In this document: piece by piece, positions 1-64,000 of the stretch
How positions within the stretch are numbered: the first letter of the stretch is position 1
Layout of the letters: every line of letters begins with the position of its first letter
Origin: a virus
Virus record (IMG/VR): IMGVR_UViG_3300046832_000578
DNA: 64,000 nucleotides
Reading direction: 5' to 3' (one strand)
Notes under the pieces: model-generated
What the model was told of the DNA's origin: nothing
The model's database searches: none
What the model saw: the letters and a program-made list of their open reading frames with translations, nothing else
Program-made: the position numbers and the translations under genes

Positions 1-948
1 GAAAGTCGTGATGAGCAGTTCTTGTGGGTTGAGAAATATCGCCCACAAAAGATTGATGATTGTATTCTTCCTGAGTCTTTAAAGAAGACATTCAAGGATT
101 ATGTTGCACAAGGTGAGTTGCCTCACTTTCTATTGTGTGGCACGGCAGGTGTAGGTAAAACTACCATCGCCAAAGCATTGTGTAACGAAATCGGTGCAGA
201 GTATGTAATTCTTAATGGTTCAGATACTGGTGGTCATATCGATACACTCCGTACTACTATTAAGGGTTTTGCTACATCTGTGTCGCTAACTGATGCTAAG
301 AAAGTTATTATCTTAGACGAAGCAGATTATCTACAAGCAAACTCCACCCAACCAGCACTCCGTAATTACATGGAAGAATTCTCTGCCAATTGCAGATTTA
401 TCTTCACTGCTAATTATAAGAATCGTATCATTGAACCGATTCATTCTCGCTGTGCTGTTATTGAATTTAAGATTGACTCTAAAGAGAAGCAAGAGATTGC
501 TGCAGCATTCTTTAAACGAGCAACTGCTATTCTCAAACAAGAAAACATTGAGTTCGATCCTAAAGTTGTAGCAGAACTAATCACCAAACACTTTCCTGAT
601 TATCGTCGTATTCTTAATGAGATGCAACGATACTCTGTGTCAGGTAAAATCGACTCAGGCATTCTCGTCAATATGTCTGAAGAATCTTTCAAAGGTTTAA
701 TTAAACTTATGAAGGACAAAGACTTTACTGAAGTGCGTAAATGGGTTGCCAAAAACTCTGATGCAGATACAACTGCATTGTTTCGTGAATTGTATGACAA
801 CGCATCCGTAAATATGGATGTGAATAGTATTCCACCAATGGTTCTTATCCTAGCAGACTATCAATACAAAGCAGCATTTGTGGCTGACCATGAACTAAAT
901 ATTATGGCAGCACTAACTGAGATTATGGCTCAGTGCAAATTCAAATGA
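1..948 (+). CDS. gp44: clamp loader large subunit (T4 gp44-like AAA+ ATPase); 5' end lies before the window
   Basis: LWVEKYRP motif, Walker A GTAGVGKTT, DEAD-like LDEAD and SRC motif; frame is open from base 1. Confidence 0.95.
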   Translation, partial: ESRDEQFLWVEKYRPQKIDDCILPESLKKTFKDYVAQGELPHFLLCGTAGVGKTTIAKALCNEIGAEYVILNGSDTGGHIDTLRTTIKGFATSVSLTDAKKVIILDEADYLQANSTQPALRNYMEEFSANCRFIFTANYKNRIIEPIHSRCAVIEFKIDSKEKQEIAAAFFKRATAILKQENIEFDPKVVAELITKHFPDYRRILNEMQRYSVSGKIDSGILVNMSEESFKGLIKLMKDKDFTEVRKWVAKNSDADTTALFRELYDNASVNMDVNSIPPMVLILADYQYKAAFVADHELNIMAALTEIMAQCKFK

Positions 949-955
949 GGATGCC

Positions 956-1276
956 ATGGAATTTCTTATACTCTTTGCCGTACTAGTAGTGGGTATCCAC
1001 TGGGGCTGGACTGCTCGTGAAGCAGTTGCTAAACGAAGAGCAGACTTTCTTTTATCTAAATTACAAGAGATAGAAGAAGATACTCCAGAAGATATTATCC
1101 GTATTAATATTGAAAAAGATAATGGTGTGCTCTTTGCATACTACGAACAAGATAGTCGTTTTATAGTACAAGCAAACAGTCGTGAAGAACTGGAGAATAA
1201 ACTAAAAGAATTGTTTCCAGGAAAACGATTTGGTTGTTCTCCAGAAACCTTAAGAAAATGTGGCTTTATATTATGA
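956..1276 (+). CDS. hypothetical protein with N-terminal transmembrane helix
   Basis: ORF with GAGG RBS and hydrophobic N-terminus. Confidence 0.7.
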   Translation: MEFLILFAVLVVGIHWGWTAREAVAKRRADFLLSKLQEIEEDTPEDIIRINIEKDNGVLFAYYEQDSRFIVQANSREELENKLKELFPGKRFGCSPETLRKCGFIL

Positions 1277-1650
1277 CTCCCTTTGACTTTATTAATGCAA
1301 TTAACCTAACCAAAAAGAATCTGTTCGAAGATCCACAAGCAGAGAAAGACTATCTCCCCTTTCTTGTGAACAGGGGTTTGTCTTATTTTCCCGATACAGT
1401 CCTTTATGCCAACGAGATGAATCGTAACTCTGGCATCCCAAAAGACTGGCAATTTTCCTTTTTCCTAAATACTATACCAAAGAAAAAGAGATTCAGTAAG
1501 TGGCATAAAAAAGATGCCGATTCTGATTCCTTGACACTCGTTAAAGAGTACTTTGGTTACTCATCAGAGAAAGCATTAGAAGCATTGAGCATTCTCTCCG
1601 ATGAACAGTTGGCTATGATAAAAGAAAAATTATACAAAGGTGGAAAATAA
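1273..1650 (+). CDS. gp62: clamp loader small subunit (gp62)
   Basis: MTPFDFINAIN...YLPFLVNRGLSYF...EYFGYS; sits between gp44 and regA. Confidence 0.9.
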   Translation: MTPFDFINAINLTKKNLFEDPQAEKDYLPFLVNRGLSYFPDTVLYANEMNRNSGIPKDWQFSFFLNTIPKKKRFSKWHKKDADSDSLTLVKEYFGYSSEKALEALSILSDEQLAMIKEKLYKGGK

Positions 1651-2069
1651 TGACTGTTGAGATGATTTACTACGACTGGACTCCCGAGTCCATGCTTGAA
1701 GTGATACTGCCAGAACCAGACAATTTTTTAAAGGTTCGTGAGACACTTACTCGCATCGGCATCGCATCCAGAAAAGAAAACAAACTGTATCAATCGTGCC
1801 ATATCTTGCATAAGCAGGGTAGGTATTTCATCGTGCATTTTAAAGAATTGTTCGCTCTTGATGGTAAAGAATCAAACATCACGAGTGGAGATATTGAGAG
1901 AAGAAACGCTATTGCTAGTTTATTGCAAGACTGGGATCTTTTAAAGATTCTAAATAATGCATTGGTAGAACAAAAAGCATCACTCTCTCAAATTAAGGTG
2001 GTCTCTTATAAAGAAAAAGACCAGTGGGAATTAGTTCCAAAATATAACATAGGAAAAAAATCAAAATGA
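1650..2069 (+). CDS. regA: translational repressor RegA
   Basis: DNFLKVRETLTRIGIAS, LYQSCHILHKQGRYFIVHFKELF. Confidence 0.95.
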   Translation: MTVEMIYYDWTPESMLEVILPEPDNFLKVRETLTRIGIASRKENKLYQSCHILHKQGRYFIVHFKELFALDGKESNITSGDIERRNAIASLLQDWDLLKILNNALVEQKASLSQIKVVSYKEKDQWELVPKYNIGKKSK

Positions 2070-2239
2070 TCAAACTTGAATTGACAGTAGATGAGTGCAA
2101 TACTATTCTTCGTGTATTAGGTAAGCACCCATTTGAGGAAGTTGTAACAATTATTAACAAGATTAAAGCACAAGGCGAGCCACAAGTGCTAGCCATGGCA
2201 GAAGCAGAAAAATCTGCAGCTGAAGAACCAAAAGCATAA
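2066..2239 (+). CDS. small hypothetical protein (57 aa, MIKLELTVDEC...)
   Basis: ATGA overlap with the regA stop; open frame; absent from the ORF track. Confidence 0.7.
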   Translation: MIKLELTVDECNTILRVLGKHPFEEVVTIINKIKAQGEPQVLAMAEAEKSAAEEPKA

Positions 2240-2343
2240 ATACCATTAGGCATAACTAATGATTTTACTTAGGTTGTTTTTATGTTCTCCGTTATAAGTA
2301 TAAATGTCCTCTATGGACACTAACTTAATTAAGGAGAAAGATT

Positions 2344-2415
2344 ATGTGGACAACACCGACAGCAACAGACATGAGATTCGGATTCGAAGTAACAATGTAT
2401 GTGATGAACAGATAA
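2344..2415 (+). CDS. pqqA: PQQ precursor peptide PqqA (MWTTPTATDMRFGFEVTMYVMNR)
   Basis: 23-aa peptide with the PqqA E-x3-Y motif (EVTMY) and W-x2-P...R-x-GFE; strong AAGGAG RBS. Confidence 0.93.
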   Translation: MWTTPTATDMRFGFEVTMYVMNR

Positions 2416-2494
2416 GTTTAGAACCTACAAAAGAAGATAAAGAAATAAATATGCAAAAGTTACTTGAAAGTTTAAGTGACTGTGTATAAAAATT

Positions 2495-2595
2495 CACCTT
2501 AGGACCACTAAGTTACGAATCGTTATAAAGCAGACATGACGCACGATGTCGCTGGAATTGTAACCAGCATCTGATATGCCTTCGGGGTATCAATT
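2495..2595 (+). promoter_or_regulatory. structured 5' leader of hsp20 (four short hairpins, last with UUCG loop)
   Basis: cttag/ctaag, gacat/atgtc, gctgg/ccagc, tgatatgcc-TTCG-gggtatca. Confidence 0.5.
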
Positions 2596-2626
2596 TTAAT
2601 TTAACTCGCTTAATAGGAGAAACAAA

Positions 2627-3133
2627 ATGGTAAGACAATTCATCCCCACAATTTTTGGTGAACACTTCAAAGACTTTGATAAGGTGTTCGTAGGTTTTGA
2701 CGACCAGTTCTCGAAGATGCAAAGTCTTCATGACGAACTAACCAAAAACATCCCTAACTATCCTCCATTCAATGTTCGTAAGAACGGTAATACCTACACG
2801 ATTGAAATCGCTGTAGCAGGTTTCGCACAAAACGAAATCGACATTACCATCGATGGTGGCAAACTAATCGTTAAGGGTAACTCTGAATCAAAAGATCCAG
2901 AAGATACTGATTACTTGTTCAAAGGTATTGGCATGCGTGCGTTTACTCGTGCATGGGCAATCGGTGACCAGTATGAAGTTAAAGATGCTGAACTGTTCAA
3001 TGGTGTTCTAAAGATTGCTCTTGATCAATTGATTCCAGAAACACAGAAAGCAAAAAAAGTTCCAGTGAAGACTAAAGGGCAAAAAGAATTCTTACGAGAG
3101 GACGCATATGACAAAGCTGCTGAAACTCTTTAA
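2627..3133 (+). CDS. hsp20: small heat-shock protein Hsp20 (IbpA-like)
   Basis: NYPPFNV, IEIAVAGF, FKGIGMRAFTR, AELFNGVLKI alpha-crystallin motifs. Confidence 0.93.
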   Translation: MVRQFIPTIFGEHFKDFDKVFVGFDDQFSKMQSLHDELTKNIPNYPPFNVRKNGNTYTIEIAVAGFAQNEIDITIDGGKLIVKGNSESKDPEDTDYLFKGIGMRAFTRAWAIGDQYEVKDAELFNGVLKIALDQLIPETQKAKKVPVKTKGQKEFLREDAYDKAAETL

Positions 3134-3209
3134 GGATGTGTCTAGTGGGCTATATGAAGGTCTTCTTATGATGAGAAAACATAAAGCCGACAGGTTCAAT
3201 AGATTATGA
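3108..3209 (+). CDS. small hypothetical peptide (33 aa)
   Basis: GAGG RBS; overlaps the hsp20 end and is coupled to the next ORF. Confidence 0.45.
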   Translation: MTKLLKLFKDVSSGLYEGLLMMRKHKADRFNRL

Positions 3210-3283
3210 CTAACTGGATCCCAATGACAGATGATGATTGGGATTGGGTGAACGGTAAACAACCTAAACCAGTCAAGTCGTAG
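3206..3283 (+). CDS. small hypothetical peptide MTNWIPMTDDDWDWVNGKQPKPVKS
   Basis: ATGA coupling; ends just before a terminator. Confidence 0.45.
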   Translation: MTNWIPMTDDDWDWVNGKQPKPVKS

Positions 3284-3287
3284 AAAT

Positions 3288-3313
3288 TTTAGGGAGTCTT
3301 CGGATTCCCTAAA
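3288..3313 (+). terminator. UUCG hairpin terminator
   Basis: tttagggagtc-TTCG-gattccctaaa. Confidence 0.65.
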
Positions 3314-3321
3314 TACTTTCT

Positions 3322-3528
3322 ATGATGAGAGCAAAACTATCACCCAACATGATTTCATTTGTCACAGTTCGTCGTGGCGAATGGGTCTTAAAAATATCTG
3401 TGTTTAAGAACAGACAGATAATGGTAGTTGCACAGCATTGTTATGAGTTGGAAAGATTGCTTGTTAGATTCTTTATTGACCAAAATCATGCTGCAGATTT
3501 TATTGAACAACTTGTTATAGAGGAATAG
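3322..3528 (+). CDS. hypothetical protein
   Basis: ORF in co-linear gene array. Confidence 0.6.
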   Translation: MMRAKLSPNMISFVTVRRGEWVLKISVFKNRQIMVVAQHCYELERLLVRFFIDQNHAADFIEQLVIEE

Positions 3529-3529
3529 A

Positions 3530-3823
3530 ATGAACGACATTAGAGTATTTAAATTGATCAGTGGTGAAGAACTTATTGCACAGATTTTCAATCATTACGA
3601 TCGCCACATTGAATTAAAGAAACCCGCATCAATAGTAATGCAGAGAACTGAACAAGGTGTTGGAGTTGGACTCGCACCATATATGCCTTATGCGACAGGA
3701 AACATTGATCTACACAGAACTGCCATCGCATCAGACGCTGAACCCGACACTCAACTAGTCAACGAATATAGCCGACTTTTTGGCTCTGGCATCCAAATAG
3801 CCTCAGCATCGGCTCTTAAGTAA
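3530..3823 (+). CDS. conserved T4-like hypothetical protein (KLISGEELIA)
   Basis: motif typical of small Sm-like proteins of T4-like phages; RBS. Confidence 0.7.
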   Translation: MNDIRVFKLISGEELIAQIFNHYDRHIELKKPASIVMQRTEQGVGVGLAPYMPYATGNIDLHRTAIASDAEPDTQLVNEYSRLFGSGIQIASASALK

Positions 3824-3875
3824 GTAAGTGCTAACTTACTAGAGACGAGAGACCCTGTAGAGACAGGGCTAGAAT

Positions 3876-3940
3876 AACCCTACTTTCAGTAGGGTTTTTT
3901 GCATTTAGTTGTTGTCTTTAATTGCAACTTAGGGCATAAT
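3876..3940 (+). promoter_or_regulatory. early sigma70-type promoter with upstream palindrome
   Basis: AACCCTAC-N5-GTAGGGTT then TTGTCT-17-CATAAT (3912-3940). Confidence 0.8.
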
Positions 3941-3970
3941 AGTTATATTATGATGAAGAAAGGTGATAAG

Positions 3971-4312
3971 ATGAAATACGATGTTTACCAGTTTGTGCTT
4001 AGCAACTCAATGATTGATGAAGTGAATTCTTCTGATAGTCAGCGTCCTGCTTTCTATGAAAAGTATTTAAATGTGACTTGGAAACCGACTGCTGAGTCGA
4101 TCCTCGAAGCAAAAGAATATTTTAAGAAAGTTGCTACGATCGAAGCAGAAAACTTCGGGCAGGTTTTTGAAATCGGTAATATTGGTCCAGAAGAAAATAT
4201 TACTCGTCACGATCGCATGCACTCTGTTTCTGTTGGTGATGTGGTTGTTCGTGAAGATGGAACTGCAAAATTTGTAGATCGCATCGGGTTTGGCTCTGTG
4301 TTGTTTAACTAA
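3971..4312 (+). CDS. early hypothetical protein, YodL-like motif
   Basis: MHSVSVGDVVV motif; downstream of early promoter. Confidence 0.6.
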   Translation: MKYDVYQFVLSNSMIDEVNSSDSQRPAFYEKYLNVTWKPTAESILEAKEYFKKVATIEAENFGQVFEIGNIGPEENITRHDRMHSVSVGDVVVREDGTAKFVDRIGFGSVLFN

Positions 4313-4326
4313 AAGGGAAATATATT

Positions 4327-4566
4327 ATGAAAAACAAAAAAATTGTTGCAGTGATTTACAATCGGTCTACACAGACTAAAGCAGAGATCCGTGCTGAAGG
4401 TGAGAAAGCATTGAAAGCATTCTTACGCAAAGGTGGTGTGATTCAAGTTGACGAGAAAAAACGTCGTGTACCTAAGTCCAAGATGTCTGCAAAGTCGTCT
4501 CGTGGCTTTGTGTCTGGAACTGGTGGGTTTGCAACTGGATTCCCACGCAAAAGTCTTGCAATTTAA
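4327..4566 (+). CDS. basic early hypothetical protein
   Basis: ORF with RBS. Confidence 0.6.
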   Translation: MKNKKIVAVIYNRSTQTKAEIRAEGEKALKAFLRKGGVIQVDEKKRRVPKSKMSAKSSRGFVSGTGGFATGFPRKSLAI

Positions 4567-4569
4567 TAG

Positions 4570-4598
4570 TTGTCTTTAATTGCGAGTTGATGTATAAT
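4570..4598 (+). promoter_or_regulatory. early promoter
   Basis: TTGTCT-ttaattgcgagttgatg-TATAAT. Confidence 0.8.
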
Positions 4599-4607
4599 AG
4601 TTATATT

Positions 4608-4988
4608 ATGATGGAGAATGTGATGCAATCTTGGGAAGAAATGACTGTGTTGGAGCAAATGCAATGCCAGTTCTGGGATATGTATAAGGATGCCTATGGT
4701 GTCCGTCCTCGTGGTATCGATACCACTAGCTGGACTGAGGCTGACTTCGAAGCCGAATTCCAAATGCTGGGTAAGGTTATCGAGCAAGAGGACATTGCTC
4801 GCAAAGAAGCAGAAGCAGAAGCCACTGCTAAGTTTGAACAGCATGTTACCAATACCATCTGTATGGGTGCGAAAGATCGTGCCACTGCACTCCGCTGGAT
4901 CATGGATGCCAGCCAAGCAGGTGATGACTGGGAATACTTCTGTTTCCTCAATGGTCTACCCTATGGTTACTTTAGGGAAGCAGCATGA
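4608..4988 (+). CDS. early hypothetical protein (DMYKDAYGVRPR family)
   Basis: recurring phage motif; highly expressed codon style. Confidence 0.7.
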   Translation: MMENVMQSWEEMTVLEQMQCQFWDMYKDAYGVRPRGIDTTSWTEADFEAEFQMLGKVIEQEDIARKEAEAEATAKFEQHVTNTICMGAKDRATALRWIMDASQAGDDWEYFCFLNGLPYGYFREAA

Positions 4989-5332
4989 TTCTCGCTAAAG
5001 AGATCACTGTCTGGTCTACAGACTTTCAACCAAATCATACATATCTAATGAATGATTCGATGGATAAAATCATTGGGTATTTCAAATGGAACAATCCAAA
5101 AGACTTTACGAAGTTTAAGAATCCTCTAAGATTCGATACTCGTTATCGCAAATTCAAAATCCTCCAGCGTTATGAAGACAAAACAAATGCCAAGCGATGG
5201 AAGATTAATGGTAGTAAAGACCATGTGTATTATGTAGAAGAAACCGACAATGGAATGTCATGCACATGCATCGGTCACAAATATCATGGCAAGTGTAAAC
5301 ATATTGAACAGGTGAAGAATGAACATCAATAA
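4985..5332 (+). CDS. SWIM zinc-finger protein
   Basis: C-x-C-x8-C-K-H (CTCIGHKYHGKCKH). Confidence 0.75.
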   Translation: MILAKEITVWSTDFQPNHTYLMNDSMDKIIGYFKWNNPKDFTKFKNPLRFDTRYRKFKILQRYEDKTNAKRWKINGSKDHVYYVEETDNGMSCTCIGHKYHGKCKHIEQVKNEHQ

Positions 5333-6623
5333 ATTTTTAGATAGTCTAGCTGCGAATGCCTCACGCAATTTCAAGATCGACCAATTAAACGCACAGAGCG
5401 ATAACGAAACTCTGCGTGAGGTCATTCGTCTGGCTCTCGACCCATTTACGCAATTCTATCAGCGTAAGATCCCTCAGTATGTTACTGATTCTAAACAAAC
5501 CTCTTTGGAGAATGCACTTGGAGCACTTTATGATTTATCTTCTCGCACTGTTACAGGTAATGCAGCAATCGAATATCTACGCATGTTGCTCGCATCTTTA
5601 TCACCAGATGATGCTAAAGTTATCGAACGAATCATTCAGAAAGATCTGAAATGTGGTGTTGATGTATCCACTGCCAATAAAGTTTGGAGTGGATTAATTG
5701 CAGAGTATCCATGTATGTTATGCAGTCCATTCGAACAGAAGTTGGTTGACAAGATTAAGTTCCCAGCCTATGCTCAGATGAAGATGGATGGTATGCGATT
5801 CAATGCCATTGTTCGTGATGGTAAGGTAGAATTCCGTAGCAGAAATGGTAAACAGATTCATCTGTTGGGCAATCTGGAACAAGAATTTGCTACACTGGCA
5901 GGGAATATCGATTGTGTCTTTGATGGTGAGTTGTTGGTTATGCTTGAGGGTGATCATCAGTTTGCAGATCGTCAGACAGGTAATGGTATCCTTAACAAAG
6001 CAAACAAGGGTACAATTTCTGCTGAAGAAGCATCGATGGTACATGCATCTGTTTGGGATTTAATTCCGTATGTGATGTTTGAAGCAGGACAATGTTCAAC
6101 TCCATACTCAAAACGATTCTCGACTTTGGAACAGATTGTAAACAATCAGAAGTCAGATGGTAAAAAGATATGGACAGTATCATCTACAATTGTAGAAACA
6201 ATAGAACAAGCACAAGAGATCTTCCAAGAATACTTGTCTCTTGGTTACGAAGGTATCATCCTCAAAGATGGTAATGGTATCTGGGAAGACAAACGAAGCA
6301 AGACTCAGATTAAATTCAAAGGTGAATTGGAATGCGATCTGAAGATTGTTGCAGTTGAAGAAGGTAAAGGTAAGGCTACAGGAATGCTTGGTGCAATTAT
6401 CTGCGAGTCTGCAGATGGGATTGTAAAGGTAAATGTAGGATCTGGTTTCAATGATGCACAAAGAAAGCAATATTGGAAAGAAAATTTAGTTGACAAAATC
6501 GTGGCAGTGAAGTATAATGCTAGAATCAAAAACAAACAAGGTGAAGAGAGTCTGTTCCTACCTGTCTTTGTAGAAATCCGTGACGACAAAGATGTTGCAG
6601 ATTCTTCAAAAATTATTAAATGA
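5319..6623 (+). CDS. gp30: ATP-dependent DNA ligase (gp30)
   Basis: KMDGMR motif I, FDGEL, EGIILK, C-terminal OB fold SLFLPVF. Confidence 0.95.
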   Translation: MNINKFLDSLAANASRNFKIDQLNAQSDNETLREVIRLALDPFTQFYQRKIPQYVTDSKQTSLENALGALYDLSSRTVTGNAAIEYLRMLLASLSPDDAKVIERIIQKDLKCGVDVSTANKVWSGLIAEYPCMLCSPFEQKLVDKIKFPAYAQMKMDGMRFNAIVRDGKVEFRSRNGKQIHLLGNLEQEFATLAGNIDCVFDGELLVMLEGDHQFADRQTGNGILNKANKGTISAEEASMVHASVWDLIPYVMFEAGQCSTPYSKRFSTLEQIVNNQKSDGKKIWTVSSTIVETIEQAQEIFQEYLSLGYEGIILKDGNGIWEDKRSKTQIKFKGELECDLKIVAVEEGKGKATGMLGAIICESADGIVKVNVGSGFNDAQRKQYWKENLVDKIVAVKYNARIKNKQGEESLFLPVFVEIRDDKDVADSSKIIK

Positions 6624-6865
6624 TACTCGAAAGCAGATTAAAACCAAAAAGATTTTTTGATGTTAAATCAAAACAGGATATGAGTCTTGTAAAAAGATTC
6701 GTCAAAGACCAGACATGGGGAACTGAAGGATGTCCATTTTATCTTGAGTTTCCTTACACAACAATTCCAGATATGGTTAAAGACAAAGTCATACATCATA
6801 CACTGGGAATAAAATTCAATAGATTCCATCATGTATTTGGAGAACAAAATGAAAGTAGTAATTAA
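6620..6865 (+). CDS. hypothetical protein
   Basis: translationally coupled ORF. Confidence 0.65.
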   Translation: MILESRLKPKRFFDVKSKQDMSLVKRFVKDQTWGTEGCPFYLEFPYTTIPDMVKDKVIHHTLGIKFNRFHHVFGEQNESSN

Positions 6866-7214
6866 TAGATGTTTTGGTGGGTTCGGTATCTCAAATTTAG
6901 CATTTGAGAAATTACTTGAACGCAAGGGTATTGCATTTGATAAAGTGCCTGCCAAATATCCAATTCGTGGAAATGACTCAGACTATTACAAAGCTGGTAG
7001 TCCACAATCTGATGCGACATACCTAAGTGAGCATGAGTTCTATGAACAACGCAATGATCCAGATTTGATTGCAGTGATTGAAGAGTTGGGTAAAGATTCA
7101 TGGGGTTGGGCATCAGAACTGGCAATCTTGGATATTCCAGATGATGTTGAATGGCATATCAGTGAATACGATGGACTTGAACATGTGGCAGAAAATCATA
7201 GGACTTGGTCATGA
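6849..7214 (+). CDS. conserved phage hypothetical protein (KVVINRCFGGF...YDGLE)
   Basis: recurring phage family motifs. Confidence 0.75.
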   Translation: MKVVINRCFGGFGISNLAFEKLLERKGIAFDKVPAKYPIRGNDSDYYKAGSPQSDATYLSEHEFYEQRNDPDLIAVIEELGKDSWGWASELAILDIPDDVEWHISEYDGLEHVAENHRTWS

Positions 7215-7759
7215 AAAAAGAATTAGATGAAGCACTCTGTGCAAAGTATCCGCTGATCTTTAGAGATCGTCATGCGAATATGCAAACCACAGCCATGTGT
7301 TGGGGATTTGAATGCGGTGATGGTTGGTATAACATCATCGATGTTCTTTGTGGACTATTGACTTCTGAATATCGTGGTGCGAAAAGTCAATACGAATACA
7401 TTAAAGATAAAGTGAATCAACCAACATATGGTTTTAAAGATAATGGTGACCCTGTTGGTAAAATTATCACTCAAGAACTGATTGATGAACGTAAAGCAAA
7501 GATGGAAGAAGAAGAATTGAAAGTTCCAGTCGCTTCTCAGGTTAAAGAAAAGTTCGGTGGACTAAGATTCTATGTTCATGGTGCAACTGATACACATTAT
7601 AAGTATATCACCTTTGCAGAGAGTATGAGTTATCGTACATGCGAAGAATGTGGTGCTCCAGGAAAAACATACACTGATGGTTGGCATACTACTCTGTGTG
7701 ATATTCATGCAGCGATGGCTGGTCGTGAGGAAGAATATGAGTATGAGGAGAATGAATAA
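7211..7759 (+). CDS. hypothetical protein with QVKEKFGGLRFY motif and zinc-binding CxxC
   Basis: GFECGDGW, KEKFGGLRFY, CEECG. Confidence 0.75.
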   Translation: MKKELDEALCAKYPLIFRDRHANMQTTAMCWGFECGDGWYNIIDVLCGLLTSEYRGAKSQYEYIKDKVNQPTYGFKDNGDPVGKIITQELIDERKAKMEEEELKVPVASQVKEKFGGLRFYVHGATDTHYKYITFAESMSYRTCEECGAPGKTYTDGWHTTLCDIHAAMAGREEEYEYEENE

Positions 7760-8124
7760 TGTTTTATGGTAAAGACTCTATTGAGGAAAACTTTTCTCTT
7801 GTTTTAAAGAAACTTGATGAACAAGAATTGTTTCTGTTTGAACCAATGCCAAGTTATAAATTAAACGAAAGATGGACTGATGAATTTCGTATTCGTGATG
7901 GTCATACTAAACTTGCTGATGGTTCATGGGTAACTATTCATAAATTAACTACATATGTTGAGTCCCTAAAGAAAAGTACTACAGAATTATACGAACACTA
8001 TCAAGAAACTCTTAGTCAGTTGAATATGGTGAGACAACAAAAGCGTGAGATGGAATTTGGTCTGCGTACTGCGCAGAAATCTTTGGATAAAGCACTAGCA
8101 ATGAAAGGTGATAGAGATGAGTAA
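7759..8124 (+). CDS. hypothetical coiled-coil protein
   Basis: coupled ORF. Confidence 0.65.
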   Translation: MFYGKDSIEENFSLVLKKLDEQELFLFEPMPSYKLNERWTDEFRIRDGHTKLADGSWVTIHKLTTYVESLKKSTTELYEHYQETLSQLNMVRQQKREMEFGLRTAQKSLDKALAMKGDRDE

Positions 8125-8557
8125 AGAATATATTGAGATGTTAAAACAAGAACGACAGGTTCTACTTGATCGTTACGATCCTTACAATGAGGGTACTGGC
8201 CATTTTAATACTGCTGTTAGCGTATTGACTGCTCGTATTGAAGAGTTGGAAACTCCATCTAAAATCAAAGAAGGTTCAGTGTGGGTATTGGTTGAAGCAA
8301 TTCAATCATATCGTATGCGTTACATGATTGAAACACCAGCAACTAATCCAGAGTATGCCATGGATGATGTTACCTGTGAAGATGCTAAAGAGTTTTCTCA
8401 ATTGGCATTACCAGAAGTGATTACATCGCATCGTGTTGTTTCTGAAGAAGAAGCATTGATTCTTTGTGACATTGATAATGATTACACTAATGGTTGGACT
8501 AAAGAGCAAAAGATTAATGCATTCTTCACTAAAGAAGGTGAAGGTCGGGGATTCTAA
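8117..8557 (+). CDS. hypothetical protein
   Basis: coupled ORF. Confidence 0.65.
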   Translation: MSKEYIEMLKQERQVLLDRYDPYNEGTGHFNTAVSVLTARIEELETPSKIKEGSVWVLVEAIQSYRMRYMIETPATNPEYAMDDVTCEDAKEFSQLALPEVITSHRVVSEEEALILCDIDNDYTNGWTKEQKINAFFTKEGEGRGF

Positions 8558-9126
8558 TGTTTATGTTTGATGTAGAAACGCTGGGAGTAGAATCAACTTG
8601 TGTGATTCTCTCTGCAGCTATGGTTCATTTTGATCCAGAAAAGCGACCAACATATCAAGACTTGTTGGACAATTCATGTTTCGTAAAGTTTGATGTGAAG
8701 GAACAACTACAACTTGGAAGAACATCATCCAAGGGCACACTTGATTGGTGGAAAGGTCAACACGAATATGTTCGTAAGGTTTCTTTGGATCCATCTCGTG
8801 AAGATATGACTGTCGAAAATGGCTTGAATGCATTCTATAACTACATGAGTAAGTTTGCAAATGCTGATAAACAAACAATGTGGGCACGAGGTTCACTTGA
8901 TCAGATGGCGATTGATTCATTGGCAGTTAGAGTTGGCATGCAAGAAATTACAGGGTATAATGTATGGAGAGATGTCAGAACTGCAGTTGATATTCTCTAC
9001 GGCACTACAAATGGATATGTAGATGTAGATCATCCTTTGTTTAAGCGACATGAAGTCATCAAACATCATCCTGTTCACGACTGTGCACTTGATGCAATGC
9101 AACTAATGTATGGAAAAATAACTTAA
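8557..9126 (+). CDS. dexA: 3'-5' exonuclease, DEDDh family (DexA-like)
   Basis: FDVETLG ExoI, WARG..D, HHPVHDC ExoIII. Confidence 0.8.
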   Translation: MFMFDVETLGVESTCVILSAAMVHFDPEKRPTYQDLLDNSCFVKFDVKEQLQLGRTSSKGTLDWWKGQHEYVRKVSLDPSREDMTVENGLNAFYNYMSKFANADKQTMWARGSLDQMAIDSLAVRVGMQEITGYNVWRDVRTAVDILYGTTNGYVDVDHPLFKRHEVIKHHPVHDCALDAMQLMYGKIT

Positions 9127-11612
9127 TGGAATTTTACACAAGCGTCCATCCACTGGGCGATAAGATACTCGTTAGAGGGTACGATAAAGGAAGAGCATAT
9201 CAGCGTAAGGTAGATTTCTACCCTACGCTTTTTGTCACTTCTAAGAAGCAATCTAAGTGGAAGACTTTGGATGATACATATGTTGATGAAGTAAAACCTG
9301 GAACGATTAAAGATACAAGAGAGTTTGTCAAACGCTACGAAGATGTAGAAGGTTTTGCTGTGTATGGTAATACCAATTACGCATATCAATATATCAGCGA
9401 CACTTATCAAGACGATGTCAATTGGGACATGGAACAAATCAAAGTATTCACCATTGACATTGAGACTGCCACTGAGAATGGATTCCCAGATATCCGTAGT
9501 GCCAATGAAGAGATTCTTCTAATCACAATTAAGAATCTACAAACGAAAAACATTATCACCTTTGGCACTAAGCCATATGAAAACAAACGAGAAGATTGTC
9601 AGTATGTTTATTGTCGTGATGAACAACAACTACTAAAAGAGTTTATCATTTGGTGGCAACAGAACTATCCAGATTGTATCACTGGTTGGAATACAGACTT
9701 CTTTGATGTGCCATATCTTATCAAACGATTGGACAGAGAACTTGGTGATTCATTCTCCAAGAAAGTTAGTCCATGGGGTTACATCAATGAACGCAAGACA
9801 TTCATTAAAGGCAACGAAGAACTTCACTATGACATTCTAGGTATTTCTCAACTAGACTATCTCGAACTTTATAAAAAATATACATATACAAAGCAGGAGT
9901 CTTATCGTCTGGATTATATCGCACAAGAAGAACTTGGTGATAAGAAGAAAGAGAATCCAGGAACAGACTTTAAAGATTTCTATACAAACTATTGGGATAA
10001 GTTTGTTGAATATAACATTCACGATGTGGAGTTAGTTGATCAACTCGAAGACAAGATGCGTTTGATTGAACTGCATCTGACTATGGCATACAATGCTAAG
10101 ATTAATCCTGAAGATGTTTACTCACAAGTTCGTATGTGGGATACTATCATCTACAATCACCTGCGTAAGAAAGGTATTGTTATTCCAGCAAAGACTTCTT
10201 CAGGTAAAGATGCACAGTTCGAAGGTGCTTTCGTTAAAGATCCAATTATCGGTATGCATAAATGGGTAGCATCCTTTGACTTAAACAGTTTGTATCCGCA
10301 CTTGATTATGCAATACAACATTAGTCCTGAGACCCTGACCAGTGAGAAACTCTCTGTCACAGTTGATAAATTGCTTAATCAAGAAGTGGATACATCTTAT
10401 ATTAAACGAAGAGATCTAACTCTGACTGCAAATGGATGGACATATCGTAAAGACATCAAAGGTTTTATGCCTGAGTTGATGGAGCATATGTATGTTAATC
10501 GCTCCAAGTTTAAAAAACAGATGTTGAAAGTTGAACAAGAATACCAAAACGATAAGACAAAGGTTCATCTATTAAAAGATATTTCTCGTCTAAACAATCT
10601 GCAGATGGCGATGAAGATTGCTCTTAACTCTGCTTATGGTGCGATGGGTAATCAATACTTCCGTTACTTTGATATTCGTATGGCTGAAGGTATTACCACT
10701 TCTGGTCAGTTATCCATTCGTTGGATGGCAAACAAACTCAATGCATTCCTCAACAAAACTCTCAAGACAGAGGGTAAAGATTTCGTCATTGCCATTGATA
10801 CAGATTCGATCTATCTAACATTGGAAGATTTGATTGAGAAGGTTTGTGAAGGTAAAACTACTGAACAGAAAATCAAAACAATGGACAAGATCTGTGAAGA
10901 AGTTTTTCAACCATTTATTGATCAAGGATATGATGAACTTGCTGACTATATGAATGCGTATGGTCAGAAGATGCAAATGAAACGAGAAGTACTGGCTGAC
11001 AAAGCAATCTGGACTGCCAAGAAACGATATGTTATTAATGTTCATAATTCGGAAGGAGTGCAATTTGCGAAACCTAAAATCAAAGTTATGGGTTTGGAGA
11101 TGGTCAAGTCGTCTACACCTGCGGTTATTCGTGACAAACTTAGGGATTCGTTACAAGTTATTCTTGCTGGCGATCAAAAAGACCTACATACATATGTAAC
11201 AGCATTTAAGAAAGAGTTCGATAAACTTCCAGTGCATGAAGTAGCATTTCCTCGTGGTGTGAATGGTATGAAACAGTATGCTGGTTCTCCGATTTATACA
11301 AAGGGAACACCAATTCATGTTCGTGGTGCGTTGCTCTACAATCATCACTGTAAGCGTATGGGACTAGATAAAAAGTATCAACCAATTCGTGATGGTGATA
11401 AGATTAAGTTTGTTTATGTTCGTACACCAAACCCTCTGCAAGAAGATGTGATTGCTTTTAGTCAGCATCTTCCAAAAGAGTTTGGACTGGAAGCATACAT
11501 AGATTATGATAAACAATTTGAAAAAGTATTTCTTGATGCTCTACAGATTGTTATTCAACCACTAGGTTGGAAGACTCAAGAAGAAAGTTCATTGGAGGAT
11601 TTCTTTGGCTAA
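9126..11612 (+). CDS. gp43: family B DNA polymerase (gp43)
   Basis: DIET exonuclease, SFDLNSLYP, KIALNSAYG, IDTDS; C-terminal clamp-binding SLEDFFG. Confidence 0.97.
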   Translation: MEFYTSVHPLGDKILVRGYDKGRAYQRKVDFYPTLFVTSKKQSKWKTLDDTYVDEVKPGTIKDTREFVKRYEDVEGFAVYGNTNYAYQYISDTYQDDVNWDMEQIKVFTIDIETATENGFPDIRSANEEILLITIKNLQTKNIITFGTKPYENKREDCQYVYCRDEQQLLKEFIIWWQQNYPDCITGWNTDFFDVPYLIKRLDRELGDSFSKKVSPWGYINERKTFIKGNEELHYDILGISQLDYLELYKKYTYTKQESYRLDYIAQEELGDKKKENPGTDFKDFYTNYWDKFVEYNIHDVELVDQLEDKMRLIELHLTMAYNAKINPEDVYSQVRMWDTIIYNHLRKKGIVIPAKTSSGKDAQFEGAFVKDPIIGMHKWVASFDLNSLYPHLIMQYNISPETLTSEKLSVTVDKLLNQEVDTSYIKRRDLTLTANGWTYRKDIKGFMPELMEHMYVNRSKFKKQMLKVEQEYQNDKTKVHLLKDISRLNNLQMAMKIALNSAYGAMGNQYFRYFDIRMAEGITTSGQLSIRWMANKLNAFLNKTLKTEGKDFVIAIDTDSIYLTLEDLIEKVCEGKTTEQKIKTMDKICEEVFQPFIDQGYDELADYMNAYGQKMQMKREVLADKAIWTAKKRYVINVHNSEGVQFAKPKIKVMGLEMVKSSTPAVIRDKLRDSLQVILAGDQKDLHTYVTAFKKEFDKLPVHEVAFPRGVNGMKQYAGSPIYTKGTPIHVRGALLYNHHCKRMGLDKKYQPIRDGDKIKFVYVRTPNPLQEDVIAFSQHLPKEFGLEAYIDYDKQFEKVFLDALQIVIQPLGWKTQEESSLEDFFG

Positions 11613-12156
11613 TATCAGAGTAATTAAAAAAGGAATAAATGTATCCAAGATACTGAAACAATTACATCAGTATCCAGAGGATTGGGGTGCTCAGAAAAAC
11701 ATTGATGGTGTAGGAGATCTTGTAGACGATTGCGGATTCCCTGCAGTTGAAGCAGGTGTTCTACAGTTAGTCATGGGAGTTGTCTCATCTAAAGATCAGT
11801 ATGTGGGTGATAGTGAGATGTCTGCATCAACACCTGCATATAGTCATCATACAGAAATTATTTCATTCTTAAAGAGACACTTCAAGAAATTTGATAGGTG
11901 TGGATTCTTATCATTACCCATTGCTGGTGTCGTTGGTCAACATATTGATATTGGATCTTACTATCAAACACGAGATAGATATCATCTTGCAATTCAAGGT
12001 GCATATGATTATACAGTTGGAGGAGAGACTGTAAGAGTAGAAGAAGGTGACTTGATTTGGTTTGATAATAAACAATCACATGGAACAAAGAATGTTGGAG
12101 ATGCTGTAAGAATTACATTTGTGTTTGATGTTCCGCATGCCAAGAACAATCCATAA
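11605..12156 (+). CDS. 2OG-Fe(II) cupin oxygenase (aspartyl/asparaginyl beta-hydroxylase-like)
   Basis: HID...RYHL...WFDNKQSH...RITFVFD. Confidence 0.75.
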   Translation: MANIRVIKKGINVSKILKQLHQYPEDWGAQKNIDGVGDLVDDCGFPAVEAGVLQLVMGVVSSKDQYVGDSEMSASTPAYSHHTEIISFLKRHFKKFDRCGFLSLPIAGVVGQHIDIGSYYQTRDRYHLAIQGAYDYTVGGETVRVEEGDLIWFDNKQSHGTKNVGDAVRITFVFDVPHAKNNP

Positions 12157-12185
12157 TTGTCTTGCAACAAAAGTTACTGTATAAT
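12157..12185 (+). promoter_or_regulatory. sigma70-type promoter
   Basis: TTGTCT-17-TATAAT. Confidence 0.75.
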
Positions 12186-12196
12186 AGGAGATATAA

Positions 12197-12448
12197 ATGA
12201 AAGTTTTAAAATTTTATGCCGACTGGTGTGGTCCATGCAAAGCATTGACAAGAATTATTGAAATCGCTGGAGAGAAAGTTACAATCCCAGTTGAAAATGT
12301 AAACATTGATGAGAACATTTTTCTTGCACAAGAGTTTAAAGTTCGTTCAGTTCCGACTATGATATTGGTTGATGATACTGAAAATGAAATTAAACGACAT
12401 GTCGGTTTAGTGAATGAAGAGAAATTATTAGAATTCCTGAAAGGTTAA
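12197..12448 (+). CDS. trx: thioredoxin
   Basis: FYADWCGPCK, VRSVPT. Confidence 0.92.
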   Translation: MKVLKFYADWCGPCKALTRIIEIAGEKVTIPVENVNIDENIFLAQEFKVRSVPTMILVDDTENEIKRHVGLVNEEKLLEFLKG

Positions 12449-12449
12449 T

Positions 12450-13523
12450 ATGAGCATACTAGACAAAATTAAAAAGAATACAACAATCAAAGATTCAGCA
12501 ATTCTTGCTCAATCAAAATTCTTCGCTAAGAAGGACATGATTCCAACCTCAGTACCAATTATCAATGTGGCTTTATCTGGTCGTCTTGATGGTGGATTAG
12601 TTCCAGGATTGACGATGTGGGCTGGTCCAAGCAAGCACTTTAAAACTGCTTTCTCTTTGCTTATGGCAAAATCTTATTTGGACAAGTATGAAGATGCAGC
12701 GTTATTGTTTTATGATTCTGAATTTGGTACTCCTCAGTCTTACTTTGATACCTTTGGTATTGATACTAAGCGAGTGCTTCACACTCCTGTTACAGATGTT
12801 GAACAACTCAAGTTTGATATCATGCAGCAACTGTCAACCATCGAGCGTGGAGATCACCTCATTATCGTCATTGATTCGATAGGAAATCTCGCTTCCAAGA
12901 AAGAAGTAGAGGATGCATTGGACCAGAAAGCAGTTGCTGATATGAGTCGTGCAAAGCAGATGAAGAGTTTGTTCCGTATGGTTACACCTCATTTGTCCAT
13001 GAAAGATATTCCACTTGTTGTAGTGAATCATACATATAAAGAGATTGGTCTTTATCCTAAAGACATCGTTGGTGGTGGTACTGGTTCTTACTACTCAGCG
13101 GACAACATCTTTATTCTTGGTCGTCAGCAAGAGAAAGATGGAACTGAATTAACAGGTTACAATTTTATTATTAATGTTGAGAAGAGTCGTTATGTTAAAG
13201 AAAAATCTAAGATACCTGTTAGCGTATCTTTTGATGGTGGTCTTAGTAAGTGGAGCGGTTTGCTTGATATTGCTCTTGAGTCCAAACATGTGGTCAAACC
13301 ATCCAATGGTTGGTATTCCAAATGTGATCCAGTTACAGGAGAAGTAGAAGAAAAGAAATATCGTTTGAAAGATACTGACACTAAAGAGTTCTGGTTACCA
13401 CTTCTTACAGATAAAACATTTTATGACTATGTCAAGAACAAATATTCAATGGGTCAGGGTGATATGATTAGAGCAGATGAGTTGGATAAGGCACTTGAGG
13501 AATTGGAATTCGATGAAGAGTAA
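12450..13523 (+). CDS. uvsX: RecA-like recombinase UvsX
   Basis: AGPSKHFKT, YDSEFG, DSIGNLAS, GGTGSYYSAD. Confidence 0.95.
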   Translation: MSILDKIKKNTTIKDSAILAQSKFFAKKDMIPTSVPIINVALSGRLDGGLVPGLTMWAGPSKHFKTAFSLLMAKSYLDKYEDAALLFYDSEFGTPQSYFDTFGIDTKRVLHTPVTDVEQLKFDIMQQLSTIERGDHLIIVIDSIGNLASKKEVEDALDQKAVADMSRAKQMKSLFRMVTPHLSMKDIPLVVVNHTYKEIGLYPKDIVGGGTGSYYSADNIFILGRQQEKDGTELTGYNFIINVEKSRYVKEKSKIPVSVSFDGGLSKWSGLLDIALESKHVVKPSNGWYSKCDPVTGEVEEKKYRLKDTDTKEFWLPLLTDKTFYDYVKNKYSMGQGDMIRADELDKALEELEFDEE

Positions 13524-13845
13524 TTTACCCATAATTGTTACAGAAAACAAACACAATGGACTTCAAGCAATTAAATTGACAGAAGGTGCATTTGAGGGTA
13601 TAATTTATACCTATGGGAAAGTTAGTATTGATGCAGATGAAGAGAATGATAAGATTCATCTAAAATTTGAATATGAAATTCTTGATTATGCGGATAAAGG
13701 GTTGACAGACATGAAACCTTTTGAAGCATACATAGGTAAGATACTTGAAGGATTAATCCACGAGGGTGTCGAAGAAAATAATTTAACATACACAGGCGGA
13801 GTTGATGAGAATAGAACAGAAGATTCTAAGCAATCTGATACATGA
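13513..13845 (+). CDS. conserved protein between uvsX and helicase (T4 gp40 position)
   Basis: synteny uvsX-X-gp41; IIYTYGKV motif. Confidence 0.6.
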   Translation: MKSNLPIIVTENKHNGLQAIKLTEGAFEGIIYTYGKVSIDADEENDKIHLKFEYEILDYADKGLTDMKPFEAYIGKILEGLIHEGVEENNLTYTGGVDENRTEDSKQSDT

Positions 13846-15193
13846 TGAGCATTATTGTCGTAAGGTAATTCCGTTTCTAAAGAAAGAGTATTTCACAGAT
13901 CGTAAAGAAGCAATCCTTACAAGTGAGATTGTTTCCTTCTTCACAAAATACAACAAACCTGCAACAAAAGAAATTCTATCTATTGAAGTTGGAAATAGAA
14001 AAGATCTTAATGACAAAGAGTTAGTTGAACTTGCCGATTATATCGGTAGTTTAAATCATGAGCCAGTTAATGAAGACTGGATGCTAGAAAACACTGAGAA
14101 GTTTTGTAAAGATAGAGCGGTTTATAATGCGATCCTTAATTCAATTAGTATCATCGATGGGCGAGACAAAATTCATACTAAAGATGCGATACCTAGCATC
14201 CTTAGCGATGCACTCGCTGTTTCTTTTGATAATCACATCGGTCATGACTATCTGGATGACCACCTTTCGAGGTTTGATTTTTATCACAGGGTTGAAGAGA
14301 AAATTCCTTTCGACCTTGACATGTTCAACAAAATCACCAAAGGTGGACTCTCAAAGAAAACCTTAAACATCGCACTTGCTGGCACTGGTGTTGGTAAGTC
14401 ATTGTTCATGTGTCACATGAGTGCTGGTTGTTTGACACAAGGTAAAAATGTTTTATACATAACTATGGAAATGGCAGAAGAAAGAATCGCTGAGAGGATT
14501 GATGCGAATCTCTTGAACCTTACCATGGATGAATTGAAAGTTATTGATAAGGATATCTTTGAATCTCGTATCGCAAAGATTACAAGTAAGACTAAAGGTA
14601 AACTAATTGTCAAAGAATATCCAACTGCAAGTGCTCACTCTGGGCACTTTCGTGCATTGCTGGAAGAATTAAAACTGAAACGAGACTTTAGACCTGATAT
14701 AATCTTCATTGATTATCTTAACATCTGTGCGAGTCAGCGAATGAAGCAAGGTGGAAGTATTAACTCTTATACATATATTAAGGCAATCGCAGAAGAGTTG
14801 AGAGGTTTGGCAGTAGAGTATAATGTGCCAATCGTTTCAGCAACTCAAACAACTCGTTCTGGGTATACAAATTCAGATCCAGGACTAGAAGATACGAGTG
14901 AATCATTTGGTTTGCCAGCGACCGCTGACTTCATGTTTGCTTTGGTCAGCAATGAAGAATTAGAAGCGTTAAATCAAATCCTTGTAAAACAATTAAAGAA
15001 TCGTTACAACGATCCTAGTTTTTACAAACGATTTGTGATTGGAATTGATAGAGCAAAGATGAAATTGTATGACACAGAAGCATCTGCTCAAGTTAATATA
15101 AGTGACTCTGGTCAAGATGATGAGCCAGTGTTTGATAAGAGTAGTTTTGGTCGCAGACAAAAAGCAGAATCATTCGAGGGATTTAAGTTTTAG
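13805..15193 (+). CDS. gp41: replicative DNA helicase (gp41, DnaB-like)
   Basis: LAGTGVGKSL, IFIDYLN, SATQTTRSG, SESFGLPATAD. Confidence 0.96.
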   Translation: MRIEQKILSNLIHDEHYCRKVIPFLKKEYFTDRKEAILTSEIVSFFTKYNKPATKEILSIEVGNRKDLNDKELVELADYIGSLNHEPVNEDWMLENTEKFCKDRAVYNAILNSISIIDGRDKIHTKDAIPSILSDALAVSFDNHIGHDYLDDHLSRFDFYHRVEEKIPFDLDMFNKITKGGLSKKTLNIALAGTGVGKSLFMCHMSAGCLTQGKNVLYITMEMAEERIAERIDANLLNLTMDELKVIDKDIFESRIAKITSKTKGKLIVKEYPTASAHSGHFRALLEELKLKRDFRPDIIFIDYLNICASQRMKQGGSINSYTYIKAIAEELRGLAVEYNVPIVSATQTTRSGYTNSDPGLEDTSESFGLPATADFMFALVSNEELEALNQILVKQLKNRYNDPSFYKRFVIGIDRAKMKLYDTEASAQVNISDSGQDDEPVFDKSSFGRRQKAESFEGFKF

Positions 15194-15202
15194 GAGAAAG
15201 AT

Positions 15203-16516
15203 ATGGTAAAAGTTATTGTAGCAAAACAGAAACATGATATGACTCATATGTTGGGACAGTTCCCTGATGAGTCGCATTATGATCATCTTATCGAGGAAGA
15301 TACAGATGTATACATGCCAGAGATTCCAGGACATCCAGAGATGACATTCTCTGAAGAGAGGATTGTTCTGAAGTTTCGTAAGAATTATTTTACAAAAGAA
15401 CAACAAGACCAAGCATACATTGGACTTCGTGAAGCTGCAACTGAGACGCAGAATCGTGGACTTGCAGCTGGACCAAGAGCAGAGAAGTTAGGTAATCGTG
15501 AATGGGTCACTGAGTATGAATATGACATCGTTGATTACTTCAGTAATCCCAAAGCCAATCTATTTGGTGAAGATCCAATTGAAGCAATTCGTCAGGCACA
15601 TAAGAACAAGAAGCCATCTCCGTCTAATCGTAATAATGTTTGGGGTATTTCTACTGTAAAGAAAGACAACTTCGTCTTTGAAGACTGGGTTGAAGCAACA
15701 AGAAAACTTTCTGAGAATGAAATGCGTGCAGAAGCAAAACGAGTTGCTGAGAAATATATCTGTGCAACAACCTATGCCAATGGTGTGTTCTCTGGTATTG
15801 CTGGATGGTTCGATCGTTATCCTCGCATTCCTTATGGTCGTGCAACATCTTATACTGCGAATCATCCAGACAAATTTGCTATGGCGTATCCATTCCTACA
15901 GCAACTTGCACAGGGTTTTAAAGATCTGTTGCCATGGAGATATGGTAATCAGATGGAAGCAGCAAATAAAATGGATCCTCGTTTCTTAGTTCCAGAAACT
16001 CCATTCACTACTGTCACTGTGAATAGATCTTTTAGAACTGCGTGTCACTTTGATGCAGGTGACCTAACTTCTGGTCTATCAAATCTACTGACATTATCAA
16101 ACAATGGTAATTATCGTGGTTGCCATCTTGTTGCACCAGAGTATCGTGTCGCAGTAAATCCCAGACCTGGAGATCTACTTTTGATTAACAATCATGAAGT
16201 AATGCATGGTAATACTCAGATTGAATTGCTTGATGATGTGGCAGAGAGAATTTCATTGGTTGTGTACTTCCGTGAGAAGATGCTTGAGTTAGGATCTAAA
16301 GAGTATGAAGATTGTCGTTTTGACTTTGTTGAATCTCGCAGACTTAATAAAGAACATCCAGAACAACGACCATTGTGGAATGGTGTATCACCATCAATGT
16401 GGGATTCTAAAGAATGGTTTGATTATCTAGAATCAAAACTAGGTACAGAAGTATTGAACAAGTATCATCCACCAAAGACTACAACTGTTAATGCACTCGA
16501 GGAGTTCTTCGGATAA
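15203..16516 (+). CDS. TET/JBP-family 2OG-Fe(II) dioxygenase
   Basis: FTTVTVN..FRTACHFDAGD (HxD), HEVMHGNT, RISLVVYFRE. Confidence 0.82.
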   Translation: MVKVIVAKQKHDMTHMLGQFPDESHYDHLIEEDTDVYMPEIPGHPEMTFSEERIVLKFRKNYFTKEQQDQAYIGLREAATETQNRGLAAGPRAEKLGNREWVTEYEYDIVDYFSNPKANLFGEDPIEAIRQAHKNKKPSPSNRNNVWGISTVKKDNFVFEDWVEATRKLSENEMRAEAKRVAEKYICATTYANGVFSGIAGWFDRYPRIPYGRATSYTANHPDKFAMAYPFLQQLAQGFKDLLPWRYGNQMEAANKMDPRFLVPETPFTTVTVNRSFRTACHFDAGDLTSGLSNLLTLSNNGNYRGCHLVAPEYRVAVNPRPGDLLLINNHEVMHGNTQIELLDDVAERISLVVYFREKMLELGSKEYEDCRFDFVESRRLNKEHPEQRPLWNGVSPSMWDSKEWFDYLESKLGTEVLNKYHPPKTTTVNALEEFFG

Positions 16517-17211
16517 TGTGTGCCGTAATTGGAACAATCATTCAGAATCCTTCAACAAAGGATTTTGAAAATCTACTTCGTGTATTCCATGAGTCTAAGA
16601 TTCGTGGAATGCATGCTACAGGAATCTCATATGTTAAGCATGGTAAAATCCATACTGAGAAACACCCAGTGCCAGCTAATAATTTTCCTTTTGATTTGCC
16701 AGCGTATGTCAATGAAGATGGAAATCTATACCTTATTGGGCACTGCCGTTATAGCACTAGCGATCTTGAGTATAATCAGCCAATTGCTAATGATAATCTC
16801 TCAGTAGTTCACAATGGTGTTATTACTCAAGAACTACCAGAGAAATGGAAAGAGTTGTATGGTTATGATTGTGAAACTAAAAACGATACAGAATTAATCC
16901 TACACACAGCAGAAAATTGCATCTCTCCGTTAGTTCGTTGGAAAGATTCTAGTCTTGCAGTTTGCGAGTTGCATGTTGATAGAGTTATTCGTGCATATCG
17001 CAATGGCAAGCGTCCATTATATTTGACAACTTTCAACAATGGATGTATAATTACCTCTACTGAAAATATTCCTGCACGAGCAGGTATTGAAGGATTTACA
17101 ACTGAGTTACCTTTGAACACTTATATAACTTTTGATGATGCATTGGCTATGATGGTTGAAAAAGAAACGATAGCTGACGCAGTGGATTTCCAACACTATG
17201 AACTTTGTTAA
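16516..17211 (+). CDS. class II (Ntn) glutamine amidotransferase
   Basis: N-terminal Cys (MCAVIG), RG.HATG, GHCRYST, HNG, NDTE. Confidence 0.85.
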   Translation: MCAVIGTIIQNPSTKDFENLLRVFHESKIRGMHATGISYVKHGKIHTEKHPVPANNFPFDLPAYVNEDGNLYLIGHCRYSTSDLEYNQPIANDNLSVVHNGVITQELPEKWKELYGYDCETKNDTELILHTAENCISPLVRWKDSSLAVCELHVDRVIRAYRNGKRPLYLTTFNNGCIITSTENIPARAGIEGFTTELPLNTYITFDDALAMMVEKETIADAVDFQHYELC

Positions 17212-17839
17212 TTCTACAAGAGTAGAAGAACTAATTAAAAACAGTCCAGCTGGTAAGAACACCAAGTTCTTATCGGCTGCACACTCATTGTGGTATCGCT
17301 TTCATAATTATGACAAAGCACCACCGATGACATATGAAGTAAATGGTGAAGTTGTATCTCTTATCTTTGCCACATTCAATCGTGACAACTACTCAAATCT
17401 ATACGAAATCGTTACAATTGAAGGACATGAAGGTAAAGGATATGCATCCAAGTGTTGGGATGCATGGATTGATTATGCAGTCAAAGAAAGAAAGATGACT
17501 CGATTGAAAATGTCCTGCACACCATCATCTGTTACATGGCACTATAAGAATGGTTTGATTTGGTGGGCAGTAGATCCAACAGGTTCACTTCGCTCTGATC
17601 AACCATTATTCCCAACAAGAGTAGAACAGATTGCTTATCGAGATTATGCTATTGTGAATCCACTTCAAGCACTACCACCATACAAAGCAAGAGAACAATT
17701 TCGATTAGAGGGATTAGAATCCTACAAGTGGGGTGAGAAAAAGAAAGCAAAAAGCCAAGCAGCAATTGATGCAGTGGGTAAGGCATGGTTAAGAGAAGCA
17801 CTAATGGAACAACCCTCTTTAGAAGAATTTTTAGTATAA
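17198..17839 (+). CDS. GNAT-fold acyltransferase
   Basis: EGHEGKGYAS acetyl-CoA motif A; WHYKNG motif B. Confidence 0.65.
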   Translation: MNFVNSTRVEELIKNSPAGKNTKFLSAAHSLWYRFHNYDKAPPMTYEVNGEVVSLIFATFNRDNYSNLYEIVTIEGHEGKGYASKCWDAWIDYAVKERKMTRLKMSCTPSSVTWHYKNGLIWWAVDPTGSLRSDQPLFPTRVEQIAYRDYAIVNPLQALPPYKAREQFRLEGLESYKWGEKKKAKSQAAIDAVGKAWLREALMEQPSLEEFLV

Positions 17840-18858
17840 TGGATTATCGTTTGCAAGAAAATCGTAAGGAAGCATTCATTCGCTGGTATGCTTGGTCGTT
17901 GAAGTATGATGACTGCGATCCTGCTGTATGGGCAACAAACTATCTGAACAATCGTTATGAACATAATGATGAGCAGAAGTTGTGGTTGTGTTGGTTGTAT
18001 GGTAATACATACTATCTTCCAACTGCATGGATTCTTATGAACGAGTTTCCAGACTTTGAGTTAGCCACTGTAGATCGTATGACACAATGGAACACTACAA
18101 ACTATAAACGATTAAGATACCAAACAGATACAAAGTGGAACAAAGGACACCTCCCTACCATGTTCGCTTCTTACCAACAATTTGTGGGAGACAAAACACA
18201 GAGAGAAAGGTTAGAAGAATATTATGGACGCAATGAAGAAGAGAACTTTAATAACCTGTGGACAGGCATTAAGTCTGGGTTGCATAAGTTTGGTCGTTAT
18301 TCCACTTGGTTTTATCTTCAGCATCTTAAGCATACTGCTGGTGTCCATATCAATCCTACTTCTCTCATGTTGGATGATTATGATGGCTCTCGCTCTCATC
18401 GTAATGGATTGCTTTATGCCGTTGGACAGGAAGACTTTGTGGATAGAAAACTCACTGGAGGACATTATAGCAACCTTGAAGCACAAGCGTACGAGATTCT
18501 TTGCGAGACGAAAGCGAGATTTCCAGAACTAATTGATCAGATAGATTACTTTACCATGGAAACTTGTTTGTGTTCTTTTAAGAAGATCTTTAGAGCACAT
18601 CATGGTCGTTATCTTGGATACTATCTTGATAGACAGGCAGAAGAAATTATGCAGTGTGAGAAGGATGGATGGTATGGTATTGATTGGGATGTTTTGTGGC
18701 AATCACGAGAAGAAACTATCGACTTGAGATTAGACCACAGAAGAGGAATTGATAAAGAAAGATTTTCTAGTTTTATTAATACAGGAAGACTAGAGAATTT
18801 AGAGTGGATGTTTGATGATGAGCAACCTATATTAAATGGATTGGAGATTTTTGCATGA
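17839..18858 (+). CDS. amino acid:DNA transferase (alpha-glutamyl/putrescinyl-thymine pyrophosphorylase clade-2-like)
   Basis: DCDP, WLYGNTY, HKFGRYSTWFYLQ, METCLCSFKK, RYLGYYLDR helix-hairpin-helix glycosylase-like motifs. Confidence 0.75.
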   Translation: MDYRLQENRKEAFIRWYAWSLKYDDCDPAVWATNYLNNRYEHNDEQKLWLCWLYGNTYYLPTAWILMNEFPDFELATVDRMTQWNTTNYKRLRYQTDTKWNKGHLPTMFASYQQFVGDKTQRERLEEYYGRNEEENFNNLWTGIKSGLHKFGRYSTWFYLQHLKHTAGVHINPTSLMLDDYDGSRSHRNGLLYAVGQEDFVDRKLTGGHYSNLEAQAYEILCETKARFPELIDQIDYFTMETCLCSFKKIFRAHHGRYLGYYLDRQAEEIMQCEKDGWYGIDWDVLWQSREETIDLRLDHRRGIDKERFSSFINTGRLENLEWMFDDEQPILNGLEIFA

Positions 18859-19250
18859 GTTTAACAACGACAAGTTCTGTTTCTTTACCAGTAAGCATTA
18901 GTGATATGACCACTGGGAGTATAACTATATCAAACACCAGTGGTAGTTATGGAACCATTGCCATGGGTGTAATAACCGATGACTTACTAGACAAGTATGA
19001 GTTTAATAAACTAACTGTTGATCATAAAGTATCAGCACATGAACTCTTAAAGTTAAAAGATACTGTTCCAACTTATGCAGACGAGATTAAAGAAAACCTT
19101 GCTAAGAATGCATCAAGAGAATTGGTAAAGAAGATTACCTTTACAAAGAAACATGATGTTGACTCTGATGTGCATCACTTTATTGGAAGAGTCTGGGTAT
19201 TTACAGAGGAAGAACTAAGAAAACTTATTGAGGAAGTGAAACATGCTTAA
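18855..19250 (+). CDS. hypothetical protein
   Basis: coupled ORF inside the modification cluster. Confidence 0.6.
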   Translation: MSLTTTSSVSLPVSISDMTTGSITISNTSGSYGTIAMGVITDDLLDKYEFNKLTVDHKVSAHELLKLKDTVPTYADEIKENLAKNASRELVKKITFTKKHDVDSDVHHFIGRVWVFTEEELRKLIEEVKHA

Positions 19251-19851
19251 AGAAATTGTAGGAACAACTGATCAAATTTCAATTCAGATTATTCGTGGAG
19301 AACCACAGGTGCGTAAACTAATCGCTGTGGGTGGTCAACCTGGAACTGGTAAAACCACTCTATTCCGTAAGTTTATGGAGAAGTATCAATGGGAGAAAGT
19401 CGAACCTAAAAAGATGCTTCCTGCTCTATATTGTAAAGAACTAGACCTATACATTCTAGGTAAGTATGATGATGGAGAAACCTTTGCTGGTACAGATCGT
19501 CTAAGTATGGCTGTTCAACCAGTGGCACAGGAGTTTGTTAGAGAGACCACCTCCAATATTCTATTCGAGGGAGACCGAATCTTTAATCAGTCCTTCCTAG
19601 AGTTTGCAATGGGACTTCCTAATACAGATCTTCAGGTAATTTACCTTAAAGTTCCAGATGCTATGCTAAAAGAACGCTATGCAGAACGAGGATCCGACCA
19701 ATCTGAGACTTTCCTAAAAGGTCGTGCGACTAAATATAGTAATATATTGTCTAATTTTGAACTGATGCCCTACATTACAGAGTTCGTTAATACTAACTTA
19801 GAGGAGCAGGGAAAGGTTTTGAGTTTCTTGGAAGGACATTTCAAGAGATAA
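19243..19851 (+). CDS. P-loop nucleotide kinase associated with the DNA modification cluster
   Basis: GGQPGTGKTT Walker A, GTDRLSM, LFEGDR, ERGSDQ. Confidence 0.8.
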   Translation: MLKEIVGTTDQISIQIIRGEPQVRKLIAVGGQPGTGKTTLFRKFMEKYQWEKVEPKKMLPALYCKELDLYILGKYDDGETFAGTDRLSMAVQPVAQEFVRETTSNILFEGDRIFNQSFLEFAMGLPNTDLQVIYLKVPDAMLKERYAERGSDQSETFLKGRATKYSNILSNFELMPYITEFVNTNLEEQGKVLSFLEGHFKR

Positions 19852-19872
19852 AATGCCTTTCTAGGATGTAAA

Positions 19873-20589
19873 ATGAAGTTCCTAGAAAATGCCAATTTCG
19901 ACTGGATGGATCTACTCAACTTTGGGGAACGACCATTCAGAGCGAAGTTCATTCCTGCAAAGGTTTGGAAAGATCTTGATCTCTATCGCAACGATGGCAA
20001 GGGTCTTTCCAACTACTTCCGTAAGTGGCGAACAAAGATAGAGTTTCGACCAGAGCCATCCAAAGCCAAGATGTATGAATCCTATGTGGCTTGTGGTGGA
20101 GAATACGATCCCACTACTCGCCAGTCTACAATATTCATCTACACCTATTACTTCGATGAATTCCCATTCACAGATAAAACTTGGGACAAATTCAAGTATC
20201 GTCTAATTCAAGTGACTATGCATGAGTTAATACACTTCATGCAGTTCGATCGTAGAGGAGACGAGTGGAGTGGGTATGTAGTTCCTTACAAAAAGGTTAA
20301 GTCACAAAAGAAGAACGACGAGAGAAAGTATCTCTCTGAGTTTGATGAAATACAAGCATATGCACATTGCTGTTTGTTAGACTTTAAAACCTATCGTCCA
20401 AATGTTCCTATTGACATTCTGTTATCTCGTGCAAAGAAATACAGAGACTCATCAACCCTTAGATCCTATCTAAAGTCCTTCAATTACGACTACAAGAACA
20501 ATGTTGCAATCCCAAAGATTATGCAACAGATTATCAAGTGGGATCGTAAATATCAAAAAACAGTCCGAGCATCTCGTCGTCCTAAATAA
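19873..20589 (+). CDS. HExxH zincin-like metalloprotein
   Basis: MHELIHFMQ...EIQAYA. Confidence 0.6.
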   Translation: MKFLENANFDWMDLLNFGERPFRAKFIPAKVWKDLDLYRNDGKGLSNYFRKWRTKIEFRPEPSKAKMYESYVACGGEYDPTTRQSTIFIYTYYFDEFPFTDKTWDKFKYRLIQVTMHELIHFMQFDRRGDEWSGYVVPYKKVKSQKKNDERKYLSEFDEIQAYAHCCLLDFKTYRPNVPIDILLSRAKKYRDSSTLRSYLKSFNYDYKNNVAIPKIMQQIIKWDRKYQKTVRASRRPK

Positions 20590-20611
20590 TTAGTATTTAC
20601 TAATAGGGACA

Positions 20612-21424
20612 GTGATGGCAGCACAACAGGGCTTCGCCTACGAAAACAATGCATACAAAGCACTTGCCAAATTCGGTATCAGTGCTGGGTCAGGTGCAGC
20701 TGGAGCATCGTCCGATCGCCCAGATCTAGAAATCAAACTTATTAGAGATAAAACAGGTGTCAATAAAGAGGGATGCGAGTTAAAGATTGCACCCACTGCA
20801 GCAGGTTCACTAGTCCTTAAATACTATGATGGTAAATGGGCATATGGTGTGACTGATGATGATCCTGAAAAGGAATTATTAGTAGCACTTGGAAACAAAT
20901 ACAAACTATTAAATGAGATGAATGTCTCAGGTACATATGGTAAGAATTGGAGAGGTAAAGTTCCTTTTTTACAAAATGATAAAGCAGGTAAGAAGATTGT
21001 TCCAAGTGGTAAGACTAAAGCAGATGCCTACAAAGAAGACATAAAGCAGTTTAGTGGTCCAAACGAAGTCCATATACCTGTCCCAGCCAAAGCAATTTGC
21101 GACTACTACAACTCGAAGAAGTGTGCATATATTAATGTTGGCACACATGGATTCTTTTTACTAAACAAAGCAGATCCATTAAAACTAAATCAAAAACTGA
21201 AGAATAAAATCCCAGACTTTGCTGACATTGCATCATCTAGAATTAGAGTGCGATGCCAATATAAAGGTTCTGGAGATTATCAATTCGTCATGACATTAGA
21301 GTTTAGTAAAATGGCTAAATCATTATATAATATTGCACCAGTTATGAATGCATCCAATATAACAATTAATGAGATGGCATATCAGACAGAGTACAACAAA
21401 CAGTTAATCGGAGCATTTGCGTAA
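20612..21424 (+). CDS. putative PD-(D/E)XK nuclease-like protein
   Basis: GFAYE...RPDL...GCELK; preceded by late-type CTAAATA. Confidence 0.55.
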   Translation: MMAAQQGFAYENNAYKALAKFGISAGSGAAGASSDRPDLEIKLIRDKTGVNKEGCELKIAPTAAGSLVLKYYDGKWAYGVTDDDPEKELLVALGNKYKLLNEMNVSGTYGKNWRGKVPFLQNDKAGKKIVPSGKTKADAYKEDIKQFSGPNEVHIPVPAKAICDYYNSKKCAYINVGTHGFFLLNKADPLKLNQKLKNKIPDFADIASSRIRVRCQYKGSGDYQFVMTLEFSKMAKSLYNIAPVMNASNITINEMAYQTEYNKQLIGAFA

Positions 21425-22644
21425 TGTTAAATTTTAAATCATTCTTAAAAGAAGAAACTTTACTAGTAGAGAAAGCACTGAGCAGTGCAGTGGACAGTGA
21501 TGACAAAGGTAAGTTACACGAAATCCTTTTATCAAAATATCTACATCCAGAAACTAAATTACCTGCTCATCATCGTGCAGAATCTGAAAATGAAGACCAT
21601 GCTGGCACACCACAGCAAGTGCATGATCGCTTAAAGAAAAAAATTGGCGACGCTGCATATAACGAAATTGATTCTCATGCAAAGTCTACAGCCAAAGCAT
21701 TACACGATCATTTAATACAACAGGGACATATCAAACCTGGACATAAGATTGGAAATGTTTACTGGACATCCAACGCTGACAAACCAAACAAACCTGGAGA
21801 TCATGAGAAAACTACTGGCATTAAAGATGTGAACTCAAATGCAGATTTAATCGTAGAAATTCATGATAAAAATGGTAAGGTTATTGGACATCATGGAATC
21901 TCAGCAAAGTATGGAACAAACAAACAACCAAACTATCGCAATCCAGGACTTGACTCTTTAGAGAAAACTGCAAACATTGCAGCAGGTTCTTTAAATTCAC
22001 ATTTAAAAGTTCATGCATCAGCGATGGAAAAATTAGGTTACACTGGTTCTGCAGAGGATCGTCATGCTCAATACAAGGCAGACAGTTTGGGTATTGATAA
22101 AGTAAGAGCAGAACACGCTCGTCTTTCTGGATTACTTTCTTCTGGTAGAAAGTTATCCGCAAAAGAAAAGAATACACATAAACATTTTGAGATGTTTGTT
22201 AATGCTCATGACAACCATAAGAAACCAGATGAGTTTCTACAGATGGCTGCAGCAAGAGCAAAGTCTGCAGAAGAAGGTGCATTGATTGCTAAACGAGCAA
22301 TCGCCAAGAAATTTGCAGATGGTTTGGCTACACATGATGATACTAAACTTAGAGAAATTGTTAATCAGCATGTATCCGCACCAACTAAAATCCCGCACAC
22401 TGTGGCACACTCTCATGTTCAAGATGATGGTTCATCAAAACCTGTAGTAAAACCTGCACATAAAATTGCTGATGAACACTTAGATAATTTTGAAAATCTT
22501 CATGTAGTTCATAATGGTGGCATTGCTGTCAACATTAAGGGTACACATAAGAAAACTGGTAAGATTATGAATGTGGCGACCATGACTATAAAGGGATCTT
22601 CTGGTCCACACAAGGGAGCCAACGGCACTTTCACTCTAGGATAA
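21424..22644 (+). CDS. putative internal head protein with restriction-endonuclease-like motif
   Basis: N-terminal MLNFKSFLKEE; NADLIV...GISAK. Confidence 0.55.
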   Translation: MLNFKSFLKEETLLVEKALSSAVDSDDKGKLHEILLSKYLHPETKLPAHHRAESENEDHAGTPQQVHDRLKKKIGDAAYNEIDSHAKSTAKALHDHLIQQGHIKPGHKIGNVYWTSNADKPNKPGDHEKTTGIKDVNSNADLIVEIHDKNGKVIGHHGISAKYGTNKQPNYRNPGLDSLEKTANIAAGSLNSHLKVHASAMEKLGYTGSAEDRHAQYKADSLGIDKVRAEHARLSGLLSSGRKLSAKEKNTHKHFEMFVNAHDNHKKPDEFLQMAAARAKSAEEGALIAKRAIAKKFADGLATHDDTKLREIVNQHVSAPTKIPHTVAHSHVQDDGSSKPVVKPAHKIADEHLDNFENLHVVHNGGIAVNIKGTHKKTGKIMNVATMTIKGSSGPHKGANGTFTLG

Positions 22645-22708
22645 TCCCCTCAAGTCTGTAGGGTTATTACAGAAAGGTGTTGTCTTTAATTGCAACTTGC
22701 GGTATAAT
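22645..22708 (+). promoter_or_regulatory. early promoter with degenerate upstream palindrome
   Basis: ...GTAGGGTT then TTGTCT-17-TATAAT (22680-22708). Confidence 0.75.
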
Positions 22709-22714
22709 AAAGGT

Positions 22715-23335
22715 ATGAAAAGGTTTAGAGAATACATAGAAGAAGCGGTGGTAGAGCCGACTGGGAGTCTAACGATATTCGATATCGATGACACTCTATT
22801 CCACACCACTGCTCAAATCGCAGTTGTCAAAGATGGTAAGACTATCGCCAAACTTACCAATCAAGAATTCAACAACTACAAATTAGGCGACGGAGAGTCG
22901 TTTGACTTCTCTGAGTTTAAAGATGCTCATAAGTTCTATCATGAAAGCAAACCAATTGGTAGAATGCTGGCAAAAGCCAAAGCAATCTTGACTAACTCTA
23001 TTAAGAATCCGTTGAGTAAAGTTATCATTCTTACTGCTCGTGCAAACTTTGATGATAGAGATAAATTCCTATCAACATTTCGTAAGTATGGGTTCGACAT
23101 CGATAAAGTTCGTGTTGAAAGAGCAGGTGAATTAGTTGGCAATGAGATTCCAGCTATCAAGAAAGTAGTCATCGTTAGGAAATATCTACAAAGCAATCAA
23201 TACGGTAAAGTGAGATTGTTTGATGACTCGATGAGTAATCTACGAGAGTTCTTAAAATTAAGAACAGAGTTTAAGAATATTAAGTTCGAAGCATTCTTCG
23301 CAAATCCAGATGGTTCAGTAAAGGTTATTAAGTGA
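22715..23335 (+). CDS. HAD-superfamily phosphatase
   Basis: IFDIDDTLF, ILTAR, LFDD motifs. Confidence 0.8.
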   Translation: MKRFREYIEEAVVEPTGSLTIFDIDDTLFHTTAQIAVVKDGKTIAKLTNQEFNNYKLGDGESFDFSEFKDAHKFYHESKPIGRMLAKAKAILTNSIKNPLSKVIILTARANFDDRDKFLSTFRKYGFDIDKVRVERAGELVGNEIPAIKKVVIVRKYLQSNQYGKVRLFDDSMSNLREFLKLRTEFKNIKFEAFFANPDGSVKVIK

Positions 23336-24561
23336 AAACACTAAAGAATTACATCGTTGAACAAAAGAATACTCACATGACTCATGTGGAAGATCTGGTA
23401 TTCGATGGTGGTGTTGATGGTACTCGTCAAGCAATTAAGTTTCTTCAAGATCTTCGTGATATGCTTGCTGGAAATTCTAAAACTAAAATTACTGCCACTG
23501 TAAAGTGGGATGGTGCACCTGCAGTTTTTGCTGGTATCGATCCAACAGATAAGAAGTTCTTTGTTGCTAAGAAAGGTGTCTTCAATAAGAATCCAATAGT
23601 TTATAAAACAAATGCGCAGATTGATGCCGATACCTCTGGCGATCTTGCTGCAAAGTTAAAGGTGGCTCTTGCTGAGTTTAAGAAACTCGGTATTAAGTCT
23701 GGCGTGTATCAAGGTGATCTTATGTTCACTGACGATAAAAAGATTGTCACTATTGATGGACAAAAGTATGTTACCTTCCATCCAAATACAATCGTCTATG
23801 CTGTTCCTGTTGGCACAGAGTTGGCCAATAAGATTATGAAAGCAAAAATTGGTGTAGTGTGGCATACTACATATACTGGCACTACATTTGAGTCAATGAC
23901 TGCATCGTTTGGCAAATCAATCGTGTCAAAGATGACACCATCTGCATCTGTTTGGATGGACGATGCAAACTATAAAGATTACTCTGGCACTGCCACATTC
24001 ACTCATGAGCAAACCAAAGAACTAACTACCATTCTGTCACAGGCTGGAACATTGTTTAGTTCTATTCCTGCTGCAACTCTTAATGCCATTAAAGACAATG
24101 AAGATCTTAATATGGCAGTCAATACATACAACAACTCTAAAGTTCGTGCTGGCGAACAAATCACCGACACTCATGCTCATGTAGTTGGTCTGTTCAATTA
24201 TATTCACGATAAGTATCAAGGTGAAATTGATAAACTAAAAACAGAAAAAGGTAAAGCAGGTAAAGAAGAAAAAAGAAAATCAGTTTTATCTTTCTTCGCA
24301 ACCCATGACAAAGCAGAGATTGTAAAGATATTTGATTTGGTTAATTTACTCGCCAAAGCAAAACTGATGATTATAACAAAGATGAATGAAGCAGGACACA
24401 TTAGCACATTCCTTAGAACTACTGCTGGTTATAAAGCTACTGGTGTTGAAGGATTTGTTGCTATTGATCACCTAACTGGTGGAGCAGTTAAGATTGTAGA
24501 TCGTTTAGAGTTTAGCAAGTCTAACTTCTCTGCTGATATTATTAAAGGATGGCAACGATGA
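23332..24561 (+). CDS. conserved T4-like protein with ligase-type nucleotidyltransferase motifs
   Basis: TVKWDGAP (KxDG), QGDLMF, EGFV, KIVDRLEFS. Confidence 0.7.
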   Translation: MKTLKNYIVEQKNTHMTHVEDLVFDGGVDGTRQAIKFLQDLRDMLAGNSKTKITATVKWDGAPAVFAGIDPTDKKFFVAKKGVFNKNPIVYKTNAQIDADTSGDLAAKLKVALAEFKKLGIKSGVYQGDLMFTDDKKIVTIDGQKYVTFHPNTIVYAVPVGTELANKIMKAKIGVVWHTTYTGTTFESMTASFGKSIVSKMTPSASVWMDDANYKDYSGTATFTHEQTKELTTILSQAGTLFSSIPAATLNAIKDNEDLNMAVNTYNNSKVRAGEQITDTHAHVVGLFNYIHDKYQGEIDKLKTEKGKAGKEEKRKSVLSFFATHDKAEIVKIFDLVNLLAKAKLMIITKMNEAGHISTFLRTTAGYKATGVEGFVAIDHLTGGAVKIVDRLEFSKSNFSADIIKGWQR

Positions 24562-24905
24562 AAAAACTTATAGTAGTTCTAGCACTTGCTTTATCTGGTT
24601 GTGCATTTATTTTTCCAAAGCCACATGATCCAGTAATGTTTGGATATATGGTTGATGTTAAAGTTGGATTGAGTAAGGTTACTTGTGATGCAAAACAAGA
24701 GTGGAAACCTGTAATGGAAAGAATCGAGACTGTTAAAGTCTATTCTGATTTAAGAGGTGATCCACAGGCTCCAGCATTAAAGAGTTTACAAGATGCTGTC
24801 ACTAAAGCATATGATAGTAAGAGTGTTACCTTTTGTGAAAGTGTCCTAAAACTTAACAGAACTAGAGTCGATGTCGCCATCGATGCATGGAAAGGAAGAA
24901 AATGA
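24558..24905 (+). CDS. lipoprotein
   Basis: lipobox LALSGC. Confidence 0.7.
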   Translation: MKKLIVVLALALSGCAFIFPKPHDPVMFGYMVDVKVGLSKVTCDAKQEWKPVMERIETVKVYSDLRGDPQAPALKSLQDAVTKAYDSKSVTFCESVLKLNRTRVDVAIDAWKGRK

Positions 24906-25138
24906 GCATAATGAATTCTCTAAGAGAACAAGCAGGACTTGGTGGTCCAGCTGCAGTATTAGCCAACGAAATGTTAGTAATTCGTGAGAACTATGAGCAA
25001 GGACAACTAACCAAAGAAGAATACGAGTTTCTATTACAAGAGATCGCCAGCATCCGTGCACAACAAGACTTAGCGTCAGACGAGATCGCTTGTCGTTGGA
25101 TCGTTGCTGCAGCAGAGGCATTGATTGCAGTAGCATAA
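24902..25138 (+). CDS. hypothetical protein
   Basis: coupled ORF. Confidence 0.6.
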   Translation: MSIMNSLREQAGLGGPAAVLANEMLVIRENYEQGQLTKEEYEFLLQEIASIRAQQDLASDEIACRWIVAAAEALIAVA

Positions 25139-25180
25139 CTCCTAAATAATGTAGTAAAACCCTTTTTATAGATGGATTAA

Positions 25181-28100
25181 ATGAAAGATTACAAACAACT
25201 AATCAAAGAACTACCTGCAAAGTCCGTAGTTTTCGCATTCGGGAGATTTAATCCCCCAACTATCGGACACGAACTGTTAGTCAAAGCTGTTAAGAAATTG
25301 GCTCAGCAAAGAAACGCTGACCATGTAATCTATGCATCTAGGTCACAAGATGCTAAAAAGAATCCCCTATCTGTAGAGAAAAAGGTTAAGTATCTTAAGC
25401 TGATGTTTAAGAGCACTAACTTTGCTGCAGCCAATGATCAAGAAAGAACCTTCATTGAAGCAGCAAAGGCACTGAATAAGAAGTATAAGAACATTATTAT
25501 GATTGCTGGTTCAGATCGTATTGCTGAATTTAAACGATTGTTAAATACCTATAACGGTAAAGATTTTAATTTCGATACCATTGAAGTTGTATCTGCAGGT
25601 GAAAGAGATCCTGATGCGGATGACGCTACAGGTATGTCTGCATCTAAGATGCGTAGTCTTGCTGTTAAAGGTAGCTACTCAGAATTTAAGAAAGGTTTAC
25701 CTTCCACTGTCCGTGACATTGATGGTAAACGATTGATGAATGACATTCGTGATGGTATGGGTCTTGAACCCATCAAAGAACAGATTGTTCTTGTTAAAGA
25801 TGAACTTCGTGAGAAGTTTTTTCGTGGAGAGATCTTTAATGAGGGAGATATTGTAGAGTCCGCTGGCGAAAGATTTACTATCGTTAAGCGTGGTTCAAAT
25901 CATTTACTACTAAAAGAAGCATCTGGAAACCTAGTATCAAAGTGGATTCAAGATGTTCAACCAACAGAAGAAAAAGAAGATATGAACGAAGAACTTACAG
26001 ATAAAACATTAAGACCGACTGATAAGATTAAAGTCGCTCGTATTATCGCAACCATGCTTGGTGTTGATAATGCAGAGACATCATCTAATCCAGAGAATCT
26101 TATCAATCAAGCACTGCGCAAAGTTCGCACGAAGGCACTTAATCCAGAAGCACTTCATATCCTCGATAAAATGCTTAATCTTGCCACAGAGCAAGGTATT
26201 CAATACGATGCTACATTAAAACCATCTAAGTTAAAAGAAGGTGTAACGCAGATTGGTGGCACAGATAAGATTGAGACAACTACAGATTCAGTTGTTGTGA
26301 ATAAGAACAGTAAGTATAATATTGCAAAAGATATTCTTCGTTTCAATGACTTTAAAAAACTACAAAAGATGAATTCTGTTAAAGAGGAAGAAGAAATAAA
26401 AACTCCAGGACAGACAAATCAAATTGGTGGCACATTAACATCAAGTGATACTTCAGATAATCTTCGTCGTCGCAAGATTAAATATCATTTAGGCGAACAG
26501 AATAAACCTCCTCATGTAGACATGTCTGCATATGAAGATGAATCTGCACATGAGAATACTGTTGATCATATTATTAGCAGTCCAGAACATACTGAAAAAC
26601 AAAAGAAATTAGCAAAATTATTTATCGATAAACTTCGTAGTGTCACTGAGCAAGATGATAGTGCAGCAAAAGAAACTGCCAAAGCAAATCTAATGGCTAA
26701 ACATGCCAGAGAAAAACAATCTCTTGCCGATAAACAGACTAGAGAAAAAGAATCATTAAAAGAAGAACATATTGTTCATGTTGATGATGGTAGTAACTAT
26801 GGTGACAAACCACATCCTAAAGATGTAGAGCATGTCAATGCTGGAGTTAAAAAACATGGTGGTGAATTTGATGGGCATTCAGACAAAGGTGCTTACTTTA
26901 AATTTAACTCTAAGTCAGACGCTAAAAACTTTGCTGATCATGTTAAAAAATCACCACATAAATCTGTTTATGCAGACCTACATGAAGAAGTTCAATTAGA
27001 AGAAGCGACTGTTAAGACTCAAAAGTATTCATGGGGAACTATGAAAACTGTTCATCATGGTGCTGACTTCTCTATTCCTCTGCACCCAGAACATCACCAA
27101 GCAATCGCAAAGTTAAAAGATGAGCAGGAGCATAAGTTTAAAACTGAAGATGGAAAACATTGGACTGCTCGTCGTAAAGGCGATGAAGTTCATTTCCAAG
27201 GTGCTAACAATGGTGGTTCTACTAAAGTTAAACACGCTGATCTAAAAGAAGAAGTACAAATCTGCGAAACAGCAGACGCTGGTCTTGCTGCCAAAGCAGA
27301 GAAGTCAGGTGTTTCAATTGGTACACTACGTAAAGTATACAAGCGTGGTGTTGCTGCTTGGAACTCTGGTCATCGTCCAGGAACTACTCCACAGCAGTGG
27401 GGTATGGCTCGTGTAAACTCTTACATCACTAAAGGTAAGGGAACATATCATGGTGCTGATAAAGATCTACGTGAAGAAGAAATTCAAGAGAACAATCTAC
27501 CTGAAGTTCCAAAACATAAAGAGTCTGGTCTTCCAAAGAAGTATGTAGCTGGATTGTCTGACGCAACTGCAAAGGCACGTGCTGCTCATTTCGATAAAGC
27601 CGATAAGTTGTCAGATAAAGATCCTGAAGCATATAAACCAGCACCTGGAGATGCAACTGCTAAAACTAAGCCAAGCAAACATACATTAAAGTATCGTGCC
27701 ATGTTCGGTGAAGACATGTGCGAAGAATTGTATGAAGCATGTTGGGATACTCACAAGCAAGTTGGTATGAAGAAGAAAGGTAATCGTATGGTTCCTGACT
27801 GTGTACCAAAGAACGAGGAAGCAGAAGTTTGTCCAGTTTGTAATAAAAGTCCATGTGAGTGTGATAAACCAAGTGCTGGTCCAGTAACAACAGACAAACC
27901 ATTTGATGCATTCTTTAAAGAAGATGAAGATGAGTTTGACTTTCCAGAACCATCTGATGACGAGATTGAAAGTATGGCAGATGAATTATCAGATGATGAT
28001 TACCTAGACACTTATGAAGAAGATGAACTAGGCATTGTTGATGATGAGACTGGAGAAGAATTACCAGAAGATGAAGAGGAAGAAAAGAAACTCAAAGAAT

Positions 28101-28462
28101 CTGCTCTGATGGAAGTACTATCCCGCATCGAACGAATGAAAGCCAAAGCAAGAATTCGTCGCACATCAGCAAAACGTGAACGAGCAACCAAGATTGCATT
28201 AAAGCGTTATTCAAATACTGCTACAATTAACAAACGAGCACGCAGACTTGCAATTAAACTAATGAAGAAAAGATTGCTTCGTGGTAGAGATCCATCAAAG
28301 GTTTCTGTTGGCGAAAAAGAAAGAATCGAAAGAACATTAGAAAAAAGAAAAGCAGTTATTGGTCGTATTGCCACTCGCTTAGCACCTCGTGTTCGTAAAG
28401 TAGAAAAAGCAAGATTGTCTCATACAAAATACACTCAAGGGAGCCAGCCAAGTGTCTTTTAA
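25181..28462 (+). CDS. large multidomain protein with N-terminal HIGH-type cytidylyl/nucleotidyltransferase domain
   Basis: FGRFNPPTIGH, AGSDR, SAGERDPD, MSASKMR; acidic and basic C-terminal tracts. Confidence 0.8.
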   Translation: MKDYKQLIKELPAKSVVFAFGRFNPPTIGHELLVKAVKKLAQQRNADHVIYASRSQDAKKNPLSVEKKVKYLKLMFKSTNFAAANDQERTFIEAAKALNKKYKNIIMIAGSDRIAEFKRLLNTYNGKDFNFDTIEVVSAGERDPDADDATGMSASKMRSLAVKGSYSEFKKGLPSTVRDIDGKRLMNDIRDGMGLEPIKEQIVLVKDELREKFFRGEIFNEGDIVESAGERFTIVKRGSNHLLLKEASGNLVSKWIQDVQPTEEKEDMNEELTDKTLRPTDKIKVARIIATMLGVDNAETSSNPENLINQALRKVRTKALNPEALHILDKMLNLATEQGIQYDATLKPSKLKEGVTQIGGTDKIETTTDSVVVNKNSKYNIAKDILRFNDFKKLQKMNSVKEEEEIKTPGQTNQIGGTLTSSDTSDNLRRRKIKYHLGEQNKPPHVDMSAYEDESAHENTVDHIISSPEHTEKQKKLAKLFIDKLRSVTEQDDSAAKETAKANLMAKHAREKQSLADKQTREKESLKEEHIVHVDDGSNYGDKPHPKDVEHVNAGVKKHGGEFDGHSDKGAYFKFNSKSDAKNFADHVKKSPHKSVYADLHEEVQLEEATVKTQKYSWGTMKTVHHGADFSIPLHPEHHQAIAKLKDEQEHKFKTEDGKHWTARRKGDEVHFQGANNGGSTKVKHADLKEEVQICETADAGLAAKAEKSGVSIGTLRKVYKRGVAAWNSGHRPGTTPQQWGMARVNSYITKGKGTYHGADKDLREEEIQENNLPEVPKHKESGLPKKYVAGLSDATAKARAAHFDKADKLSDKDPEAYKPAPGDATAKTKPSKHTLKYRAMFGEDMCEELYEACWDTHKQVGMKKKGNRMVPDCVPKNEEAEVCPVCNKSPCECDKPSAGPVTTDKPFDAFFKEDEDEFDFPEPSDDEIESMADELSDDDYLDTYEEDELGIVDDETGEELPEDEEEEKKLKESALMEVLSRIERMKAKARIRRTSAKRERATKIALKRYSNTATINKRARRLAIKLMKKRLLRGRDPSKVSVGEKERIERTLEKRKAVIGRIATRLAPRVRKVEKARLSHTKYTQGSQPSVF

Positions 28463-28742
28463 ATCTTTTAAATCGTGGCTTGAAGAAGCAGCAGTTGATG
28501 CCAAAGGACACAAGTCTTCAACTGGTGGTTTAACTCAAAAGGGTCGTGATGCATACAATGCTAAAGGTGCTAATTTACAAGCACCAGTTACCACACCACC
28601 TTCTAAATTAAAACCTGATAGCAAAGCAGCAAAACGCAGAAAATCTTTCTGTGCACGTATGGGTGGTATGGAAGGTGCAATGAAAGACGATAAAGGTCGC
28701 CCGACTCGTAAAGCACTTGCACTTAGAAAGTGGAACTGCTAA
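28452..28742 (+). CDS. small basic protein (RRKSFCARM...ALRKWNC family)
   Basis: recurring T4-like phage domain. Confidence 0.75.
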   Translation: MSFKSFKSWLEEAAVDAKGHKSSTGGLTQKGRDAYNAKGANLQAPVTTPPSKLKPDSKAAKRRKSFCARMGGMEGAMKDDKGRPTRKALALRKWNC

Positions 28743-29227
28743 TGTCACTCAAGCACATAATCAAACACACTGAAACTGAAATTGTTTTTAAGTGTTACGT
28801 AACAGCTGCTGGAGGTGCTGATGTGGATATCAGTATTCAAAATGACTGTACAAAATCTACACAAGCATATGTAGCACCAACATCTATTCCAGATGAATCT
28901 GGTGGAGCGTTTGTTAATTATACTGGATCTAGAGTTTATATCACTGGTATCTGGTGGGGTATAAAATCTGGTAAGCAGCTAGATATTTCAAGAATTATTG
29001 ATACTACTCCAAACCCAGACACACTACATGGGCATTATTATCTTATGCAAACTGGTTTTCATGATTTCCATGACTTTGCAGATAGAGTTTATGCCAACAA
29101 AGATCTTCGACTAACATTCGATGGTCCAGGACATTGTATTCTTCGCCTACGTAAAGAAGGTTGGAATCCTAAAGTTGAGACTGCTGTATTTGGTCCATAC
29201 GATAACGAAACTGCGGTAGGTTCATAA
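28742..29227 (+). CDS. hypothetical, probably virion protein
   Basis: ORF in late region. Confidence 0.6.
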   Translation: MSLKHIIKHTETEIVFKCYVTAAGGADVDISIQNDCTKSTQAYVAPTSIPDESGGAFVNYTGSRVYITGIWWGIKSGKQLDISRIIDTTPNPDTLHGHYYLMQTGFHDFHDFADRVYANKDLRLTFDGPGHCILRLRKEGWNPKVETAVFGPYDNETAVGS

Positions 29228-29273
29228 TAGAACTGTTAATTAAAACTAAATAAGAAATAACTGGAGAAGAAAC

Positions 29274-30662
29274 ATGCAATTTAAATCATTTATGGAAGCA
29301 TTGAAGGGTAAACAGCATAAGATCGACAAGAATAAAAATGGTAAGATCGATGCTCATGACTTCAAATTGCTTCAAAAAGAAGAACAAGAAATAGAAGAAT
29401 CTGAAGATCGTATGGCTCGTGCAGATTACAAAGTTAGTCCATCTGGTCGTAAATCTCACAAAGAGATTATTTTCACTTCTGGTCAAGAAGATAAAACAAA
29501 AGAAACAGTTAAAGAAGAAATGACTGATGCGCAAATGAAAAAGCGTGAAGAAATTGTCAAGTCAATGAAGAAAGACAAAGCAGGATTTAAAGATCGTTAT
29601 GGCGATCGTGCTGAGACTGTTATGTATGCTACTGCCACTAAAATGGCGATGAAAGAAGAAGCTGAAGAATTAGATGAAAAGTCTGATCAAGCTAAACAAA
29701 ACAAGACAATGAAGAATATGATGGACGCATCTCGTGGTGCTCGTTTTAAACTTAATAATCCAGTTCCAGACGCTGAGCCAGAACACAAAACTGCTAGAGC
29801 ACATAATGTGGCAATTGGTCGTGCATTACGCAAAGAAGGTTATTATGAAAAGCCAGCATCTGCTTATCGTCGTAAAGGTGATGAAATCGGTGGCGGTTCT
29901 TCTAAGAATGATGTACCATTCGATGGTCCATACACTAAGACTAAAGGTAACACTACAGACAAGTCTGGTGCAGTTCACTCACCAATGAGTCGTGCCAAAC
30001 ATTTAGCAAAAATGGCAATGAAGAAATCAATGAAAGAAGACATCGATCGTTTGTTTGAGAAAGATGACGAAGAGTATAACTACGAAGGTGATATGGCTAT
30101 CACTCAACTCAAGACTATCTCTCGTCACGCTGAAGCATTACAAGCAAAGATGAAACCAGATACTAATCTGCCAGAGTGGGTTCAGTCTAAGATTACTCTA
30201 GCAACAGATTATATGCAAACTGCTCATGACTATCTGATGTCTGAGTTAGATGAGCAAGCACCAGTTGCTCCAGTTCCAGGAATGAAGTTTAAGAATCAAG
30301 CTGTCATGGTTCATCCAGAAACTAAAAGTCGTGTTGTAATCAATCGTAAAAACATTGACAACTACACTAGTGATGGATATAAAGAAGTTCGTCCAGGACA
30401 AAAATTAAAAGAAGACGAAGAAGTAAAGTTTTCTTATGAAGAATTAATGATGATTAACGAAATTAAGTTAGCTGACTTACCTGTTCGTAGAATTAAAGGA
30501 CACTCTTATGGTGCAGATTACTCTGATCCAGAAGGTGCTGATGATTATGATGACAAAAAACCAATGAAACCTACAGCTGAGAAGCGTGGTCGTGGTCGCC
30601 CAGCTGGATCACAATCTGGTGCACGCAAAAACTTTGGCAGTTCTAAACTGCATACAAAATAA
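29274..30662 (+). CDS. putative prohead core / internal protein
   Basis: MQFKSFME start, HKIDKNKNGKID, LPEWVQSKITLA modules, many L-x-E sites. Confidence 0.6.
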   Translation: MQFKSFMEALKGKQHKIDKNKNGKIDAHDFKLLQKEEQEIEESEDRMARADYKVSPSGRKSHKEIIFTSGQEDKTKETVKEEMTDAQMKKREEIVKSMKKDKAGFKDRYGDRAETVMYATATKMAMKEEAEELDEKSDQAKQNKTMKNMMDASRGARFKLNNPVPDAEPEHKTARAHNVAIGRALRKEGYYEKPASAYRRKGDEIGGGSSKNDVPFDGPYTKTKGNTTDKSGAVHSPMSRAKHLAKMAMKKSMKEDIDRLFEKDDEEYNYEGDMAITQLKTISRHAEALQAKMKPDTNLPEWVQSKITLATDYMQTAHDYLMSELDEQAPVAPVPGMKFKNQAVMVHPETKSRVVINRKNIDNYTSDGYKEVRPGQKLKEDEEVKFSYEELMMINEIKLADLPVRRIKGHSYGADYSDPEGADDYDDKKPMKPTAEKRGRGRPAGSQSGARKNFGSSKLHTK

Positions 30663-30680
30663 ATTTAAGGAGAATTAAAA

Positions 30681-31682
30681 ATGGCACTATGGGGAAATAA
30701 AGATAGTAAAACTGCTAGCGGAACAATTGCGATTGCATCACCTGGAGGTGCAGTGACTGGTTCTTCTACTTCTTTTACTACACAAACAAGAGTTGGTGAT
30801 TATATCCGTGTTAGCGGAGAAGATTACCTAATCACAGCAATCGCATCAAACACTGCAGCGACTGTTCGTGCTGGTGTTCCAGGAGCAACACTAACAGTTG
30901 TTAATGCTGGCACATCATACACATTATCAGAAAAACCAGCATCTGTAACTACTGCAGAATCAGCAGGTTCAGCATCTGGTGTTCATGGTGATCCAACTAA
31001 AGTATTTGGTATGGACACTACTGAAGTTTCTGCTGGTGGCGATAATGTTACTGCTGTATCAGTTGCTGGTGGTGGAACTCTATATGTAGAAGCACCAACT
31101 GTTGCATTCTCTGGTGGCGGTGGATCTTCTGCTGCAGCTACTGCAACTATCTCTGGTGGTGCAGTAACTGCTATTACAGTAACCAATGTTGGTTCGGCAT
31201 ATACTTCTGCTCCAACTGTTACAATTCCAAAAGCACGAGTAACAATTCCTACTTCTGGTATTACTACTGCCACTGATACTATTGCATATACTGCTCACGG
31301 ATTATCTGCTGGTGATTCAGTTGTGTATAACAATGGTGGCGGAACTTCTGCAACTGGTTTAACTTCTGGTACAACATACTATGTTATATCTTCTGGTTTA
31401 ACTGCAAATGCATTTAAAGTTTCTGCTACCTCTGGTGGTACTACAGTTGATATTACTGGTACTGGTAATAATGCTCAATATTTTGAGAAAGTAGCATCTA
31501 CTGCCTCAACAGCAACTGCTGCACTAGGTGAGGGTACTATTGGTGGTGCTGCTCACGCTGGTTGGGTTCGTCGCACAGTAGGCACTGGTGGTCGTGCTGG
31601 TCGTATTCAAACAGAAGTTTTAGTTGCCATGGGTTCAATGACTGGTGACCAATCTGACGATATTCAATATCCAGACGCATAA
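30681..31682 (+). CDS. virion structural protein (Gly/Ser/Thr-rich fibre or decoration protein)
   Basis: MALWGNKD start, beta-strand repeats, C-terminal AHAGWV...EVLVAM. Confidence 0.7.
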   Translation: MALWGNKDSKTASGTIAIASPGGAVTGSSTSFTTQTRVGDYIRVSGEDYLITAIASNTAATVRAGVPGATLTVVNAGTSYTLSEKPASVTTAESAGSASGVHGDPTKVFGMDTTEVSAGGDNVTAVSVAGGGTLYVEAPTVAFSGGGGSSAAATATISGGAVTAITVTNVGSAYTSAPTVTIPKARVTIPTSGITTATDTIAYTAHGLSAGDSVVYNNGGGTSATGLTSGTTYYVISSGLTANAFKVSATSGGTTVDITGTGNNAQYFEKVASTASTATAALGEGTIGGAAHAGWVRRTVGTGGRAGRIQTEVLVAMGSMTGDQSDDIQYPDA

Positions 31683-31737
31683 TAAATACATGATGTAAAG
31701 AGGGAGAATGTTCTCCCTCTATTTCTGTGAAGAGAAT

Positions 31738-32118
31738 ATGGTTAGTGAAAAAATAAATGAAGGTAACTTTCTTGTCTATGCGATGCATCACTATGATAAC
31801 CCACAGTGTCATAGTTTAGCAGAGTTTGAAGAAGACATCAAGAAGTTTTTATATCTTAAGAAATTACTTTCTAGGTATAAGAACAATGGTGAACTGCGAG
31901 AAAGATTAATCCTCAATCACATTATTGTGCTTTACAATATATTTGGAGATGCAGCAACCAGAATGTTGTTTCATAAAATTGAAGAATCCTGCTGGGATTC
32001 TTTGATAACATTCTTGGTCTATCTTGATAGAATGCCTGAGTCTCTGCCAGAATTTAATATTGTTTTATCTGAAATTGTTTTGGATGAAACAATTATTGCA
32101 ATACTAAGGAAGATTTAA
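31738..32118 (+). CDS. conserved T4-like hypothetical protein
   Basis: YDNPQC...ERLILNHIIVLYN.FG. Confidence 0.75.
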   Translation: MVSEKINEGNFLVYAMHHYDNPQCHSLAEFEEDIKKFLYLKKLLSRYKNNGELRERLILNHIIVLYNIFGDAATRMLFHKIEESCWDSLITFLVYLDRMPESLPEFNIVLSEIVLDETIIAILRKI

Positions 32119-32627
32119 TGAGTCGCATTGTAGATAATTTGGTCGCTTATAAAATCCTTTCAATGTTAGTCACTAACTTTGAAGATACAAAAGCATACAA
32201 ATTAAATATCATTGATAAGAATGGTAAAAATCTAAAGAAAGCAAGTACTCTTAAGACATCTGAAGAGAAGGATGCTTACACTTATCTGACTCGTTTAGTT
32301 TTCAACATGAAAAAGATCATCAATAAAATTGGTGGTGAAAACAAACTTAAATCTTTAGTTGCAGCACTATGGTTAGTCAAAGAGCAGTATGAATCTGGTA
32401 ATCGTTCAACTGCATTAATGGAAGATAAATTTGACAGAGTGATGAAGTTGTTGGATAATAACTGTGTCCTTGTTGAAGAAGAGATTATTGTTAAGAAGTT
32501 TCTTGATGAAGAAGCACCTGCAAACTCTACTGCTGGTGCTGCAGTAAGCGAACCAAAGATCCAAAAGAAAGACATCAAGAAATATCAGGTTATGGCTAGG
32601 AGAAAACCTGTAAATGTTCCTACTTAA
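32118..32627 (+). CDS. conserved T4-like hypothetical protein
   Basis: AYKL.IIDKNG...AYT...RLVFNMK. Confidence 0.7.
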   Translation: MSRIVDNLVAYKILSMLVTNFEDTKAYKLNIIDKNGKNLKKASTLKTSEEKDAYTYLTRLVFNMKKIINKIGGENKLKSLVAALWLVKEQYESGNRSTALMEDKFDRVMKLLDNNCVLVEEEIIVKKFLDEEAPANSTAGAAVSEPKIQKKDIKKYQVMARRKPVNVPT

Positions 32628-33072
32628 TTTTATTCCTGATGCCCTTATTATTTGGGTAGTAAATGCAATCCTTATCAGCGGTATCGTTGGTACGATTGTT
32701 TCATTCTTCTTTGGATTCTTCGCTAGGTTTGTTCCGCAGCTATATGCGATACGAATGCCTCTGCAAATCATCAGTTTGATTCTTCTAATTGGTGGTGTAT
32801 ATTTTAAAGGTGGTGTTGGTGTTGAGATGGAATGGCGAGCAAGAGTTGCTCAACTAGAAGCACAGATTAAAGAGTCTGAGGCAAAGTCCAAAGAGACAAA
32901 CATTCAGATACAAAAAGTTTATGTGGACAAAGTAAGAGTTGTTAAAGAGAAACAAATAGTTGTCCAAGAAAAAATTGTTGAGAAAGAAAAGATTATTGAT
33001 GCAGAGTGTAAAGTTGTTCCTGAAACGATAACAATTTTAAACGATGCAATAAACACAGGAGTTAAGAAATGA
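32614..33072 (+). CDS. inner-membrane spanin (Rz-like)
   Basis: N-terminal TM helices, coiled coil, C-terminal Cys; adjacent to a lipoprotein. Confidence 0.65.
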   Translation: MFLLNFIPDALIIWVVNAILISGIVGTIVSFFFGFFARFVPQLYAIRMPLQIISLILLIGGVYFKGGVGVEMEWRARVAQLEAQIKESEAKSKETNIQIQKVYVDKVRVVKEKQIVVQEKIVEKEKIIDAECKVVPETITILNDAINTGVKK

Positions 33073-33332
33073 AACTTCTGTTAATATTACCAGTATTATT
33101 ATTGACAGGATGTTTAGTATCAACTCCTGTTAAACGAAATTTCCCAGAAGTTCCAAAAGAACTTATGGAAGCATGCCCTGATTTAAAGAAGACAGAATCC
33201 ACTGAAAAGTTGTCTGAGGTTCTTAAAGTTGTTGTTGATAACTATGGACAGTATCATGAATGTAAAATTAAAGTAGATACTTGGGCTGAATGGTATAAGA
33301 CACAAAAAGACATTTTTGAGAGTGTAAAATAA
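33069..33332 (+). CDS. outer-membrane spanin lipoprotein (Rz1-like)
   Basis: lipobox LLTGC, Pro-rich, NYGQYHEC. Confidence 0.7.
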   Translation: MKLLLILPVLLLTGCLVSTPVKRNFPEVPKELMEACPDLKKTESTEKLSEVLKVVVDNYGQYHECKIKVDTWAEWYKTQKDIFESVK

Positions 33333-33689
33333 ATGGAATCACCAGAAAGAATTGCTAAATTGGAAGCACAAATGGATGCCCTAAAAGAAGATGTCACAGA
33401 AGTTAAACATGACATCAAAGAGATTCACTCTCGTATCACTACTTCTAATAGAGAAATTGTTGATAAGATTGACGATATGCAAACTCGTCTTGAACATAAG
33501 ATGCAAGCGACATCACAAATATCTCAACAGCAACACGCTGAGATTAAAAAAGATGTTGTTGAAGATCTAGAGAAAATGAACAACCGAGTATCTGCTCTTG
33601 AGCAGTGGAAGTGGTATGTCATTGGTGGTGCTGCAACATTTGGTTTTGTTCTTGGTCACATCAACGAAATTGCAAAATATCTAAAATAA
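33333..33689 (+). CDS. coiled-coil protein with C-terminal TM (XhlA/holin-like)
   Basis: ERIAKLE...WKWYVIGGA. Confidence 0.55.
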   Translation: MESPERIAKLEAQMDALKEDVTEVKHDIKEIHSRITTSNREIVDKIDDMQTRLEHKMQATSQISQQQHAEIKKDVVEDLEKMNNRVSALEQWKWYVIGGAATFGFVLGHINEIAKYLK

Positions 33690-33692
33690 AAT

Positions 33693-33721
33693 TTGCTTTG
33701 TAATGATATGTAGGGTATAAT
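33693..33721 (+). promoter_or_regulatory. sigma70/middle-type promoter for primase
   Basis: TTGCTT-17-TATAAT. Confidence 0.7.
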
Positions 33722-33744
33722 TGTACTCTATATGTGGAGTTATT

Positions 33745-34776
33745 ATGTTATACATTGATGCAAAGTATGCCCAAATTCTGGGTAGTAGGTTGCGAAATTT
33801 CAAACAGAAAAAAGATTATCTCTGGAACTATTCTTGTCCAGTGTGTGGTGACTCATCTAAAAATAAGTTGAAGGCACGAGGTTACATCTATCGTGCAGAG
33901 TCAGATCTATTTGTTAAGTGCCACAATTGTGGTTATGGTACGAACATTGGTAATTTAATTAAGTATGTAGATACAAAGTTGTATGATGAGTATGTGCTTG
34001 AAAGATATAAGGCAGGTGCTACTCGTTACAATGCACATAAAGATGTAGCTGAGATACTTGAGCAACCAAAACAAGAACTGCTTGAAGATGATATCCTTAG
34101 TGGATTGACTCGTCTTGATAAACTCGCACTTGACAAACCAGATCATCCTGCGATAAAATATGTAGAGAACAGAAAGATTCCTCGTGATAAATGGTATCTT
34201 CTTTACTTTACTGCAAAGTTTAAAGCATATACAAACTCTATTACACCAAAGTTTGTAGAGCCAATTGTTGATGAACATCCGAGGATGATTATCCCATACT
34301 TCACTTCCGCAGGGAAGTGTTTTGCATTTCAGGCTAGAGCGTATGGAAATGAAGAGCCTAAGTATTATACCATCAAGGTAGATGAGACACAAGAAAAGAT
34401 TTATGGTCTTGAAAGGATTGATTATGCTAAAAGAATTATCGTTGTGGAAGGTCCAATTGACTCACTGTTTCTACAAAATGCAGTGGCTGTTTCAGGAGCA
34501 AGTTTTGATACCCCTACTATTCGTAGCATCCTTACTAATGCTACTATAGTAATGGACAATGAACCTCGCAATAAAGACATTGTCAAACAGTTAGAGAAGT
34601 ATATTAATCTAGGTTATAGCGTTTGTATGCTCCCAGATTTCATAGAGCAAAAAGATATCAATGAAATAATTTTGCATGGTAAAAAGACTGCCAGTGAGAT
34701 TATGGATCTAATAAATACAAACACCTACTTTGGTATGGAAGCAAAATTAAAATTTAGTACATGGAAGAAAATATGA
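33745..34776 (+). CDS. gp61: DNA primase (gp61)
   Basis: CPVCGDS...CHNC zinc ribbon; TOPRIM VEGPIDS, DNEPRN, KDIN. Confidence 0.95.
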   Translation: MLYIDAKYAQILGSRLRNFKQKKDYLWNYSCPVCGDSSKNKLKARGYIYRAESDLFVKCHNCGYGTNIGNLIKYVDTKLYDEYVLERYKAGATRYNAHKDVAEILEQPKQELLEDDILSGLTRLDKLALDKPDHPAIKYVENRKIPRDKWYLLYFTAKFKAYTNSITPKFVEPIVDEHPRMIIPYFTSAGKCFAFQARAYGNEEPKYYTIKVDETQEKIYGLERIDYAKRIIVVEGPIDSLFLQNAVAVSGASFDTPTIRSILTNATIVMDNEPRNKDIVKQLEKYINLGYSVCMLPDFIEQKDINEIILHGKKTASEIMDLINTNTYFGMEAKLKFSTWKKI

Positions 34777-35441
34777 AAGTAAGGTTGATTAGTTATAGCA
34801 ATCCATCCAAAGAAATTGCTGAGCAAGGGCTGTATGATGTTCAAGAACTTATAGCATTCTGCGCAAGGGTGAGCAACCCCAGCAATCAAAACAATACAGA
34901 GACATCAGAGAAGTTAATTAAGTATTTAATTAAGCATCAACATTGGTCACCTTTAGAGATGGTCAGTGCCTGTTTAGAAATTGAAACAACTCGTGACATA
35001 GCAAGACAAATATTGCGTCATCGTTCTTTTTCGTTCCAAGAATTCAGTCAGCGATATGCTGATCCAACCAAAGACTTATCTTTCGTTCTTAGAGAAGCCC
35101 GACTTCAAGATACGAACAATCGTCAAAATAGTGTTGAGAATACGAATCTAGCATTGGCTGCTTGGTGGGAAGAAAGACAAAAGCGAGTAATTGAAGAAGC
35201 GAAGAATGCTTATGAATGGGCAATCCAACATGGTATCGCCAAAGAACAAGCAAGAGCAGTATTACCAGAAGGATTGACTGTCAGTCGTTTATACATGAAT
35301 GGTACATTACGCAGCTGGATACATTTTATAGAATTAAGATCTGCGAATGGTACACAAAAGGAACATCAAGAAGTCGCACGAGAATGCGCAAAAGTTATTG
35401 CTGAAGTATTTCCTTTGGCAAATGAATTAGTAAAACTATAA
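34773..35441 (+). CDS. thyX: flavin-dependent thymidylate synthase
   Basis: HWSPLE, QILRHRSFSFQEFSQRY. Confidence 0.95.
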   Translation: MKVRLISYSNPSKEIAEQGLYDVQELIAFCARVSNPSNQNNTETSEKLIKYLIKHQHWSPLEMVSACLEIETTRDIARQILRHRSFSFQEFSQRYADPTKDLSFVLREARLQDTNNRQNSVENTNLALAAWWEERQKRVIEEAKNAYEWAIQHGIAKEQARAVLPEGLTVSRLYMNGTLRSWIHFIELRSANGTQKEHQEVARECAKVIAEVFPLANELVKL

Positions 35442-35458
35442 TAATATTGGGGCAAGAT

Positions 35459-37258
35459 ATGGAAGAAATTGTGCATGGCATAAAGGTTGATTACACTCGT
35501 GATACTTTGTTTGACGATTTAGGTAAGCTACGATTAAAAGAAAGTTATATGAAAGATGATGAAGTGAGTCCTCAAGAGAGATTCGCTTTTGTTAGCAGTA
35601 AGTTTAGTTCTAATCCAGAACATGCACAGAGATTATATGAATATAGTAGCAAACATTGGTTGTCATATTCAACACCTATCTTATCGTTTGGTCGAAGCAA
35701 GCGTGGTTTACCAATCTCTTGTTTTTTAAATTATATTGAAGATACAGCGGAGGGTTTAGTTGATAATCTTAGTGAAACTAATTGGCTTAGTATGCTTGGT
35801 GGCGGTGTCGGTATTGGTTTTGGTATTCGTTCGGCAGATGATAAATCGACTGGAGTTATGCCTCACCTCAAAATTTACGATGCGTCGAGTTTGGCATATC
35901 GCCAAGGTCGTACCCGTCGTGGCAGTTATGCTGCTTATCTTGACATTAGCCATCCAGATATTATTAATTTCTTAGAGATGCGTAAACCAACAGGGGATCA
36001 GAATATGAGAACCCTGAACATGCATCATGGTATTAATATTCCAGATGCATTTATGCAAATCATCGAACAATCAATGATTGATCCAGAGTTTGATGACTCA
36101 TGGGAACTTATCGATCCAGCATCATTGATTGTCCGTGAGAAGGTAAGTGCAAAAGAATTGTGGCAACGAATTCTTGAAATGCGTATGATGACTGGTGAAC
36201 CATATCTACATTTTATTGATACATCCAATCGTCATTTACCACAATGGTTAAAAGACAAAGGGTTAAAAGTCCACCAATCAAATCTCTGTTCAGAGATTAT
36301 TCTCCCGACAAATGAGAAACGAACAGCAGTCTGTTGTTTATCTTCTCTTAATCTAGAGTACTACGATGATTGGAAAGATGATGCTCTCTTCTTAAAAGAT
36401 GTCGCTGAAATGCTAGACAATGTTCTTCAGTATTTCATTGACAATGCTCCAAAAGAAATCAAGCGAGCAAAGTATTCTGCCATTCGTGAAAGAAGTATTG
36501 GTATCGGTGCATTGGGTTGGCATGCACTACTACAGCGTAAGAATATTCCATGGGAATCATCTATGGCTGTTGGTCTTAACAAAACAATTTTCGAAAGTGT
36601 CAGAGGAAAATTAGATGCAGCTAATAAAGAACTTGGATTGGAGAGAGGTGAGGCTCCTGATGCTGAGGGTACTGGTAATCGTTTCAGCCATCTCATGGCA
36701 ATTGCTCCCAATGCTAGTTCTTCCATTCTTATGGGCAATACCTCTCCTAGTATTGAACCTTATAGGGCTAATGCTTATAGGCAGGACACTCTGTCGGGTT
36801 CTCACTTAAACAAGAATCGTTATCTTGATAAGATAATTCAAAGCGAAGCAGGTAAACATAATGAAGGATGGGCAGAAGAAGTTTGGCGTAGTATTATTGC
36901 GAATGATGGTAGCGTTCAGCACTTGGATTGGATGGAAGAGTGGACAAAAGATGTTTTCAAAACATCTATGGAAATTGACCAGCGTTGGGTGGTCCAACAT
37001 GCAGCGGACAGACAAGAATACATCGACCAAGCACAATCGTTAAATGTATTCTTCCGTCCAGATTCTCATATCAAATACATTCATGCTGTGCATTTTCAAG
37101 CATGGAAGTCTGGATTGAAAACCATGTATTACTGCCGAAGTGATAAGATCGCTAAAGCAGACAAAGTCTCTAAGAGAATTGAACGAGAAATTATTAAAGA
37201 GATCGACTTAACAGCACTCACAACAGACGAAGGTGTATGTCTGGCTTGTGAAGGATAA
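35459..37258 (+). CDS. nrdA: ribonucleotide reductase class I alpha subunit (short, no ATP cone)
   Basis: SCFL, SNLCSEI, APNASSS, C-terminal CLACEG. Confidence 0.95.
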   Translation: MEEIVHGIKVDYTRDTLFDDLGKLRLKESYMKDDEVSPQERFAFVSSKFSSNPEHAQRLYEYSSKHWLSYSTPILSFGRSKRGLPISCFLNYIEDTAEGLVDNLSETNWLSMLGGGVGIGFGIRSADDKSTGVMPHLKIYDASSLAYRQGRTRRGSYAAYLDISHPDIINFLEMRKPTGDQNMRTLNMHHGINIPDAFMQIIEQSMIDPEFDDSWELIDPASLIVREKVSAKELWQRILEMRMMTGEPYLHFIDTSNRHLPQWLKDKGLKVHQSNLCSEIILPTNEKRTAVCCLSSLNLEYYDDWKDDALFLKDVAEMLDNVLQYFIDNAPKEIKRAKYSAIRERSIGIGALGWHALLQRKNIPWESSMAVGLNKTIFESVRGKLDAANKELGLERGEAPDAEGTGNRFSHLMAIAPNASSSILMGNTSPSIEPYRANAYRQDTLSGSHLNKNRYLDKIIQSEAGKHNEGWAEEVWRSIIANDGSVQHLDWMEEWTKDVFKTSMEIDQRWVVQHAADRQEYIDQAQSLNVFFRPDSHIKYIHAVHFQAWKSGLKTMYYCRSDKIAKADKVSKRIEREIIKEIDLTALTTDEGVCLACEG

Positions 37259-37276
37259 CAATAAAAGAGAACAGAA

Positions 37277-38269
37277 ATGATTAAGAAAACTCAAAGTAGG
37301 ATGACGGATGAACGAACATATTTTAAACCATTCAATTATCCTTGGGCATACGATGCATGGTTAAAACATGAGCAAGCACATTGGCTACATACAGAAGTGC
37401 CAATGGCAGAAGATGTTAAAGACTGGAAGAAGAAACTAACTACTGAGGAAAAACAATTCCTTACTAACATCTTTCGTTTCTTTACACAAGGTGACATCGA
37501 TGTGGCAGGTGGATATGTTAAAAACTATCTTCCTTATTTTCCACAACCAGAAATTCGTATGATGTTATCTGGGTTTGCTGCAAGAGAAGCATTACACATT
37601 GCTGCGTATTCTCATCTAATTGAAACACTTGGTATGCCAGAATCTACCTACAGCGAGTTTTTAGAATATCAAGAAATGAAGGACAAACACGATTATGTTA
37701 CGGAACTCAGTTCGAAGAATGGTACTCTTGAATCAACTGCGACACACATCGCTGTCTTCTCTGCTTTTACAGAGGGCATGCAGCTTTTTAGTTCTTTTAT
37801 TATGTTGCTTAATTTTCCTCGTCATGGTATTATGAAGGGGATGGGACAGATTGTTACTTGGTCTATTGTTGATGAAACAATGCATGCTGAATCAATGATC
37901 AAACTGTTCAAAGAATACATCAAAGAAAATCCAGAGATCTGGGGTGATGATCTAAAAGGTAAGATTTATACAATCGCTGAAAAGATGGTTCAGTTGGAAG
38001 ATAAGTTTATTGATTTATCTTTTAATGGAACACACATGCGTGATTTAGAGCCAGAAGATGTTAAACAATACATTCGTTATATCGCAGATCGTCGTTTGAT
38101 TTCTCTCGGCATGAAAGGTATCTTTAAAGTTAAAAAGAATCCACTGCCATGGGTAGAAGAAATGATTAATGCTCCAGTGCATGGTAACTTTTTTGAGAAT
38201 CGTGTCACTGATTATGCAAAGGGTGCTTTGTCTGGTACATGGGAAGATGTTTGGGCTAAAGCAGCATAA
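37277..38269 (+). CDS. nrdB: ribonucleotide reductase class I beta subunit
   Basis: EALHIAAY, TEG, DETMH di-iron ligands, NFFE. Confidence 0.95.
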   Translation: MIKKTQSRMTDERTYFKPFNYPWAYDAWLKHEQAHWLHTEVPMAEDVKDWKKKLTTEEKQFLTNIFRFFTQGDIDVAGGYVKNYLPYFPQPEIRMMLSGFAAREALHIAAYSHLIETLGMPESTYSEFLEYQEMKDKHDYVTELSSKNGTLESTATHIAVFSAFTEGMQLFSSFIMLLNFPRHGIMKGMGQIVTWSIVDETMHAESMIKLFKEYIKENPEIWGDDLKGKIYTIAEKMVQLEDKFIDLSFNGTHMRDLEPEDVKQYIRYIADRRLISLGMKGIFKVKKNPLPWVEEMINAPVHGNFFENRVTDYAKGALSGTWEDVWAKAA

Positions 38270-38907
38270 TGGCACATATAATTGCGAACCTTCCACCTGT
38301 GAAGTGTTTCGTTCGCAGAGAGTTTCTCTATGACTTTGAGAAAGGTCATGGAGAACTTGAACCTTGTTGGTGGATAAGTATTAAGTCTTTAAGAGGGCAA
38401 GCATTTCGTATTGAGTCATATCTTAATGAATATGGTGCTCTCTATGATAAACTACCACTACACGCATATTGCTGGAAACCAATTGATGGTGAACCATTAC
38501 CATTAGATTATCTTCAGTTATGGGATTGTTTATCATATGATATAACTGTGCTAAAGAAAGCACAGCTACAATCAATGAGATGTAAGTTTAAGTTAAAGAA
38601 TGGGGATTGGATGTATGGTGTTTATCTTTTTACAGTTGATTCTGCTCATCCTGACTTTAACATTCTTGATACAGGGTTTTCTGAAGATGTCGAGGATCAC
38701 AAGTCTTATAATTTCATTCAGTGTGATAATGGGCAGTTTGCTGCTCAGCCAAATAATCGTTTAATTATATTAGAGCCAAGTAGTAATCCAAAAGAACTTA
38801 AGAAACCAGATTTTAGAGTAGCAACAAAACGCTGGTCTGTAGAAACAGACTCCAAGTGGGCATTGGGAGATACCAATACCATAATGTACGAAAGGCAAGA
38901 TGGCTGA
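38269..38907 (+). CDS. conserved phage hypothetical protein
   Basis: LQLWDCLSY, NGQFAAQPNNR. Confidence 0.7.
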   Translation: MAHIIANLPPVKCFVRREFLYDFEKGHGELEPCWWISIKSLRGQAFRIESYLNEYGALYDKLPLHAYCWKPIDGEPLPLDYLQLWDCLSYDITVLKKAQLQSMRCKFKLKNGDWMYGVYLFTVDSAHPDFNILDTGFSEDVEDHKSYNFIQCDNGQFAAQPNNRLIILEPSSNPKELKKPDFRVATKRWSVETDSKWALGDTNTIMYERQDG

Positions 38908-39604
38908 GTTAATTTATCTGTTGGTGATGACACACATCACCATTGTTTGTGTTACATTGTTTTTACATAGAGGACAAACACATAGGGGTTTAGAGTTTAA
39001 TTCTGGACTATCTCATTTCATGAGATTTTGGTTGTGGCTAACTACTGGCATGGTAACGAAACAATGGGTTGCCATACATCGTAAACATCATCAGAACTCT
39101 GATAAAGAAGGTGATCCACATAGCCCACACAATGAAGGTATCTGGTTTGTTTTATTTGCTGGAGTTTCTTGCTATGTTCAATCTGCAAAAGATAAAGAAA
39201 TGATTCAGAAGTATGGTGTTGGTACTCCAGATGATTGGATTGAGAAACATGTTTATTCCAGATTCCCATATGCTGGAATAGTACTTATGTTAGCAATTAG
39301 TTTAATGCTGTTTGGTTGGTGGGGAATTTGGTTCTGGGCAGTTCAAATGGTATGGATTCCATTTTGGGCAGCAGGTGTTGTGAATGGTGCTGGACATTAC
39401 TATGGATACAGAAATTATGATAGTAAAGATAAATCAACTAATATAGTTCCATGGGGAATTATTATTGGTGGTGAAGAACTACATAACAATCATCACGGAG
39501 ATCCAGCAAATCCAAAACTAAGTAGAAAGCCACTAGAGTTTGATATGGGTTGGATGTGGTTTAAGATTTTTAACAAATTAGGTTTAGCAAAGGAAAGACA
39601 ATAA
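38900..39604 (+). CDS. desA: membrane fatty-acid (delta-9) desaturase
   Basis: three His boxes HRGQTH, HRKHH, HNNHH. Confidence 0.9.
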   Translation: MAELIYLLVMTHITIVCVTLFLHRGQTHRGLEFNSGLSHFMRFWLWLTTGMVTKQWVAIHRKHHQNSDKEGDPHSPHNEGIWFVLFAGVSCYVQSAKDKEMIQKYGVGTPDDWIEKHVYSRFPYAGIVLMLAISLMLFGWWGIWFWAVQMVWIPFWAAGVVNGAGHYYGYRNYDSKDKSTNIVPWGIIIGGEELHNNHHGDPANPKLSRKPLEFDMGWMWFKIFNKLGLAKERQ

Positions 39605-39990
39605 TGGCTTACTCAGACAAGGTTATAGATCATTATGAGAATCCTAGAAATGTAGGAAGTTTTGATAAGAGTGATAAAAATATTGGTACAGGAATGGTCG
39701 GTGCACCAGCGTGTGGTGATGTGATGAAATTACAGATAAGGGTAAATGAAGATGGGATTATCGAAGATGCAAAGTTCAAAACTTATGGGTGCGGTTCGGC
39801 AATTGCTTCTTCCTCTCTCGTTACAGAATGGGTCAAGGGTAAAACGCTTGAGCAAGCTGGACAGATTAAGAACTCTGAGATCGCAGAAGAACTCGCACTT
39901 CCGCCAGTTAAAATCCATTGCTCGATTCTTGCAGAGGATGCGATAAGAGCAGCAATAAAAGATTACAATCTGAAATGTGAGTGCGTATGA
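39604..39990 (+). CDS. iscU: Fe-S cluster scaffold IscU
   Basis: MAYSDKVIDHYENPRNVG, APACGD, GCGSAIAS, LPPVKIHC. Confidence 0.96.
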   Translation: MAYSDKVIDHYENPRNVGSFDKSDKNIGTGMVGAPACGDVMKLQIRVNEDGIIEDAKFKTYGCGSAIASSSLVTEWVKGKTLEQAGQIKNSEIAEELALPPVKIHCSILAEDAIRAAIKDYNLKCECV

Positions 39991-40298
39991 TTACCGTAAC
40001 AGAAGCAGCAAAAACACAACTTAACGAAATTCTTTTGGATGAACCAACTGCCAAATTTGTAAGAGCATTTATCTCTGGTGGTGGGTGCTCTGGTTTCAAT
40101 TATGGATTTACTCTCGAAGAAGGTAAAGAAGAAGATGACTTTGTTATTGATAATCTTATAGTTGATTCGATGAGTATGCAGTATTTCGATAATGCCACGA
40201 TTGACTTTACCAGTGATAAACTAAAGGGTTCACAATTTGTAATAAGTAATCCAAATGCAAAAACCACATGCGGGTGTGGTAGTTCATTTTCAGTATAG
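39987..40298 (+). CDS. A-type Fe-S carrier (IscA/ErpA, HesB family)
   Basis: GGGCSG, NPNAKTTCGCGSSF. Confidence 0.92.
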   Translation: MITVTEAAKTQLNEILLDEPTAKFVRAFISGGGCSGFNYGFTLEEGKEEDDFVIDNLIVDSMSMQYFDNATIDFTSDKLKGSQFVISNPNAKTTCGCGSSFSV

Positions 40299-40306
40299 GA
40301 CAATAG

Positions 40307-40456
40307 ATGACAACTAAATACTTTGAGTGTAATGAATGTGGAGCGAGAGGAAAGATCGTCCTCAAGGGAGATGACCACAGCACAGAAGATTTGGTATATT
40401 GTCCAGTCTGCTCTGCTGACATCTATGAAGAGGAGGATCTTGACGATGAAGAATGA
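40307..40456 (+). CDS. small zinc-ribbon protein with acidic tail
   Basis: MTTKYFECNECG...YCPVCSADIYEEEDLDDEE; absent from the ORF track. Confidence 0.75.
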   Translation: MTTKYFECNECGARGKIVLKGDDHSTEDLVYCPVCSADIYEEEDLDDEE

Positions 40457-40881
40457 CTTGGTATTATCAAAACAATCCCATAGAGGAATTGCCTGAAGAT
40501 TGTGTTGGCTTTGTTTATTTAATTACGAACAAAGCCACCAGTCGTATGTATGTGGGTAAGAAATTAGCAAAGTTCTCTAAAACTACATACAAAACAATCA
40601 AACAAAAAAACGGAACGAAGAAGAAGAAAAAGATCCGTAGTAAAATAGACTCTGATTGGTTGGAGTACTATGGTTCAAGTATAGAACTAAATAAAGATGT
40701 AGAGTTACTGGGAAGGGACAACTTCACCAGAGAAATTTTATTTTTGTGTAAATCAAAAGCAGAATGTTCATACATAGAAGCACGAGAACAGTTTGCCCGA
40801 AAGGTATTAGAATCTGATGACTTTTATAACGGACAAATATCTGTAAGAGTTCACGGATCTCATATTAAAAACAAACTATGA
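40453..40881 (+). CDS. GIY-YIG-family nuclease-like protein
   Basis: GFVYLITN...MYVGKK; FTREIL. Confidence 0.75.
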   Translation: MTWYYQNNPIEELPEDCVGFVYLITNKATSRMYVGKKLAKFSKTTYKTIKQKNGTKKKKKIRSKIDSDWLEYYGSSIELNKDVELLGRDNFTREILFLCKSKAECSYIEAREQFARKVLESDDFYNGQISVRVHGSHIKNKL

Positions 40882-42023
40882 CATACTTACTATTCACAGT
40901 TGCATTAGGACTTTCAGCAGTTGCTGCATATTATGCAGTTGCTGGTCTGATTGCCATCTTTGCTGCAGCTGTGATTCCAATTGCAATTATGGGTTCGTTG
41001 CTTGAAGCATCGAAACTCGTAGTGGCATCGTGGCTTTATAAAAATTGGAAAGAAATTCCAATTCTCTTAAAGTCATATTTTACCGTAGCCCTAGTTGTGT
41101 TGATGTTACTAACTTCAATGGGCATTTTCGGATTCTTATCAAAAGCACATTTAGACCAAGCAATTCCAACAGGAGATGTTCAGTCTAAATTATCATTGAT
41201 TGATGAGAAAATCAAAACAGAAAAGGAGAACATTAATGCAAGCCGTAAAGAACTTTCTCAACTCGATGCTCAATTGGATCAAACTATCTCCCGCACCACA
41301 GATCAAGGTGGAACAGAGCGAGCCATCCAAATCAGAAGAAACCAGCAAAAAGATAGAAACAGAATCCTCACCGAAATCGGTAGTGCCCAAACCAAGATCG
41401 CCAAACTCAACGAAGAGCGTGCCCCGATCGCCAGCGAAGTCCGTAAAGTCGAAGCAGAAGTAGGACCAATTAAATACATTGCTCAAGTAATCTATGGTGA
41501 CGCTGATACTGATCTTTTAGAAAAGGCAGTTAGGTTTGTCACCATATTAATTGTTCTTGTATTTGATCCACTTGCTGTTTTAATGTTAGTTGCTGCAAAC
41601 TGGCAAATGAGAAAAGATAAAGAAACTATTGAGCCAGAACCTACCAAAGAAAAGGTATGGGATACGTTCTTCAAAAAAGAGCCTGTTACTGAATTTCCAG
41701 AAAAAGAACCTGAGATTAAACACATTGTTATAGAAGACAATATACAATTTAAAGATACAATTAATCCAAAAGAACAAGATTCAGAGTTACCAGAGATAGA
41801 AGTAGATGAACATAACAAAGACTGGGAACCAGAACTTTTTGATAGAAAACAGGTTAAAAAGATAGAATATGATTCTGCAGGGAGAAGAATTACTCCTATT
41901 ACAGAAGAAGAGTTAAACCCTCCAACTAAAACACAATCTTTCTTGAATAAAGTACAAGAAGTGTTTTCATCCCCTAGTGTAAAAACTATCGAAAAAGAAG
42001 TAGAAGAGTTACAAAAGAAATAA
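40878..42023 (+). CDS. membrane protein with coiled coil and acidic tail
   Basis: several TM segments; GIFGFLSKAH, EVGPIKY, VFDPLA. Confidence 0.75.
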   Translation: MTYLLFTVALGLSAVAAYYAVAGLIAIFAAAVIPIAIMGSLLEASKLVVASWLYKNWKEIPILLKSYFTVALVVLMLLTSMGIFGFLSKAHLDQAIPTGDVQSKLSLIDEKIKTEKENINASRKELSQLDAQLDQTISRTTDQGGTERAIQIRRNQQKDRNRILTEIGSAQTKIAKLNEERAPIASEVRKVEAEVGPIKYIAQVIYGDADTDLLEKAVRFVTILIVLVFDPLAVLMLVAANWQMRKDKETIEPEPTKEKVWDTFFKKEPVTEFPEKEPEIKHIVIEDNIQFKDTINPKEQDSELPEIEVDEHNKDWEPELFDRKQVKKIEYDSAGRRITPITEEELNPPTKTQSFLNKVQEVFSSPSVKTIEKEVEELQKK

Positions 42024-42097
42024 CCCTTAGTTCCTAAATAATATTAGAGTGAACGCAATAACTTGTTATTTTCCGTATAACTAAAAAAGGTTTAAAA

Positions 42098-42571
42098 ATG
42101 ACCAAAAAGATCGCTACAGCGGTGCTTTTTGTCATGACTTTGTCTTCTGCGATGGCTGATCCCATCGTGACTGATTCGACTAGTAGAAGTACAACTGATT
42201 CTACTTCAAATAGCACAACAACAGTAAAATCCCCTCCACCAACAGCAGTGGCTCCAGCAATCACAATCATTAATAGTGATGTTTGTGCAGTTGCGGTGTC
42301 TGGTGCAACTCAAACTCAAATTCTTGGTATCTCTTTTGGAGCCACGATGACTGATAAGAATTGCGAAAGATTAAAATTAGCTCGTTCTACATATGACATG
42401 GGTATGAAAGTAGCAGCAGTTGCTATTATGTGTCAAGATGAAAGAGTATTTACAGCAATGATGAATGCTGGAACACCATGTCCAGTAGATGGTAAGATTG
42501 GCGAGCAAGCCAAATCAATCTGGGAAGCAAATCCAGACAGAATTCCGCAAAAAGTCAAGAGTAAAGACTAA
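42098..42571 (+). CDS. secreted Cys-containing protein
   Basis: signal peptide; SPPPTA, NCERLK, AGTPCP. Confidence 0.75.
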   Translation: MTKKIATAVLFVMTLSSAMADPIVTDSTSRSTTDSTSNSTTTVKSPPPTAVAPAITIINSDVCAVAVSGATQTQILGISFGATMTDKNCERLKLARSTYDMGMKVAAVAIMCQDERVFTAMMNAGTPCPVDGKIGEQAKSIWEANPDRIPQKVKSKD

Positions 42572-44493
42572 TGAGATTCTGGGGATTATTGCTTGTAGTA
42601 TTGTCGGTGGTGCTTGTAACACCTAAAGCACACTCACAAATAGTGACAATTCCAATTCCAGGAAGTCCACTGTCACTAAATGTGATGGCCAATCCACAAC
42701 CACTACAAAACATATACAATAATCCATCAGCAGTGCCTTATCAATTGTGGGATGATGGATGGGCAAATGTGCCATTACCATTCACGTTTCCATTCTTTGA
42801 TAAAACATTCAATAACTCTACAATGTATAGTAATGGTGCTGTGCAGTTTGGACCACCAGTAACAGGATTTCCATCTAACAACACTTTTTGCTGTAGTGGT
42901 ATTACGATTGATAGAAATACACCATCAGCATACAATTATAGCATTCTTATGATGCAAGACGATTTGTATGGAGCGACTGGAAACAATCACTATTCATTGG
43001 GCACGTCAAACACAATGACCTATGGTTGGTATAATGTTGAACGATTGGGAATGCCTCAAAACAAAACCAGTTTTGAATTAAAGATTGATAGCACTGGCGG
43101 TATTGATATGCGTTGGACTGGTGCATTACTATCGTACAGTTCACCAGCAATTGGAGTAATTGGTGATGCATCCAAAGGAGAGTTTGCTGTTCTTCAACAA
43201 GGTGGTCTAACAGCTAACACTTTCTCAATTCCAGGATTGACTCAGTGGACAACTGGACAAACTCCTGATATTATTATTGATCCATGCACAACTAATCCAC
43301 TTTATGCACCATCATGTGCAGGTTATCAAGCAGCATACACTGAACAACAATGCTCAATTAATCCATTATACTCTACAACATGCTCAGGTTATCAGTCTGC
43401 ATATACTCAGCAGCAGTGTTCTATTAATCCATTATATTCTATGACATGCTCTGGTTACCAACAAGCATATCACAGTCAACAATGTTCTCTTAATGCACTC
43501 TATTCTACTGACTGTCCTGGATATGCATCTGCGTATTTAAATCAGCAGTGCAGTATTAATGCTCTTTATTCTACAACTTGTTCTGGATATCAACAAGCAT
43601 ATCATGCTCAACAGTGCAGTATTAATGCTCTTTATTCTACAACTTGTTCTGGTTATGCTGAAGCATATAAAGCACAACAATGTTCATTAGATGGATTATA
43701 CGACAGAACATGCCCAAACTATTCAACTGCTTATGCAACTAAAATGTTACTTGAACAACAAGGCACAGCAGGAACAGTAGCAACTGCAGGTACAGTGGCA
43801 CGAAACGATCCTGCCAATCAACCTGTTTCTACAACAACTGCTTCAGCTACAGTTGGTTCTGATGGCGCAGTTGCTGTTGGTGTTTCAAAAACAGGTGATA
43901 GTAATGTGGACAAAGCAATTGCTCCTCCACCACCAAGCGCAAATTCTGCTACCGCACCTGCTGGCGCAGTTCAGTTAGCACCACCTCCACCTGCTCCACA
44001 ACAACAAATGGCTCAGAATGAACCAAAGGGTGGTGGCGATAAACCTGAACCAAGAGGTGGAAATAAACAAGAGGATAAAAAAGATGATGCTCCGAAAGGC
44101 TCTGGAGGCAGTTCTCCGTCACCGAATACTAATACTACTGCATCGTCATCTGATAAACCAGCAGCACCTACTGCTCGCCAAGCACTCCAAGAACGAAGAG
44201 AAGCTGCAGCAAAAGCAGCAGCAGTAGAACAAGGTAAAAATCTTGCCAACGAAATGGGTAAAGCTGACAACATGGAACAACAGAAACAAGTTCAAAATGT
44301 CGTAATCCAAGCAATGGGATTCACACCTGGATTTGATACATACGGTAAAGCAATGCTACCAGATGTTGCAGGATATAAACCATACACAGTTTATAATAAT
44401 CAGAGAAATGTTGAGAATCGTGCTACATTAAGAATGTTTGGTGGTACTGATTCAGTGCATCAACAAATGATTGAGTCTCAATATAAGAGGTAA
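42571..44493 (+). CDS. large exported protein with nidogen-like domain and 22-aa Cys repeats
   Basis: signal peptide; DDG...LPFTFPFF...SNG; repeats; Pro-rich linker. Confidence 0.75.
   Translation: MRFWGLLLVVLSVVLVTPKAHSQIVTIPIPGSPLSLNVMANPQPLQNIYNNPSAVPYQLWDDGWANVPLPFTFPFFDKTFNNSTMYSNGAVQFGPPVTGFPSNNTFCCSGITIDRNTPSAYNYSILMMQDDLYGATGNNHYSLGTSNTMTYGWYNVERLGMPQNKTSFELKIDSTGGIDMRWTGALLSYSSPAIGVIGDASKGEFAVLQQGGLTANTFSIPGLTQWTTGQTPDIIIDPCTTNPLYAPSCAGYQAAYTEQQCSINPLYSTTCSGYQSAYTQQQCSINPLYSMTCSGYQQAYHSQQCSLNALYSTDCPGYASAYLNQQCSINALYSTTCSGYQQAYHAQQCSINALYSTTCSGYAEAYKAQQCSLDGLYDRTCPNYSTAYATKMLLEQQGTAGTVATAGTVARNDPANQPVSTTTASATVGSDGAVAVGVSKTGDSNVDKAIAPPPPSANSATAPAGAVQLAPPPPAPQQQMAQNEPKGGGDKPEPRGGNKQEDKKDDAPKGSGGSSPSPNTNTTASSSDKPAAPTARQALQERREAAAKAAAVEQGKNLANEMGKADNMEQQKQVQNVVIQAMGFTPGFDTYGKAMLPDVAGYKPYTVYNNQRNVENRATLRMFGGTDSVHQQMIESQYKR
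43282..43735 (+). repeat. seven ~66-bp coding repeats (C-S-I-N-x-LYS-x-x-C-x-GY-x-x-AY-x-x-QQ)
   Basis: near-identical ~40-bp blocks at ~43546 and ~43612. Confidence 0.85.
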
Positions 44494-44495
44494 TT

Positions 44496-44669
44496 ATGGA
44501 AACACAATTAGCATTAGTGGCTTATATTTTAGCAGTTATATCTTTAGCAGTATCAGTATATGTTGCTTATCTCTTAAGTGAATTAAAAGATAGAATAACC
44601 CCACGAAAAGACAATCATATCCAACGACAACCTACAAAAGCACAGAAATTAAAAGGTCATTGGGACTAA
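44496..44669 (+). CDS. small membrane protein (57 aa)
   Basis: GAGG RBS; METQLALVAYILAVISLAVSVYVAYLL. Confidence 0.6.
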   Translation: METQLALVAYILAVISLAVSVYVAYLLSELKDRITPRKDNHIQRQPTKAQKLKGHWD

Positions 44670-44679
44670 GGAGTAAAAG

Positions 44680-45276
44680 ATGTCAGAAGAAATTAAAGAT
44701 GTCAATGCAAAGATTGACGAGGCAGAAGCTACAGTAAAAAAGTATGCCAGCAAAGATACTGTAATTAGTATCGGTGGTTATGAGTTTACTCCAGCTAAAC
44801 TTATGGTAGCATTTACTTTAGTATCATCATTGCTTGGTGGTCTATATGGATGCTTCGAAGTTTATAAAGATTATATGGGTATGAAGAAAAAGATCGCTGA
44901 ATATGTTACACCTGATCTTACTGAAATTTACAAAAAAATGGAAGTGTTAGATGCTAACACCAGTAAGATGGTTGAGTATACTGAATCTATTAAGGGTGAT
45001 TTGAAGAATGATGTTCGCAGACTAGAAGGTGTAGTAGAAAATGTTGAAAGATCTAGTAAAACAGACCAGCGTTTGACAGATGCCACAGTTAAAGACATTA
45101 AGCGTGAGAACGATGCCACAGTTAAAGATATCAGAAGATACACTGATGAAACAATTAGAGATGTAAATCGTGAGATGGTAAAAAATCAAAAAGAAACAAC
45201 AGCGGAAATCCGTGCGTTGAGAAGCGAAGTTGATATGAAGATTAAAAAAGCATTGGATAATCCTCTATCAAACTAG
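44680..45276 (+). CDS. membrane-anchored coiled-coil protein, paralog A
   Basis: single TM; ends ALDNPL. Confidence 0.75.
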   Translation: MSEEIKDVNAKIDEAEATVKKYASKDTVISIGGYEFTPAKLMVAFTLVSSLLGGLYGCFEVYKDYMGMKKKIAEYVTPDLTEIYKKMEVLDANTSKMVEYTESIKGDLKNDVRRLEGVVENVERSSKTDQRLTDATVKDIKRENDATVKDIRRYTDETIRDVNREMVKNQKETTAEIRALRSEVDMKIKKALDNPLSN

Positions 45277-45286
45277 GAAAAGAGAA

Positions 45287-45766
45287 ATGACAGAGCAAAT
45301 TAAAGATGTAAATAAAAAGATTGATGAGTTAGAAGCAGGTGTTAAGAAATACGCCAGCAAAGATACAGTTATTAGCATTGGTGGATACGAATTTACTCCA
45401 GCTAAACTTATGATAGCTGCAACTATTGTGTCATCAATACTCGGTGGACTATACGGAGCATTTGAAGTCTATAAATCATATCAAGATATGAAGACTAAAA
45501 TTGAAAAGTACGTAGCACCAGACTTAACAGAAATTGAAAAGAAGTTGGCGATTGTTGAAGAGAATTCTCAAAAGTCATCTGATTATACTCGTGATATCAA
45601 GAACGATCTTAAGAATGACATCCGTCGTCTAGAGGGAGTTGTTGAAAGTGTGGAAAGATCATCTAAACAATCTCAAAGAGAGACTGAGCAAGATGTTCGT
45701 AACTTACGAAAAGAAATAGATAGTAAGATCCAAAAAGCGTTAGATAATCCATTGGCAGGAAAATAA
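45287..45766 (+). CDS. membrane-anchored coiled-coil protein, paralog B
   Basis: shares KKYASKDTVISIGGYEFTPAKLM and ALDNPL with paralog A. Confidence 0.75.
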   Translation: MTEQIKDVNKKIDELEAGVKKYASKDTVISIGGYEFTPAKLMIAATIVSSILGGLYGAFEVYKSYQDMKTKIEKYVAPDLTEIEKKLAIVEENSQKSSDYTRDIKNDLKNDIRRLEGVVESVERSSKQSQRETEQDVRNLRKEIDSKIQKALDNPLAGK

Positions 45767-45782
45767 TTATAAGGAATTTGCC

Positions 45783-46064
45783 ATGAATGATAAAAAATTA
45801 TTTAAATGGGTAATCATACTTCTTTTGTTACCACTTGGTTTGGCATATTTTGGCGGAGATCGTTTTAGATATCCATGTCAAGATCCAGACAATTGGGACA
45901 AAGAGATGTGTAAGATGCCTAGATGCGACGTAACTAGAACTTGTCCTGAACATATTTTTAAAGGACAAAGAGATCCTAGACTTGGTCCACCACCAACTAG
46001 AGTAGAACCGATGGGTGCAACACCAGCACCAACATGTCAACAACCAGCAGGAGCATGCAAATGA
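45783..46064 (+). CDS. small membrane protein with Cys motif (DRFRYPCQDP.NW...C...C...CP)
   Basis: TM helix plus 4-Cys domain. Confidence 0.7.
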   Translation: MNDKKLFKWVIILLLLPLGLAYFGGDRFRYPCQDPDNWDKEMCKMPRCDVTRTCPEHIFKGQRDPRLGPPPTRVEPMGATPAPTCQQPAGACK

Positions 46065-46534
46065 GTGAACAATTTATGTACACAGAAGACCAGTTGATGG
46101 CTCGACTAAGATTCTTTATTGGAGTCTGTTTGGCACTAACATTGACTGGCATCGTTTTTGTGGTTTTATATTCAATTATTTTTGTGACACAACCACTAAA
46201 CGCTATTAGTCCAATTGACCAAAAATTCTTTGAGTTAATTATTCCTATTGCCACTTTCTTGACTGGTACTTTGTCAGGCATTATGCTGGCAGGTAAAGAT
46301 CCTGAAGCAAACAAAATGGCACTACAAGCAGCAAACAAAGGATGGGATAAACCACCAACACCATCTGCACCATCTTCTGGTGGTATGCCACCTCGTCCAT
46401 CAATCGGTGGAATGGTAAGTGGACTTGCAGCAGGTGCAACTGGTTTTGGTATGAGTGCAGGTTCACCAGTAATGACTAGAATGCCAGACTTAGAACCTGG
46501 AGATCCTACTCACAGAAATTTCCGTAATGATTAA
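46061..46534 (+). CDS. two-TM membrane protein (holin-like topology)
   Basis: two hydrophobic helices; Pro/Gly tail. Confidence 0.65.
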   Translation: MSEQFMYTEDQLMARLRFFIGVCLALTLTGIVFVVLYSIIFVTQPLNAISPIDQKFFELIIPIATFLTGTLSGIMLAGKDPEANKMALQAANKGWDKPPTPSAPSSGGMPPRPSIGGMVSGLAAGATGFGMSAGSPVMTRMPDLEPGDPTHRNFRND

Positions 46535-46637
46535 TCCCTTTGATGTATGGGTAAGAACCATGTTAGAACTATGGTTTTTACCCTATAAAATCATAGGAAT
46601 GGCTTCCAAATAACCCTACAATCTGTAAGGTCATCCT

Positions 46638-46665
46638 AAACCCCTGTAAATACAGGGGTTTTTTC
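46638..46665 (+). terminator. intrinsic terminator
   Basis: aaacccctgta-aa-tacaggggttt plus T run. Confidence 0.75.
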
Positions 46666-46678
46666 TTGTAAAAAGTGC

Positions 46679-46707
46679 TTGTCTTTAATTGCAAATTAGG
46701 GCATAAT
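46679..46707 (+). promoter_or_regulatory. early promoter
   Basis: TTGTCT-ttaattgcaaattaggg-CATAAT. Confidence 0.8.
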
Positions 46708-46737
46708 AGATGTATGAAAAGTGAAAAAGGAGTTGTT

Positions 46738-46896
46738 ATGAAAGGTTCGATTCGTTTAGTTGTGGGGTTTCTCCTCGTGTTCGGTGCTGTTGGTGGTCTT
46801 GACAATCCTGAGAATCCCGTGATGGCAGGAATTGCTCTTGCTGCAGTTGGTTTGGGTTTGATGTACTCTGGTTCAAAAGCGATGGAGCGTGTATAA
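46738..46896 (+). CDS. small two-TM early membrane protein
   Basis: GGAG RBS; hydrophobic. Confidence 0.65.
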   Translation: MKGSIRLVVGFLLVFGAVGGLDNPENPVMAGIALAAVGLGLMYSGSKAMERV

Positions 46897-47078
46897 TGGG
46901 TAAATTAAAAGAGTCTTTGATTACTTTGGAAGAAATGGTCGAGCAGGGTTTCACTGCTACTGAGATTAGCAATCAACTCGGTGTTTCTTATGATTTGGCA
47001 ATGCAATACATTTTTCAGCGTCATGAACTTGAATTGCAGAAACAACATGAATTTATGTCTTATGGAGAACAGCAATGA
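46896..47078 (+). CDS. small HTH-like early protein
   Basis: GFTATEISNQLGVS. Confidence 0.55.
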   Translation: MGKLKESLITLEEMVEQGFTATEISNQLGVSYDLAMQYIFQRHELELQKQHEFMSYGEQQ

Positions 47079-47311
47079 AAAATACAATTGAATATCGTGG
47101 TCAGACTTTTGACCGCACACATGGTAGTCCTTTCGATCGTGGTGCAGCTGATAGCTGGTACAGTCGTCCGCAAAGTCCACACTGGTATCCTAAGGGATCT
47201 TATCGTGGTGACCGAGTTGAATCTAAAGACATGAGTATTGCAGAAATGCGTGCATACTTCATGGGCTACGAATACAATGAGCAGTTCGGTGATAAAAAGA
47301 GTTGGGATTAA
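47075..47311 (+). CDS. early hypothetical protein (HGSPFDRGAADSWY family)
   Basis: recurring phage motif. Confidence 0.7.
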   Translation: MKNTIEYRGQTFDRTHGSPFDRGAADSWYSRPQSPHWYPKGSYRGDRVESKDMSIAEMRAYFMGYEYNEQFGDKKSWD

Positions 47312-47500
47312 AACCCCAAATGGTCTTTGTGGAGGGATATCCGTGGCAGACCTTAAACAGCCTAAACAGCAGTCTATATCTACAGGTCGTTGCGTCCTTT
47401 GACTGAGAGACTATAAAGAAAGAGTCATAAACTGATGCAGTCTATTTTTGCTGGTTACAGACTATAAAGAAAAACCAGCACTAATTTTGAAGGAGTTGTT

Positions 47501-47710
47501 ATGTTAGCATATTGTGATTACATCGCTAAAGTGATTAGCGAATCAATGAAGAAAGACTCGAATGATAATTATATGTCTTACATTGATAATGTTGGAAAGA
47601 TTCAATGGGATCTCGGAGAGAAGGGAGAATTCCTTTCTACTAAAAAGACCATGTCTGTAGTTGATAGGAATGGTAAATGTTATCGTGTGACTGTTGAGGA
47701 AGTAAGATGA
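47501..47710 (+). CDS. hypothetical protein
   Basis: AAGGAG RBS. Confidence 0.65.
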   Translation: MLAYCDYIAKVISESMKKDSNDNYMSYIDNVGKIQWDLGEKGEFLSTKKTMSVVDRNGKCYRVTVEEVR

Positions 47711-47919
47711 TTAATGTGTTGAAGTGGGTTGCCACCATCGTTACAATCGCAGGGGCTATTGCAACTGCATTAATGATTGACCCATTAAACATCTGGCTAT
47801 TAAACTTGGGTGCATTTTTGTTTTTGATTTGGGGTTTCCTAATCAAAGAGAAAGCGATGATTGCAGTGAACGCTGGTTTACTGCTCGTGTATGTTGGTGG
47901 AATTTTTTATAGGATGTGA
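47707..47919 (+). CDS. small membrane protein
   Basis: three hydrophobic segments. Confidence 0.65.
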   Translation: MINVLKWVATIVTIAGAIATALMIDPLNIWLLNLGAFLFLIWGFLIKEKAMIAVNAGLLLVYVGGIFYRM

Positions 47920-47920
47920 C

Positions 47921-48223
47921 ATGAATAAATTTGCAGCAATGAAACAAAAGAATGCGATTGACAGTGAGATTCTCTTGATTACTCAAGAAGAATGTGCTGA
48001 AGTTACGCAAGCGATAAGTAAGGTGTTCAGGTTCGGTATGGACGATGAACATAATGGACAAACTAATCGAGAACACCTAGAAGAAGAAATTGGTGACTTA
48101 ATGTGTATGATTGACTTGCTTATCGAGAATGGTATTATTAGTGAATCTGCAGTAATTACTGCAAAAAACGAGAAGCTGAATAAGCTGATGACATGGTCTG
48201 GAATTTTTAAGGATGCAGCATGA
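47921..48223 (+). CDS. MazG-like nucleotide pyrophosphohydrolase
   Basis: EECAEV...SK..RFG...LEEEIGDL. Confidence 0.8.
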   Translation: MNKFAAMKQKNAIDSEILLITQEECAEVTQAISKVFRFGMDDEHNGQTNREHLEEEIGDLMCMIDLLIENGIISESAVITAKNEKLNKLMTWSGIFKDAA

Positions 48224-48459
48224 TTCAGATTAATAATCTATCGCCTTATGAAGTCGAAATGCTAGATCATATGTGGTCTTTGGACACTGAAGAAGAGTAT
48301 TTTGAGTGGTGGAATTTGCTAGATGAAGAGGATCAGAGACTTGCAGATAGTCTGCAACAAATGGTTATCCTTGCATCTGCCGATGAAGTCTTAGAGAAAG
48401 ATAATCAATATAAAGATGCAAAAGAATACCTAAAGAAATTTGCCTTGCAAAGAAAGTAA
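48220..48459 (+). CDS. hypothetical protein
   Basis: coupled ORF. Confidence 0.6.
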   Translation: MIQINNLSPYEVEMLDHMWSLDTEEEYFEWWNLLDEEDQRLADSLQQMVILASADEVLEKDNQYKDAKEYLKKFALQRK

Positions 48460-48597
48460 ATGTATAATAGAACCTTGAAACCTAGAAATCCTATTGCAAA
48501 GGATCTCCGCACTCCAAAGTATCGCATGCGAAAAGTGGAGAGCAAGGTTCAGTACATTCGTAAACCTAAGCACAAAAAGGACACATATGAGTCTTAA
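48460..48597 (+). CDS. small basic ArfA-like peptide (start may be TTG 48475)
   Basis: RNPIAKDLRTPKYRMRKVESKVQYIRKPKHK; directly after promoter TTGCCT-17-TATAAT (48440-48468). Confidence 0.55.
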   Translation: MYNRTLKPRNPIAKDLRTPKYRMRKVESKVQYIRKPKHKKDTYES

Positions 48598-48853
48598 TTA
48601 TGAGGCAGAGTTCTATCGAAGTGGTCTGTTAAAGACTGTTAAGATTAAGGAACATAACATGGGCACATCTTATGAAATGATTGAATTTACAATCAAGAAT
48701 AAGTTGACTGATGATAACGGTAAAGTTATAATTGACGCTGGACACACTTCTTTCTTCTCTCCAAAAGAGTTTAAAGAATTTTTTGGTCCAATTTTTAATG
48801 ATATGAAAGAGAGAATTGATAATGACATTTCAGACAGTGTTCAAAACGGATAA
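48587..48853 (+). CDS. hypothetical protein
   Basis: AGGA RBS, MSLNYEAEF. Confidence 0.6.
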   Translation: MSLNYEAEFYRSGLLKTVKIKEHNMGTSYEMIEFTIKNKLTDDNGKVIIDAGHTSFFSPKEFKEFFGPIFNDMKERIDNDISDSVQNG

Positions 48854-49124
48854 AGAATTCGAGGAATTTAAAACATGGACTCTAGGAATACTTCACGATG
48901 AAAATGCCAAAGATTTGTGCATTACTTTCACCAAAAAAGATGGTACAGTTAGAGATATGCGATGCACTCTCAGTGCAGGACGAATTCCATCAGACAAAAC
49001 ACCAACCAACGAAGGAAAGAGTAGCCAAACTTCTGGATCCGCAGTTCGTGTCTTCGATACAGAAAAACAAGAATGGAGATCCTTCCGCTGGGATTCCGTA
49101 ACGAAAGTGAGTTTTAATCTATGA
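48822..49124 (+). CDS. WYL-like SH3-fold protein
   Basis: FTKKDGTVRDMRCTL...VFD.EKQEWRSFR. Confidence 0.75.
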   Translation: MTFQTVFKTDKEFEEFKTWTLGILHDENAKDLCITFTKKDGTVRDMRCTLSAGRIPSDKTPTNEGKSSQTSGSAVRVFDTEKQEWRSFRWDSVTKVSFNL

Positions 49125-49324
49125 ATAAGATCTTAGGTACATTTGGAGTGATTGTAGGCATTGCCATTATTATTGGTATTGCCGTTGTATTTCCACTCTT
49201 AACTATTTGGGCATTGAACACTCTGTTCTTGTTGACTATCCCTTATACATTGGAGACTTGGTCAGCAGTTGTTCTGCTACAAATTTTCTTTAAAACATCT
49301 ATTAGTTACAAAAAGGATAAATGA
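49121..49324 (+). CDS. small membrane protein
   Basis: hydrophobic; IWALNTLF. Confidence 0.65.
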   Translation: MNKILGTFGVIVGIAIIIGIAVVFPLLTIWALNTLFLLTIPYTLETWSAVVLLQIFFKTSISYKKDK

Positions 49325-49578
49325 TGAATTATGCTTTAACACCAGAGCAAAAAGGTGACTTGCAAAAAGCCATTCGTGAGATTAGTGATTCAATGACACG
49401 AACTGAAGCAGAACGAGATCTAATTAAAGAGATCGTTAAAGATCAGTCTGACACTTTGCAAATTCCAAAGAAAGTTATTTCCAAGATTGCAAAAACATAT
49501 CACAAGCAGAATCTACATCAAGAAGTTGCAGACCACGAGGACTTCGTGGCTCTATACGAGAAAATTACTGCAAAATAG
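49321..49578 (+). CDS. dsbA: double-stranded DNA-binding protein (T4 DsbA)
   Basis: REISDSMTR.EAERD.IKE...KIAKTYHKQN; lies near rnh as in T4. Confidence 0.75.
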   Translation: MMNYALTPEQKGDLQKAIREISDSMTRTEAERDLIKEIVKDQSDTLQIPKKVISKIAKTYHKQNLHQEVADHEDFVALYEKITAK

Positions 49579-49581
49579 TGC

Positions 49582-49610
49582 TTGTCTTTAATTGCGACTT
49601 GCGGTATAAT
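49582..49610 (+). promoter_or_regulatory. early promoter
   Basis: TTGTCT-ttaattgcgacttgcgg-TATAAT. Confidence 0.8.
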
Positions 49611-49639
49611 AGATATTATATTATGGAGGTTACAAACCT

Positions 49640-50755
49640 ATGGCTGTGAATACTGCAAAGCGTCGTGCAAAGAACCAAGCAATTCTTGCATCACAAAAGA
49701 AATACGAACCAACAATCGACCAGCTGGACTATACAACCAGCCTAAGTCGTGCGTTGGGTTATTACTCTACACACACTGGTGCGAAAGAGCAGAAGTTATT
49801 TGCGATTGAGTTCTTCTCAAAGAAAGAACCCAAGATTGCCAAACAACTTAAGAAACTTCCCGACTACAAATTTCAGACATTTGGTTCACTATGTCGTATC
49901 ATGTCCAATGATCAGACAGACTTGAAACAATTGTCCAATGTTAGTCCATTCTTTACCAATAAACTAAAAGAGTTATTGGATGATGCTAAGAAATACATCG
50001 AAGAAGTTGAGATTGTGAAAGCACCGACCAATGTCATTAGCATACAAGATCGTATGGAAGAAAAAGCCAGAGAACATGCTGGTGAATTCGAGGGTGCTAT
50101 TGACGAGTGGGTTATTACTAAAGGCAAGAGCACATTCTCTGCCAAGAATTATCTTATGTCAAATGAGGTGAGTGCACCCATCGCTAAGCGAATTGGTGAA
50201 TTGTTTGTTGGAACTGCACAAGAGATTCGTGAAGCCATTGATGGTGAAGACGAGCAATTAACTGAGGGATACTCACACTTTACGAAGAGAGACCTTAAGA
50301 AGTTTGCAGAGTTTATTGAGACTATGATTGCTGATTGTCAGCAACAAGTACAAACTGCAAAAGCAACTCGTGCACCACGCAAACGCAAAGCACAACCACC
50401 AAGCAAGATTGTTTCTAAAATGAAGTACATGAAAGAATTTGCTGAGTTTAATCTCAAGTCTATCAAGCCAGAGACTATCGTTGGATCGTCTGAGGTATGG
50501 GTATACAATACGAAGTATCGTAAGGTGACTGTGTATAAAGCCATCAATGATGTGCTGACAGTTAAGGGTACGACTCTGATTGGCTTTGATGTGAAAGAAT
50601 CTAAGACACTGATGTTGCGTAAGCCAGATGTATTCTTTAAGGGATTAACATTGGGTAAGCGACCACTGAATAGTGCGATGAAGACATTGACCACGAAGCC
50701 AACTGTGCCGAATGGTCGTATTAATGAAGAATGTATTTTGCTGGGAGCATTTTGA
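49640..50755 (+). CDS. conserved T4-like hypothetical protein
   Basis: WVYNTKYRK, VKGTT, LRKP, NGRINE. Confidence 0.75.
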   Translation: MAVNTAKRRAKNQAILASQKKYEPTIDQLDYTTSLSRALGYYSTHTGAKEQKLFAIEFFSKKEPKIAKQLKKLPDYKFQTFGSLCRIMSNDQTDLKQLSNVSPFFTNKLKELLDDAKKYIEEVEIVKAPTNVISIQDRMEEKAREHAGEFEGAIDEWVITKGKSTFSAKNYLMSNEVSAPIAKRIGELFVGTAQEIREAIDGEDEQLTEGYSHFTKRDLKKFAEFIETMIADCQQQVQTAKATRAPRKRKAQPPSKIVSKMKYMKEFAEFNLKSIKPETIVGSSEVWVYNTKYRKVTVYKAINDVLTVKGTTLIGFDVKESKTLMLRKPDVFFKGLTLGKRPLNSAMKTLTTKPTVPNGRINEECILLGAF

Positions 50756-51648
50756 TGATATTAGTTGATTATAGTCAGGTGGCACTTGCAGCCATCCTTA
50801 CCTTCCAGCGTGAGTTGAAAGGGACAGAGTCAGAAGTGAAAAATCTTATTCGTCATGTGACTTTGTCCACCCTTAAATCGTACAAGAAGAAGTATGGTAA
50901 AGAGTATGGCGAGTTAGTCATTTGTTGCGATGGTCGTAAGTATTGGCGTAAGGAATACTTTGAGTTCTATAAGGGTATGCGTAAGAGCAATCGTGATAAA
51001 TCAGATCTCGATTGGAAGTTGATCTTTGATACGCTATCAGAAATGCGTGAAGACATTGCACAACACTTTCCATATCGTGTTATGCATATTGATCGTGCAG
51101 AAGCAGATGATATTATTGCTGTCATGACAAAATATCTTCAACAGAATCTCTTAATTCAAGAGGGGTTGGTTGAAGAACCACAGAAGATTTTAATTCTGTC
51201 ATCTGATAAAGACTTCAAGCAACTGCAGTTGTATCCTACTGTTAAGCAGTGGTCTCCAATGCAGAAGAAATATATCACTGCAACGAGGAAAGAAATTGTA
51301 GAACATAAGATTGAGCATATCGTCAAGGGTGATACAGGTGATGGAGTACCAAACATTCTAAGCAAAGACGATGTATTCATGAAGGGTGAACGACAAAAGC
51401 CAATGAGTGCTAAACGATTACAAGAATTCTTTGATAATGGTTTTACTGCTTGTAGGAATGATGAAGAAAGACGCAATTGGCAACGCAATTCGACTCTTGT
51501 TGACTTTGATCATATTCCGCCTGATGTTGAAGAATCAATTATTGTATCATACATAAGTAGTAAACCAAAGGGCGATAAGATGTCTATTATGAATTATCTT
51601 ATGGAACATCGTTGCCGATTACTATTAGACGAAATCGAGGACTTTTAA
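50755..51648 (+). CDS. rnh: RNase H / 5'-3' exonuclease (T4 rnh)
   Basis: ILVD, EADDIIA, SSDKDF.QL, GDTGDGVPN. Confidence 0.93.
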   Translation: MILVDYSQVALAAILTFQRELKGTESEVKNLIRHVTLSTLKSYKKKYGKEYGELVICCDGRKYWRKEYFEFYKGMRKSNRDKSDLDWKLIFDTLSEMREDIAQHFPYRVMHIDRAEADDIIAVMTKYLQQNLLIQEGLVEEPQKILILSSDKDFKQLQLYPTVKQWSPMQKKYITATRKEIVEHKIEHIVKGDTGDGVPNILSKDDVFMKGERQKPMSAKRLQEFFDNGFTACRNDEERRNWQRNSTLVDFDHIPPDVEESIIVSYISSKPKGDKMSIMNYLMEHRCRLLLDEIEDF

Positions 51649-52085
51649 TGAAAAAATATCTTACAGAAATGCTGAAGGAAATTAACGACAATCCAAAGGC
51701 AATTGATAACTATAAGAGTGAATTCTTACTCAAGGTAATTTTTGCTCATGCATTTTTACCTACACATAAGTTTATTCTACCAGAGGGTGAGCCACCATTT
51801 AAACCTGCTGATCAACCAATGGGTATGACTGATACAAATCTGTTTGTTGAAGCAAAGAAAATGTATGTGTTCATGCGTGAGGATCTTAAACCTATCAAAC
51901 GAGAGTCTTTGTTTGTAGGATTGCTAGAGGGTATTCATCCCGAAGAAGCAAAGATTTTAATCGCAGTTAAGGATCAGAAGTTGCAAAAACTCTATCCTAA
52001 GATTACATGGAAACTTGTTTCTGATGCTGGTATCATTCCAGCACCTGCAAAGAAAGAAAAAGTTGCTGTGCAAGAAGTAGAGTAG
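51648..52085 (+). CDS. conserved T4-like hypothetical protein
   Basis: LPEGEPPF, KRESLF..LLEG.HP.EA. Confidence 0.75.
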   Translation: MKKYLTEMLKEINDNPKAIDNYKSEFLLKVIFAHAFLPTHKFILPEGEPPFKPADQPMGMTDTNLFVEAKKMYVFMREDLKPIKRESLFVGLLEGIHPEEAKILIAVKDQKLQKLYPKITWKLVSDAGIIPAPAKKEKVAVQEVE

Positions 52086-52117
52086 TATAATTAACCTTAT
52101 TATGAATGGAGTGAACT

Positions 52118-52816
52118 ATGCCAAATTGGTGTTACAATACAGCTACGCTAACTGCTAGCAAAGAACAGATTGATGCTCTTGAGCAAGAGTTGCAAAAAGA
52201 AGAGAGCAATCCATTTCAACATTTACGTCCTCGTCCAGCAGACCAAGAAGAGAATTGGTATGATTGGAACATTAACAACTGGGGCTGTAAGTGGGATATA
52301 ACTCCGCATGATTGGCAACGAGAAGACGACACCACAATTGTGATGCACTTTGACTCTCCGTGGTCTCCACCAATCACTTTGTATGAATTTATGCAAGATA
52401 ATGGTTGGACTGTAAATGCATTATATCACGAGGGTGGTATGGGATATATTGGTTCATATGTAGATGGATATGACGATTATCATGATTATGATATGACAGA
52501 TCGTGATTCAATTGAAGATCTCCCAGAAGAGTTGATTGACTTTGGTGGTCTAATGGAAGAGCATGATCGTTGGGTAGAAGATGCTGAGATGGAAGCAGAA
52601 GCAGAAGCATATGAAGCAACAGTAACCGACTGGAATTCTGTAGATGTTAATCCAGAGCATATTGGATTTTATGAAACCAAACTAGAAAACAATTGGCCAT
52701 TTTATAAATTTGCAAAATGGGATGGAAAGAAATGGACAATCGATGGTAAGAAACCAAAAGAACCATTTGCATTCTGGAGAGGTCTAAAAGAACCATGGGA
52801 TCCTACTACAGAATGA
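52118..52816 (+). CDS. YubB/DUF1281-like ferredoxin-fold protein
   Basis: MPNWC.N, WYDWNINNWGCKWD, FDSPWSPP. Confidence 0.75.
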   Translation: MPNWCYNTATLTASKEQIDALEQELQKEESNPFQHLRPRPADQEENWYDWNINNWGCKWDITPHDWQREDDTTIVMHFDSPWSPPITLYEFMQDNGWTVNALYHEGGMGYIGSYVDGYDDYHDYDMTDRDSIEDLPEELIDFGGLMEEHDRWVEDAEMEAEAEAYEATVTDWNSVDVNPEHIGFYETKLENNWPFYKFAKWDGKKWTIDGKKPKEPFAFWRGLKEPWDPTTE

Positions 52817-53517
52817 GATTTCTTATTGCACTGCTGCTGATTTCTGGCAGTGCATTTGCTTCAGATGTAGAATTTGGTACAGGCGAACATAACGACTGTA
52901 ACATAGCCAAAGCATATGCAGTTAATAATGCATTGGAACGATATGCAGGAAAAGAATTTGAGGTAATCAAGAGACATACATGTAGAGAAACTAACTCGAC
53001 TGGTGTTTCTTGTGATTTTATAAAAAGAACAGAGATAGAAACTGCTGGTGTTCTTAAGAAAGTTGTAAGTCAGAGAGTAAAGAACAATCGGCATACATGT
53101 GTTGTTGAAGTAAAGATTGAAGTTGAGAAAGCAAGACCACTTGCTGGTGATATTGTAAACGCAAAAGAAATTGCTGTAGATGGTACTCGTTACAACTTTG
53201 ACATTGTTACAAAAGAACCATTGTATGTTTATCTTTTCAATGCATACGATAATAAAATTAAATTAATGTATCCCTATGAAAACAGATCCAATCTATTGCA
53301 TGGGAAACTAGCATTACCAGATGGAATATGGTGGCAAGCAGATTTACCAAAGGGTATTGATGAGAGCAATGAAACACTCATGGCTGTCTTCTCAAAAGAG
53401 AAAATATCCTTCGGTAATAATATGGACAAAGACGAGATCTATAGACAGATAGCATCAATGCCCATGTATTCAAGAAGAGTAGTGTATCAAAATTTTGTTA
53501 TTAAACGGAGAAAGTGA
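52813..53517 (+). CDS. exported hypothetical protein
   Basis: signal peptide; C-terminal beta domain. Confidence 0.65.
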   Translation: MRFLIALLLISGSAFASDVEFGTGEHNDCNIAKAYAVNNALERYAGKEFEVIKRHTCRETNSTGVSCDFIKRTEIETAGVLKKVVSQRVKNNRHTCVVEVKIEVEKARPLAGDIVNAKEIAVDGTRYNFDIVTKEPLYVYLFNAYDNKIKLMYPYENRSNLLHGKLALPDGIWWQADLPKGIDESNETLMAVFSKEKISFGNNMDKDEIYRQIASMPMYSRRVVYQNFVIKRRK

Positions 53518-53518
53518 A

Positions 53519-54178
53519 ATGAGAGTTAAAATGATTATGACCTATATCCTTGCATGTAGTCTAGGATTGATAACTGTTGGATGTTCAACATTCAGCAAAG
53601 ATCCTAATAAAACTGTTGAGATTCCAGCAAACAAATTGGATAATATTCCACAGTGGTATCTTGTAAAAGATCCAGACGACACTAAGTTTATTGTAGTCAC
53701 TGCAACAGACATATCAAAAGATATGCAATTTGCTATTGATAAAGCAACACTAAACGCTAAGATTCAACTTGCAGCAAGATTAAAATCAGATATTGATTCT
53801 GTTACTCGTGAAACAACCACTGAGAATGGTAGTGGTGGAGCATCAGTTGAACGAGAAATTGATCGTGTGTCAAAGGTTCGTGTCAAACAGGCATTGGGTT
53901 TCTTTAAACGAGAAAACATTGCAGTGTTTAAAGAGGGTGACTCATATCGTGCCTATGTGCAATTTAAGATTTCTACAGAGGATGCTCGTCGTATGACTCA
54001 ACCAGTGGGTAATGCTAAAAGCAGAGAAGATAAGTTCAAAGAGTTGGAAGATGAACAACCAGCTGCACGATCAATTTCAGTAGCACCACTTGATGTTGAT
54101 AATGAAGAATACAAACAACGAAGAGAAGCTGCACTAAAGAAACCTGGAGCAGTAATTAATCAATATACATTGCGATGA
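53519..54178 (+). CDS. lipoprotein (LPP20-like)
   Basis: lipobox ITVGC; IPQWY; DMQFAIDKA. Confidence 0.7.
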   Translation: MRVKMIMTYILACSLGLITVGCSTFSKDPNKTVEIPANKLDNIPQWYLVKDPDDTKFIVVTATDISKDMQFAIDKATLNAKIQLAARLKSDIDSVTRETTTENGSGGASVEREIDRVSKVRVKQALGFFKRENIAVFKEGDSYRAYVQFKISTEDARRMTQPVGNAKSREDKFKELEDEQPAARSISVAPLDVDNEEYKQRREAALKKPGAVINQYTLR

Positions 54179-54624
54179 AACAAAAATGGATTGATGCATT
54201 CATGGACACTGCGGAGAGATTCGCCCAGTTGTCCAGTGCAAAACGATTACATGTTGGTGCGGTTGTCGTTAAAGACAATCGTATCATCTCAATTGGATAT
54301 AATGGTATGCCATCTGGATGGACAAACGAATGCGAAAATGTAGTTCAACATTCAGATGACACTGTGAGTTTAGTAACGAAAGACGAGGTTATACATGCTG
54401 AAGCAAATGCAATTATCAAACTGGCTCGTGATGGTGAATCAGGCAATGGCTCCAGTTTATTCTGCACTCATGCTCCTTGCATTCATTGTGCTAAGTTAAT
54501 TCATGGTGCAGGAATAGATACAGTTTACTATCGCCACTCTTACAGAGACGAGGATGGTTTATCTTTTTTGCAAAAATGTAAAATAAATGTTGAAAAAGTT
54601 GACTTTAATTCAATAATGAACTAA
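54175..54624 (+). CDS. cd: dCMP deaminase
   Basis: GYNG, HAEANAI, PCIHC. Confidence 0.93.
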   Translation: MKQKWIDAFMDTAERFAQLSSAKRLHVGAVVVKDNRIISIGYNGMPSGWTNECENVVQHSDDTVSLVTKDEVIHAEANAIIKLARDGESGNGSSLFCTHAPCIHCAKLIHGAGIDTVYYRHSYRDEDGLSFLQKCKINVEKVDFNSIMN

Positions 54625-54657
54625 GATAGTGACTAAATAGATTACTGTCTGAAACAA

Positions 54658-54721
54658 AACCCTACAAGATGTAAGGTTATTCCAGATAGTGCTTGACAAA
54701 TAATCAAAGGTGTAGTATAAT
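54658..54721 (+). promoter_or_regulatory. consensus sigma70 promoter of the tRNA operon with upstream palindrome
   Basis: AACCCTAC-N5-GTAAGGTT; TTGACA-17-TATAAT (54693-54721). Confidence 0.85.
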
Positions 54722-54727
54722 TCAATC

Positions 54728-54853
54728 ATGAAATCGAAAATGATATCCAAACAAATGCAAAGACATCTCCCGCTATTAAGTGGCTGGACATGCTCACGCA
54801 CAACATTTGGATATAATGCGATTGAGGATGCCGAGGGTTTGGATAAGAAGTAA
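54728..54853 (+). CDS. putative leader peptide of the tRNA-operon attenuator (41 aa)
   Basis: ATG at the predicted transcription start; 31 distinct codons; last codons overlap the antiterminator arm. Confidence 0.7.
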   Translation: MKSKMISKQMQRHLPLLSGWTCSRTTFGYNAIEDAEGLDKK

Positions 54854-54913
54854 CTGACACCAGTCTACTTACCCAAACCCTCTGAGATGAAAGTCCAGAG
54901 GGTTTTTTGTTTT
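54833..54913 (+). terminator. mutually exclusive antiterminator (54833-54882) and terminator (54875-54913)
   Basis: gagggtttggataagaag pairs with ctacttacccaaaccctc; aaaccctctg/cagagggttt stem plus T tract. Confidence 0.8.
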
Positions 54914-54961
54914 ATAGCCATCGTGCTTTAAACATTGTTCTTTTACAATTCAGGATTCTGT

Positions 54962-55035
54962 TGGGGGTTAGTGTAGCGGTAACACTACAGACTTTGACTC
55001 TGTCATCACTGGTTCGATCCCAGTACCCTCTGCCA
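54962..55035 (+). tRNA. tRNA-Gln(UUG)
   Basis: cloverleaf, anticodon TTG, CCA. Confidence 0.9.
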
Positions 55036-55101
55036 TATAAAAACACATTAGTTCCCCGCAGGGATAATTGACAACAGGTTCATGCTAGTGTGTTTCTATA
55101 T

Positions 55102-55175
55102 GGGAGTATAACTTAATGGTAAAGTAGCTGGCTTTTAACCAGCAAATCAGAGTTCAATTCTCTGTGCTCCTACCA
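55102..55175 (+). tRNA. tRNA-Lys(UUU)
   Basis: anticodon TTT, CCA. Confidence 0.9.
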
Positions 55176-55187
55176 GTGTTCTTTGGT

Positions 55188-55261
55188 GTGACTATAACTT
55201 AATGGTAAAGTCGTGGATTGTGATTCCGCTTATCTGGGTTCAATTCCCAGTAGTCACCCCA
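55188..55261 (+). tRNA. tRNA-His(GUG)
   Basis: anticodon GTG, C73, CCA. Confidence 0.88.
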
Positions 55262-55272
55262 AAGAATATTAT

Positions 55273-55348
55273 GCCGATATAGCTCAGTTGGTAGAGCACT
55301 TGTTTGAAGCACAAGGTGTGGGCGGTTCGATCCCGTCTATCGGCACCA
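55273..55348 (+). tRNA. tRNA-Phe(GAA)
   Basis: anticodon GAA, CCA. Confidence 0.9.
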
Positions 55349-55353
55349 GATAT

Positions 55354-55428
55354 TCCCGATTAGCTCAGCGGTAGAGCACTCGCTTGATAAGCGATAGGTC
55401 AGTGATTCGAATTCACTATTGGGAACCA
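55354..55428 (+). tRNA. tRNA-Ile(GAU)
   Basis: anticodon GAT, CCA. Confidence 0.88.
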
Positions 55429-55434
55429 AGTTAT

Positions 55435-55526
55435 GGAAGATAATGCAGCGGGGTTGGTCCTGCGACCAGCCTTGAAAACTGGGTTCTGAGAAATCGGATG
55501 GGGTTCGACTCCTCTGTCTTCCGCCA
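55435..55526 (+). tRNA. tRNA-Ser(UGA)
   Basis: anticodon TGA, long variable arm, G73. Confidence 0.88.
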
Positions 55527-55534
55527 CATTATGT

Positions 55535-55609
55535 GCCTCGTTATTTCAGTGGTAGAATGTCTCTTTTACACGGAGAAGGTCGGCAGTTCGAATCTGTCAC
55601 GAGGTACCA
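55535..55609 (+). tRNA. tRNA-Val(UAC)
   Basis: anticodon TAC, CCA. Confidence 0.9.
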
Positions 55610-55610
55610 T

Positions 55611-55685
55611 GCGTCTTTAGTAAAATGGATATTACAGTAGGCTACGAACCTACGAGTGGGAGTTCGATTCTCTCAGGACGCACCA
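55611..55685 (+). tRNA. tRNA-Arg(ACG)
   Basis: anticodon ACG, CCA. Confidence 0.9.
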
Positions 55686-55691
55686 AGATTA

Positions 55692-55781
55692 GGAAGATGG
55701 GCAGGACGGTAATGCAGCAGTTTGCTAAACTGTAGATTCACGGAAGTGGGTCATAGGGTTCGATTCCCTAATCTTCCACCA
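55692..55781 (+). tRNA. tRNA-Ser(GCU)
   Basis: anticodon GCT, long variable arm. Confidence 0.88.
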
Positions 55782-55786
55782 AAAAT

Positions 55787-55861
55787 GGGCTGGTAGCTTA
55801 ATGGTAAAGCAGTGAACTCATAATTCATTGAGTCTGTGTTCAATTCACAGTCAGCCCACCA
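55787..55861 (+). tRNA. tRNA with CAU anticodon, probably Ile2 (lysidine)
   Basis: anticodon loop CTCATAA, GGGC acceptor start. Confidence 0.75.
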
Positions 55862-55862
55862 T

Positions 55863-55941
55863 GCCCCTGTGGACAAATTGGGAAAGTCGTCTCTCTCAAA
55901 AGGAGAAATTGTTCTGAGTTCGAATCTCAGCAGGGGTACCA
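55863..55941 (+). tRNA. tRNA-Leu(CAA)
   Basis: anticodon CAA, A73, short variable region. Confidence 0.85.
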
Positions 55942-55948
55942 GAGTTTT

Positions 55949-56025
55949 GCGGATATGATGGAATTGGTATACATATCAGACTTAAAATCTGAGTTCTCCG
56001 AGTTCGAGTCTCGGTATCCGCACCA
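55949..56025 (+). tRNA. tRNA-Leu(UAA)
   Basis: anticodon TAA, A73, short variable region. Confidence 0.85.
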
Positions 56026-56026
56026 T

Positions 56027-56101
56027 ACGGCATTCGTTCAATGGATAGGACAGCACTCTTCTAAAGTGCGAATGTGGGTTCGATTCCTGCATGCCGTGCC
56101 A
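56027..56101 (+). tRNA. tRNA-Arg(UCU)
   Basis: anticodon TCT, CCA. Confidence 0.9.
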
Positions 56102-56108
56102 GAATTAT

Positions 56109-56185
56109 GTGGGTGTGCTGCTGAATGGTTAGGCGACGGATTGCAAATCCGTTTTATGCAGGTTCAAGTCCTGTCACCCACTCCA
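56109..56185 (+). tRNA. tRNA-Cys(GCA)
   Basis: anticodon GCA, U73. Confidence 0.9.
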
Positions 56186-56201
56186 AGTTGCAAAATACTT
56201 G

Positions 56202-56230
56202 TTGTCTTGCAAGATTAGTTGTAGTATAAT
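56202..56230 (+). promoter_or_regulatory. internal promoter of the tRNA array
   Basis: TTGTCT-17-TATAAT. Confidence 0.75.
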
Positions 56231-56366
56231 AGTTTATTCAAAAGTCCTTTCTAAGTCGTGTGTCAATTCATACGCATAAGGCAGAGCATGGCACTGGATG
56301 TTGCAAATCGCCTACACACCTCCCATGCAAGCAGGTTTGGTGGTTCCTGATAAAAACTACCACTAT

Positions 56367-56441
56367 GCACGATTCGTCTATCGGTTAGGACACTGCCCTT
56401 TCACGGCAGGAAGAGGAGTTCGATTCTCCTATCGTGTACCA
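56367..56441 (+). tRNA. tRNA-Glu(UUC)
   Basis: anticodon TTC, CCA. Confidence 0.9.
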
Positions 56442-56442
56442 G

Positions 56443-56669
56443 ATTTAATTACATTGGTTACCAAGCCAGTAGGTAATTCAGATAGTGAGTAACCAGTTGA
56501 CGGACTGGCACTTCTGAGTTACACGAAAGATGGAAATCAGCATAGGCTTCGATCAGTAGTCACGCTGGAACAACTTGGTGCGTAATGTGTGCGACAGACA
56601 AGTCCATGGACGGCATGGTAGGGCAGGTTCAAAACTGTTATTTCTGTCAAACACCCAGTGTAATTAAAT
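56443..56669 (+). ncRNA. candidate structured ncRNA closed by a 15-bp stem
   Basis: atttaattacattgg / ccagtgtaattaaat; GC-richer interior. Confidence 0.5.
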
Positions 56670-56670
56670 G

Positions 56671-56824
56671 TGGTATTAGTTTAGTGTTATCAAGGTATCG
56701 TGATCTGATCAATCACTACTCGACAGTAAGGGTGCGACCGACACTGTCTGATATAACTGTTATTCGCTTGTCAGTGCTAGCTACATTGTTGACAAATTGG
56801 CACGATAACACTAAACTAATATCA
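56671..56824 (+). ncRNA. candidate structured ncRNA closed by a perfect 18-bp stem
   Basis: tattagtttagtgttatc / gataacactaaactaata. Confidence 0.5.
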
Positions 56825-56826
56825 TT

Positions 56827-56911
56827 GGAGACACGGCACAGTTGGAGGGGTGCGGCAGACTGTAAATCTGTTCTTTAGGGCTAGTAGGTTCGAATCTTAC
56901 TGTCTCCACCA
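56827..56911 (+). tRNA. tRNA-Tyr(GUA)
   Basis: anticodon GTA, variable arm. Confidence 0.88.
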
Positions 56912-56917
56912 GTTTTT

Positions 56918-56992
56918 GGCTCGTTAGTATAATGGTCATTACAGCGGATTGTCTATCCGCTTATGGGAGTTCGATTCTCCCACGAGTCGCCA
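56918..56992 (+). tRNA. tRNA-Asp(GUC)
   Basis: anticodon GTC, G73. Confidence 0.9.
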
Positions 56993-56998
56993 GATTAT

Positions 56999-57072
56999 AG
57001 CGGATTAGAGAAAAGGTATCTCAGCAGTCTCATACGCTGCAGTTGGTGGTTCGAGTCCATCATCCGCAACCA
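56999..57072 (+). tRNA. tRNA-Met(CAU), initiator-like 1:72 mismatch
   Basis: anticodon CAT; A1.A72 mismatch. Confidence 0.75.
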
Positions 57073-57316
57073 AACCTGCAGCTAATCACTGCTAGTGTGA
57101 TCCGCACGAGAGAAACTGATTGACGATCAGTAGGATGGTTCTCCCTTTGAATAGGGCATGGGTTCATCCATGGGTCTACCTAACCAGCGTTGGCAACACG
57201 AGAGTTCTGTCCGTGGCGAGTGGGTGGAGGGCATGCTTGATGGAGAAACTGGTGCGATGTACACAATCCAGAAGTAAACTGATGTGCTATAATTACCACG
57301 ACGGAGAGAAAGCATT
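57073..57316 (+). ncRNA. candidate ~245-nt structured ncRNA between tRNAs
   Basis: GC-rich spacer with several hairpins and long-range ccgtgg/ccacg pairing. Confidence 0.5.
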
Positions 57317-57317
57317 T

Positions 57318-57391
57318 GCCCAATTAGTTAAATGGTAGAACATCGGTTTTGTAATCCGAGGATGGGAGTTCGATTCTCTCATTGGGCACCA
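57318..57391 (+). tRNA. tRNA-Thr(UGU)
   Basis: anticodon TGT, CCA. Confidence 0.88.
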
Positions 57392-57397
57392 AATTTC

Positions 57398-57472
57398 GGT
57401 GATGTAGCACAGCGGTAGTGCAACTGCTTCATACGCAGTAGGTCAGTGGCTCGAATCCACTCATCACCACCA
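57398..57472 (+). tRNA. tRNA-Met(CAU), elongator
   Basis: anticodon CAT, paired 1:72. Confidence 0.82.
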
Positions 57473-57480
57473 AAAGTTTT

Positions 57481-57557
<77 letters not shown>

Positions 57558-57574
57558 AGATAAGTAGTGTTATT

Positions 57575-58312
57575 ATGAAACGAATGGCATTATACCTGCA
57601 CGACCCAGAATGTTCTGAAGATTGCGTATATGCAATGGTTCATGCACTGTCGTCTTCATATCAAATTAGAATTTTTAGCGAGAGGGAATTAGATGATGAT
57701 GACTTCTTTACCAGTATTGATGTTATTGCTTTTCCTGGTGGTATTGGTGATAGCGACTCGTATTTTAATTTCTTCACTAGAAGAAGAGCGAATCGAATCG
57801 CCGAATTCATACAGAGAGGTGGTTGCTATCTTGGTATCTGCATGGGTGCTTATTGGGCTGGAAGTCGGTATTTTGATATACTGGATAATTTAGATTCTGT
57901 ACAGTATATCAAAAGACCAACAGCAGACATTCGCAGATCTTATGCCACGACTGCTAAGATAGAATGGAATGGCTCGACAGAGCAGATGTACTTCTATGAT
58001 GGTTGCACTTTTGTTGGAGAGAATTTTAAAACAATTGCGACATATGCCAATGGTGATCCAATGGCAATCATTCAAGGAAGAGTAGGATTAATAGGATGTC
58101 ATCCTGAAGCACCAAAGTATTGGTATGAGAAACCATGGCAATACATAGAGAAACATTGGAACGATGGAAGACACAGTGAGTTATTGTTAGATTTTGTAAA
58201 CGAGTTATGCCCAGATGGTGGAATTGGTAGACACGCTGGTCTTAGAAGCCAGTCTTCGGGTGAGAGTTCGAGTCTCTCTCTGGGCACCATACAAGGAGAA
58301 CAGATTGCGTAA
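57575..58312 (+). CDS. class I glutamine amidotransferase-like (BPL_N-like) protein; 3' end runs through tRNA-Leu
   Basis: FPGG, YLGICMGAY nucleophile elbow, GCHPE. Confidence 0.8.
   Translation: MKRMALYLHDPECSEDCVYAMVHALSSSYQIRIFSERELDDDDFFTSIDVIAFPGGIGDSDSYFNFFTRRRANRIAEFIQRGGCYLGICMGAYWAGSRYFDILDNLDSVQYIKRPTADIRRSYATTAKIEWNGSTEQMYFYDGCTFVGENFKTIATYANGDPMAIIQGRVGLIGCHPEAPKYWYEKPWQYIEKHWNDGRHSELLLDFVNELCPDGGIGRHAGLRSQSSGESSSLSLGTIQGEQIA
58209..58289 (+). tRNA. tRNA-Leu(UAG)
   Basis: anticodon TAG, typical Leu D-arm, CCA. Confidence 0.9.
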
Positions 58313-58550
58313 TCTGAAAGGTAAGCGTATCAAAGAATTCGGTAGTACAGTAGTTGTTGAAGATGGTAAGTTTGAAAAAGCAATCAGACAATTCAAGAAG
58401 AAAGTAGAAGATAGTGGATTGTTGATGTTGTTGCGAGAAAAACAAGCATATATTAAACCAACAACAAAAAGAAAAGTAGCAAAGAATGCAGCTAAGAAAA
58501 GATGGAAAAAGAAATTAGCACTGCAATCAATGCCTGAGAAATTATATTAA
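58305..58550 (+). CDS. rpsU: ribosomal protein bS21
   Basis: FEKAIRQFKKKV...GL...LRE...Y.KPTTKRK...AAKKR; AAGGAG RBS before TTG. Confidence 0.9.
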   Translation: MRNLKGKRIKEFGSTVVVEDGKFEKAIRQFKKKVEDSGLLMLLREKQAYIKPTTKRKVAKNAAKKRWKKKLALQSMPEKLY

Positions 58551-58557
58551 GTTTTAT

Positions 58558-58632
58558 TCCAGTGTAGCACAGCGGTAGTGCAGTTGACTGTTAATCAATT
58601 GGTCGTTGGTTCGATCCCAGCCACTGGAGCCA
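58558..58632 (+). tRNA. tRNA-Asn(GUU)
   Basis: anticodon GTT, G73. Confidence 0.9.
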
Positions 58633-58637
58633 GTTTT

Positions 58638-58712
58638 GGGTTGTTAGTTTAGTTGGGAAAACACTTGCCTTGCACGCAGGAGTGGGGAGTTCGAATCTCC
58701 CACGATCCACCA
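58638..58712 (+). tRNA. tRNA-Ala(UGC)
   Basis: anticodon TGC, G3.U70. Confidence 0.9.
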
Positions 58713-58728
58713 AATAAGTAGTTGTTAT

Positions 58729-58804
58729 GCTCTGTTAGCTCAGTTGGTAGAGCAACTGATTAGTAATCAGTAGGTCTGCGGTTCGAATCCGTAACAGAGC
58801 ACCA
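58729..58804 (+). tRNA. tRNA-Thr(AGU)
   Basis: anticodon loop TT-AGT-AA, canonical cloverleaf. Confidence 0.88.
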
Positions 58805-58820
58805 AATTATAGGAGTAGAT

Positions 58821-59039
58821 ATGAGTGATGGTGGTAAAGGTAGTAAACCAAGACCATTTAGTGTAGATCAAGAAACTTTCGAGAATAATTTCGATAGAAT
58901 TTTTGGTAAAAAGAATACATTGCCAGAGTATGAATTAAACAAATCAACTGGCGAAGTGCAGAAAGTGGATGACAACACAGGTGTGACACAGGATGAGTAT
59001 CAAGACATTCTCAGCACCGAAGATTGTCTAACAAAATAA
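58821..59039 (+). CDS. hypothetical protein (MSDGGKGSKPRP family)
   Basis: AGGAG RBS. Confidence 0.7.
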   Translation: MSDGGKGSKPRPFSVDQETFENNFDRIFGKKNTLPEYELNKSTGEVQKVDDNTGVTQDEYQDILSTEDCLTK

Positions 59040-59040
59040 T

Positions 59041-59114
59041 ATCTCGATAGTGTAATGGCAGCATACCAGTCTCCAAAACTGTTGGTCGGGGTTCGAGTCC
59101 CTGTCGGGATGCCA
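59041..59114 (+). tRNA. tRNA-Trp(CCA)
   Basis: anticodon CCA, G73. Confidence 0.88.
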
Positions 59115-59116
59115 AT

Positions 59117-59190
59117 GCGGGATTAGTTTAATGGTAAAACTACAGATTTCCAATCTGTTGTTATCAGTTCGATTCTGATATTCCGCTCCA
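59117..59190 (+). tRNA. tRNA-Gly(UCC)
   Basis: anticodon TCC, U73. Confidence 0.9.
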
Positions 59191-59208
59191 ATTAAGATAG
59201 AGGTAATC

Positions 59209-59685
59209 ATGCGTAAAGATATTGACATCGATGAAGTGAAAGACTTTATCATGGCACAGAGTCCTGAATCAAAGATTTATATCGGTGGTGACTCTGAACG
59301 ATTTAATATCGGAAATGAATTCTACGCTGATTACATCTTAGTAATTGTTGTTCATATTAATGGTAATAATGGTTGTAAAATCTTCGGTGAAGTGTCTCGT
59401 GAGAGATGCTACGACCAGAAGAAAGATAAACCACGTATGCGATTGATGAATGAAGTTTATAAGATTGCAGATCTATACCTAAAACTGCATGATGTTCTGG
59501 AGGACAGAGAAGTCCAAGTGCATCTGGATATCAACCCAGACGAAATGCATGGATCATCATGTGTAATCAACGAAGCAGTTGGTTACATTAAAGGTATGTG
59601 CAATGTAGTTCCATTCGTAAAACCAAACGCATTTGCAGCATCCTACGCTGCAGACAGATACAAGTCTTACATGCGTGCAGCATAA
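59209..59685 (+). CDS. RNase H-like YkuK (DUF458) family protein
   Basis: IYIGGDS, RLMNEV, VHLDIN, KPNAFAAS.AAD. Confidence 0.8.
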   Translation: MRKDIDIDEVKDFIMAQSPESKIYIGGDSERFNIGNEFYADYILVIVVHINGNNGCKIFGEVSRERCYDQKKDKPRMRLMNEVYKIADLYLKLHDVLEDREVQVHLDINPDEMHGSSCVINEAVGYIKGMCNVVPFVKPNAFAASYAADRYKSYMRAA

Positions 59686-59686
59686 T

Positions 59687-59715
59687 TTGACATGCAGTCT
59701 ATTTTATTGTATAAT
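59687..59715 (+). promoter_or_regulatory. consensus sigma70 promoter
   Basis: TTGACA-17-TATAAT. Confidence 0.8.
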
Positions 59716-59728
59716 AAGTAGTAAGAGT

Positions 59729-59803
59729 GCAGGATTAATTCAGTGGTAGAATGTCTGCTTGCCAAGCAGAATGCCATCGGTTCGAACCCGATATCCTGCT
59801 CCA
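59729..59803 (+). tRNA. tRNA-Gly(GCC)
   Basis: anticodon GCC, U73. Confidence 0.9.
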
Positions 59804-59816
59804 ACATGGAGATAAT

Positions 59817-60017
59817 ATGACAGATAAAGTTGAACCAATTTCGTTTAAAGAGCAGTGGGAAGCAAAGAAACTACTCAAGCGTACCAAGAAGAAAGCCAAG
59901 AAAGATCTGCTCAATCGTGGACATTCTCCCAGAGAAGCCAGTGGTATGATTAAGCAAGCACTCAAAAATATTCAATCCAATAAGCCAATCAAACGTGCTG
60001 CTGGACGAGGTGGATAA
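59817..60017 (+). CDS. small basic hypothetical protein
   Basis: GGAG RBS. Confidence 0.6.
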   Translation: MTDKVEPISFKEQWEAKKLLKRTKKKAKKDLLNRGHSPREASGMIKQALKNIQSNKPIKRAAGRGG

Positions 60018-60025
60018 AAAAGTTT

Positions 60026-60033
60026 TATAAATA
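60026..60033 (+). promoter_or_regulatory. T4-type late promoter
   Basis: TATAAATA. Confidence 0.7.
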
Positions 60034-60420
60034 GATGTGAATCAGGGAAAGGGAAAAAGAACTGATTCGCCTTTATTATTGTTAGTATAATCACCGAAAA
60101 GATGTGAAAAGGGAATAGGTGGAGTAGTTGTTTTTATTATTAGGATTCCAAAGATAATGTTAAATTTCGGACAAAGTGCGATTGAGTTCGTGTCCTTACC
60201 AAGAATAGTGAGCATTCTCACTGCGGTAGGATATGAATCTTATTTCCCACGACCTTAGTACTCAGTCGAGTTACTCGAACATCTGCGTATGGCTCAATGC
60301 CATCTGCGGAACAGTACACTGCTACACATTTTCTAACGATCCAACAATACAGATCCGCAGATGGCTCAATGCTGTCTGCGGATTTTTTCATTCTAAATTC
60401 CCTTTTTACGGAGTAAAAAT

Positions 60421-61461
60421 ATGCCTTCTACAATCTTAGGCGAACACGCACTCACACTAGTAGCAGGAACTACTGCACAACGACCAGCGTCACCAGTCGA
60501 AGGTATGACTCGATATAATACAACAATTGGTGTAGTAGAATCGTATCATGGCACAGGTGGATGGATTGCATTATCCAATGTCTTTCAAGCAGTTGGTGGA
60601 ACAGAAAGTACTATTAGTGGATACAAATATCATATATTCACATCATCATCTACATTTACAGTTCAATCTGGTACAAGAACTGTTGAATTCGTTGCAGTTG
60701 CTGGTGGTGCTAGTGGTGGTGGACGACATGGTGGTGGTGGCGGTGCTGGTGGTATGGTTATTGGGTCTCGTTCTGTAGCATCTGGTGCATATACAGTTAC
60801 AGTTGGTGGTGGTGGTGCTGCTGCTTACGGTTCACAGGTTGCAGGTAATGATGGTGGAACTACATTCTTTGGTGACACTGCAACTGGTGGTGGTGGTGGT
60901 GGTGCATACAATGGCACAAATGGTCGAAATGGTGGATCTGGTGGTGGTGCTGGTCACTCAAATACAAATGCTGGAGCATCAAATCAAGTAGCATCTACTT
61001 TTGGTACTGCTTATGGTTTTGCAGGTGGCAACAATCCATCTGGTGGTAATGAAGCATCAGGAGGTGGTGGTGCTGGTGGTGTTGGTGCAGTCGCACAAGG
61101 TGAGGTTAAAGGTGGTGATGGTGGCGCAGGAAGAATATGGTCTGATGGATACTACTATGCTGGTGGCGGTGGTGGAGCAGCGTGGGCAGGTAATACTGGT
61201 GGCACTGGAGGTATTGGCGGTGGCGGTGGTGGAAATATTGCTGGTGGTGCTGGTACTGTTGGACAAGGTGGTGGTTCTGCCAGAAATAGTGGGCAAGCAG
61301 GTGCAAATGCACCAAACAATAGTGTAGCTACCTTCGGAGGAGCAGGTGGTGCAAATACTGGTGGTGGTGGTGGTGGATCAGGACAAGCAGATAACGAGGG
61401 TTATATTAGTTACTCTGGTGCTGGTGGATCTGGTATCGTTGTTATTAGATATGAATTATAA
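60421..61461 (+). CDS. glycine-rich virion (fibre-type) protein
   Basis: GTTAQRP, YKYHIFT, many GGGG runs, GSGIVVIRY end. Confidence 0.8.
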   Translation: MPSTILGEHALTLVAGTTAQRPASPVEGMTRYNTTIGVVESYHGTGGWIALSNVFQAVGGTESTISGYKYHIFTSSSTFTVQSGTRTVEFVAVAGGASGGGRHGGGGGAGGMVIGSRSVASGAYTVTVGGGGAAAYGSQVAGNDGGTTFFGDTATGGGGGGAYNGTNGRNGGSGGGAGHSNTNAGASNQVASTFGTAYGFAGGNNPSGGNEASGGGGAGGVGAVAQGEVKGGDGGAGRIWSDGYYYAGGGGGAAWAGNTGGTGGIGGGGGGNIAGGAGTVGQGGGSARNSGQAGANAPNNSVATFGGAGGANTGGGGGGSGQADNEGYISYSGAGGSGIVVIRYEL

Positions 61462-61472
61462 GGAGATTATAA

Positions 61473-61844
61473 ATGGCACATTTTGCTAAAGTATTAAACA
61501 ATCTAGTCACTCAAGTGATAGTGGCAGAACCAGAGTTTTTTGAAACATTCGTAGACACTGTTCCTGGAAAATGGATTCAAACTTCATATAACACTTATGG
61601 TGGAATACATTATGATCCAATGACTCGTGAAGCATCTGTCGACCAATCTAAAGCACTTCGTAAAAATTATGCAACCATTGGTGGCAGCTATAATGAGCAG
61701 TTAGATGCATTTATTCCACCTAAGCCATACGCAAGCTGGACATTAGATGAGGATACTTGTTTATGGAACGCACCTAGTGCAAGACCAGAAGGTTTTTACA
61801 CTTGGAATGAAGATATTTTAAATTGGGAAGAACTCCCAGAATAA
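61473..61844 (+). CDS. partner of the glycine-rich protein (MAHFA...WIQTSYN...RKNYA family)
   Basis: recurring phage family found next to Gly-rich proteins. Confidence 0.75.
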   Translation: MAHFAKVLNNLVTQVIVAEPEFFETFVDTVPGKWIQTSYNTYGGIHYDPMTREASVDQSKALRKNYATIGGSYNEQLDAFIPPKPYASWTLDEDTCLWNAPSARPEGFYTWNEDILNWEELPE

Positions 61845-61849
61845 GACTT

Positions 61850-61951
61850 AGGGTTACAGGTTATTCCCTTATCCTGTAACCCCAAGAATGCCAGAGCGTA
61901 ATCCCCTTTATCTCTGGCGATGCTAGAAGGTTATTCCCTTTCCAACTAGCA
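61850..61951 (+). repeat. three tandem hairpins with a shared T(T/A)ATYCCCTT loop
   Basis: gggttacagg/cctgtaaccc, gccagag/ctctggc, tgctag/ctagca. Confidence 0.75.
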
Positions 61952-61975
61952 CCACCCACGTGGCAATGTGGACTA

Positions 61976-62000
61976 AGGCACTCGCAAGAGTGCCTTTTTT
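61976..62000 (+). terminator. intrinsic terminator (GCAA tetraloop)
   Basis: aaggcactc-GCAA-gagtgcctttttt. Confidence 0.9.
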
Positions 62001-62015
62001 ATTTAGTATTTAAAC

Positions 62016-62044
62016 TTGTCTCGCAATCTCACTCGATGTATAAT
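62016..62044 (+). promoter_or_regulatory. sigma70-type promoter
   Basis: TTGTCT-17-TATAAT. Confidence 0.75.
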
Positions 62045-62066
62045 AAATACCATAAAGGAGCAAATT

Positions 62067-62258
62067 GTGATAATTCTTTCTTGTGGACATCGAGAAGATA
62101 ACTTTGATAAACATTACAGCATCATGACCAAAGAATGGTCGAGAGAAAACACGAAGGCGATCGGTTACAAGACTGTTTGCCTTTATTGTTATGATCAACA
62201 TGAAAAACATGGTGAATTGCTCTATACAGATGCTGAAGCAATGGAGTGGTTAAAATGA
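62067..62258 (+). CDS. small zinc-binding hypothetical protein
   Basis: AAGGAG RBS, GTG start; SCGH...CLYC. Confidence 0.6.
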   Translation: MIILSCGHREDNFDKHYSIMTKEWSRENTKAIGYKTVCLYCYDQHEKHGELLYTDAEAMEWLK

Positions 62259-62370
62259 GTTGTATAGATTGCAATGGATTGTGTCAACAGGGCAAGTATT
62301 GTCCGCATCGTAGAACATGGGACAATCACTATCATAGAAGATACCTAACCTTAATAGAAAGCATACGAGC

Positions 62371-62568
62371 ATGGCTACAGAAAACATTCAAGAAACACCA
62401 CTGACATACGAAGCATGGAAAGGTGATCTTGCTCCATCCTTTGATGATAAGATGATTACCAGCATGCAAAGACTGCATGGAATCGACTACAAAAAAGAGT
62501 TCGAGGAGATGCTACAGCGAGAGTATCAAGAATACCTGAGCAACTTTAATGGAAACTGGTTACTATGA
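62371..62568 (+). CDS. hypothetical protein
   Basis: ORF in small-gene array. Confidence 0.55.
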   Translation: MATENIQETPLTYEAWKGDLAPSFDDKMITSMQRLHGIDYKKEFEEMLQREYQEYLSNFNGNWLL

Positions 62569-62765
62569 TTACGAAAGAAAAACTGGAGAATCACATCCAG
62601 CATCTACAAGAACAGCATAGAGCAATAGATAAAGAAATAACAGAAATGGATTGTCACTGGGATGAGTCGCCCGAGTGCCACGATCTTAAAAAGAAGCGAC
62701 TTAGACTAAAAGACGAGATAGAAAAACATAAGAAGTCATTATTCATACTATCTCTAAAGGTATAA
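62565..62765 (+). CDS. DUF465/YdcH-like coiled-coil protein
   Basis: L.EQH..ID.EI...LKKKRLRLKDEI. Confidence 0.7.
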   Translation: MITKEKLENHIQHLQEQHRAIDKEITEMDCHWDESPECHDLKKKRLRLKDEIEKHKKSLFILSLKV

Positions 62766-62948
62766 ATGACATTTACAAAGTGGTTGCTGGGAATAGCGAC
62801 GATTGTTCTCTTTCCCTTTACGCTGGTTATTCTAACACTCTATGCAGTTTTCATTCGAATCCCTCACTGGCTCGGTGGAATGATGTTGGAATGGTTCGAT
62901 GAACTAAGAAAGAAACTCAATGAAAACAATACAAGAACAAGAGACTGA
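62766..62948 (+). CDS. small membrane protein
   Basis: hydrophobic helix. Confidence 0.55.
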   Translation: MTFTKWLLGIATIVLFPFTLVILTLYAVFIRIPHWLGGMMLEWFDELRKKLNENNTRTRD

Positions 62949-63108
62949 AGCCATCCTAGCGATGGGTAGAGAACTCGAAGAACTTCGAGCATGGAAACAA
63001 CGACATCTGGACACTGCCAAAAAGATCGTGGAATTCACCAGAATGTATCCACCATCTTACAAACAAAAAGTGGCAGAAGCACCCAAGCACATCGGCTACG
63101 AGTCTTAG
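62920..63108 (+). CDS. hypothetical protein
   Basis: ORF in small-gene array. Confidence 0.5.
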   Translation: MKTIQEQETEAILAMGRELEELRAWKQRHLDTAKKIVEFTRMYPPSYKQKVAEAPKHIGYES

Positions 63109-63140
63109 TCTAGTCTCTCTTATTTCTACGGGAAACGAAA

Positions 63141-63353
63141 ATGAAACTCATTCGATATCGTGATGCAGGAATGCATACTCATACCTACTTCTGGACTGAT
63201 AGTAAACATCGTGTGGTCTCACCATACTTTGACACTGAACAAGAAGCACAGGAATGGGCTGGAGATAAACTCACTGCTCTTGATGATCCAAAGAGAATAG
63301 AATTCGAGAAGAATCGAAACTATGAATGGGATGAATGGAAATCAATCAAATGA
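63141..63353 (+). CDS. hypothetical protein
   Basis: ORF in small-gene array. Confidence 0.55.
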   Translation: MKLIRYRDAGMHTHTYFWTDSKHRVVSPYFDTEQEAQEWAGDKLTALDDPKRIEFEKNRNYEWDEWKSIK

Positions 63354-63646
63354 AATATCTACTATCACTACTACTCATATCCAATCTGGCATATGCAGAA
63401 TCCTTTGGCACATCAATAGAATTCGGATGTGAGAAGACAGATAAACTGATAGAAGCTATAAAATCCTCCGACTACAGAGAAAAGATGCACTGGGGTGGAC
63501 AAATGCCGTCTGATCAGTCTGTTTTTTCTCTCTGGGTAAACGAATCTACAAAATCATGGACACTACTTAAATCATCCATCAATGGATACTCTTGCATCAT
63601 GGGAGCAGGAACAGAATCCAAGGTAGCTGAGAGTGAAACAATATGA
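63350..63646 (+). CDS. exported hypothetical protein
   Basis: signal peptide; WVN..TKSWTL...CIMG.G. Confidence 0.6.
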   Translation: MKYLLSLLLISNLAYAESFGTSIEFGCEKTDKLIEAIKSSDYREKMHWGGQMPSDQSVFSLWVNESTKSWTLLKSSINGYSCIMGAGTESKVAESETI

Positions 63647-63658
63647 AAAGAGTAAAGA

Positions 63659-63844
63659 ATGAAGTTTAGCTGTCCAAAACGAATCGAAATAGATTATATT
63701 CACTGGTATAAGTGGTTTGCATGGTATCCTGTAAGAGTGGGAGATAATGACTGTCGCTGGCTGGAATTCGTATACAGAAAAGCCATTCCCAAGACCTATG
63801 TGAACTACGATGATTGTCAACCATATGAATACAGAGAATATTGA
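63659..63844 (+). CDS. hypothetical protein (WFAWYPVR family)
   Basis: recurring phage motif. Confidence 0.6.
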   Translation: MKFSCPKRIEIDYIHWYKWFAWYPVRVGDNDCRWLEFVYRKAIPKTYVNYDDCQPYEYREY

Positions 63845-63887
63845 GTCGCTATACCAATAATCCCATTAACTTTCCTAAGGAGTAACT

Positions 63888-64000
63888 ATGAATAAAGATG
63901 AATACATTAAGTTTCTGGAAGAGAGACTAAAGCATTCCGATGAACAACTGATTAAAGCGATGCAAATGCTGGCTAAACTAATGAGTAAGATGAAGGATGC
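63888..64000 (+). CDS. hypothetical protein, truncated by the window end
   Basis: AAGGAG RBS; open to the end. Confidence 0.5.
   Translation, partial: MNKDEYIKFLEERLKHSDEQLIKAMQMLAKLMSKMKD

Follow-up and report, generated by a model that had tools for sequence, protein, structure and literature searches.

Through thymidine hypermodification, phage DNA is protected against nucleases, restriction enzymes among them, and the pathways provide enzymes that alter bases within polymeric DNA. In Pseudomonas phage PaMx11, which encodes an amino acid:DNA transferase (AADT, gp46), an FAD lyase (gp47), a GNAT (gp48) and a kinase (gp49), 5-hydroxymethyluracil (5hmU) is obtained via a hydroxymethylase, and the amine stems from an attached glycine that is cleaved oxidatively by the FAD enzyme (PMC8989533). 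The GNAT gp48 acetylates 5-aminomethyl-dU (5-NmdU), and 5-acetylaminomethyl-dU (5-AcNmdU) has earlier been proposed for this phage by that route (PMC8989533). The characterised AADTs all use free glycine, serine or putrescine, and the AADT intermediate can be captured by exogenous nucleophiles (PMC8989533).

Clusters in which a TET/JBP dioxygenase (5mYOX) accompanies such genes have been published by Lee et al. 2021 (PMC8989533, Fig. 2 sequences 22-25) and by O'Toole et al. 2026 (PMC13229309, Fig. 3). Phage 5mYOXs oxidise T, those of clade C1 occur in association with GATase, kinase and AADT, and clusters without a methyltransferase are taken as T-dioxygenase clusters (PMC13229309). The ParB-less clade C1 enzymes showed no activity in E. 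coli assays (PMC8256090, PMC13229309). In phage T4, the alpha-glucosyltransferase binds the gp45 clamp (Sommer et al. 2004; PMC13216743).

The DNA considered here is a stretch of 64,000 nucleotides, called the window below, and its source is a T4-like environmental phage. On balance, we lean towards reading one of its gene clusters as a post-replicative thymidine hypermodification operon that is fed by glutamine and carries clamp-type tails, all steps of which we infer. Thymine in DNA would be converted to 5hmU by the TET/JBP enzyme, and the hydroxyl would be phosphorylated by a P-loop kinase to give 5-PmdU. Next, Cys245 of the AADT, aided by Glu241, would attack C6, such that the phosphate is expelled and an exocyclic methylene is left. 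A glutaminase (GAT) docked on the AADT would then hydrolyse glutamine and pass on the ammonia as the nucleophile, yielding 5-aminomethyl-dU by a logic like that of PurF. Finally, the amine would be acylated by the GNAT, the simplest outcome being 5-acetylaminomethyl-dU. Our assignments of the AADT substrate, the GNAT acyl donor and a T-specific TET are all predictions from the context.

Layout and conservation of the cluster

The features of the window that enter the discussion are the following.

9126..11612, + strand: family B DNA polymerase (T4 gp43-like); Pfam DNA_pol_B; C-terminus ...SLEDFFG, the reference clamp-binding tail
13802..15193, + strand: DnaB-like replicative helicase; Pfam DnaB_C; phrog_19 2e-129; adjoins the cluster upstream
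15203..16516, + strand: TET/JBP 5-methylpyrimidine dioxygenase, 437 aa; Tet_JBP; predicted thymine-to-5hmU step
16516..17211, + strand: stand-alone class II (Ntn) glutaminase (GAT), 231 aa; GATase_6/7; begins MCAVIG
17023..17051, + strand: perfect TTGACA-17-TATAAT promoter-like site within the 3' part of the GAT gene
17198..17839, + strand: GNAT-family N-acyltransferase, 213 aa; Acetyltransf_1; C-terminus SLEEFLV
17839..18858, + strand: amino acid:DNA transferase (AADT / aGPT-Pplase2), 339 aa; ADDT; C-terminus GLEIFA
18855..19250, + strand: 131-aa protein (o131) with no assigned function; ORF only
19243..19851, + strand: 5-hydroxymethyluracil DNA kinase (P-loop nucleotide kinase 3 family), 202 aa; Ploopntkinase3
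34761..35441, + strand: ThyX flavin-dependent thymidylate synthase; Thy1 1.2e-46
54175..54624, + strand: dCMP deaminase; dCMP_cyt_deam_1 2.8e-22; would feed dUMP to ThyX

Immediately 3' of the DnaB helicase, six + strand ORFs are packed with stop/start overlaps (15203-19851). The sequence-only reading had described five coupled genes after the helicase; the coupling and the position are correct, while the number becomes six with the 131-aa ORF (18855-19250) that it omitted. Its family calls are borne out by Pfam matches that all exceed the curated cut-offs: 88.2 bits for the TET (PF12851, Tet_JBP; cut-off 34.9; E 4.6e-25), 40.9 for the GAT (GATase_6; cut-off 27), 26.8 for the GNAT (PF00583, Acetyltransf_1; cut-off 20.7), 71.3 for the AADT (PF18724, ADDT; cut-off 26.2; E 1.3e-19) and 44 for the kinase (PF18751, Ploopntkinase3; cut-off 27; E 2.3e-11). 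The translations also contain a Walker A motif in the kinase (GGQPGTGKTT) and a CoA-loop-like motif in the GNAT (HEGKGYA). The AADT gene keeps its identity, and its start is moved from the ORF opening at 17785 to 17839, which is the most likely position since the homologues begin there and some of them have an in-frame stop upstream. The protein of 339 aa then begins MDYRL..., with a 1-nt overlap with the GNAT stop codon.

The order DnaB-TET-GAT-GNAT-AADT-o131-kinase is shared by dozens of contigs in IMG/VR, whose proteins are 45-100% identical, so that the cluster is a conserved operon and not a chance juxtaposition. The operon is kept in ca 79 IMG/VR loci, with TET, GAT, AADT and kinase as the core. 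The 131-aa protein has a hypervariable Ser/Thr/Gly-rich N-terminus, and its ca 90 C-terminal residues are conserved. No match to it was found in Pfam, PHROG or NCBIfam, the protein atlas gave nothing usable, and its AF2 model has a pLDDT of 50. Given that it is missing in several related clusters, as the locus comparison indicates, it is by all appearances an accessory component.

The promoter-like site (17023..17051) lies upstream of the GNAT and AADT genes, and a similar site is present in 52 of the 74 GAT orthologues. As it overlaps conserved GAT codons, we call it a putative promoter.

Source of the nucleophile

Stand-alone class II GATase folds, for example EgtC, are mostly amidohydrolases. 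In NCBIfam, the GAT best matches the N-terminal domains of AsnB, PurF and GlmS, and the full Cys/Arg/Asn-Gly/Asp catalytic set is present, with C2, R30, R78, T81, N100, G101 and D124 invariant in 19 sequences. The GAT has no acceptor (synthase) domain for the ammonia in cis, and the modelling points to the AADT as a candidate acceptor in trans. In the latter protein, the residues E241 and C245 (METCLC) do not vary, even when GAT-less AADTs (Cr30, ViI-like, Montesquieu) are compared, and they match the Glu/Cys pair known to be essential (PMC8989533).

For the GAT-AADT pair, a complex is predicted with an ipSAE of 0.90 (0.90, 0.91 and 0.90 in three runs) whereas the highest-scoring of 3 controls reaches 0.00; the calibration mark is reached by 58 of 80 solved complexes and by 2 of 110 mismatched pairs, and it is only a rough guide here (own alignments were used). 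The contacts agree to at least 96% across the runs and the partner has a pLDDT of at least 89. In the model, the surface by which the GAT docks comprises its active-site face and the motifs GKRP, TST and, at the C-terminus, DLQ, all of them invariant. Among the interface residues of the GAT, invariant ones are over-represented (18/30 vs 30/201, p = 4e-7); on the AADT side, the enrichment in conserved residues is not significant (p = 0.06), and the interface motifs there are conserved solely in GAT-linked AADTs. A sequence search of the PDB returned no similar complex and no AADT relative.

It is important to note that nature also joins the two proteins. Nine fusions of an N-terminal GATase to a C-terminal ADDT domain were found (P0007-P0015; 608-646 aa), of which all except one begin with MCG. 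They occur in phages of the hydroxymethylase type; their genes adjoin 5hmU DNA kinases and a gene of the thymidylate-synthase family, and otherwise the fusion-bearing clusters show only these kinases and this gene. The complex and the fusions together suggest that GAT and AADT work jointly, which is compatible with transfer of either ammonia or glutamine/glutamate. With the catalytic set invariant, the active site predicted at the interface and natural fusions at hand, the earlier proposal that the glutaminase supplies ammonia gains support, and the GAT looks like an ammonia-donating subunit of the AADT.

Another option, which we judge unlikely but rank first among the alternatives, is that the thymine methyl group receives glutamine, or else a gamma-glutamyl compound, from the AADT and that the Ntn protein is an EgtC-like amidohydrolase acting on the DNA adduct. 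The outcome would be alpha-glutamylthymine, or an unmasked amine that is then capped by the GNAT. Class II GATase folds that stand alone are often hydrolases, the conserved Arg78/Asp124 pocket recognises the gamma-glutamyl moiety regardless of the attached group, and a complex or fusion is equally expected between two consecutive enzymes; moreover, alpha-glutamylthymine is present in phage SP10 (PMC8989533). However, the active-site face of the GAT is buried on the AADT in the model, an arrangement more suited to channelling than to reaching a base in duplex DNA, and the GAT does not have the clamp-type tail of those enzymes for which DNA contact is required. Furthermore, tblastn with the GAT (E < 1e-3) matched no record of a phage of Bacillus, the host genus of SP10, so no SP10 homologue was seen. 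Cellular glutamate is also plentiful, which would make a glutaminase needless, and an amide nitrogen is a weak nucleophile.

Ranked after it, and also improbable, is a scenario in which the nucleophile of the AADT is a free amino acid or polyamine, as for the enzymes of M6, ViI and PhiW-14, with the GNAT acetylating the distal amine. The glutaminase would in that case serve elsewhere, for example in the synthesis of a small-molecule substrate or in amidation of the adduct carboxylate. This would follow the precedent of free glycine, serine or putrescine in every characterised AADT (PMC8989533), and in related loci the GAT is found beside Amidoligase_2, like the GAT-amidoligase sets of PaP3-like phages. 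Yet the GAT is intact in this window although neither an amidoligase nor another synthase partner accompanies it, and its constant partners across the loci are TET, AADT and kinase. That other phages fuse the GAT to the AADT itself, and that the AADT interface motifs are kept only where there is a GAT link, also speak against this scenario.

Returning to the ammonia-donating GAT, the product would likely be 5-aminomethyl-dU and then 5-acetylaminomethyl-dU, the chemistry being read from the gene content. In ca 20 related loci the GNAT gene is swapped for an amidoligase and another GNAT; both GNAT and amidoligase form amides, and their alternation downstream of the GAT fits an amine acceptor. 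The acylation of an amine by the GNAT, as the sequence-only reading had it, is plausible by analogy with PaMx11 gp48. It had also suggested that the base could be an uncharacterised one. Should the GNAT transfer an acetyl group, the base would be 5-AcNmdU and this part would not hold; the novelty would lie in the route alone.

Target base and the C-terminal tails

In the TET, the HxD...H iron triad (H282, D284, H335) and the 2OG-binding R349 are invariant in 17 homologues. The AF2 model has a pLDDT of 82, and its best PDB folds by Foldseek are CcTet, TET2, NgTET1 and CMD1 (E 1e-9 to 1e-7). For whole-genome absence searches we used a complete 163.6-kb relative with 215 ORFs (G002). It has no match to PF00303 (Thymidylat_synt), the family of a ThyA-type dUMP hydroxymethylase, and no C5 DNA methyltransferase (PF00145), the latter being absent also among the window ORFs scanned. 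A ParB activator (ParB_N, PF02195) was found neither among these ORFs nor in G001 or the complete G002. As ThyX is present, ordinary dTMP is, by its gene content, made by the phage. The presence of ThyX and dCMP deaminase, together with the lack of hydroxymethylase, C5-methyltransferase and ParB in G002, points to thymine in DNA, and not 5mC or pre-made 5hmU, as the likely TET substrate. That the TET/JBP replaces a dUMP hydroxymethylase, as was first noted from the sequence, agrees with ThyX in the window, with the missing PF00303 and PF00145 in G002 and with the literature, which reads such clusters likewise (PMC8989533, PMC13229309). It is not a new observation, since the cluster type has already been published.

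Action on 5-methylcytosine, such that cytosine is the hypermodified base, is very improbable: clade A/B phage TETs do oxidise 5mC, a kinase acting on 5hmC was suggested for some contigs (PMC8256090) and the nearest solved folds are 5mC enzymes, but no C5-methyltransferase occurs among the scanned window ORFs or in the complete G002, the kinase and AADT families belong to 5hmU pathways, and methyltransferase-less clusters are read as being of the T-dioxygenase type (PMC13229309).

The inactivity of the ParB-less clade C1 enzymes in E. coli counts against the explanation that we favour.

We now consider the C-termini. The polymerase tail SLEDFFG aligns opposite SLDFLFG of T4 gp43 (PDB 9e5y), with the alignment reaching the last residue. 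A polymerase-like tail is common to TET, GNAT and AADT, and is not present in the GAT. In the TET it forms the end (ALEEFFG) of a disordered segment and is conserved in 77 homologues, and the GNAT tail SLEEFLV is conserved in 47. Within the last 8 residues, the pattern [STAG]LE.F[FLA] occurs in exactly 4 of the 215 ORFs of G002, namely polymerase, TET, GNAT and AADT (0.007 in shuffles), it being understood that this strict motif was set after the four proteins had been seen and that a looser pattern also matches two structural proteins. The fused AADTs of PolA-type phages are missing the tail. G002 encodes a gp45 homologue.

The shared tails suggest gp45 as the platform on which the pathway operates, with the enzymes probably recruited by a gp45-type clamp just behind the fork. 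Such recruitment may take the place of ParB, the activator of other phage T-dioxygenases; in that case, the lack of activity of the ParB-less enzymes in E. coli would be accounted for. The more detailed proposal, that the tails recruit the TET, a two-subunit DNA amidotransferase consisting of GAT and AADT, and the N-acyltransferase, converting thymine to an acylaminomethyl base behind the fork, is offered tentatively, and we would put it at somewhat below even.

Comparison with known systems

The metavirome clusters of 5mYOX clade C1 share with this locus PF12851, the PF13522/PF13537 GATase, PF18751 and PF18724. They likewise have neither dUMP hydroxymethylase nor C5-methyltransferase, and the 5hmU is taken to be formed in situ by their dioxygenase, for use by the enzymes downstream. 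There are three differences. ParB is absent here, from the window ORFs scanned as well as the complete relative, whereas the published subclass with such genes is ParB-dependent; TET, GNAT and AADT bear the clamp-binding tail of the polymerase; and the GATase is given a role, while PMC8989533 and PMC13229309 assign neither a GATase function nor a final base. A specific and cheaply testable role, that of an ammonia-donating AADT subunit, is thus now offered for the GATase genes of the published clusters and, if true, would account for an entire group of metavirome clusters.

The locus has kinase, AADT and GNAT in common with PaMx11 (PMC8989533), as well as the 5-aminomethyl-dU acceptor of the acetyltransferase and the likely end product. 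In contrast to PaMx11, a glutaminase is present here and the FAD enzyme is not: the window ORFs scanned, those of the cluster included, gave no FAD oxidoreductase (glycinylthymine lyase). The GNAT had no sequence match in the phage collection, which is expected to include PaMx11 gp48.

Compared to PurF, GlmS and AsnB, the GAT has the same N-terminal Cys nucleophile, Arg, Asn-Gly and Asp. The logic would also be that of PurF, where ammonia displaces a (pyro)phosphate leaving group, and the fused relatives have the same order, with the glutaminase N-terminal and the transferase C-terminal. The acceptor is different, being an AADT that acts on a base in polymeric DNA, and the two halves are separate proteins in the window. 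If true, this would be a new type of reaction, a glutamine-dependent amination of a DNA base, with ammonia from glutamine as a new class of nucleophile for AADTs, and 5-aminomethyl-dU, which is useful as a chemical handle, would become accessible in DNA by a single enzymatic step.

The tails, for their part, offer a concrete account of how ParB-less T-dioxygenases may be activated and suggest why heterologous assays failed. As with T4 alpha-glucosyltransferase, the sliding clamp of a T4-type phage would hold an enzyme that modifies DNA after replication; the difference is that here three enzymes of one pathway carry a polymerase-like C-terminal peptide, with the binding predicted from their sequences.

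Gene layout and conservation

Every gene in the window is carried by the + strand, and a T4-type replication module is present. Immediately 3' of its DnaB gene there are six ORFs coupled via stop/start overlaps, and each of the domain matches found for them exceeds the Pfam gathering score. The sequence-only reading had counted five genes here, the 131-aa ORF (called o131) having been overlooked.

Replication module and cluster (coordinates, strand, product)
22-948, +, clamp-loader subunit
5319-6623, +, ATP-dependent ligase
9126-11612, +, family B polymerase
12450-13523, +, UvsX
13802-15193, +, DnaB
15203-16516, +, TET/JBP (5mYOX) dioxygenase (TET), 437 aa; Tet_JBP, 4.6e-25
16516-17211, +, stand-alone Ntn (class II) glutaminase (GAT), 231 aa; GATase_6 / GATase_7
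17198-17839, +, GNAT, 213 aa; GNAT match
17785-18858, +, amino acid:DNA transferase (AADT) ORF, 357 aa; ADDT, 1.3e-19
18855-19250, +, o131, 131 aa; without match
19243-19851, +, kinase, 202 aa; Ploopntkinase3, 2.3e-11

The true start of the AADT is most likely at 17839 (MDYRL...), because the orthologues start there, several of them with an in-frame stop upstream.

At the DNA level, the cluster matched none of 50,697 phage records. With the glutaminase as query, IMG/VR yielded 79 loci. When the window proteins were mapped onto these, the order DnaB-TET-GAT-GNAT-AADT-o131-kinase was found in the majority, with TET, GAT, AADT and kinase as the constant core. A conserved 238-aa ORF 3' of the kinase is confined to T4-like contexts among the mapped loci.

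In relatives, ~600-bp insertions separate TET from GAT or GNAT from AADT, and extra ORFs are seen at these positions in some of them (L006:2399-3004, L004:2423-3151, L061:10173-11459). The large inserted ORFs (about 430-515 aa) were considered as possible pathway enzymes. Of the two scanned with PHROGs, that of L061 (428 aa) is assigned to a homing endonuclease, and that of L065 (515 aa) has matches to families of unknown function only. The former match suggests that the cluster operon may be a target for mobile endonucleases.

Some further features of the window can be mentioned. Perfect TTGACA-17-TATAAT sites number five on the + strand (6490, 13576, 17023, 54693, 59687) and zero on the - strand; one lies within the glutaminase gene, 5' of GNAT and AADT, and one 5' of DnaB. 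A further oxygenase-like gene close to the cluster, overlapping the 3' end of the polymerase gene, encodes a cupin / Asp-Arg-hydroxylase-like protein (11605-12156, 183 aa, phrog_32420). Unusual auxiliary genes encode a 1093-aa protein with cytidylyltransferase-like and DUF5824 domains (25181-28462), a fatty-acid-desaturase-like protein (38900-39604), an Hsp20 (2627-3133) and a protein similar to the N-terminal part of biotin-protein ligase (57575-58312).

Substrate and catalytic residues

The window encodes ThyX, a ribonucleotide reductase and a dCMP deaminase, and normal dTTP is therefore made. The relative genome G002 (163.6 kb, CheckV 100% complete) shares the operon, with proteins 66-86% identical, and this complete genome gives no match to Thymidylat_synt, C5 DNA_methylase or ParB_N. 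From ThyX and dCMP deaminase in the window, and from the lack of Thymidylat_synt and C5 DNA_methylase matches in G002, we infer that the substrate is thymine, rather than 5mC or pre-made 5hmU. The same argument has been applied to such clusters by Lee et al. 2021 and O'Toole et al. 2026 (PMC8989533; PMC13229309), and oxidation of T by phage 5mYOXs was shown experimentally in the latter work (PMC13229309). The earlier idea that a TET stands in for the hydroxymethylase thus fits the gene content, but it had already been published (PMC8989533, PMC13229309).

The catalytic residues of the cluster enzymes are well kept. In TET, H282-x-D284, H335 and R349 are invariant in 17/17 aligned homologues; a PDB sequence search with it gave nothing meaningful, and its AF2 model (pLDDT 82) has CcTet, human TET2, NgTET1 and CMD1 as nearest folds. 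Many TET orthologues (among them those of L053, L055, L056, L061, L063, L067, L080 and L081) have a Cys-rich insert (C..C..CxxC) near the N-terminus, at columns ~45-70 of the TET alignment (A4), which is probably a zinc site and is absent from the window TET.

The glutaminase begins with MCAVIG, and its C2, R30, R78, T81, N100-G101 and D124, the glutaminase set of PurF/GlmS, are kept in 19/19 sequences. In NCBIfam it scores best against the N-terminal domains of AsnB, PurF and GlmS, and in the PDB sequence search it gave marginal GlmS matches only. Also present are a Walker A motif in the kinase and a CoA-loop-like HEGKGYA motif in the GNAT. In the AADT, E241 and C245 (in METCLC) match the Glu and Cys that are essential in M6 gp51 and ViI gp247 (PMC8989533), and they are also kept in the GAT-less AADTs of Cr30, ViI-like phages and Montesquieu. 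For o131, no family match was found, protein atlas scores were <0.9, and the AF2 model (pLDDT 50) is too poor for a fold search. In the alignment of o131 and its orthologues (A5), the N-terminal 40-50 residues are hypervariable and Ser/Thr/Gly-rich, and the C-terminal part is helical and conserved.

Proposed coupling of glutaminase and AADT, and the probable acyl step

We now turn to the role of the glutaminase. GATases have been listed in such clusters, with their function called unknown (PMC8989533, 'Global occurrence'). A complex of AADT and GAT is predicted from the alignments of their homologues (A2 and A1), with ipSAE values of 0.90, 0.91 and 0.90, whereas the highest-scoring of three controls reached 0.00. 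Such values express the confidence of a model and are not measurements. In the calibration of the tool, which applies roughly here (own alignments were used), the mark was reached by 58/80 solved complexes and 2/110 mismatched pairs. Between runs, at least 96% of the contacts agree, and the partner pLDDT is at least 89. The predictor is unlikely to have reproduced an already solved complex, because a PDB sequence search with the AADT gave nothing meaningful and no solved relative.

In the predicted complex, GAT binds through its active-site face (residue 1, 28-33, 79-81, 101-102), to which are added the invariant GKRP (164-167), TST (181-184) and a D-L-Q motif (D224, Q226) set within its otherwise variable C-terminus. 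Invariant GAT residues are enriched at this interface (18/30 vs 30/201, p = 4e-7), also when the catalytic residues are left out (p = 9e-6). On the AADT side, family-conserved residues show no significant enrichment (p = 0.06); the contact motifs RYEHNDE, NEFPD and WYGIDW are invariant in GAT-linked AADTs, but not conserved in GAT-less ones.

The two proteins were also found naturally fused. Nine longer AADT relatives (608-646 aa) consist of an N-terminal GATase and a C-terminal ADDT, 8/9 of them starting with MCG, and the window GAT is 29% identical to residues 1-210 of one of them, P0007 (E = 7e-23). In PolA-type phage contigs, two of the fusion genes stand immediately 5' of 5-hmU DNA kinase genes and a gene of the Thymidylat_synt family; around these two, TET and GNAT are absent. 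The GAT-AADT unit thus exists as separate proteins in TET-type clusters and as one fused protein in clusters of the hydroxymethylase type. In the AADT tree, the GAT-linked AADTs fall into two strong clades, one split and one fused, both separate from the ViI-like ones, while the Cr30 AADT sits on a long branch and exclusive sisterhood of the two clades cannot be shown in this tree. PaP3-like phages have longer GAT-II proteins next to amidoligases, but their relationship to the stand-alone GAT is only distant (24-28% identity).

The order of the fusions, glutaminase first, is that of PurF, in which pyrophosphate is displaced by ammonia. The AADT intermediate, in turn, accepts outside nucleophiles (PMC8989533). 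It is important to point out that a complex or a fusion would be equally expected of an Ntn protein that trims a glutaminyl adduct. The most economical reading of the predicted complex, the PurF-like fusions and the acceptance of outside nucleophiles is, however, that the docked GAT would supply glutamine-derived ammonia to the AADT, displacing the phosphate to give 5-aminomethyl-dU. The sequence-only reading had already made the glutaminase an ammonia source; the complex, the fusions and the catalytic set agree with this, while the ammonia transfer itself is deduced.

The GNAT would then acylate the amine to 5-acetylaminomethyl-dU (5-AcNmdU), by analogy with PaMx11 gp48, a GNAT that acetylates 5-aminomethyl-dU to this base (PMC8989533). 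The PaMx11 route runs via glycine and an FAD lyase, whereas the window cluster has a glutaminase; since no FAD enzyme is present, 5-AcNmdU would be reached here without that detour. A tblastn search of the phage collection with the window GNAT gave no match, and thus no sequence link to gp48. Where an uncharacterised base had been proposed, the final base may be a known one, reached by a route that would be new.

In ~20 loci the 213-aa GNAT is swapped for an Amidoligase_2-like protein and a different GNAT (Acetyltransf_10), and part of these add a low-molecular-weight phosphatase (LMWPc) or a GT1 glycosyltransferase; examples are L053:8727-10147, L080:2975-5452 and L057:8122-9532. The final bases likely differ within one phage lineage. 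GNATs and amidoligases both form amides, so their alternation after GAT would fit a primary-amine intermediate.

Clamp-type tails and comparison with published clusters

The polymerase ends with SLEDFFG and aligns to T4 gp43 through the final residues of the latter, SLDFLFG, the known tail for clamp interaction. Similar C-termini are found in TET (ALEEFFG), GNAT (SLEEFLV) and AADT (GLEIFA), and on the alternative GNATs too, while GAT, the amidoligases and o131 are without such a tail, as are the GAT-fused AADTs from PolA-type phages. Orthologues with as little as 44-56% identity retain these tails although the residues before them vary, and TET residues 426-437 (pLDDT <50) are predicted to be a disordered tail. 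The motif [STAG]LE.F[FLA], defined post hoc, occurs in the last 8 residues of 4/215 G002 ORFs, namely Pol, TET, GNAT and AADT, compared to 0.007 in shuffles. The looser pattern [LI][ED].F is found in 8 ORFs of G002 vs 0.9 expected, the extra matches being RNase H, a tail-sheath stabiliser, a head-tail adaptor and one unknown; specificity is confined to the stricter motif. An 83-aa thioredoxin-domain protein (window 12197-12448, phrog_22) ends with LLEFLKG, akin to these tails.

G002 encodes a homologue of the T4 sliding clamp gp45 (L087:1480-2151, - strand; E = 2e-27), and T4 alpha-glucosyltransferase is known to bind gp45 (PMC13216743). On the basis of the polymerase-like and conserved tails, the gp45 homologue and this precedent, we think that the DNA-acting enzymes TET, GNAT and AADT are clamp clients, which a gp45-type clamp would recruit via their tails. 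ParB, which is also a clamp that slides on DNA, is required in the published clusters that have this gene set. The lineage of the window, by contrast, is without it: ParB was sought among the window ORFs scanned, in G001 and in the complete G002, and was not found. The gp45 clamp may thus take the role of ParB here.

The window has the gene set that PMC13229309 depicts around clade C1 5mYOX genes and that Lee et al. 2021 depict for their Tet/JBP contigs. As far as the literature was searched, Iyer et al. 2013 excepted, there is no prior description of the GATase as the ammonia-donating subunit of the AADT, of natural GAT-AADT fusions, or of clamp-type tails with ParB absent. Among cultured phages, the T4-like Caulobacter phage Cr30 (L001; KF301602.1 50555-63568) encodes a TET that is 46% identical and annotated as 'SNF2 DNA repair protein', with the AADT 2 kb from it, the kinase 4 kb beyond, and GAT absent. 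Cr30 is a possible cultured model of TET-initiated hypermodification.

Follow-up and report, generated by a model that had tools for sequence, protein, structure and literature searches.

A putative ribosome-mediated attenuator with a near-complete amino-acid leader peptide heads the tRNA array of a T4-like phage

We found that the tRNA array of a T4-like phage is preceded by an element which, judged from its own sequence and that of its relatives, is probably a ribosome-mediated transcription attenuator (we put the probability of this reading at about 0.7). The DNA under study, called the window here, is a stretch of 64,000 nucleotides from the IMG/VR virus record IMGVR_UViG_3300046832_000578. 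Sequence comparison establishes the parts of the element: a short ORF, the signals that would start it, two helices that compete for the same bases, a peptide that is a pangram or close to one, holding nearly every amino acid, and a position at the head of the array. Since the ORF draws on nearly every tRNA, such a switch would gauge overall decoding capacity.

The window comes from a T4-like phage of lake water. It encodes a T4-type replication and nucleotide-metabolism module (gp43-like DNA polymerase, DnaB-like helicase, ligase, ribonucleotide reductase and dCMP deaminase), its DNA polymerase shares about 54% identity with the polymerases of T4-like cyanophages, and its DNA is found in lake-water metagenomes. 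No DNA relative of the leader was found in cultured-phage records, and a tblastn search with the leader peptide against 50,697 phage records gave 0 matches. The tRNA array and the protein genes within it are the following:

54962-59803, + strand: tRNA array of 27 genes for all 20 amino acids, the first being tRNA-Gln(UUG)
57575-58312: protein gene within the array, BPL_N/GATase-like
58215-58550: protein gene within the array, homologue of ribosomal protein bS21
59209-59685: protein gene within the array, RNase H-like PF04308 protein

The Pfam match of the bS21 homologue begins at residue 45 of the listed ORF, and the 5' part of this ORF overlaps tRNA-Leu. Between tRNA-Ile and tRNA-Val, the Rfam tRNA-Sec model matches at 55435-55522 with 35.6 bits, below its gathering score of 47; ARAGORN called no tRNA in this segment, which may correspond to an extra long-arm tRNA or a tRNA-like RNA. 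Near the end of the array, a second 12/12 promoter (59687-59715) lies 13 nt upstream of tRNA-Gly(GCC) with neither a leader ORF nor a terminator in between, and the putative attenuator thus does not precede every tRNA.

The element itself lies immediately upstream of the array and comprises these features:

54693-54721, + strand: sigma-70-type (T4-early-like) promoter TTGACA-17-TATAAT, score 12/12
54728-54853, + strand: leader ORF of 41 codons, predicted to be leaderless, with stop codon TAA at 54851-54853
54770-54783, + strand: small intra-ORF hairpin CCGCU / AGUGG with loop AUUA, predicted by RNAalifold
54785-54802, + strand: block conserved at the nucleotide level, TGGA-N6-CACGY-NCA, codons W-T-C-S-R-T
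54833-54850, + strand: arm 1, the final six ORF codons and 5' arm of the predicted antiterminator
54865-54882, + strand: arm 2, the 3' arm of the predicted antiterminator, whose last 8 nt (54875-54882) double as the terminator 5' arm
54875-54913, + strand: intrinsic terminator with a GC-rich stem, a GAAA tetraloop and a T6GT4 tract
54914-54961, + strand: spacer of 48 nt to the first tRNA, with a small hairpin (54916-54927) and an A/U-rich tract

Only two 12/12 promoter sites occur in 14 kb, and the leader promoter is one of them. The ATG of the ORF follows 6-7 nt past the -10 hexamer, and its A occupies the usual position of transcription start. A preliminary description of this DNA had reported the promoter, the ATG at the expected start site and the 41-codon ORF, and all three are found where it had placed them. 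About 15 nt upstream of the leader promoter lies a palindrome, (A)CCCTAC-N5-7-GTAGGGT (54658-54678 in the window); the same type of palindrome is present between the terminator and a second promoter in the spacers of several relatives with long gaps (L186, L165, L089 and L082). It resembles a palindrome-plus-promoter module that has moved or been duplicated, or else an operator.

Two hairpins can form at the end of the leader. Arm 1 pairs with arm 2 at 16 of 18 positions, as had been claimed, and the resulting hairpin (54833-54882) is present in the RNAfold minimum-energy fold of the 188-nt leader, from which the terminator is absent. This fold has a z-score of -4.6, and equally good folds were obtained in none of 200 shuffles. 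In the terminator, which was also correctly described as an intrinsic terminator just before the first tRNA, AAACCCTCTG (54875-84) pairs with CAGAGGGTTT (54896-54905), and T6GT4 follows up to 54913. Past a one-base bulge the stem continues with further pairs and is capped by the GAAA tetraloop; a simple terminator scan missed it because the unextended loop measures 11 nt. The two hairpins have 54875-54882 in common and are mutually exclusive, as the preliminary description had stated.

To count paired positions in relatives we used an 84-sequence MAFFT alignment fitted to no structure; raw mutual information was confounded by relatedness and alignment register, and structure-based counts were used in its place. 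Both hairpins covary, which bears out the covariation that had been suggested as a check. In the antiterminator (columns 136-155 with 181-200), the share of paired cells is 88.9% and drops to 38-61% when the partners are slid by 1-3 columns; seven pairs have changed on both sides. Examples are columns 154-182 (GC in 36 sequences, AU in 34) and 145-191 (UA in 61, GC in 10), both of which lie outside the segment common with the terminator. The terminator (columns 192-204 with 213-224) is paired in 97.9% of cells and has five compensatory pairs. Across relatives the two helices overlap by 8-10 bases, and in 83 of the 84 sequences the antiterminator occupies 5 nt or more of the terminator 5' arm.

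The mean folding energy of the antiterminator is -25.1 kcal/mol, compared to -18.0 kcal/mol for the terminator. Since the antiterminator is also transcribed first, termination should require a ribosome on arm 1, and a transcript that is not translated should be read through. The position of the ORF relative to the hairpins is kept as well: in 73 of 74 distinct sequences the start of arm 1 lies 4-10 codons ahead of the stop, and the stop codon falls in the upper stem or the loop of the antiterminator. The proposal of a trp/his-type geometry, with termination when a ribosome reaches the stop codon, fits this comparative evidence, the covarying antiterminator being made first and the more stable of the two.

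Relatives were collected by two routes. Searching the neighbours of the dCMP deaminase gene in viral contigs yielded 27 loci with a homologous leader, and a DNA pattern made of a partial ORF core and the T tract yielded 119 loci, 118 of them true members. The ORF is kept alongside the hairpins in all 118, as expected from the preliminary description, with 76 distinct peptides of 37-46 aa, and the indels in its alignment are multiples of three. Its start signals vary. Among 73 distinct upstream contexts, 61 have a promoter scoring at least 9/12 with the -10 box 6, 7 or 10 nt before the ATG, nine have no such promoter and carry an AGGA ribosome-binding site 10-13 nt upstream, and three have a weaker promoter. 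That a single ATG is served by two alternative modes of translation start argues that translation itself is under selection.

Wherever a locus extends beyond the element, a long array with tRNA-Gln(UUG) as its first gene begins 29-536 nt downstream, and no tRNA was found upstream of the element in the relatives' loci. The 68 distinct spacers fall into two classes. Twenty-eight are short (28-49 nt, the class of the window) and have no sigma-70 promoter of at least 9/12, except for one 9/12 match; none was detected in the window's own spacer (54914-54961) at the same threshold. About 40 are longer and contain a TTGACx-17-TAxxAT promoter directly after the terminator, which amounts to about 60% of distinct relatives, and the ORFs with a ribosome-binding site all belong to this class. 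Because of this second promoter, the attenuator would only add to a constitutive flux in the long-spacer phages. The earlier claim that the element controls the tRNA operon would therefore apply in full to the short-gap class, including the window, and has to be restricted for the relatives with the extra promoter.

Several features of the spacer deserve mention. In short-gap relatives the stem of the small hairpin at 54916-54927 covaries (AGC/GCT, GGC/GCC, GGG/CCC) around an invariant CATCGT loop, and it may be where processing takes place or a protein binds. Immediately 5' of tRNA-Gln, an A/U-rich tract (GTTCTTTAAAAATTT or GTTCTTTTACAATTC; about 54935-54961 in the window) is conserved; as it is kept in both spacer classes, it is part of the pre-tRNA 5' leader, and it is a candidate RNase E or RNase P processing context. 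The window's spacer also contains, within 54924-54949, TGCTTTA followed, after 13 nt, by TACAAT (54944-49), about 12 nt upstream of tRNA-Gln. The pair resembles a T4 MotA-dependent middle promoter and could be one; the MotA-box-like TGCTTTA is not conserved in the relatives.

Two more distant loci were also observed. A diverged member (L050:4083-4340) has a promoter, a 5' UTR of about 33 nt with AAGGAA, and a 42-codon ORF; its core cannot be aligned, its antiterminator/terminator pair is the same, and its 42 residues include all 20 amino acids. At a second locus (L011:4697-4850) a homologous terminator and an arm 1-like pairing follow a different ORF of 30 codons with 16 kinds of amino acid. 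This one lies upstream of a gene with a ribosome-binding site, not of tRNA-Gln, and the switch may have been reused there in another context.

Some RNA data are available. Parts of the window were found in six metatranscriptome runs, and three studies yielded contigs that run across the terminator into tRNA-Gln (54572-54965, 54705-54973 and 54875-54988), one RNA-library contig spanning the leader promoter too. These contigs are weakly compatible with read-through, as contigs show neither the starts nor the ends of RNAs and may derive from DNA carry-over; segments that no contig covers carry no information.

The composition of the peptide is unusual. In the window it contains 19 of the 20 amino acids, Val being absent, and uses 31 different codons in 41. 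Random 41-aa windows of the phage's ORFs hold 15.8 +/- 1.8 distinct amino acids, and 3.3% of them reach at least 19. All 20 amino acids are present in 52 of the 76 distinct peptides, and the other 24 are without just one (Val in 20, Cys in three and Asp in one); Val is thus absent from 26% of leaders despite the encoded tRNA-Val. His, Trp and Tyr occur exactly once in 100% of the 76 peptides, and Cys once in 95%. These single residues are mobile, with the His found in five alignment columns, the Cys in six and the Tyr in six. When columns were shuffled, a control that leaves relatedness in, the number of distinct amino acids went from 19.68 in the real peptides to 18.26 +/- 0.09 (maximum 18.55), and the share of peptides with all 20 dropped from 0.68 to 0.11. 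So many separate relocations are difficult to account for unless selection keeps at least one codon of each kind. Further members of the family, from a different protein collection, are also pangrams.

The codons point the same way. By standard wobble rules, 25 of the 26 tRNA species of the phage have a codon to read among the 40 sense codons of the window's ORF, the exception being tRNA-Val(UAC). Random 40-codon windows are read by 16.9 +/- 2.3 species (maximum 23), and 25 was reached in none of 2737. Among the relatives, 21 carry at least 25 tRNA genes on the locus; in these, 23.9 of 25.6 species are covered by the leader, compared to 16.5 for random windows. Leader codon usage is also atypical for the phage, with a CAI-like value of 0.54 versus 0.72 +/- 0.07 and a GC3 of 0.42 versus 0.29. 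The near-complete peptide and the sampling of 25 of 26 tRNA species lend independent support to the idea of tRNA sensing put forward in the preliminary description.

We found no family for the leader peptide in Pfam or PHROGs, and AlphaFold2 gave no confident fold (pLDDT 60.6, pTM 0.12), which is not evidence that a fold is absent. Some of its conservation is at the level of amino acids: Leu14, Pro15, Leu16 and Gly19 are constant with varying codons, and P15, W20 and R24 are invariant across the leader peptides. In the block at 54785-54802, codon third positions are invariant and first positions variable. This block and the three invariant residues go beyond what codon sampling alone accounts for, and may reflect pausing by the polymerase, an effect of the nascent peptide or binding of a factor. 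Just upstream of the block, the hairpin at 54770-54783 is paired in 93% of cells in relatives, with compensatory changes at two pairs, and is a candidate pause or timing hairpin.

A number of other explanations for these sequences were tried and rejected. On inspection, the invariant bases of the block fit a consensus elemental pause (G-10 Y-1 G+1) in no register. An overlapping ORF in the +1 frame (54780-54857), which might have caused the invariant third positions, runs into a stop codon in a number of relatives, such as those with TGG ATG AAC in the core. Arm 1 contains G GGU UUG/U, and a -1 frameshift at this site was set aside since its sequence is forced by mimicry of the terminator arm; in the window the -1 frame stops immediately. 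Finally, pairing of CUGGAC (54784-89) with GUCCAG of the terminator 3' arm is lost in relatives.

On this basis we propose the following mechanism. Host RNA polymerase would start at the A of the ATG and produce a leaderless mRNA for the 41-codon ORF, and a ribosome would load on the 5' end of this transcript. Arms 1 and 2 would form an antiterminator of 20-28 bp that is made first and takes 8-10 bases of the terminator 5' arm. A ribosome following close behind the polymerase and reaching the stop codon would hold arm 1 unwound; with arm 1 occupied, arm 2 would pair with arm 3 of the terminator, and transcription would end at the T tract with an RNA of about 186 nt. If the ribosome were absent, late or stalled more than about 4 codons before arm 1, the antiterminator would form and the polymerase would read into tRNA-Gln and the rest of the array. 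We infer the ribosome-polymerase coupling, a synchronising pause and the regulatory response itself from this arrangement.

With about one codon for each amino acid and each phage tRNA species, the ORF would probe decoding capacity in general. Synthesis of tRNA would rise whenever almost any tRNA ran short or translation was blocked, and would fall when the supply sufficed, so that the array's own products would exert negative feedback on the array. The switch would also react to the disappearance of host tRNAs, for instance when tRNA-targeting defences cleave them. Its sensitivity should have limits. Having mostly one codon per amino acid, the ORF should be a poor sensor of mild shortage. The single Asp codon and a conserved Glu stand 2-3 codons before arm 1, and by footprint geometry a ribosome that stalls at either of them would be expected to lie over the base of arm 1 and promote termination, which leaves about 17-18 amino acids in the effective zone.

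Part of this evidence could be read in other ways. The leader could be an ordinary small-protein gene with its own promoter and terminator, whose peptide has a target in trans, such as host translation or tRNA metabolism, the array being expressed via other promoters or leaky read-through. Amino-acid-level conservation at L14, P15, W20, R24 and an AIE.D motif would fit such a gene, as would the separate promoter after the terminator in most relatives and the fact that gene callers list the leader family as 'hypothetical protein' in metagenomes. However, it would leave unexplained that the last codons form a covarying 20-28 bp hairpin which disables the gene's own terminator, that a 40-aa peptide has all 20 amino acids with a mobile single His, Cys and Tyr, and that phage tRNAs are covered almost completely by atypical codons. 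Considering also that the peptide has no predicted fold and no family match, we regard a small-protein gene as very unlikely.

Neither a pangram nor codon coverage at the level of isoacceptors would be needed if the switch mainly sensed working translation or leaderless initiation, or a nascent-peptide arrest at the W...R(P/T) core, instead of individual tRNAs. To our knowledge, this core matches no known arrest motif. Such sensing draws its interest from the expectation that the antiterminator wins without a ribosome, so that any global translation block would give read-through, and from the invariance of P15, W20 and R24 and of the third positions in the W-T-C-S-R-P block, the latter suggesting a specific cis signal; we consider it unlikely. 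It is most improbable that the terminated transcript of about 186 nt is chiefly a structured regulatory RNA acting in trans, with the ORF secondary. All 118 relatives retain the ORF, its indels come in threes and it has alternative signals for starting translation; the pangram is a protein-coding feature, and the leader matches no Rfam family. The strong leader fold (z = -4.6), the nucleotide-level conservation and the covarying internal hairpin do agree with a functional RNA, and rnTrpL is a precedent for an attenuator-derived sRNA (PMC6614838). A role in trans could coexist with attenuation rather than replace it.

Our preferred reading remains attenuation by a translating ribosome. For its most specific form we would give even odds: a minimal ORF would probe nearly every aminoacyl-tRNA species once and, through a translation-dependent terminator, give a T4-like phage homeostatic, defence-responsive control of its complete set of tRNAs. 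Depletion of host tRNAs, their cleavage by anticodon nucleases or a lack of charging would raise output, and adequate decoding would lower it.

The element can be compared with known systems. In its structure it conforms to the definition of a leader-peptide attenuator, apart from the regulatory codon run. As in the enterobacterial amino-acid leaders (trpL, hisL, leuL, thrL, pheL and the multivalent ilvGMEDA leaders), a short promoter-proximal ORF is followed by an intrinsic terminator that precedes the regulated genes and is overlapped by an antiterminator, and the position of the ribosome would select the helix, with termination when it is at the stop codon. Unlike these leaders, which regulate biosynthetic enzymes, it precedes phage tRNA genes and its mRNA is predicted to be leaderless. 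They carry runs of a single codon, whereas here no amino acid has a run of codons and nearly all 20 are present about once. The trp leader has four segments and the phage leader three, corresponding approximately to regions 2, 3 and 4, without region 1 and the 1:2 'protector'; lacking this protector, an untranslated transcript should not be super-attenuated.

A further known system is the pheM leader of pheST, where, like here, a component of the decoding machinery is under leader attenuation according to the supply of charged tRNA. Unlike the phage element, pheST is chromosomal, senses one amino acid by a run of Phe codons and has a synthetase as its target. T-box riboswitches also sense tRNA status with an antiterminator/terminator switch, but they bind uncharged tRNA directly via a specifier codon and the T-box bulge, without translation, whereas the ORF here is conserved and predicted to be translated. 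Over 54000-60500 Rfam found only tRNAs and weak chance matches, with no T-box sequence at the leader; given the lack of an Rfam match and this ORF, the leader is not a T-box. The pyrBI and pyrE attenuators read ribosome-polymerase coupling, like the element proposed here, but with the opposite sign, since a close-following ribosome prevents the terminator. The tRNA genes of T4 and T5 are clustered and expressed from early or middle promoters, small stable RNAs and small ORFs lie among them, and we know of no leader-peptide attenuator in these clusters. Our literature search turned up neither an account of tRNA genes controlled by a leader peptide nor one of an all-amino-acid leader.

The function of phage tRNA genes is debated, and codon compensation, replacement of the degraded host pool and escape from tRNA-cleaving defences have all been put forward (PMC10264068, PMC11464382, PMC11555353). 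The regulation of their expression is almost unstudied. With its consensus sigma-70 promoter and canonical terminator, the element should be directly testable in E. coli or in reconstituted transcription-translation. If our reading is true, its ORF would be a natural minimal 'all-amino-acid' reporter, and leader-peptide attenuation, known from amino-acid operons, would also occur at tRNA genes and in viruses. A phage would then be shown to measure decoding capacity and adjust its tRNA supply.

Follow-up and report, generated by a model that had tools for sequence, protein, structure and literature searches.

The window analyzed here, a stretch of 64,000 nucleotides, comes from an uncultured, T4-like phage whose DNA polymerase is ∼54% identical to those of cyanomyoviruses. 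A dCMP deaminase gene lies upstream of a short open reading frame (ORF) on the plus strand (positions 54728 to 54853), which consists of 41 codons plus a TAA stop codon, encodes 19 of the 20 amino acids, and has a tRNA array downstream of it. This leader ORF is preceded by a sigma-70-type promoter on the same strand (54693 to 54721), composed of TTGACA (54693 to 54698), a 17-nt spacer, and TATAAT (54716 to 54721), for a match to the consensus at 12 of 12 positions. Since the −10 box ends 6 nt before the ATG, transcription is predicted to start at about position 54728, the A of the ATG itself, and the mRNA would be leaderless; no Shine-Dalgarno sequence is present upstream of the ORF. A palindrome, AACCCTACAAGATGTAAGGTT (54658 to 54678), is located 14 nt 5′ of the −35 box and is kept in distant relatives. 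The palindrome resembles a terminator when the minus strand is scanned; it may stop transcription arriving from upstream or serve as a protein-binding site.

The array comprises 27 tRNA genes, the first of which, tRNA-Gln(UUG), lies 48 nt 3′ of the intrinsic terminator described below. The first block of the array (54962 to 56185, plus strand) contains genes for Gln, Lys, His, Phe, Ile, Ser(UGA)-like, Val, Arg, Ser, CAU, Leu, Leu, Arg, and Cys tRNAs and is the presumed target of the putative regulation. The Ser(UGA)-like gene (55435 to 55522) was missed by ARAGORN; it scores 35.6 bits against the Rfam tRNA-Sec model and is the counterpart of a called tRNA-Ser(tga) in one relative (L002). Jointly, the 27 tRNA genes and the Ser(UGA)-like gene cover all 20 amino acids. 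No promoter-like site was found in the window between the terminator and tRNA-Gln, the next one being at 56202. The spacer over that interval (54915 to 54950; CCATCGTGC...TTGTTCTTTTACAAT) is kept among relatives with diverged leaders and may be a processing signal.

Farther along the array, a second perfect promoter of the TTGACA-17-TATAAT form (59687 to 59715) is found 13 nt upstream of tRNA-Gly(GCC), without a leader ORF; part of the array is therefore not behind the putative attenuator. Two protein genes are embedded among the tRNA genes (57575 to 58312 and 59209 to 59685), one of the encoded proteins having BPL_N/GATase-like domains and the other being RNase H-like (PF04308, phrog_11311). 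DNA searches of an isolate-phage collection gave no match to the leader element or to the second-clade element introduced below, and a comparison of the 4-kb tRNA region with isolate phages gave matches at single tRNAs only.

Amino acid and codon content of the leader

Translation of the leader ORF reproduces exactly the composition claimed in an earlier, sequence-only reading of this DNA: 41 codons, 31 of them distinct, and 19 of 20 amino acids, with Val missing. As that reading had it, no codon is used twice among the Leu (four residues), Ser (four), Gly (three), Arg (two), Ile (two), or Ala (two) positions. The codons TCG, CCG, and GCG, which had been described as uncommon, each account for 5 to 11% of their synonymous set in the long ORFs of the window; the same range holds for TCC, CTC, GGC, CGC, GCC, and ATA, giving nine such codons in the leader. 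A cognate codon had also been claimed for 13 of the 14 tRNAs in the first block, which is correct if the Ser(UGA)-like gene is counted. Lys is the most frequent residue, occurring five times, and no codon forms a run; tandem or clustered regulatory codons are absent. There is no Val codon in this leader, although the first block encodes tRNA-Val, and Val is likewise missing from 20 of 79 homologous peptides.

Taken alone, the diversity in this window is moderately unusual, with P values from ∼0.004 to 0.1 depending on the null model. When codon diversity was compared with that of random 41-codon coding windows, as the sequence-only reading had proposed, 2.2% of the windows from 60 long ORFs had 31 or more distinct codons, 3.7% had at least 19 amino acids, and 0.4% had both. 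Nucleotide shuffles of this ORF that stay open give a P value of 0.105 for at least 19 amino acids; the amino acid coverage of this single sequence is not significant relative to composition-matched shuffles. Given its amino acid sequence, 28.7 ± 1.8 distinct codons would be expected from phage codon usage versus the 31 seen (P = 0.17), so synonymous diversity alone is not significant. Across the family described below, synonymous-codon diversity beyond amino acid diversity has a mean z score of +1.29, and an excess of such diversity is weakly supported for window and family alike. The sharpest single-sequence measure, and the one closest to the idea behind the earlier reading, is coverage of tRNA species. 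The 40 elongation codons are readable by 25 of the 27 phage elongator tRNA species (Val-UAC and Thr-AGU are unsampled), versus a mean of 18.4 ± 2.3 in coding windows of the same length, of which 0.04% reach 25.

Relatives of the element and their start signals

Relatives were gathered by using the neighboring deaminase to search viral contigs, which yielded 80 loci, 26 of them with a recognizable homolog of the element. Further relatives were retrieved through a pattern of conserved nucleotides, for a total of 86 distinct RNAs and 79 distinct peptides of 36 to 45 residues. Since most of these relatives were retrieved by patterns taken from the switch itself, the invariance of the switch motifs partly reflects the way they were retrieved; the 26 loci that the deaminase search brought in have the same features as the pattern-retrieved relatives. 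None of the 86 distinct homologous RNAs interrupts the leader frame, and indels are whole codons in the alignments made.

In 67 of 81 relatives, a promoter matching the consensus at 9 or more of 12 positions stands upstream of the ATG, ending 6 to 7 nt before it in 51 cases and 10 to 11 nt before it in 16. Among the other 14, 12 have a Shine-Dalgarno-like site 5′ of the ATG, mostly AAGGAA. The leaders thus appear to be either leaderless (or nearly so) or equipped with a Shine-Dalgarno site, which is the pattern that a real start codon would predict. In 74 of the 75 relatives with enough downstream sequence, the element is followed by tRNA-Gln(UUG) in the same orientation. For 48 of these 75, the interval from terminator to tRNA-Gln has no promoter-like site, so that the tRNAs are reachable only through the terminator; a second promoter is present in the remaining 27, where the element is consequently not the sole route to the tRNAs.

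Amino acid coverage is kept while the peptide drifts

None of the 79 distinct homologous peptides contains fewer than 19 amino acids, and 52 have the full set of 20. By comparison, when 40-residue windows were drawn at random from phage proteins of the same loci, 19 amino acids were found in 4.1% and 20 in 0.36%, and composition-matched shuffles contain at least 19 in 11.8% and 20 in 1.7%. Among small ORFs of 30 to 46 codons in the six frames of the loci, at least 19 amino acids were found in 87 of the 89 that end in the RNA switch versus 88 of 3,889 others, a few of the 88 being family members missed by the pattern. For Leu, Arg, Ser, and Gly, both codon boxes are represented in 88 to 100% of leaders, as are ATY and ATA for Ile. 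Compared with shuffled or spurious ORFs, a check to which the sequence-only reading had tied its claim, diversity is far above expectation across the family, whereas for the sequence in the window the excess is weak (P = 0.105). Single-linkage clustering of the peptides merges almost all of them at 40% identity, because short, diverse peptides align by chance, and gives 15 clusters at 50% identity; it was rejected as a basis for a combined P value.

This coverage is retained as the sequence changes. Over 22 phages, the leader has a pN of 0.29 and a pS of 0.40 (pN/pS, 0.73), with differences at the three codon positions nearly flat (0.30/0.29/0.35). The adjacent dCMP deaminase of the same phages has a pN of 0.18 and a pS of 0.69 (pN/pS, 0.26), with positional differences of 0.24/0.13/0.49. 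The leader peptide drifts faster than the deaminase while its synonymous sites are constrained. In place of the conservation of an ordinary protein, the homologs therefore show what the earlier reading had looked for, namely a drifting sequence (pN of 0.29 versus 0.18) in which 19 to 20 amino acids are kept.

Single residues illustrate the same behavior. Cys is next to Trp in 36 peptides and in the N-terminal part in 38, with both arrangements in 0 and neither in 5. Each of the 79 peptides has a single Tyr and all but one (78 of 79) have a single His, with sites that differ among peptides. A maximum-likelihood tree of the RNAs requires at least 11 changes of the Cys site, 7 of the Tyr side, and 7 of the His context. 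When N- and C-terminal halves were swapped between members, mean coverage fell from 19.66 to 19.09, and the natural value was reached by 0 of 20,000 random pairings. Other positions do not move: in a 53-sequence alignment, L14, W20, R24, and G37 are invariant and P15, A31, E33, and D34 are nearly so, a degree of conservation that exceeds the needs of coverage and may point to a function of the peptide or to further RNA constraints. Amino acid diversity across the family lies far beyond chance, and these sequence comparisons argue that selection keeps the leader at nearly full coverage.

A predicted terminator/antiterminator switch at the end of the ORF

The leader ORF runs into a predicted antiterminator hairpin of ∼20 bp (54833 to 54882, plus strand; ΔG, −23.5 kcal/mol), whose 5′ strand is formed by the last six leader codons and the stop codon (54851 to 54853) and whose 3′ strand ends in CCAAACCCTC (54873 to 54882). 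Overlapping it is an intrinsic terminator (54876 to 54913, plus strand) with a 9-bp, G+C-rich stem (AACCCTCTG/CAGAGGGTT) and an 11-nt loop, followed by the T6GT4 tract TTTTTTGTTTT. The 5′ strand of the terminator shares 7 nt (AACCCTC) with the 3′ strand of the antiterminator, making the two structures mutually exclusive. When relatives were folded singly, the antiterminator formed in 84 of 85, and in 84 of 85 it exceeded the terminator in stability, the mean ΔG values being −22.6 kcal/mol for the antiterminator and −17.1 kcal/mol for the terminator. The stop codon lies 15 to 25 nt into the antiterminator 5′ strand in 84 of 85 main-clade sequences.

Both hairpins were evaluated for compensatory change. 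For the terminator (83 sequences), 91.5% of alignment cells are paired, 63 are changed on both sides versus 26.6 in shuffles (0 of 500), and the covariation score is 0.202 versus 0.095. For the antiterminator on a MAFFT alignment, 81.5% of cells are paired, with modest margins over controls since subfamilies slip out of register; RNAalifold, applied to a plain MAFFT alignment of whole transcripts, recovered the terminator alone. Because indels misalign the two arms of the antiterminator, each sequence was instead folded separately, and arms were swapped between sequences. In the swaps, inner arms paired with their own partners at −7.3 kcal/mol versus −5.4 kcal/mol with foreign ones (0 of 20,000 permutations). 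The lengths of the T run and the A run in the antiterminator also covary (TTT/AAA versus TTTT/AAAA), and in two relatives with a frame shifted at the 3′ end (L012 and L042), the nucleotides of the arm are kept while the peptide is not, and a stop codon still occurs within a few bases.

A further hairpin lies inside the ORF (CCGCT-ATTA-AGTGG; 54770 to 54783, plus strand), ending 1 nt before the single Trp codon (54785 to 54787). Nearly every one of 58 distinct segments contains it, the mean ΔG being −6.2 versus −2.6 for shuffles, and its arms vary (CCACT/AGTGG, CCGTT/AACGG, CAGCTAC/GTAGCTG, ATCACA/TGTGAT, and CTCTAT/ATAGAG). Across the relatives, it ends 0 to 2 nt before the single Trp codon and ∼14 nt 5′ of an invariant CACG. 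By analogy, one might guess that it is a candidate RNA polymerase pause or synchronizing hairpin. A strand pairing with the antiterminator 5′ arm (1:2 type) was looked for and none was found, so that an absence of translation should give readthrough. An Rfam cmscan of positions 54500 to 60500 (E value of ≤1) gave only tRNAs and chance matches, none of them within 54700 to 54950 and none a T-box.

A second clade with the same design

One deaminase locus (L050) carries a leader with little resemblance to the others that nevertheless contains all 20 amino acids. At this locus, the three pairing segments of the switch have changed jointly, from GAGGG/CCCTC/GAGGG in the main clade to TGGGG/CCCCA/TGGGG. 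A scan with this switch variant retrieved 35 further stretches, almost all directly 5′ of tRNA-Gln arrays. The second-clade ORFs are mostly 31 to 46 codons long and start either with an ATG at the promoter or with a GTG preceded by a Shine-Dalgarno sequence (GGAG or AGGA); their stop codons are mostly 10 to 28 nt into the antiterminator 5′ strand. Of the automated calls, 15 of 20 have 19 to 20 amino acids, including 19 in peptides of 31 to 34 residues, with per-peptide P values mostly between 0.002 and 0.03. Two of the five low calls appear to be artifacts: L226 was taken in the wrong frame, the GTG-started frame having 19 amino acids, and L202, located 5′ of tRNA-His, may be a false hit.

Two features of the leaders recur in both clades. 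The motif W-x(2-4)-[STAY]-R-P is found in the main clade (residues 20 to 26 in the window) and in several second-clade peptides (L217, L221, and L230), and it is left unexplained by the coverage hypothesis. Codon choice is also skewed: the leaders (window and L001 to L234) favor GAG and CAG over GAA and CAA (0.89 and 0.80 versus 0.32 and 0.35 in phage genes), with corresponding values in the second clade of 0.64 and 0.68 versus 0.26, and they favor TTT, TAT, GAT, and ATT over the C-ending codons. The favored codons are those wobble-read by phage U34 and G34 tRNAs (NNG for U34 and NNT for G34), a preference seen for Glu, Gln, Phe, Tyr, Asp, and Ile. As a general rule, a preference for wobble-read codons fails for His and Lys in the second clade, and it is treated here as no more than a lead.

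Interpretation as an attenuator and alternative explanations

We consider it likely, if short of assured, that the element is a ribosome-mediated transcription attenuator that heads the tRNA array and senses general decoding speed. Its architecture has the structural hallmarks of such a device—start signals, a terminator, a mutually exclusive antiterminator, and a suitably placed stop codon—while the usual run of regulatory codons is absent.

It is improbable, in our judgment, that the ORF is instead a conventional gene for a small protein, transcribed from its own promoter to its own terminator, whose ∼40-residue product has a function in its own right and targets, for example, the machinery of translation or the tRNAs; the hairpin at the ORF end would then belong to a 3′ structure of the mRNA, and the amino acid diversity would be a by-product of a compact, conserved sequence. 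Such a gene would account for the self-contained unit of promoter, ORF, and terminator, for the invariance or near invariance of L14, P15, W20, R24, A31, E33, D34, and G37, and for the separate tRNA promoter that follows the terminator in 27 of 75 relatives. It fits poorly with the 48 relatives in which tRNAs without a promoter of their own lie behind the terminator and with the evolutionary profile of the leader, whose pN/pS of 0.73 and flat codon positions contrast with the normal profile of the deaminase (0.26). Single residues change site while being kept exactly once, and the second-clade peptides are hardly similar to those of the main clade, yet coverage and switch are kept. The peptide belongs to no Pfam or PHROG family and corresponds to one cluster among 5.8 billion proteins. 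An AlphaFold2 model based on 53 sequences has a pLDDT of 61.9, a pTM of 0.14, and no secondary structure, which is weak evidence in the same direction.

We give equally little credence to an attenuator that works through a nascent-peptide arrest motif (W..R-P) and, like TnaC or SecM, is tuned to a single specific ligand or factor instead of general tRNA supply, with diversity being secondary. The same antiterminator/terminator geometry would serve such a device. W20 and R24 are invariant in the 53-sequence alignment, with Pro as the consensus at the next position, and W-x-x-Y-R-P-E recurs in several second-clade peptides. Several other second-clade leaders lack the motif, however, having Trp near the C terminus and no R-P, and part of the conservation in this region falls on nucleotides (CACG) and on the covarying hairpin beside the Trp codon. 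Moreover, the motif leaves unexplained the selection for 19 to 20 amino acids, the relocation of Cys, Tyr, and His, and the retention of both codon boxes of the six-fold amino acids.

Slightly less probable still is a structured small RNA or processed leader RNA that is released by termination and acts in trans, like rnTrpL, with the reading frame incidental or secondary: strongly constrained synonymous sites (pS of 0.40 versus 0.69), several covarying helices that fill most of the 186-nt transcript, and the reported ability of terminated attenuator RNAs to act in trans (PMC6614838) favor it, but the frame is open over 86 distinct sequences with whole-codon indels in the alignments made, Shine-Dalgarno sites occur in precisely those leaders whose ATG lies away from the 5′ end, amino acid coverage is a property of the translated frame only, and there is no Rfam family match. 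A role in trans is compatible with the attenuator reading as an added role.

Proposed mechanism and its implications

If the element is a ribosome-mediated attenuator, host RNA polymerase would start at the consensus early promoter, producing a transcript that begins at or beside the AUG, and a ribosome would translate the 41 codons while the polymerase moves on. A ribosome that keeps pace would, at the last codons or the stop codon, cover the antiterminator 5′ strand (54833 to 54853); AACCCTC would then be free, the terminator would form, and the transcript would end at about position 54913. With a ribosome lagging or stalled upstream, the more stable antiterminator would form first and block the terminator, and the polymerase would read on into tRNA-Gln and the later tRNA genes. 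The lag could be caused by scarcity or lack of charging of any one of ∼25 tRNA species or by a general impairment of translation. Almost all amino acids are present in the leader, mostly in one or two copies, as are codons for almost all phage tRNA species; the time a ribosome needs to cross it would therefore reflect how well each of them is supplied, and the switch would report general decoding speed rather than the availability of one amino acid. Slow decoding of almost any codon would thus probably raise transcription of the tRNA genes.

We infer from the conserved features that the ORF is translated, that readthrough is regulated, that slow decoding turns the switch on, and that tRNA shortage is the natural signal, the last two points resting on the switch geometry and on tested systems. 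The sequence-only reading had proposed a general sensor of tRNA-pool integrity. Coverage, drift, and switch geometry all fit this proposal; the part of it that relied on the sampling of synonymous codons is weak (P = 0.17).

More tentatively, and with somewhat less than even confidence, we suggest that in phages of this lineage the whole tRNA set is under demand-driven feedback, in which an all-amino-acid stopwatch switches the tRNA genes on upon a shortfall, and that this logic may recur in unrelated tRNA-rich phages. Possible causes of a shortfall would include a mismatch with host codon usage, host shutoff, starvation, host anticodon nucleases, and other tRNA-targeting defenses. Reasons that have been proposed for the large tRNA sets of phages include compensation of codon usage, substitution for host tRNAs that have been degraded, and evasion of defenses that cleave tRNAs. 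If the attenuator reading is true, the phage would measure decoding performance and respond to it, and the question of why and when phages use such tRNA sets would become testable with a small reporter. Attenuation, so far a matter of “one amino acid, one pathway,” would then also include a compact probe selected to contain all amino acids, and tRNA genes themselves would be a new class of target for leader peptide attenuation. The dozens of diverged leaders that keep their coverage amount to a natural experiment on the sensitivity of an attenuator to single codons.

Comparison with known systems

In the trpL, hisL, leuL, thrL, pheL, ilv, and pheST attenuators of enterobacteria, a promoter is followed by a short leader and mutually exclusive folds, and the position of the ribosome decides between them; the stop codon is placed such that a terminating ribosome masks the antiterminator 5′ strand. 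The phage element likewise has a promoter, a short leader, competing hairpins, and this placement of the stop codon. Whereas enterobacterial leaders run codons for one to three regulatory amino acids, the phage leader runs none. The enterobacterial 1:2 anti-antiterminator gives termination without translation, and such a pairing was not found in the phage element. The targets also differ, being biosynthetic or synthetase genes in enterobacteria and, presumably, tRNA genes in the phage. T-boxes resemble the phage element in its presumed purpose, since they sense tRNA charging and control genes of the decoding apparatus by a terminator/antiterminator switch. They differ in binding uncharged tRNA directly, one tRNA each, with no need for translation.

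For the vmlR and yxjB attenuators of Bacillus subtilis, general slowing of the ribosome on a leader ORF is reported to be conveyed through polymerase pausing and a choice between terminator and antiterminator (PMC9226507 and PMC6851288). These attenuators respond to ribosome-bound drugs and control resistance genes, and the abstracts of the two papers mention no pan-amino-acid composition for their leaders.

The closest tested system is the upstream ORF (uORF) of mycobacterial whiB7. Efficient translation of this uORF leads to a rho-independent terminator, and many translation stresses lead to an antiterminator and readthrough (PMC10274678). The amino acid content of the uORF sets which starvations are sensed, as was shown with Trp-less and His-less variants, and the uORF of Mycobacterium smegmatis contains every amino acid except Cys (PMC10274678). 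The two systems thus share a short uORF 5′ of a rho-independent terminator, a competing antiterminator, and sensing that is general or, for the phage, predicted to be so. In its absence of a codon run, the phage leader resembles this general kind of sensor and not the trp/his kind. They differ in composition, in that the whiB7 uORF is 25 to 40% Ala and its coverage varies by species (that of Mycobacterium tuberculosis lacks several amino acids), and in target, in that whiB7 encodes the transcription factor of a cellular stress regulon, whereas the presumed target here is phage tRNA genes, whose products are themselves parts of the decoding apparatus. Our search of the literature on attenuation of tRNA genes in phages found no account of it. 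Relative to whiB7, the phage leaders are 31 to 46 codons long, nearly flat in composition, and often leaderless, and they retain 19 to 20 amino acids even between deeply diverged members. The novelty lies in this compact, flat, all-amino-acid composition kept under drift, together with its phage setting and with tRNA genes as the putative target.
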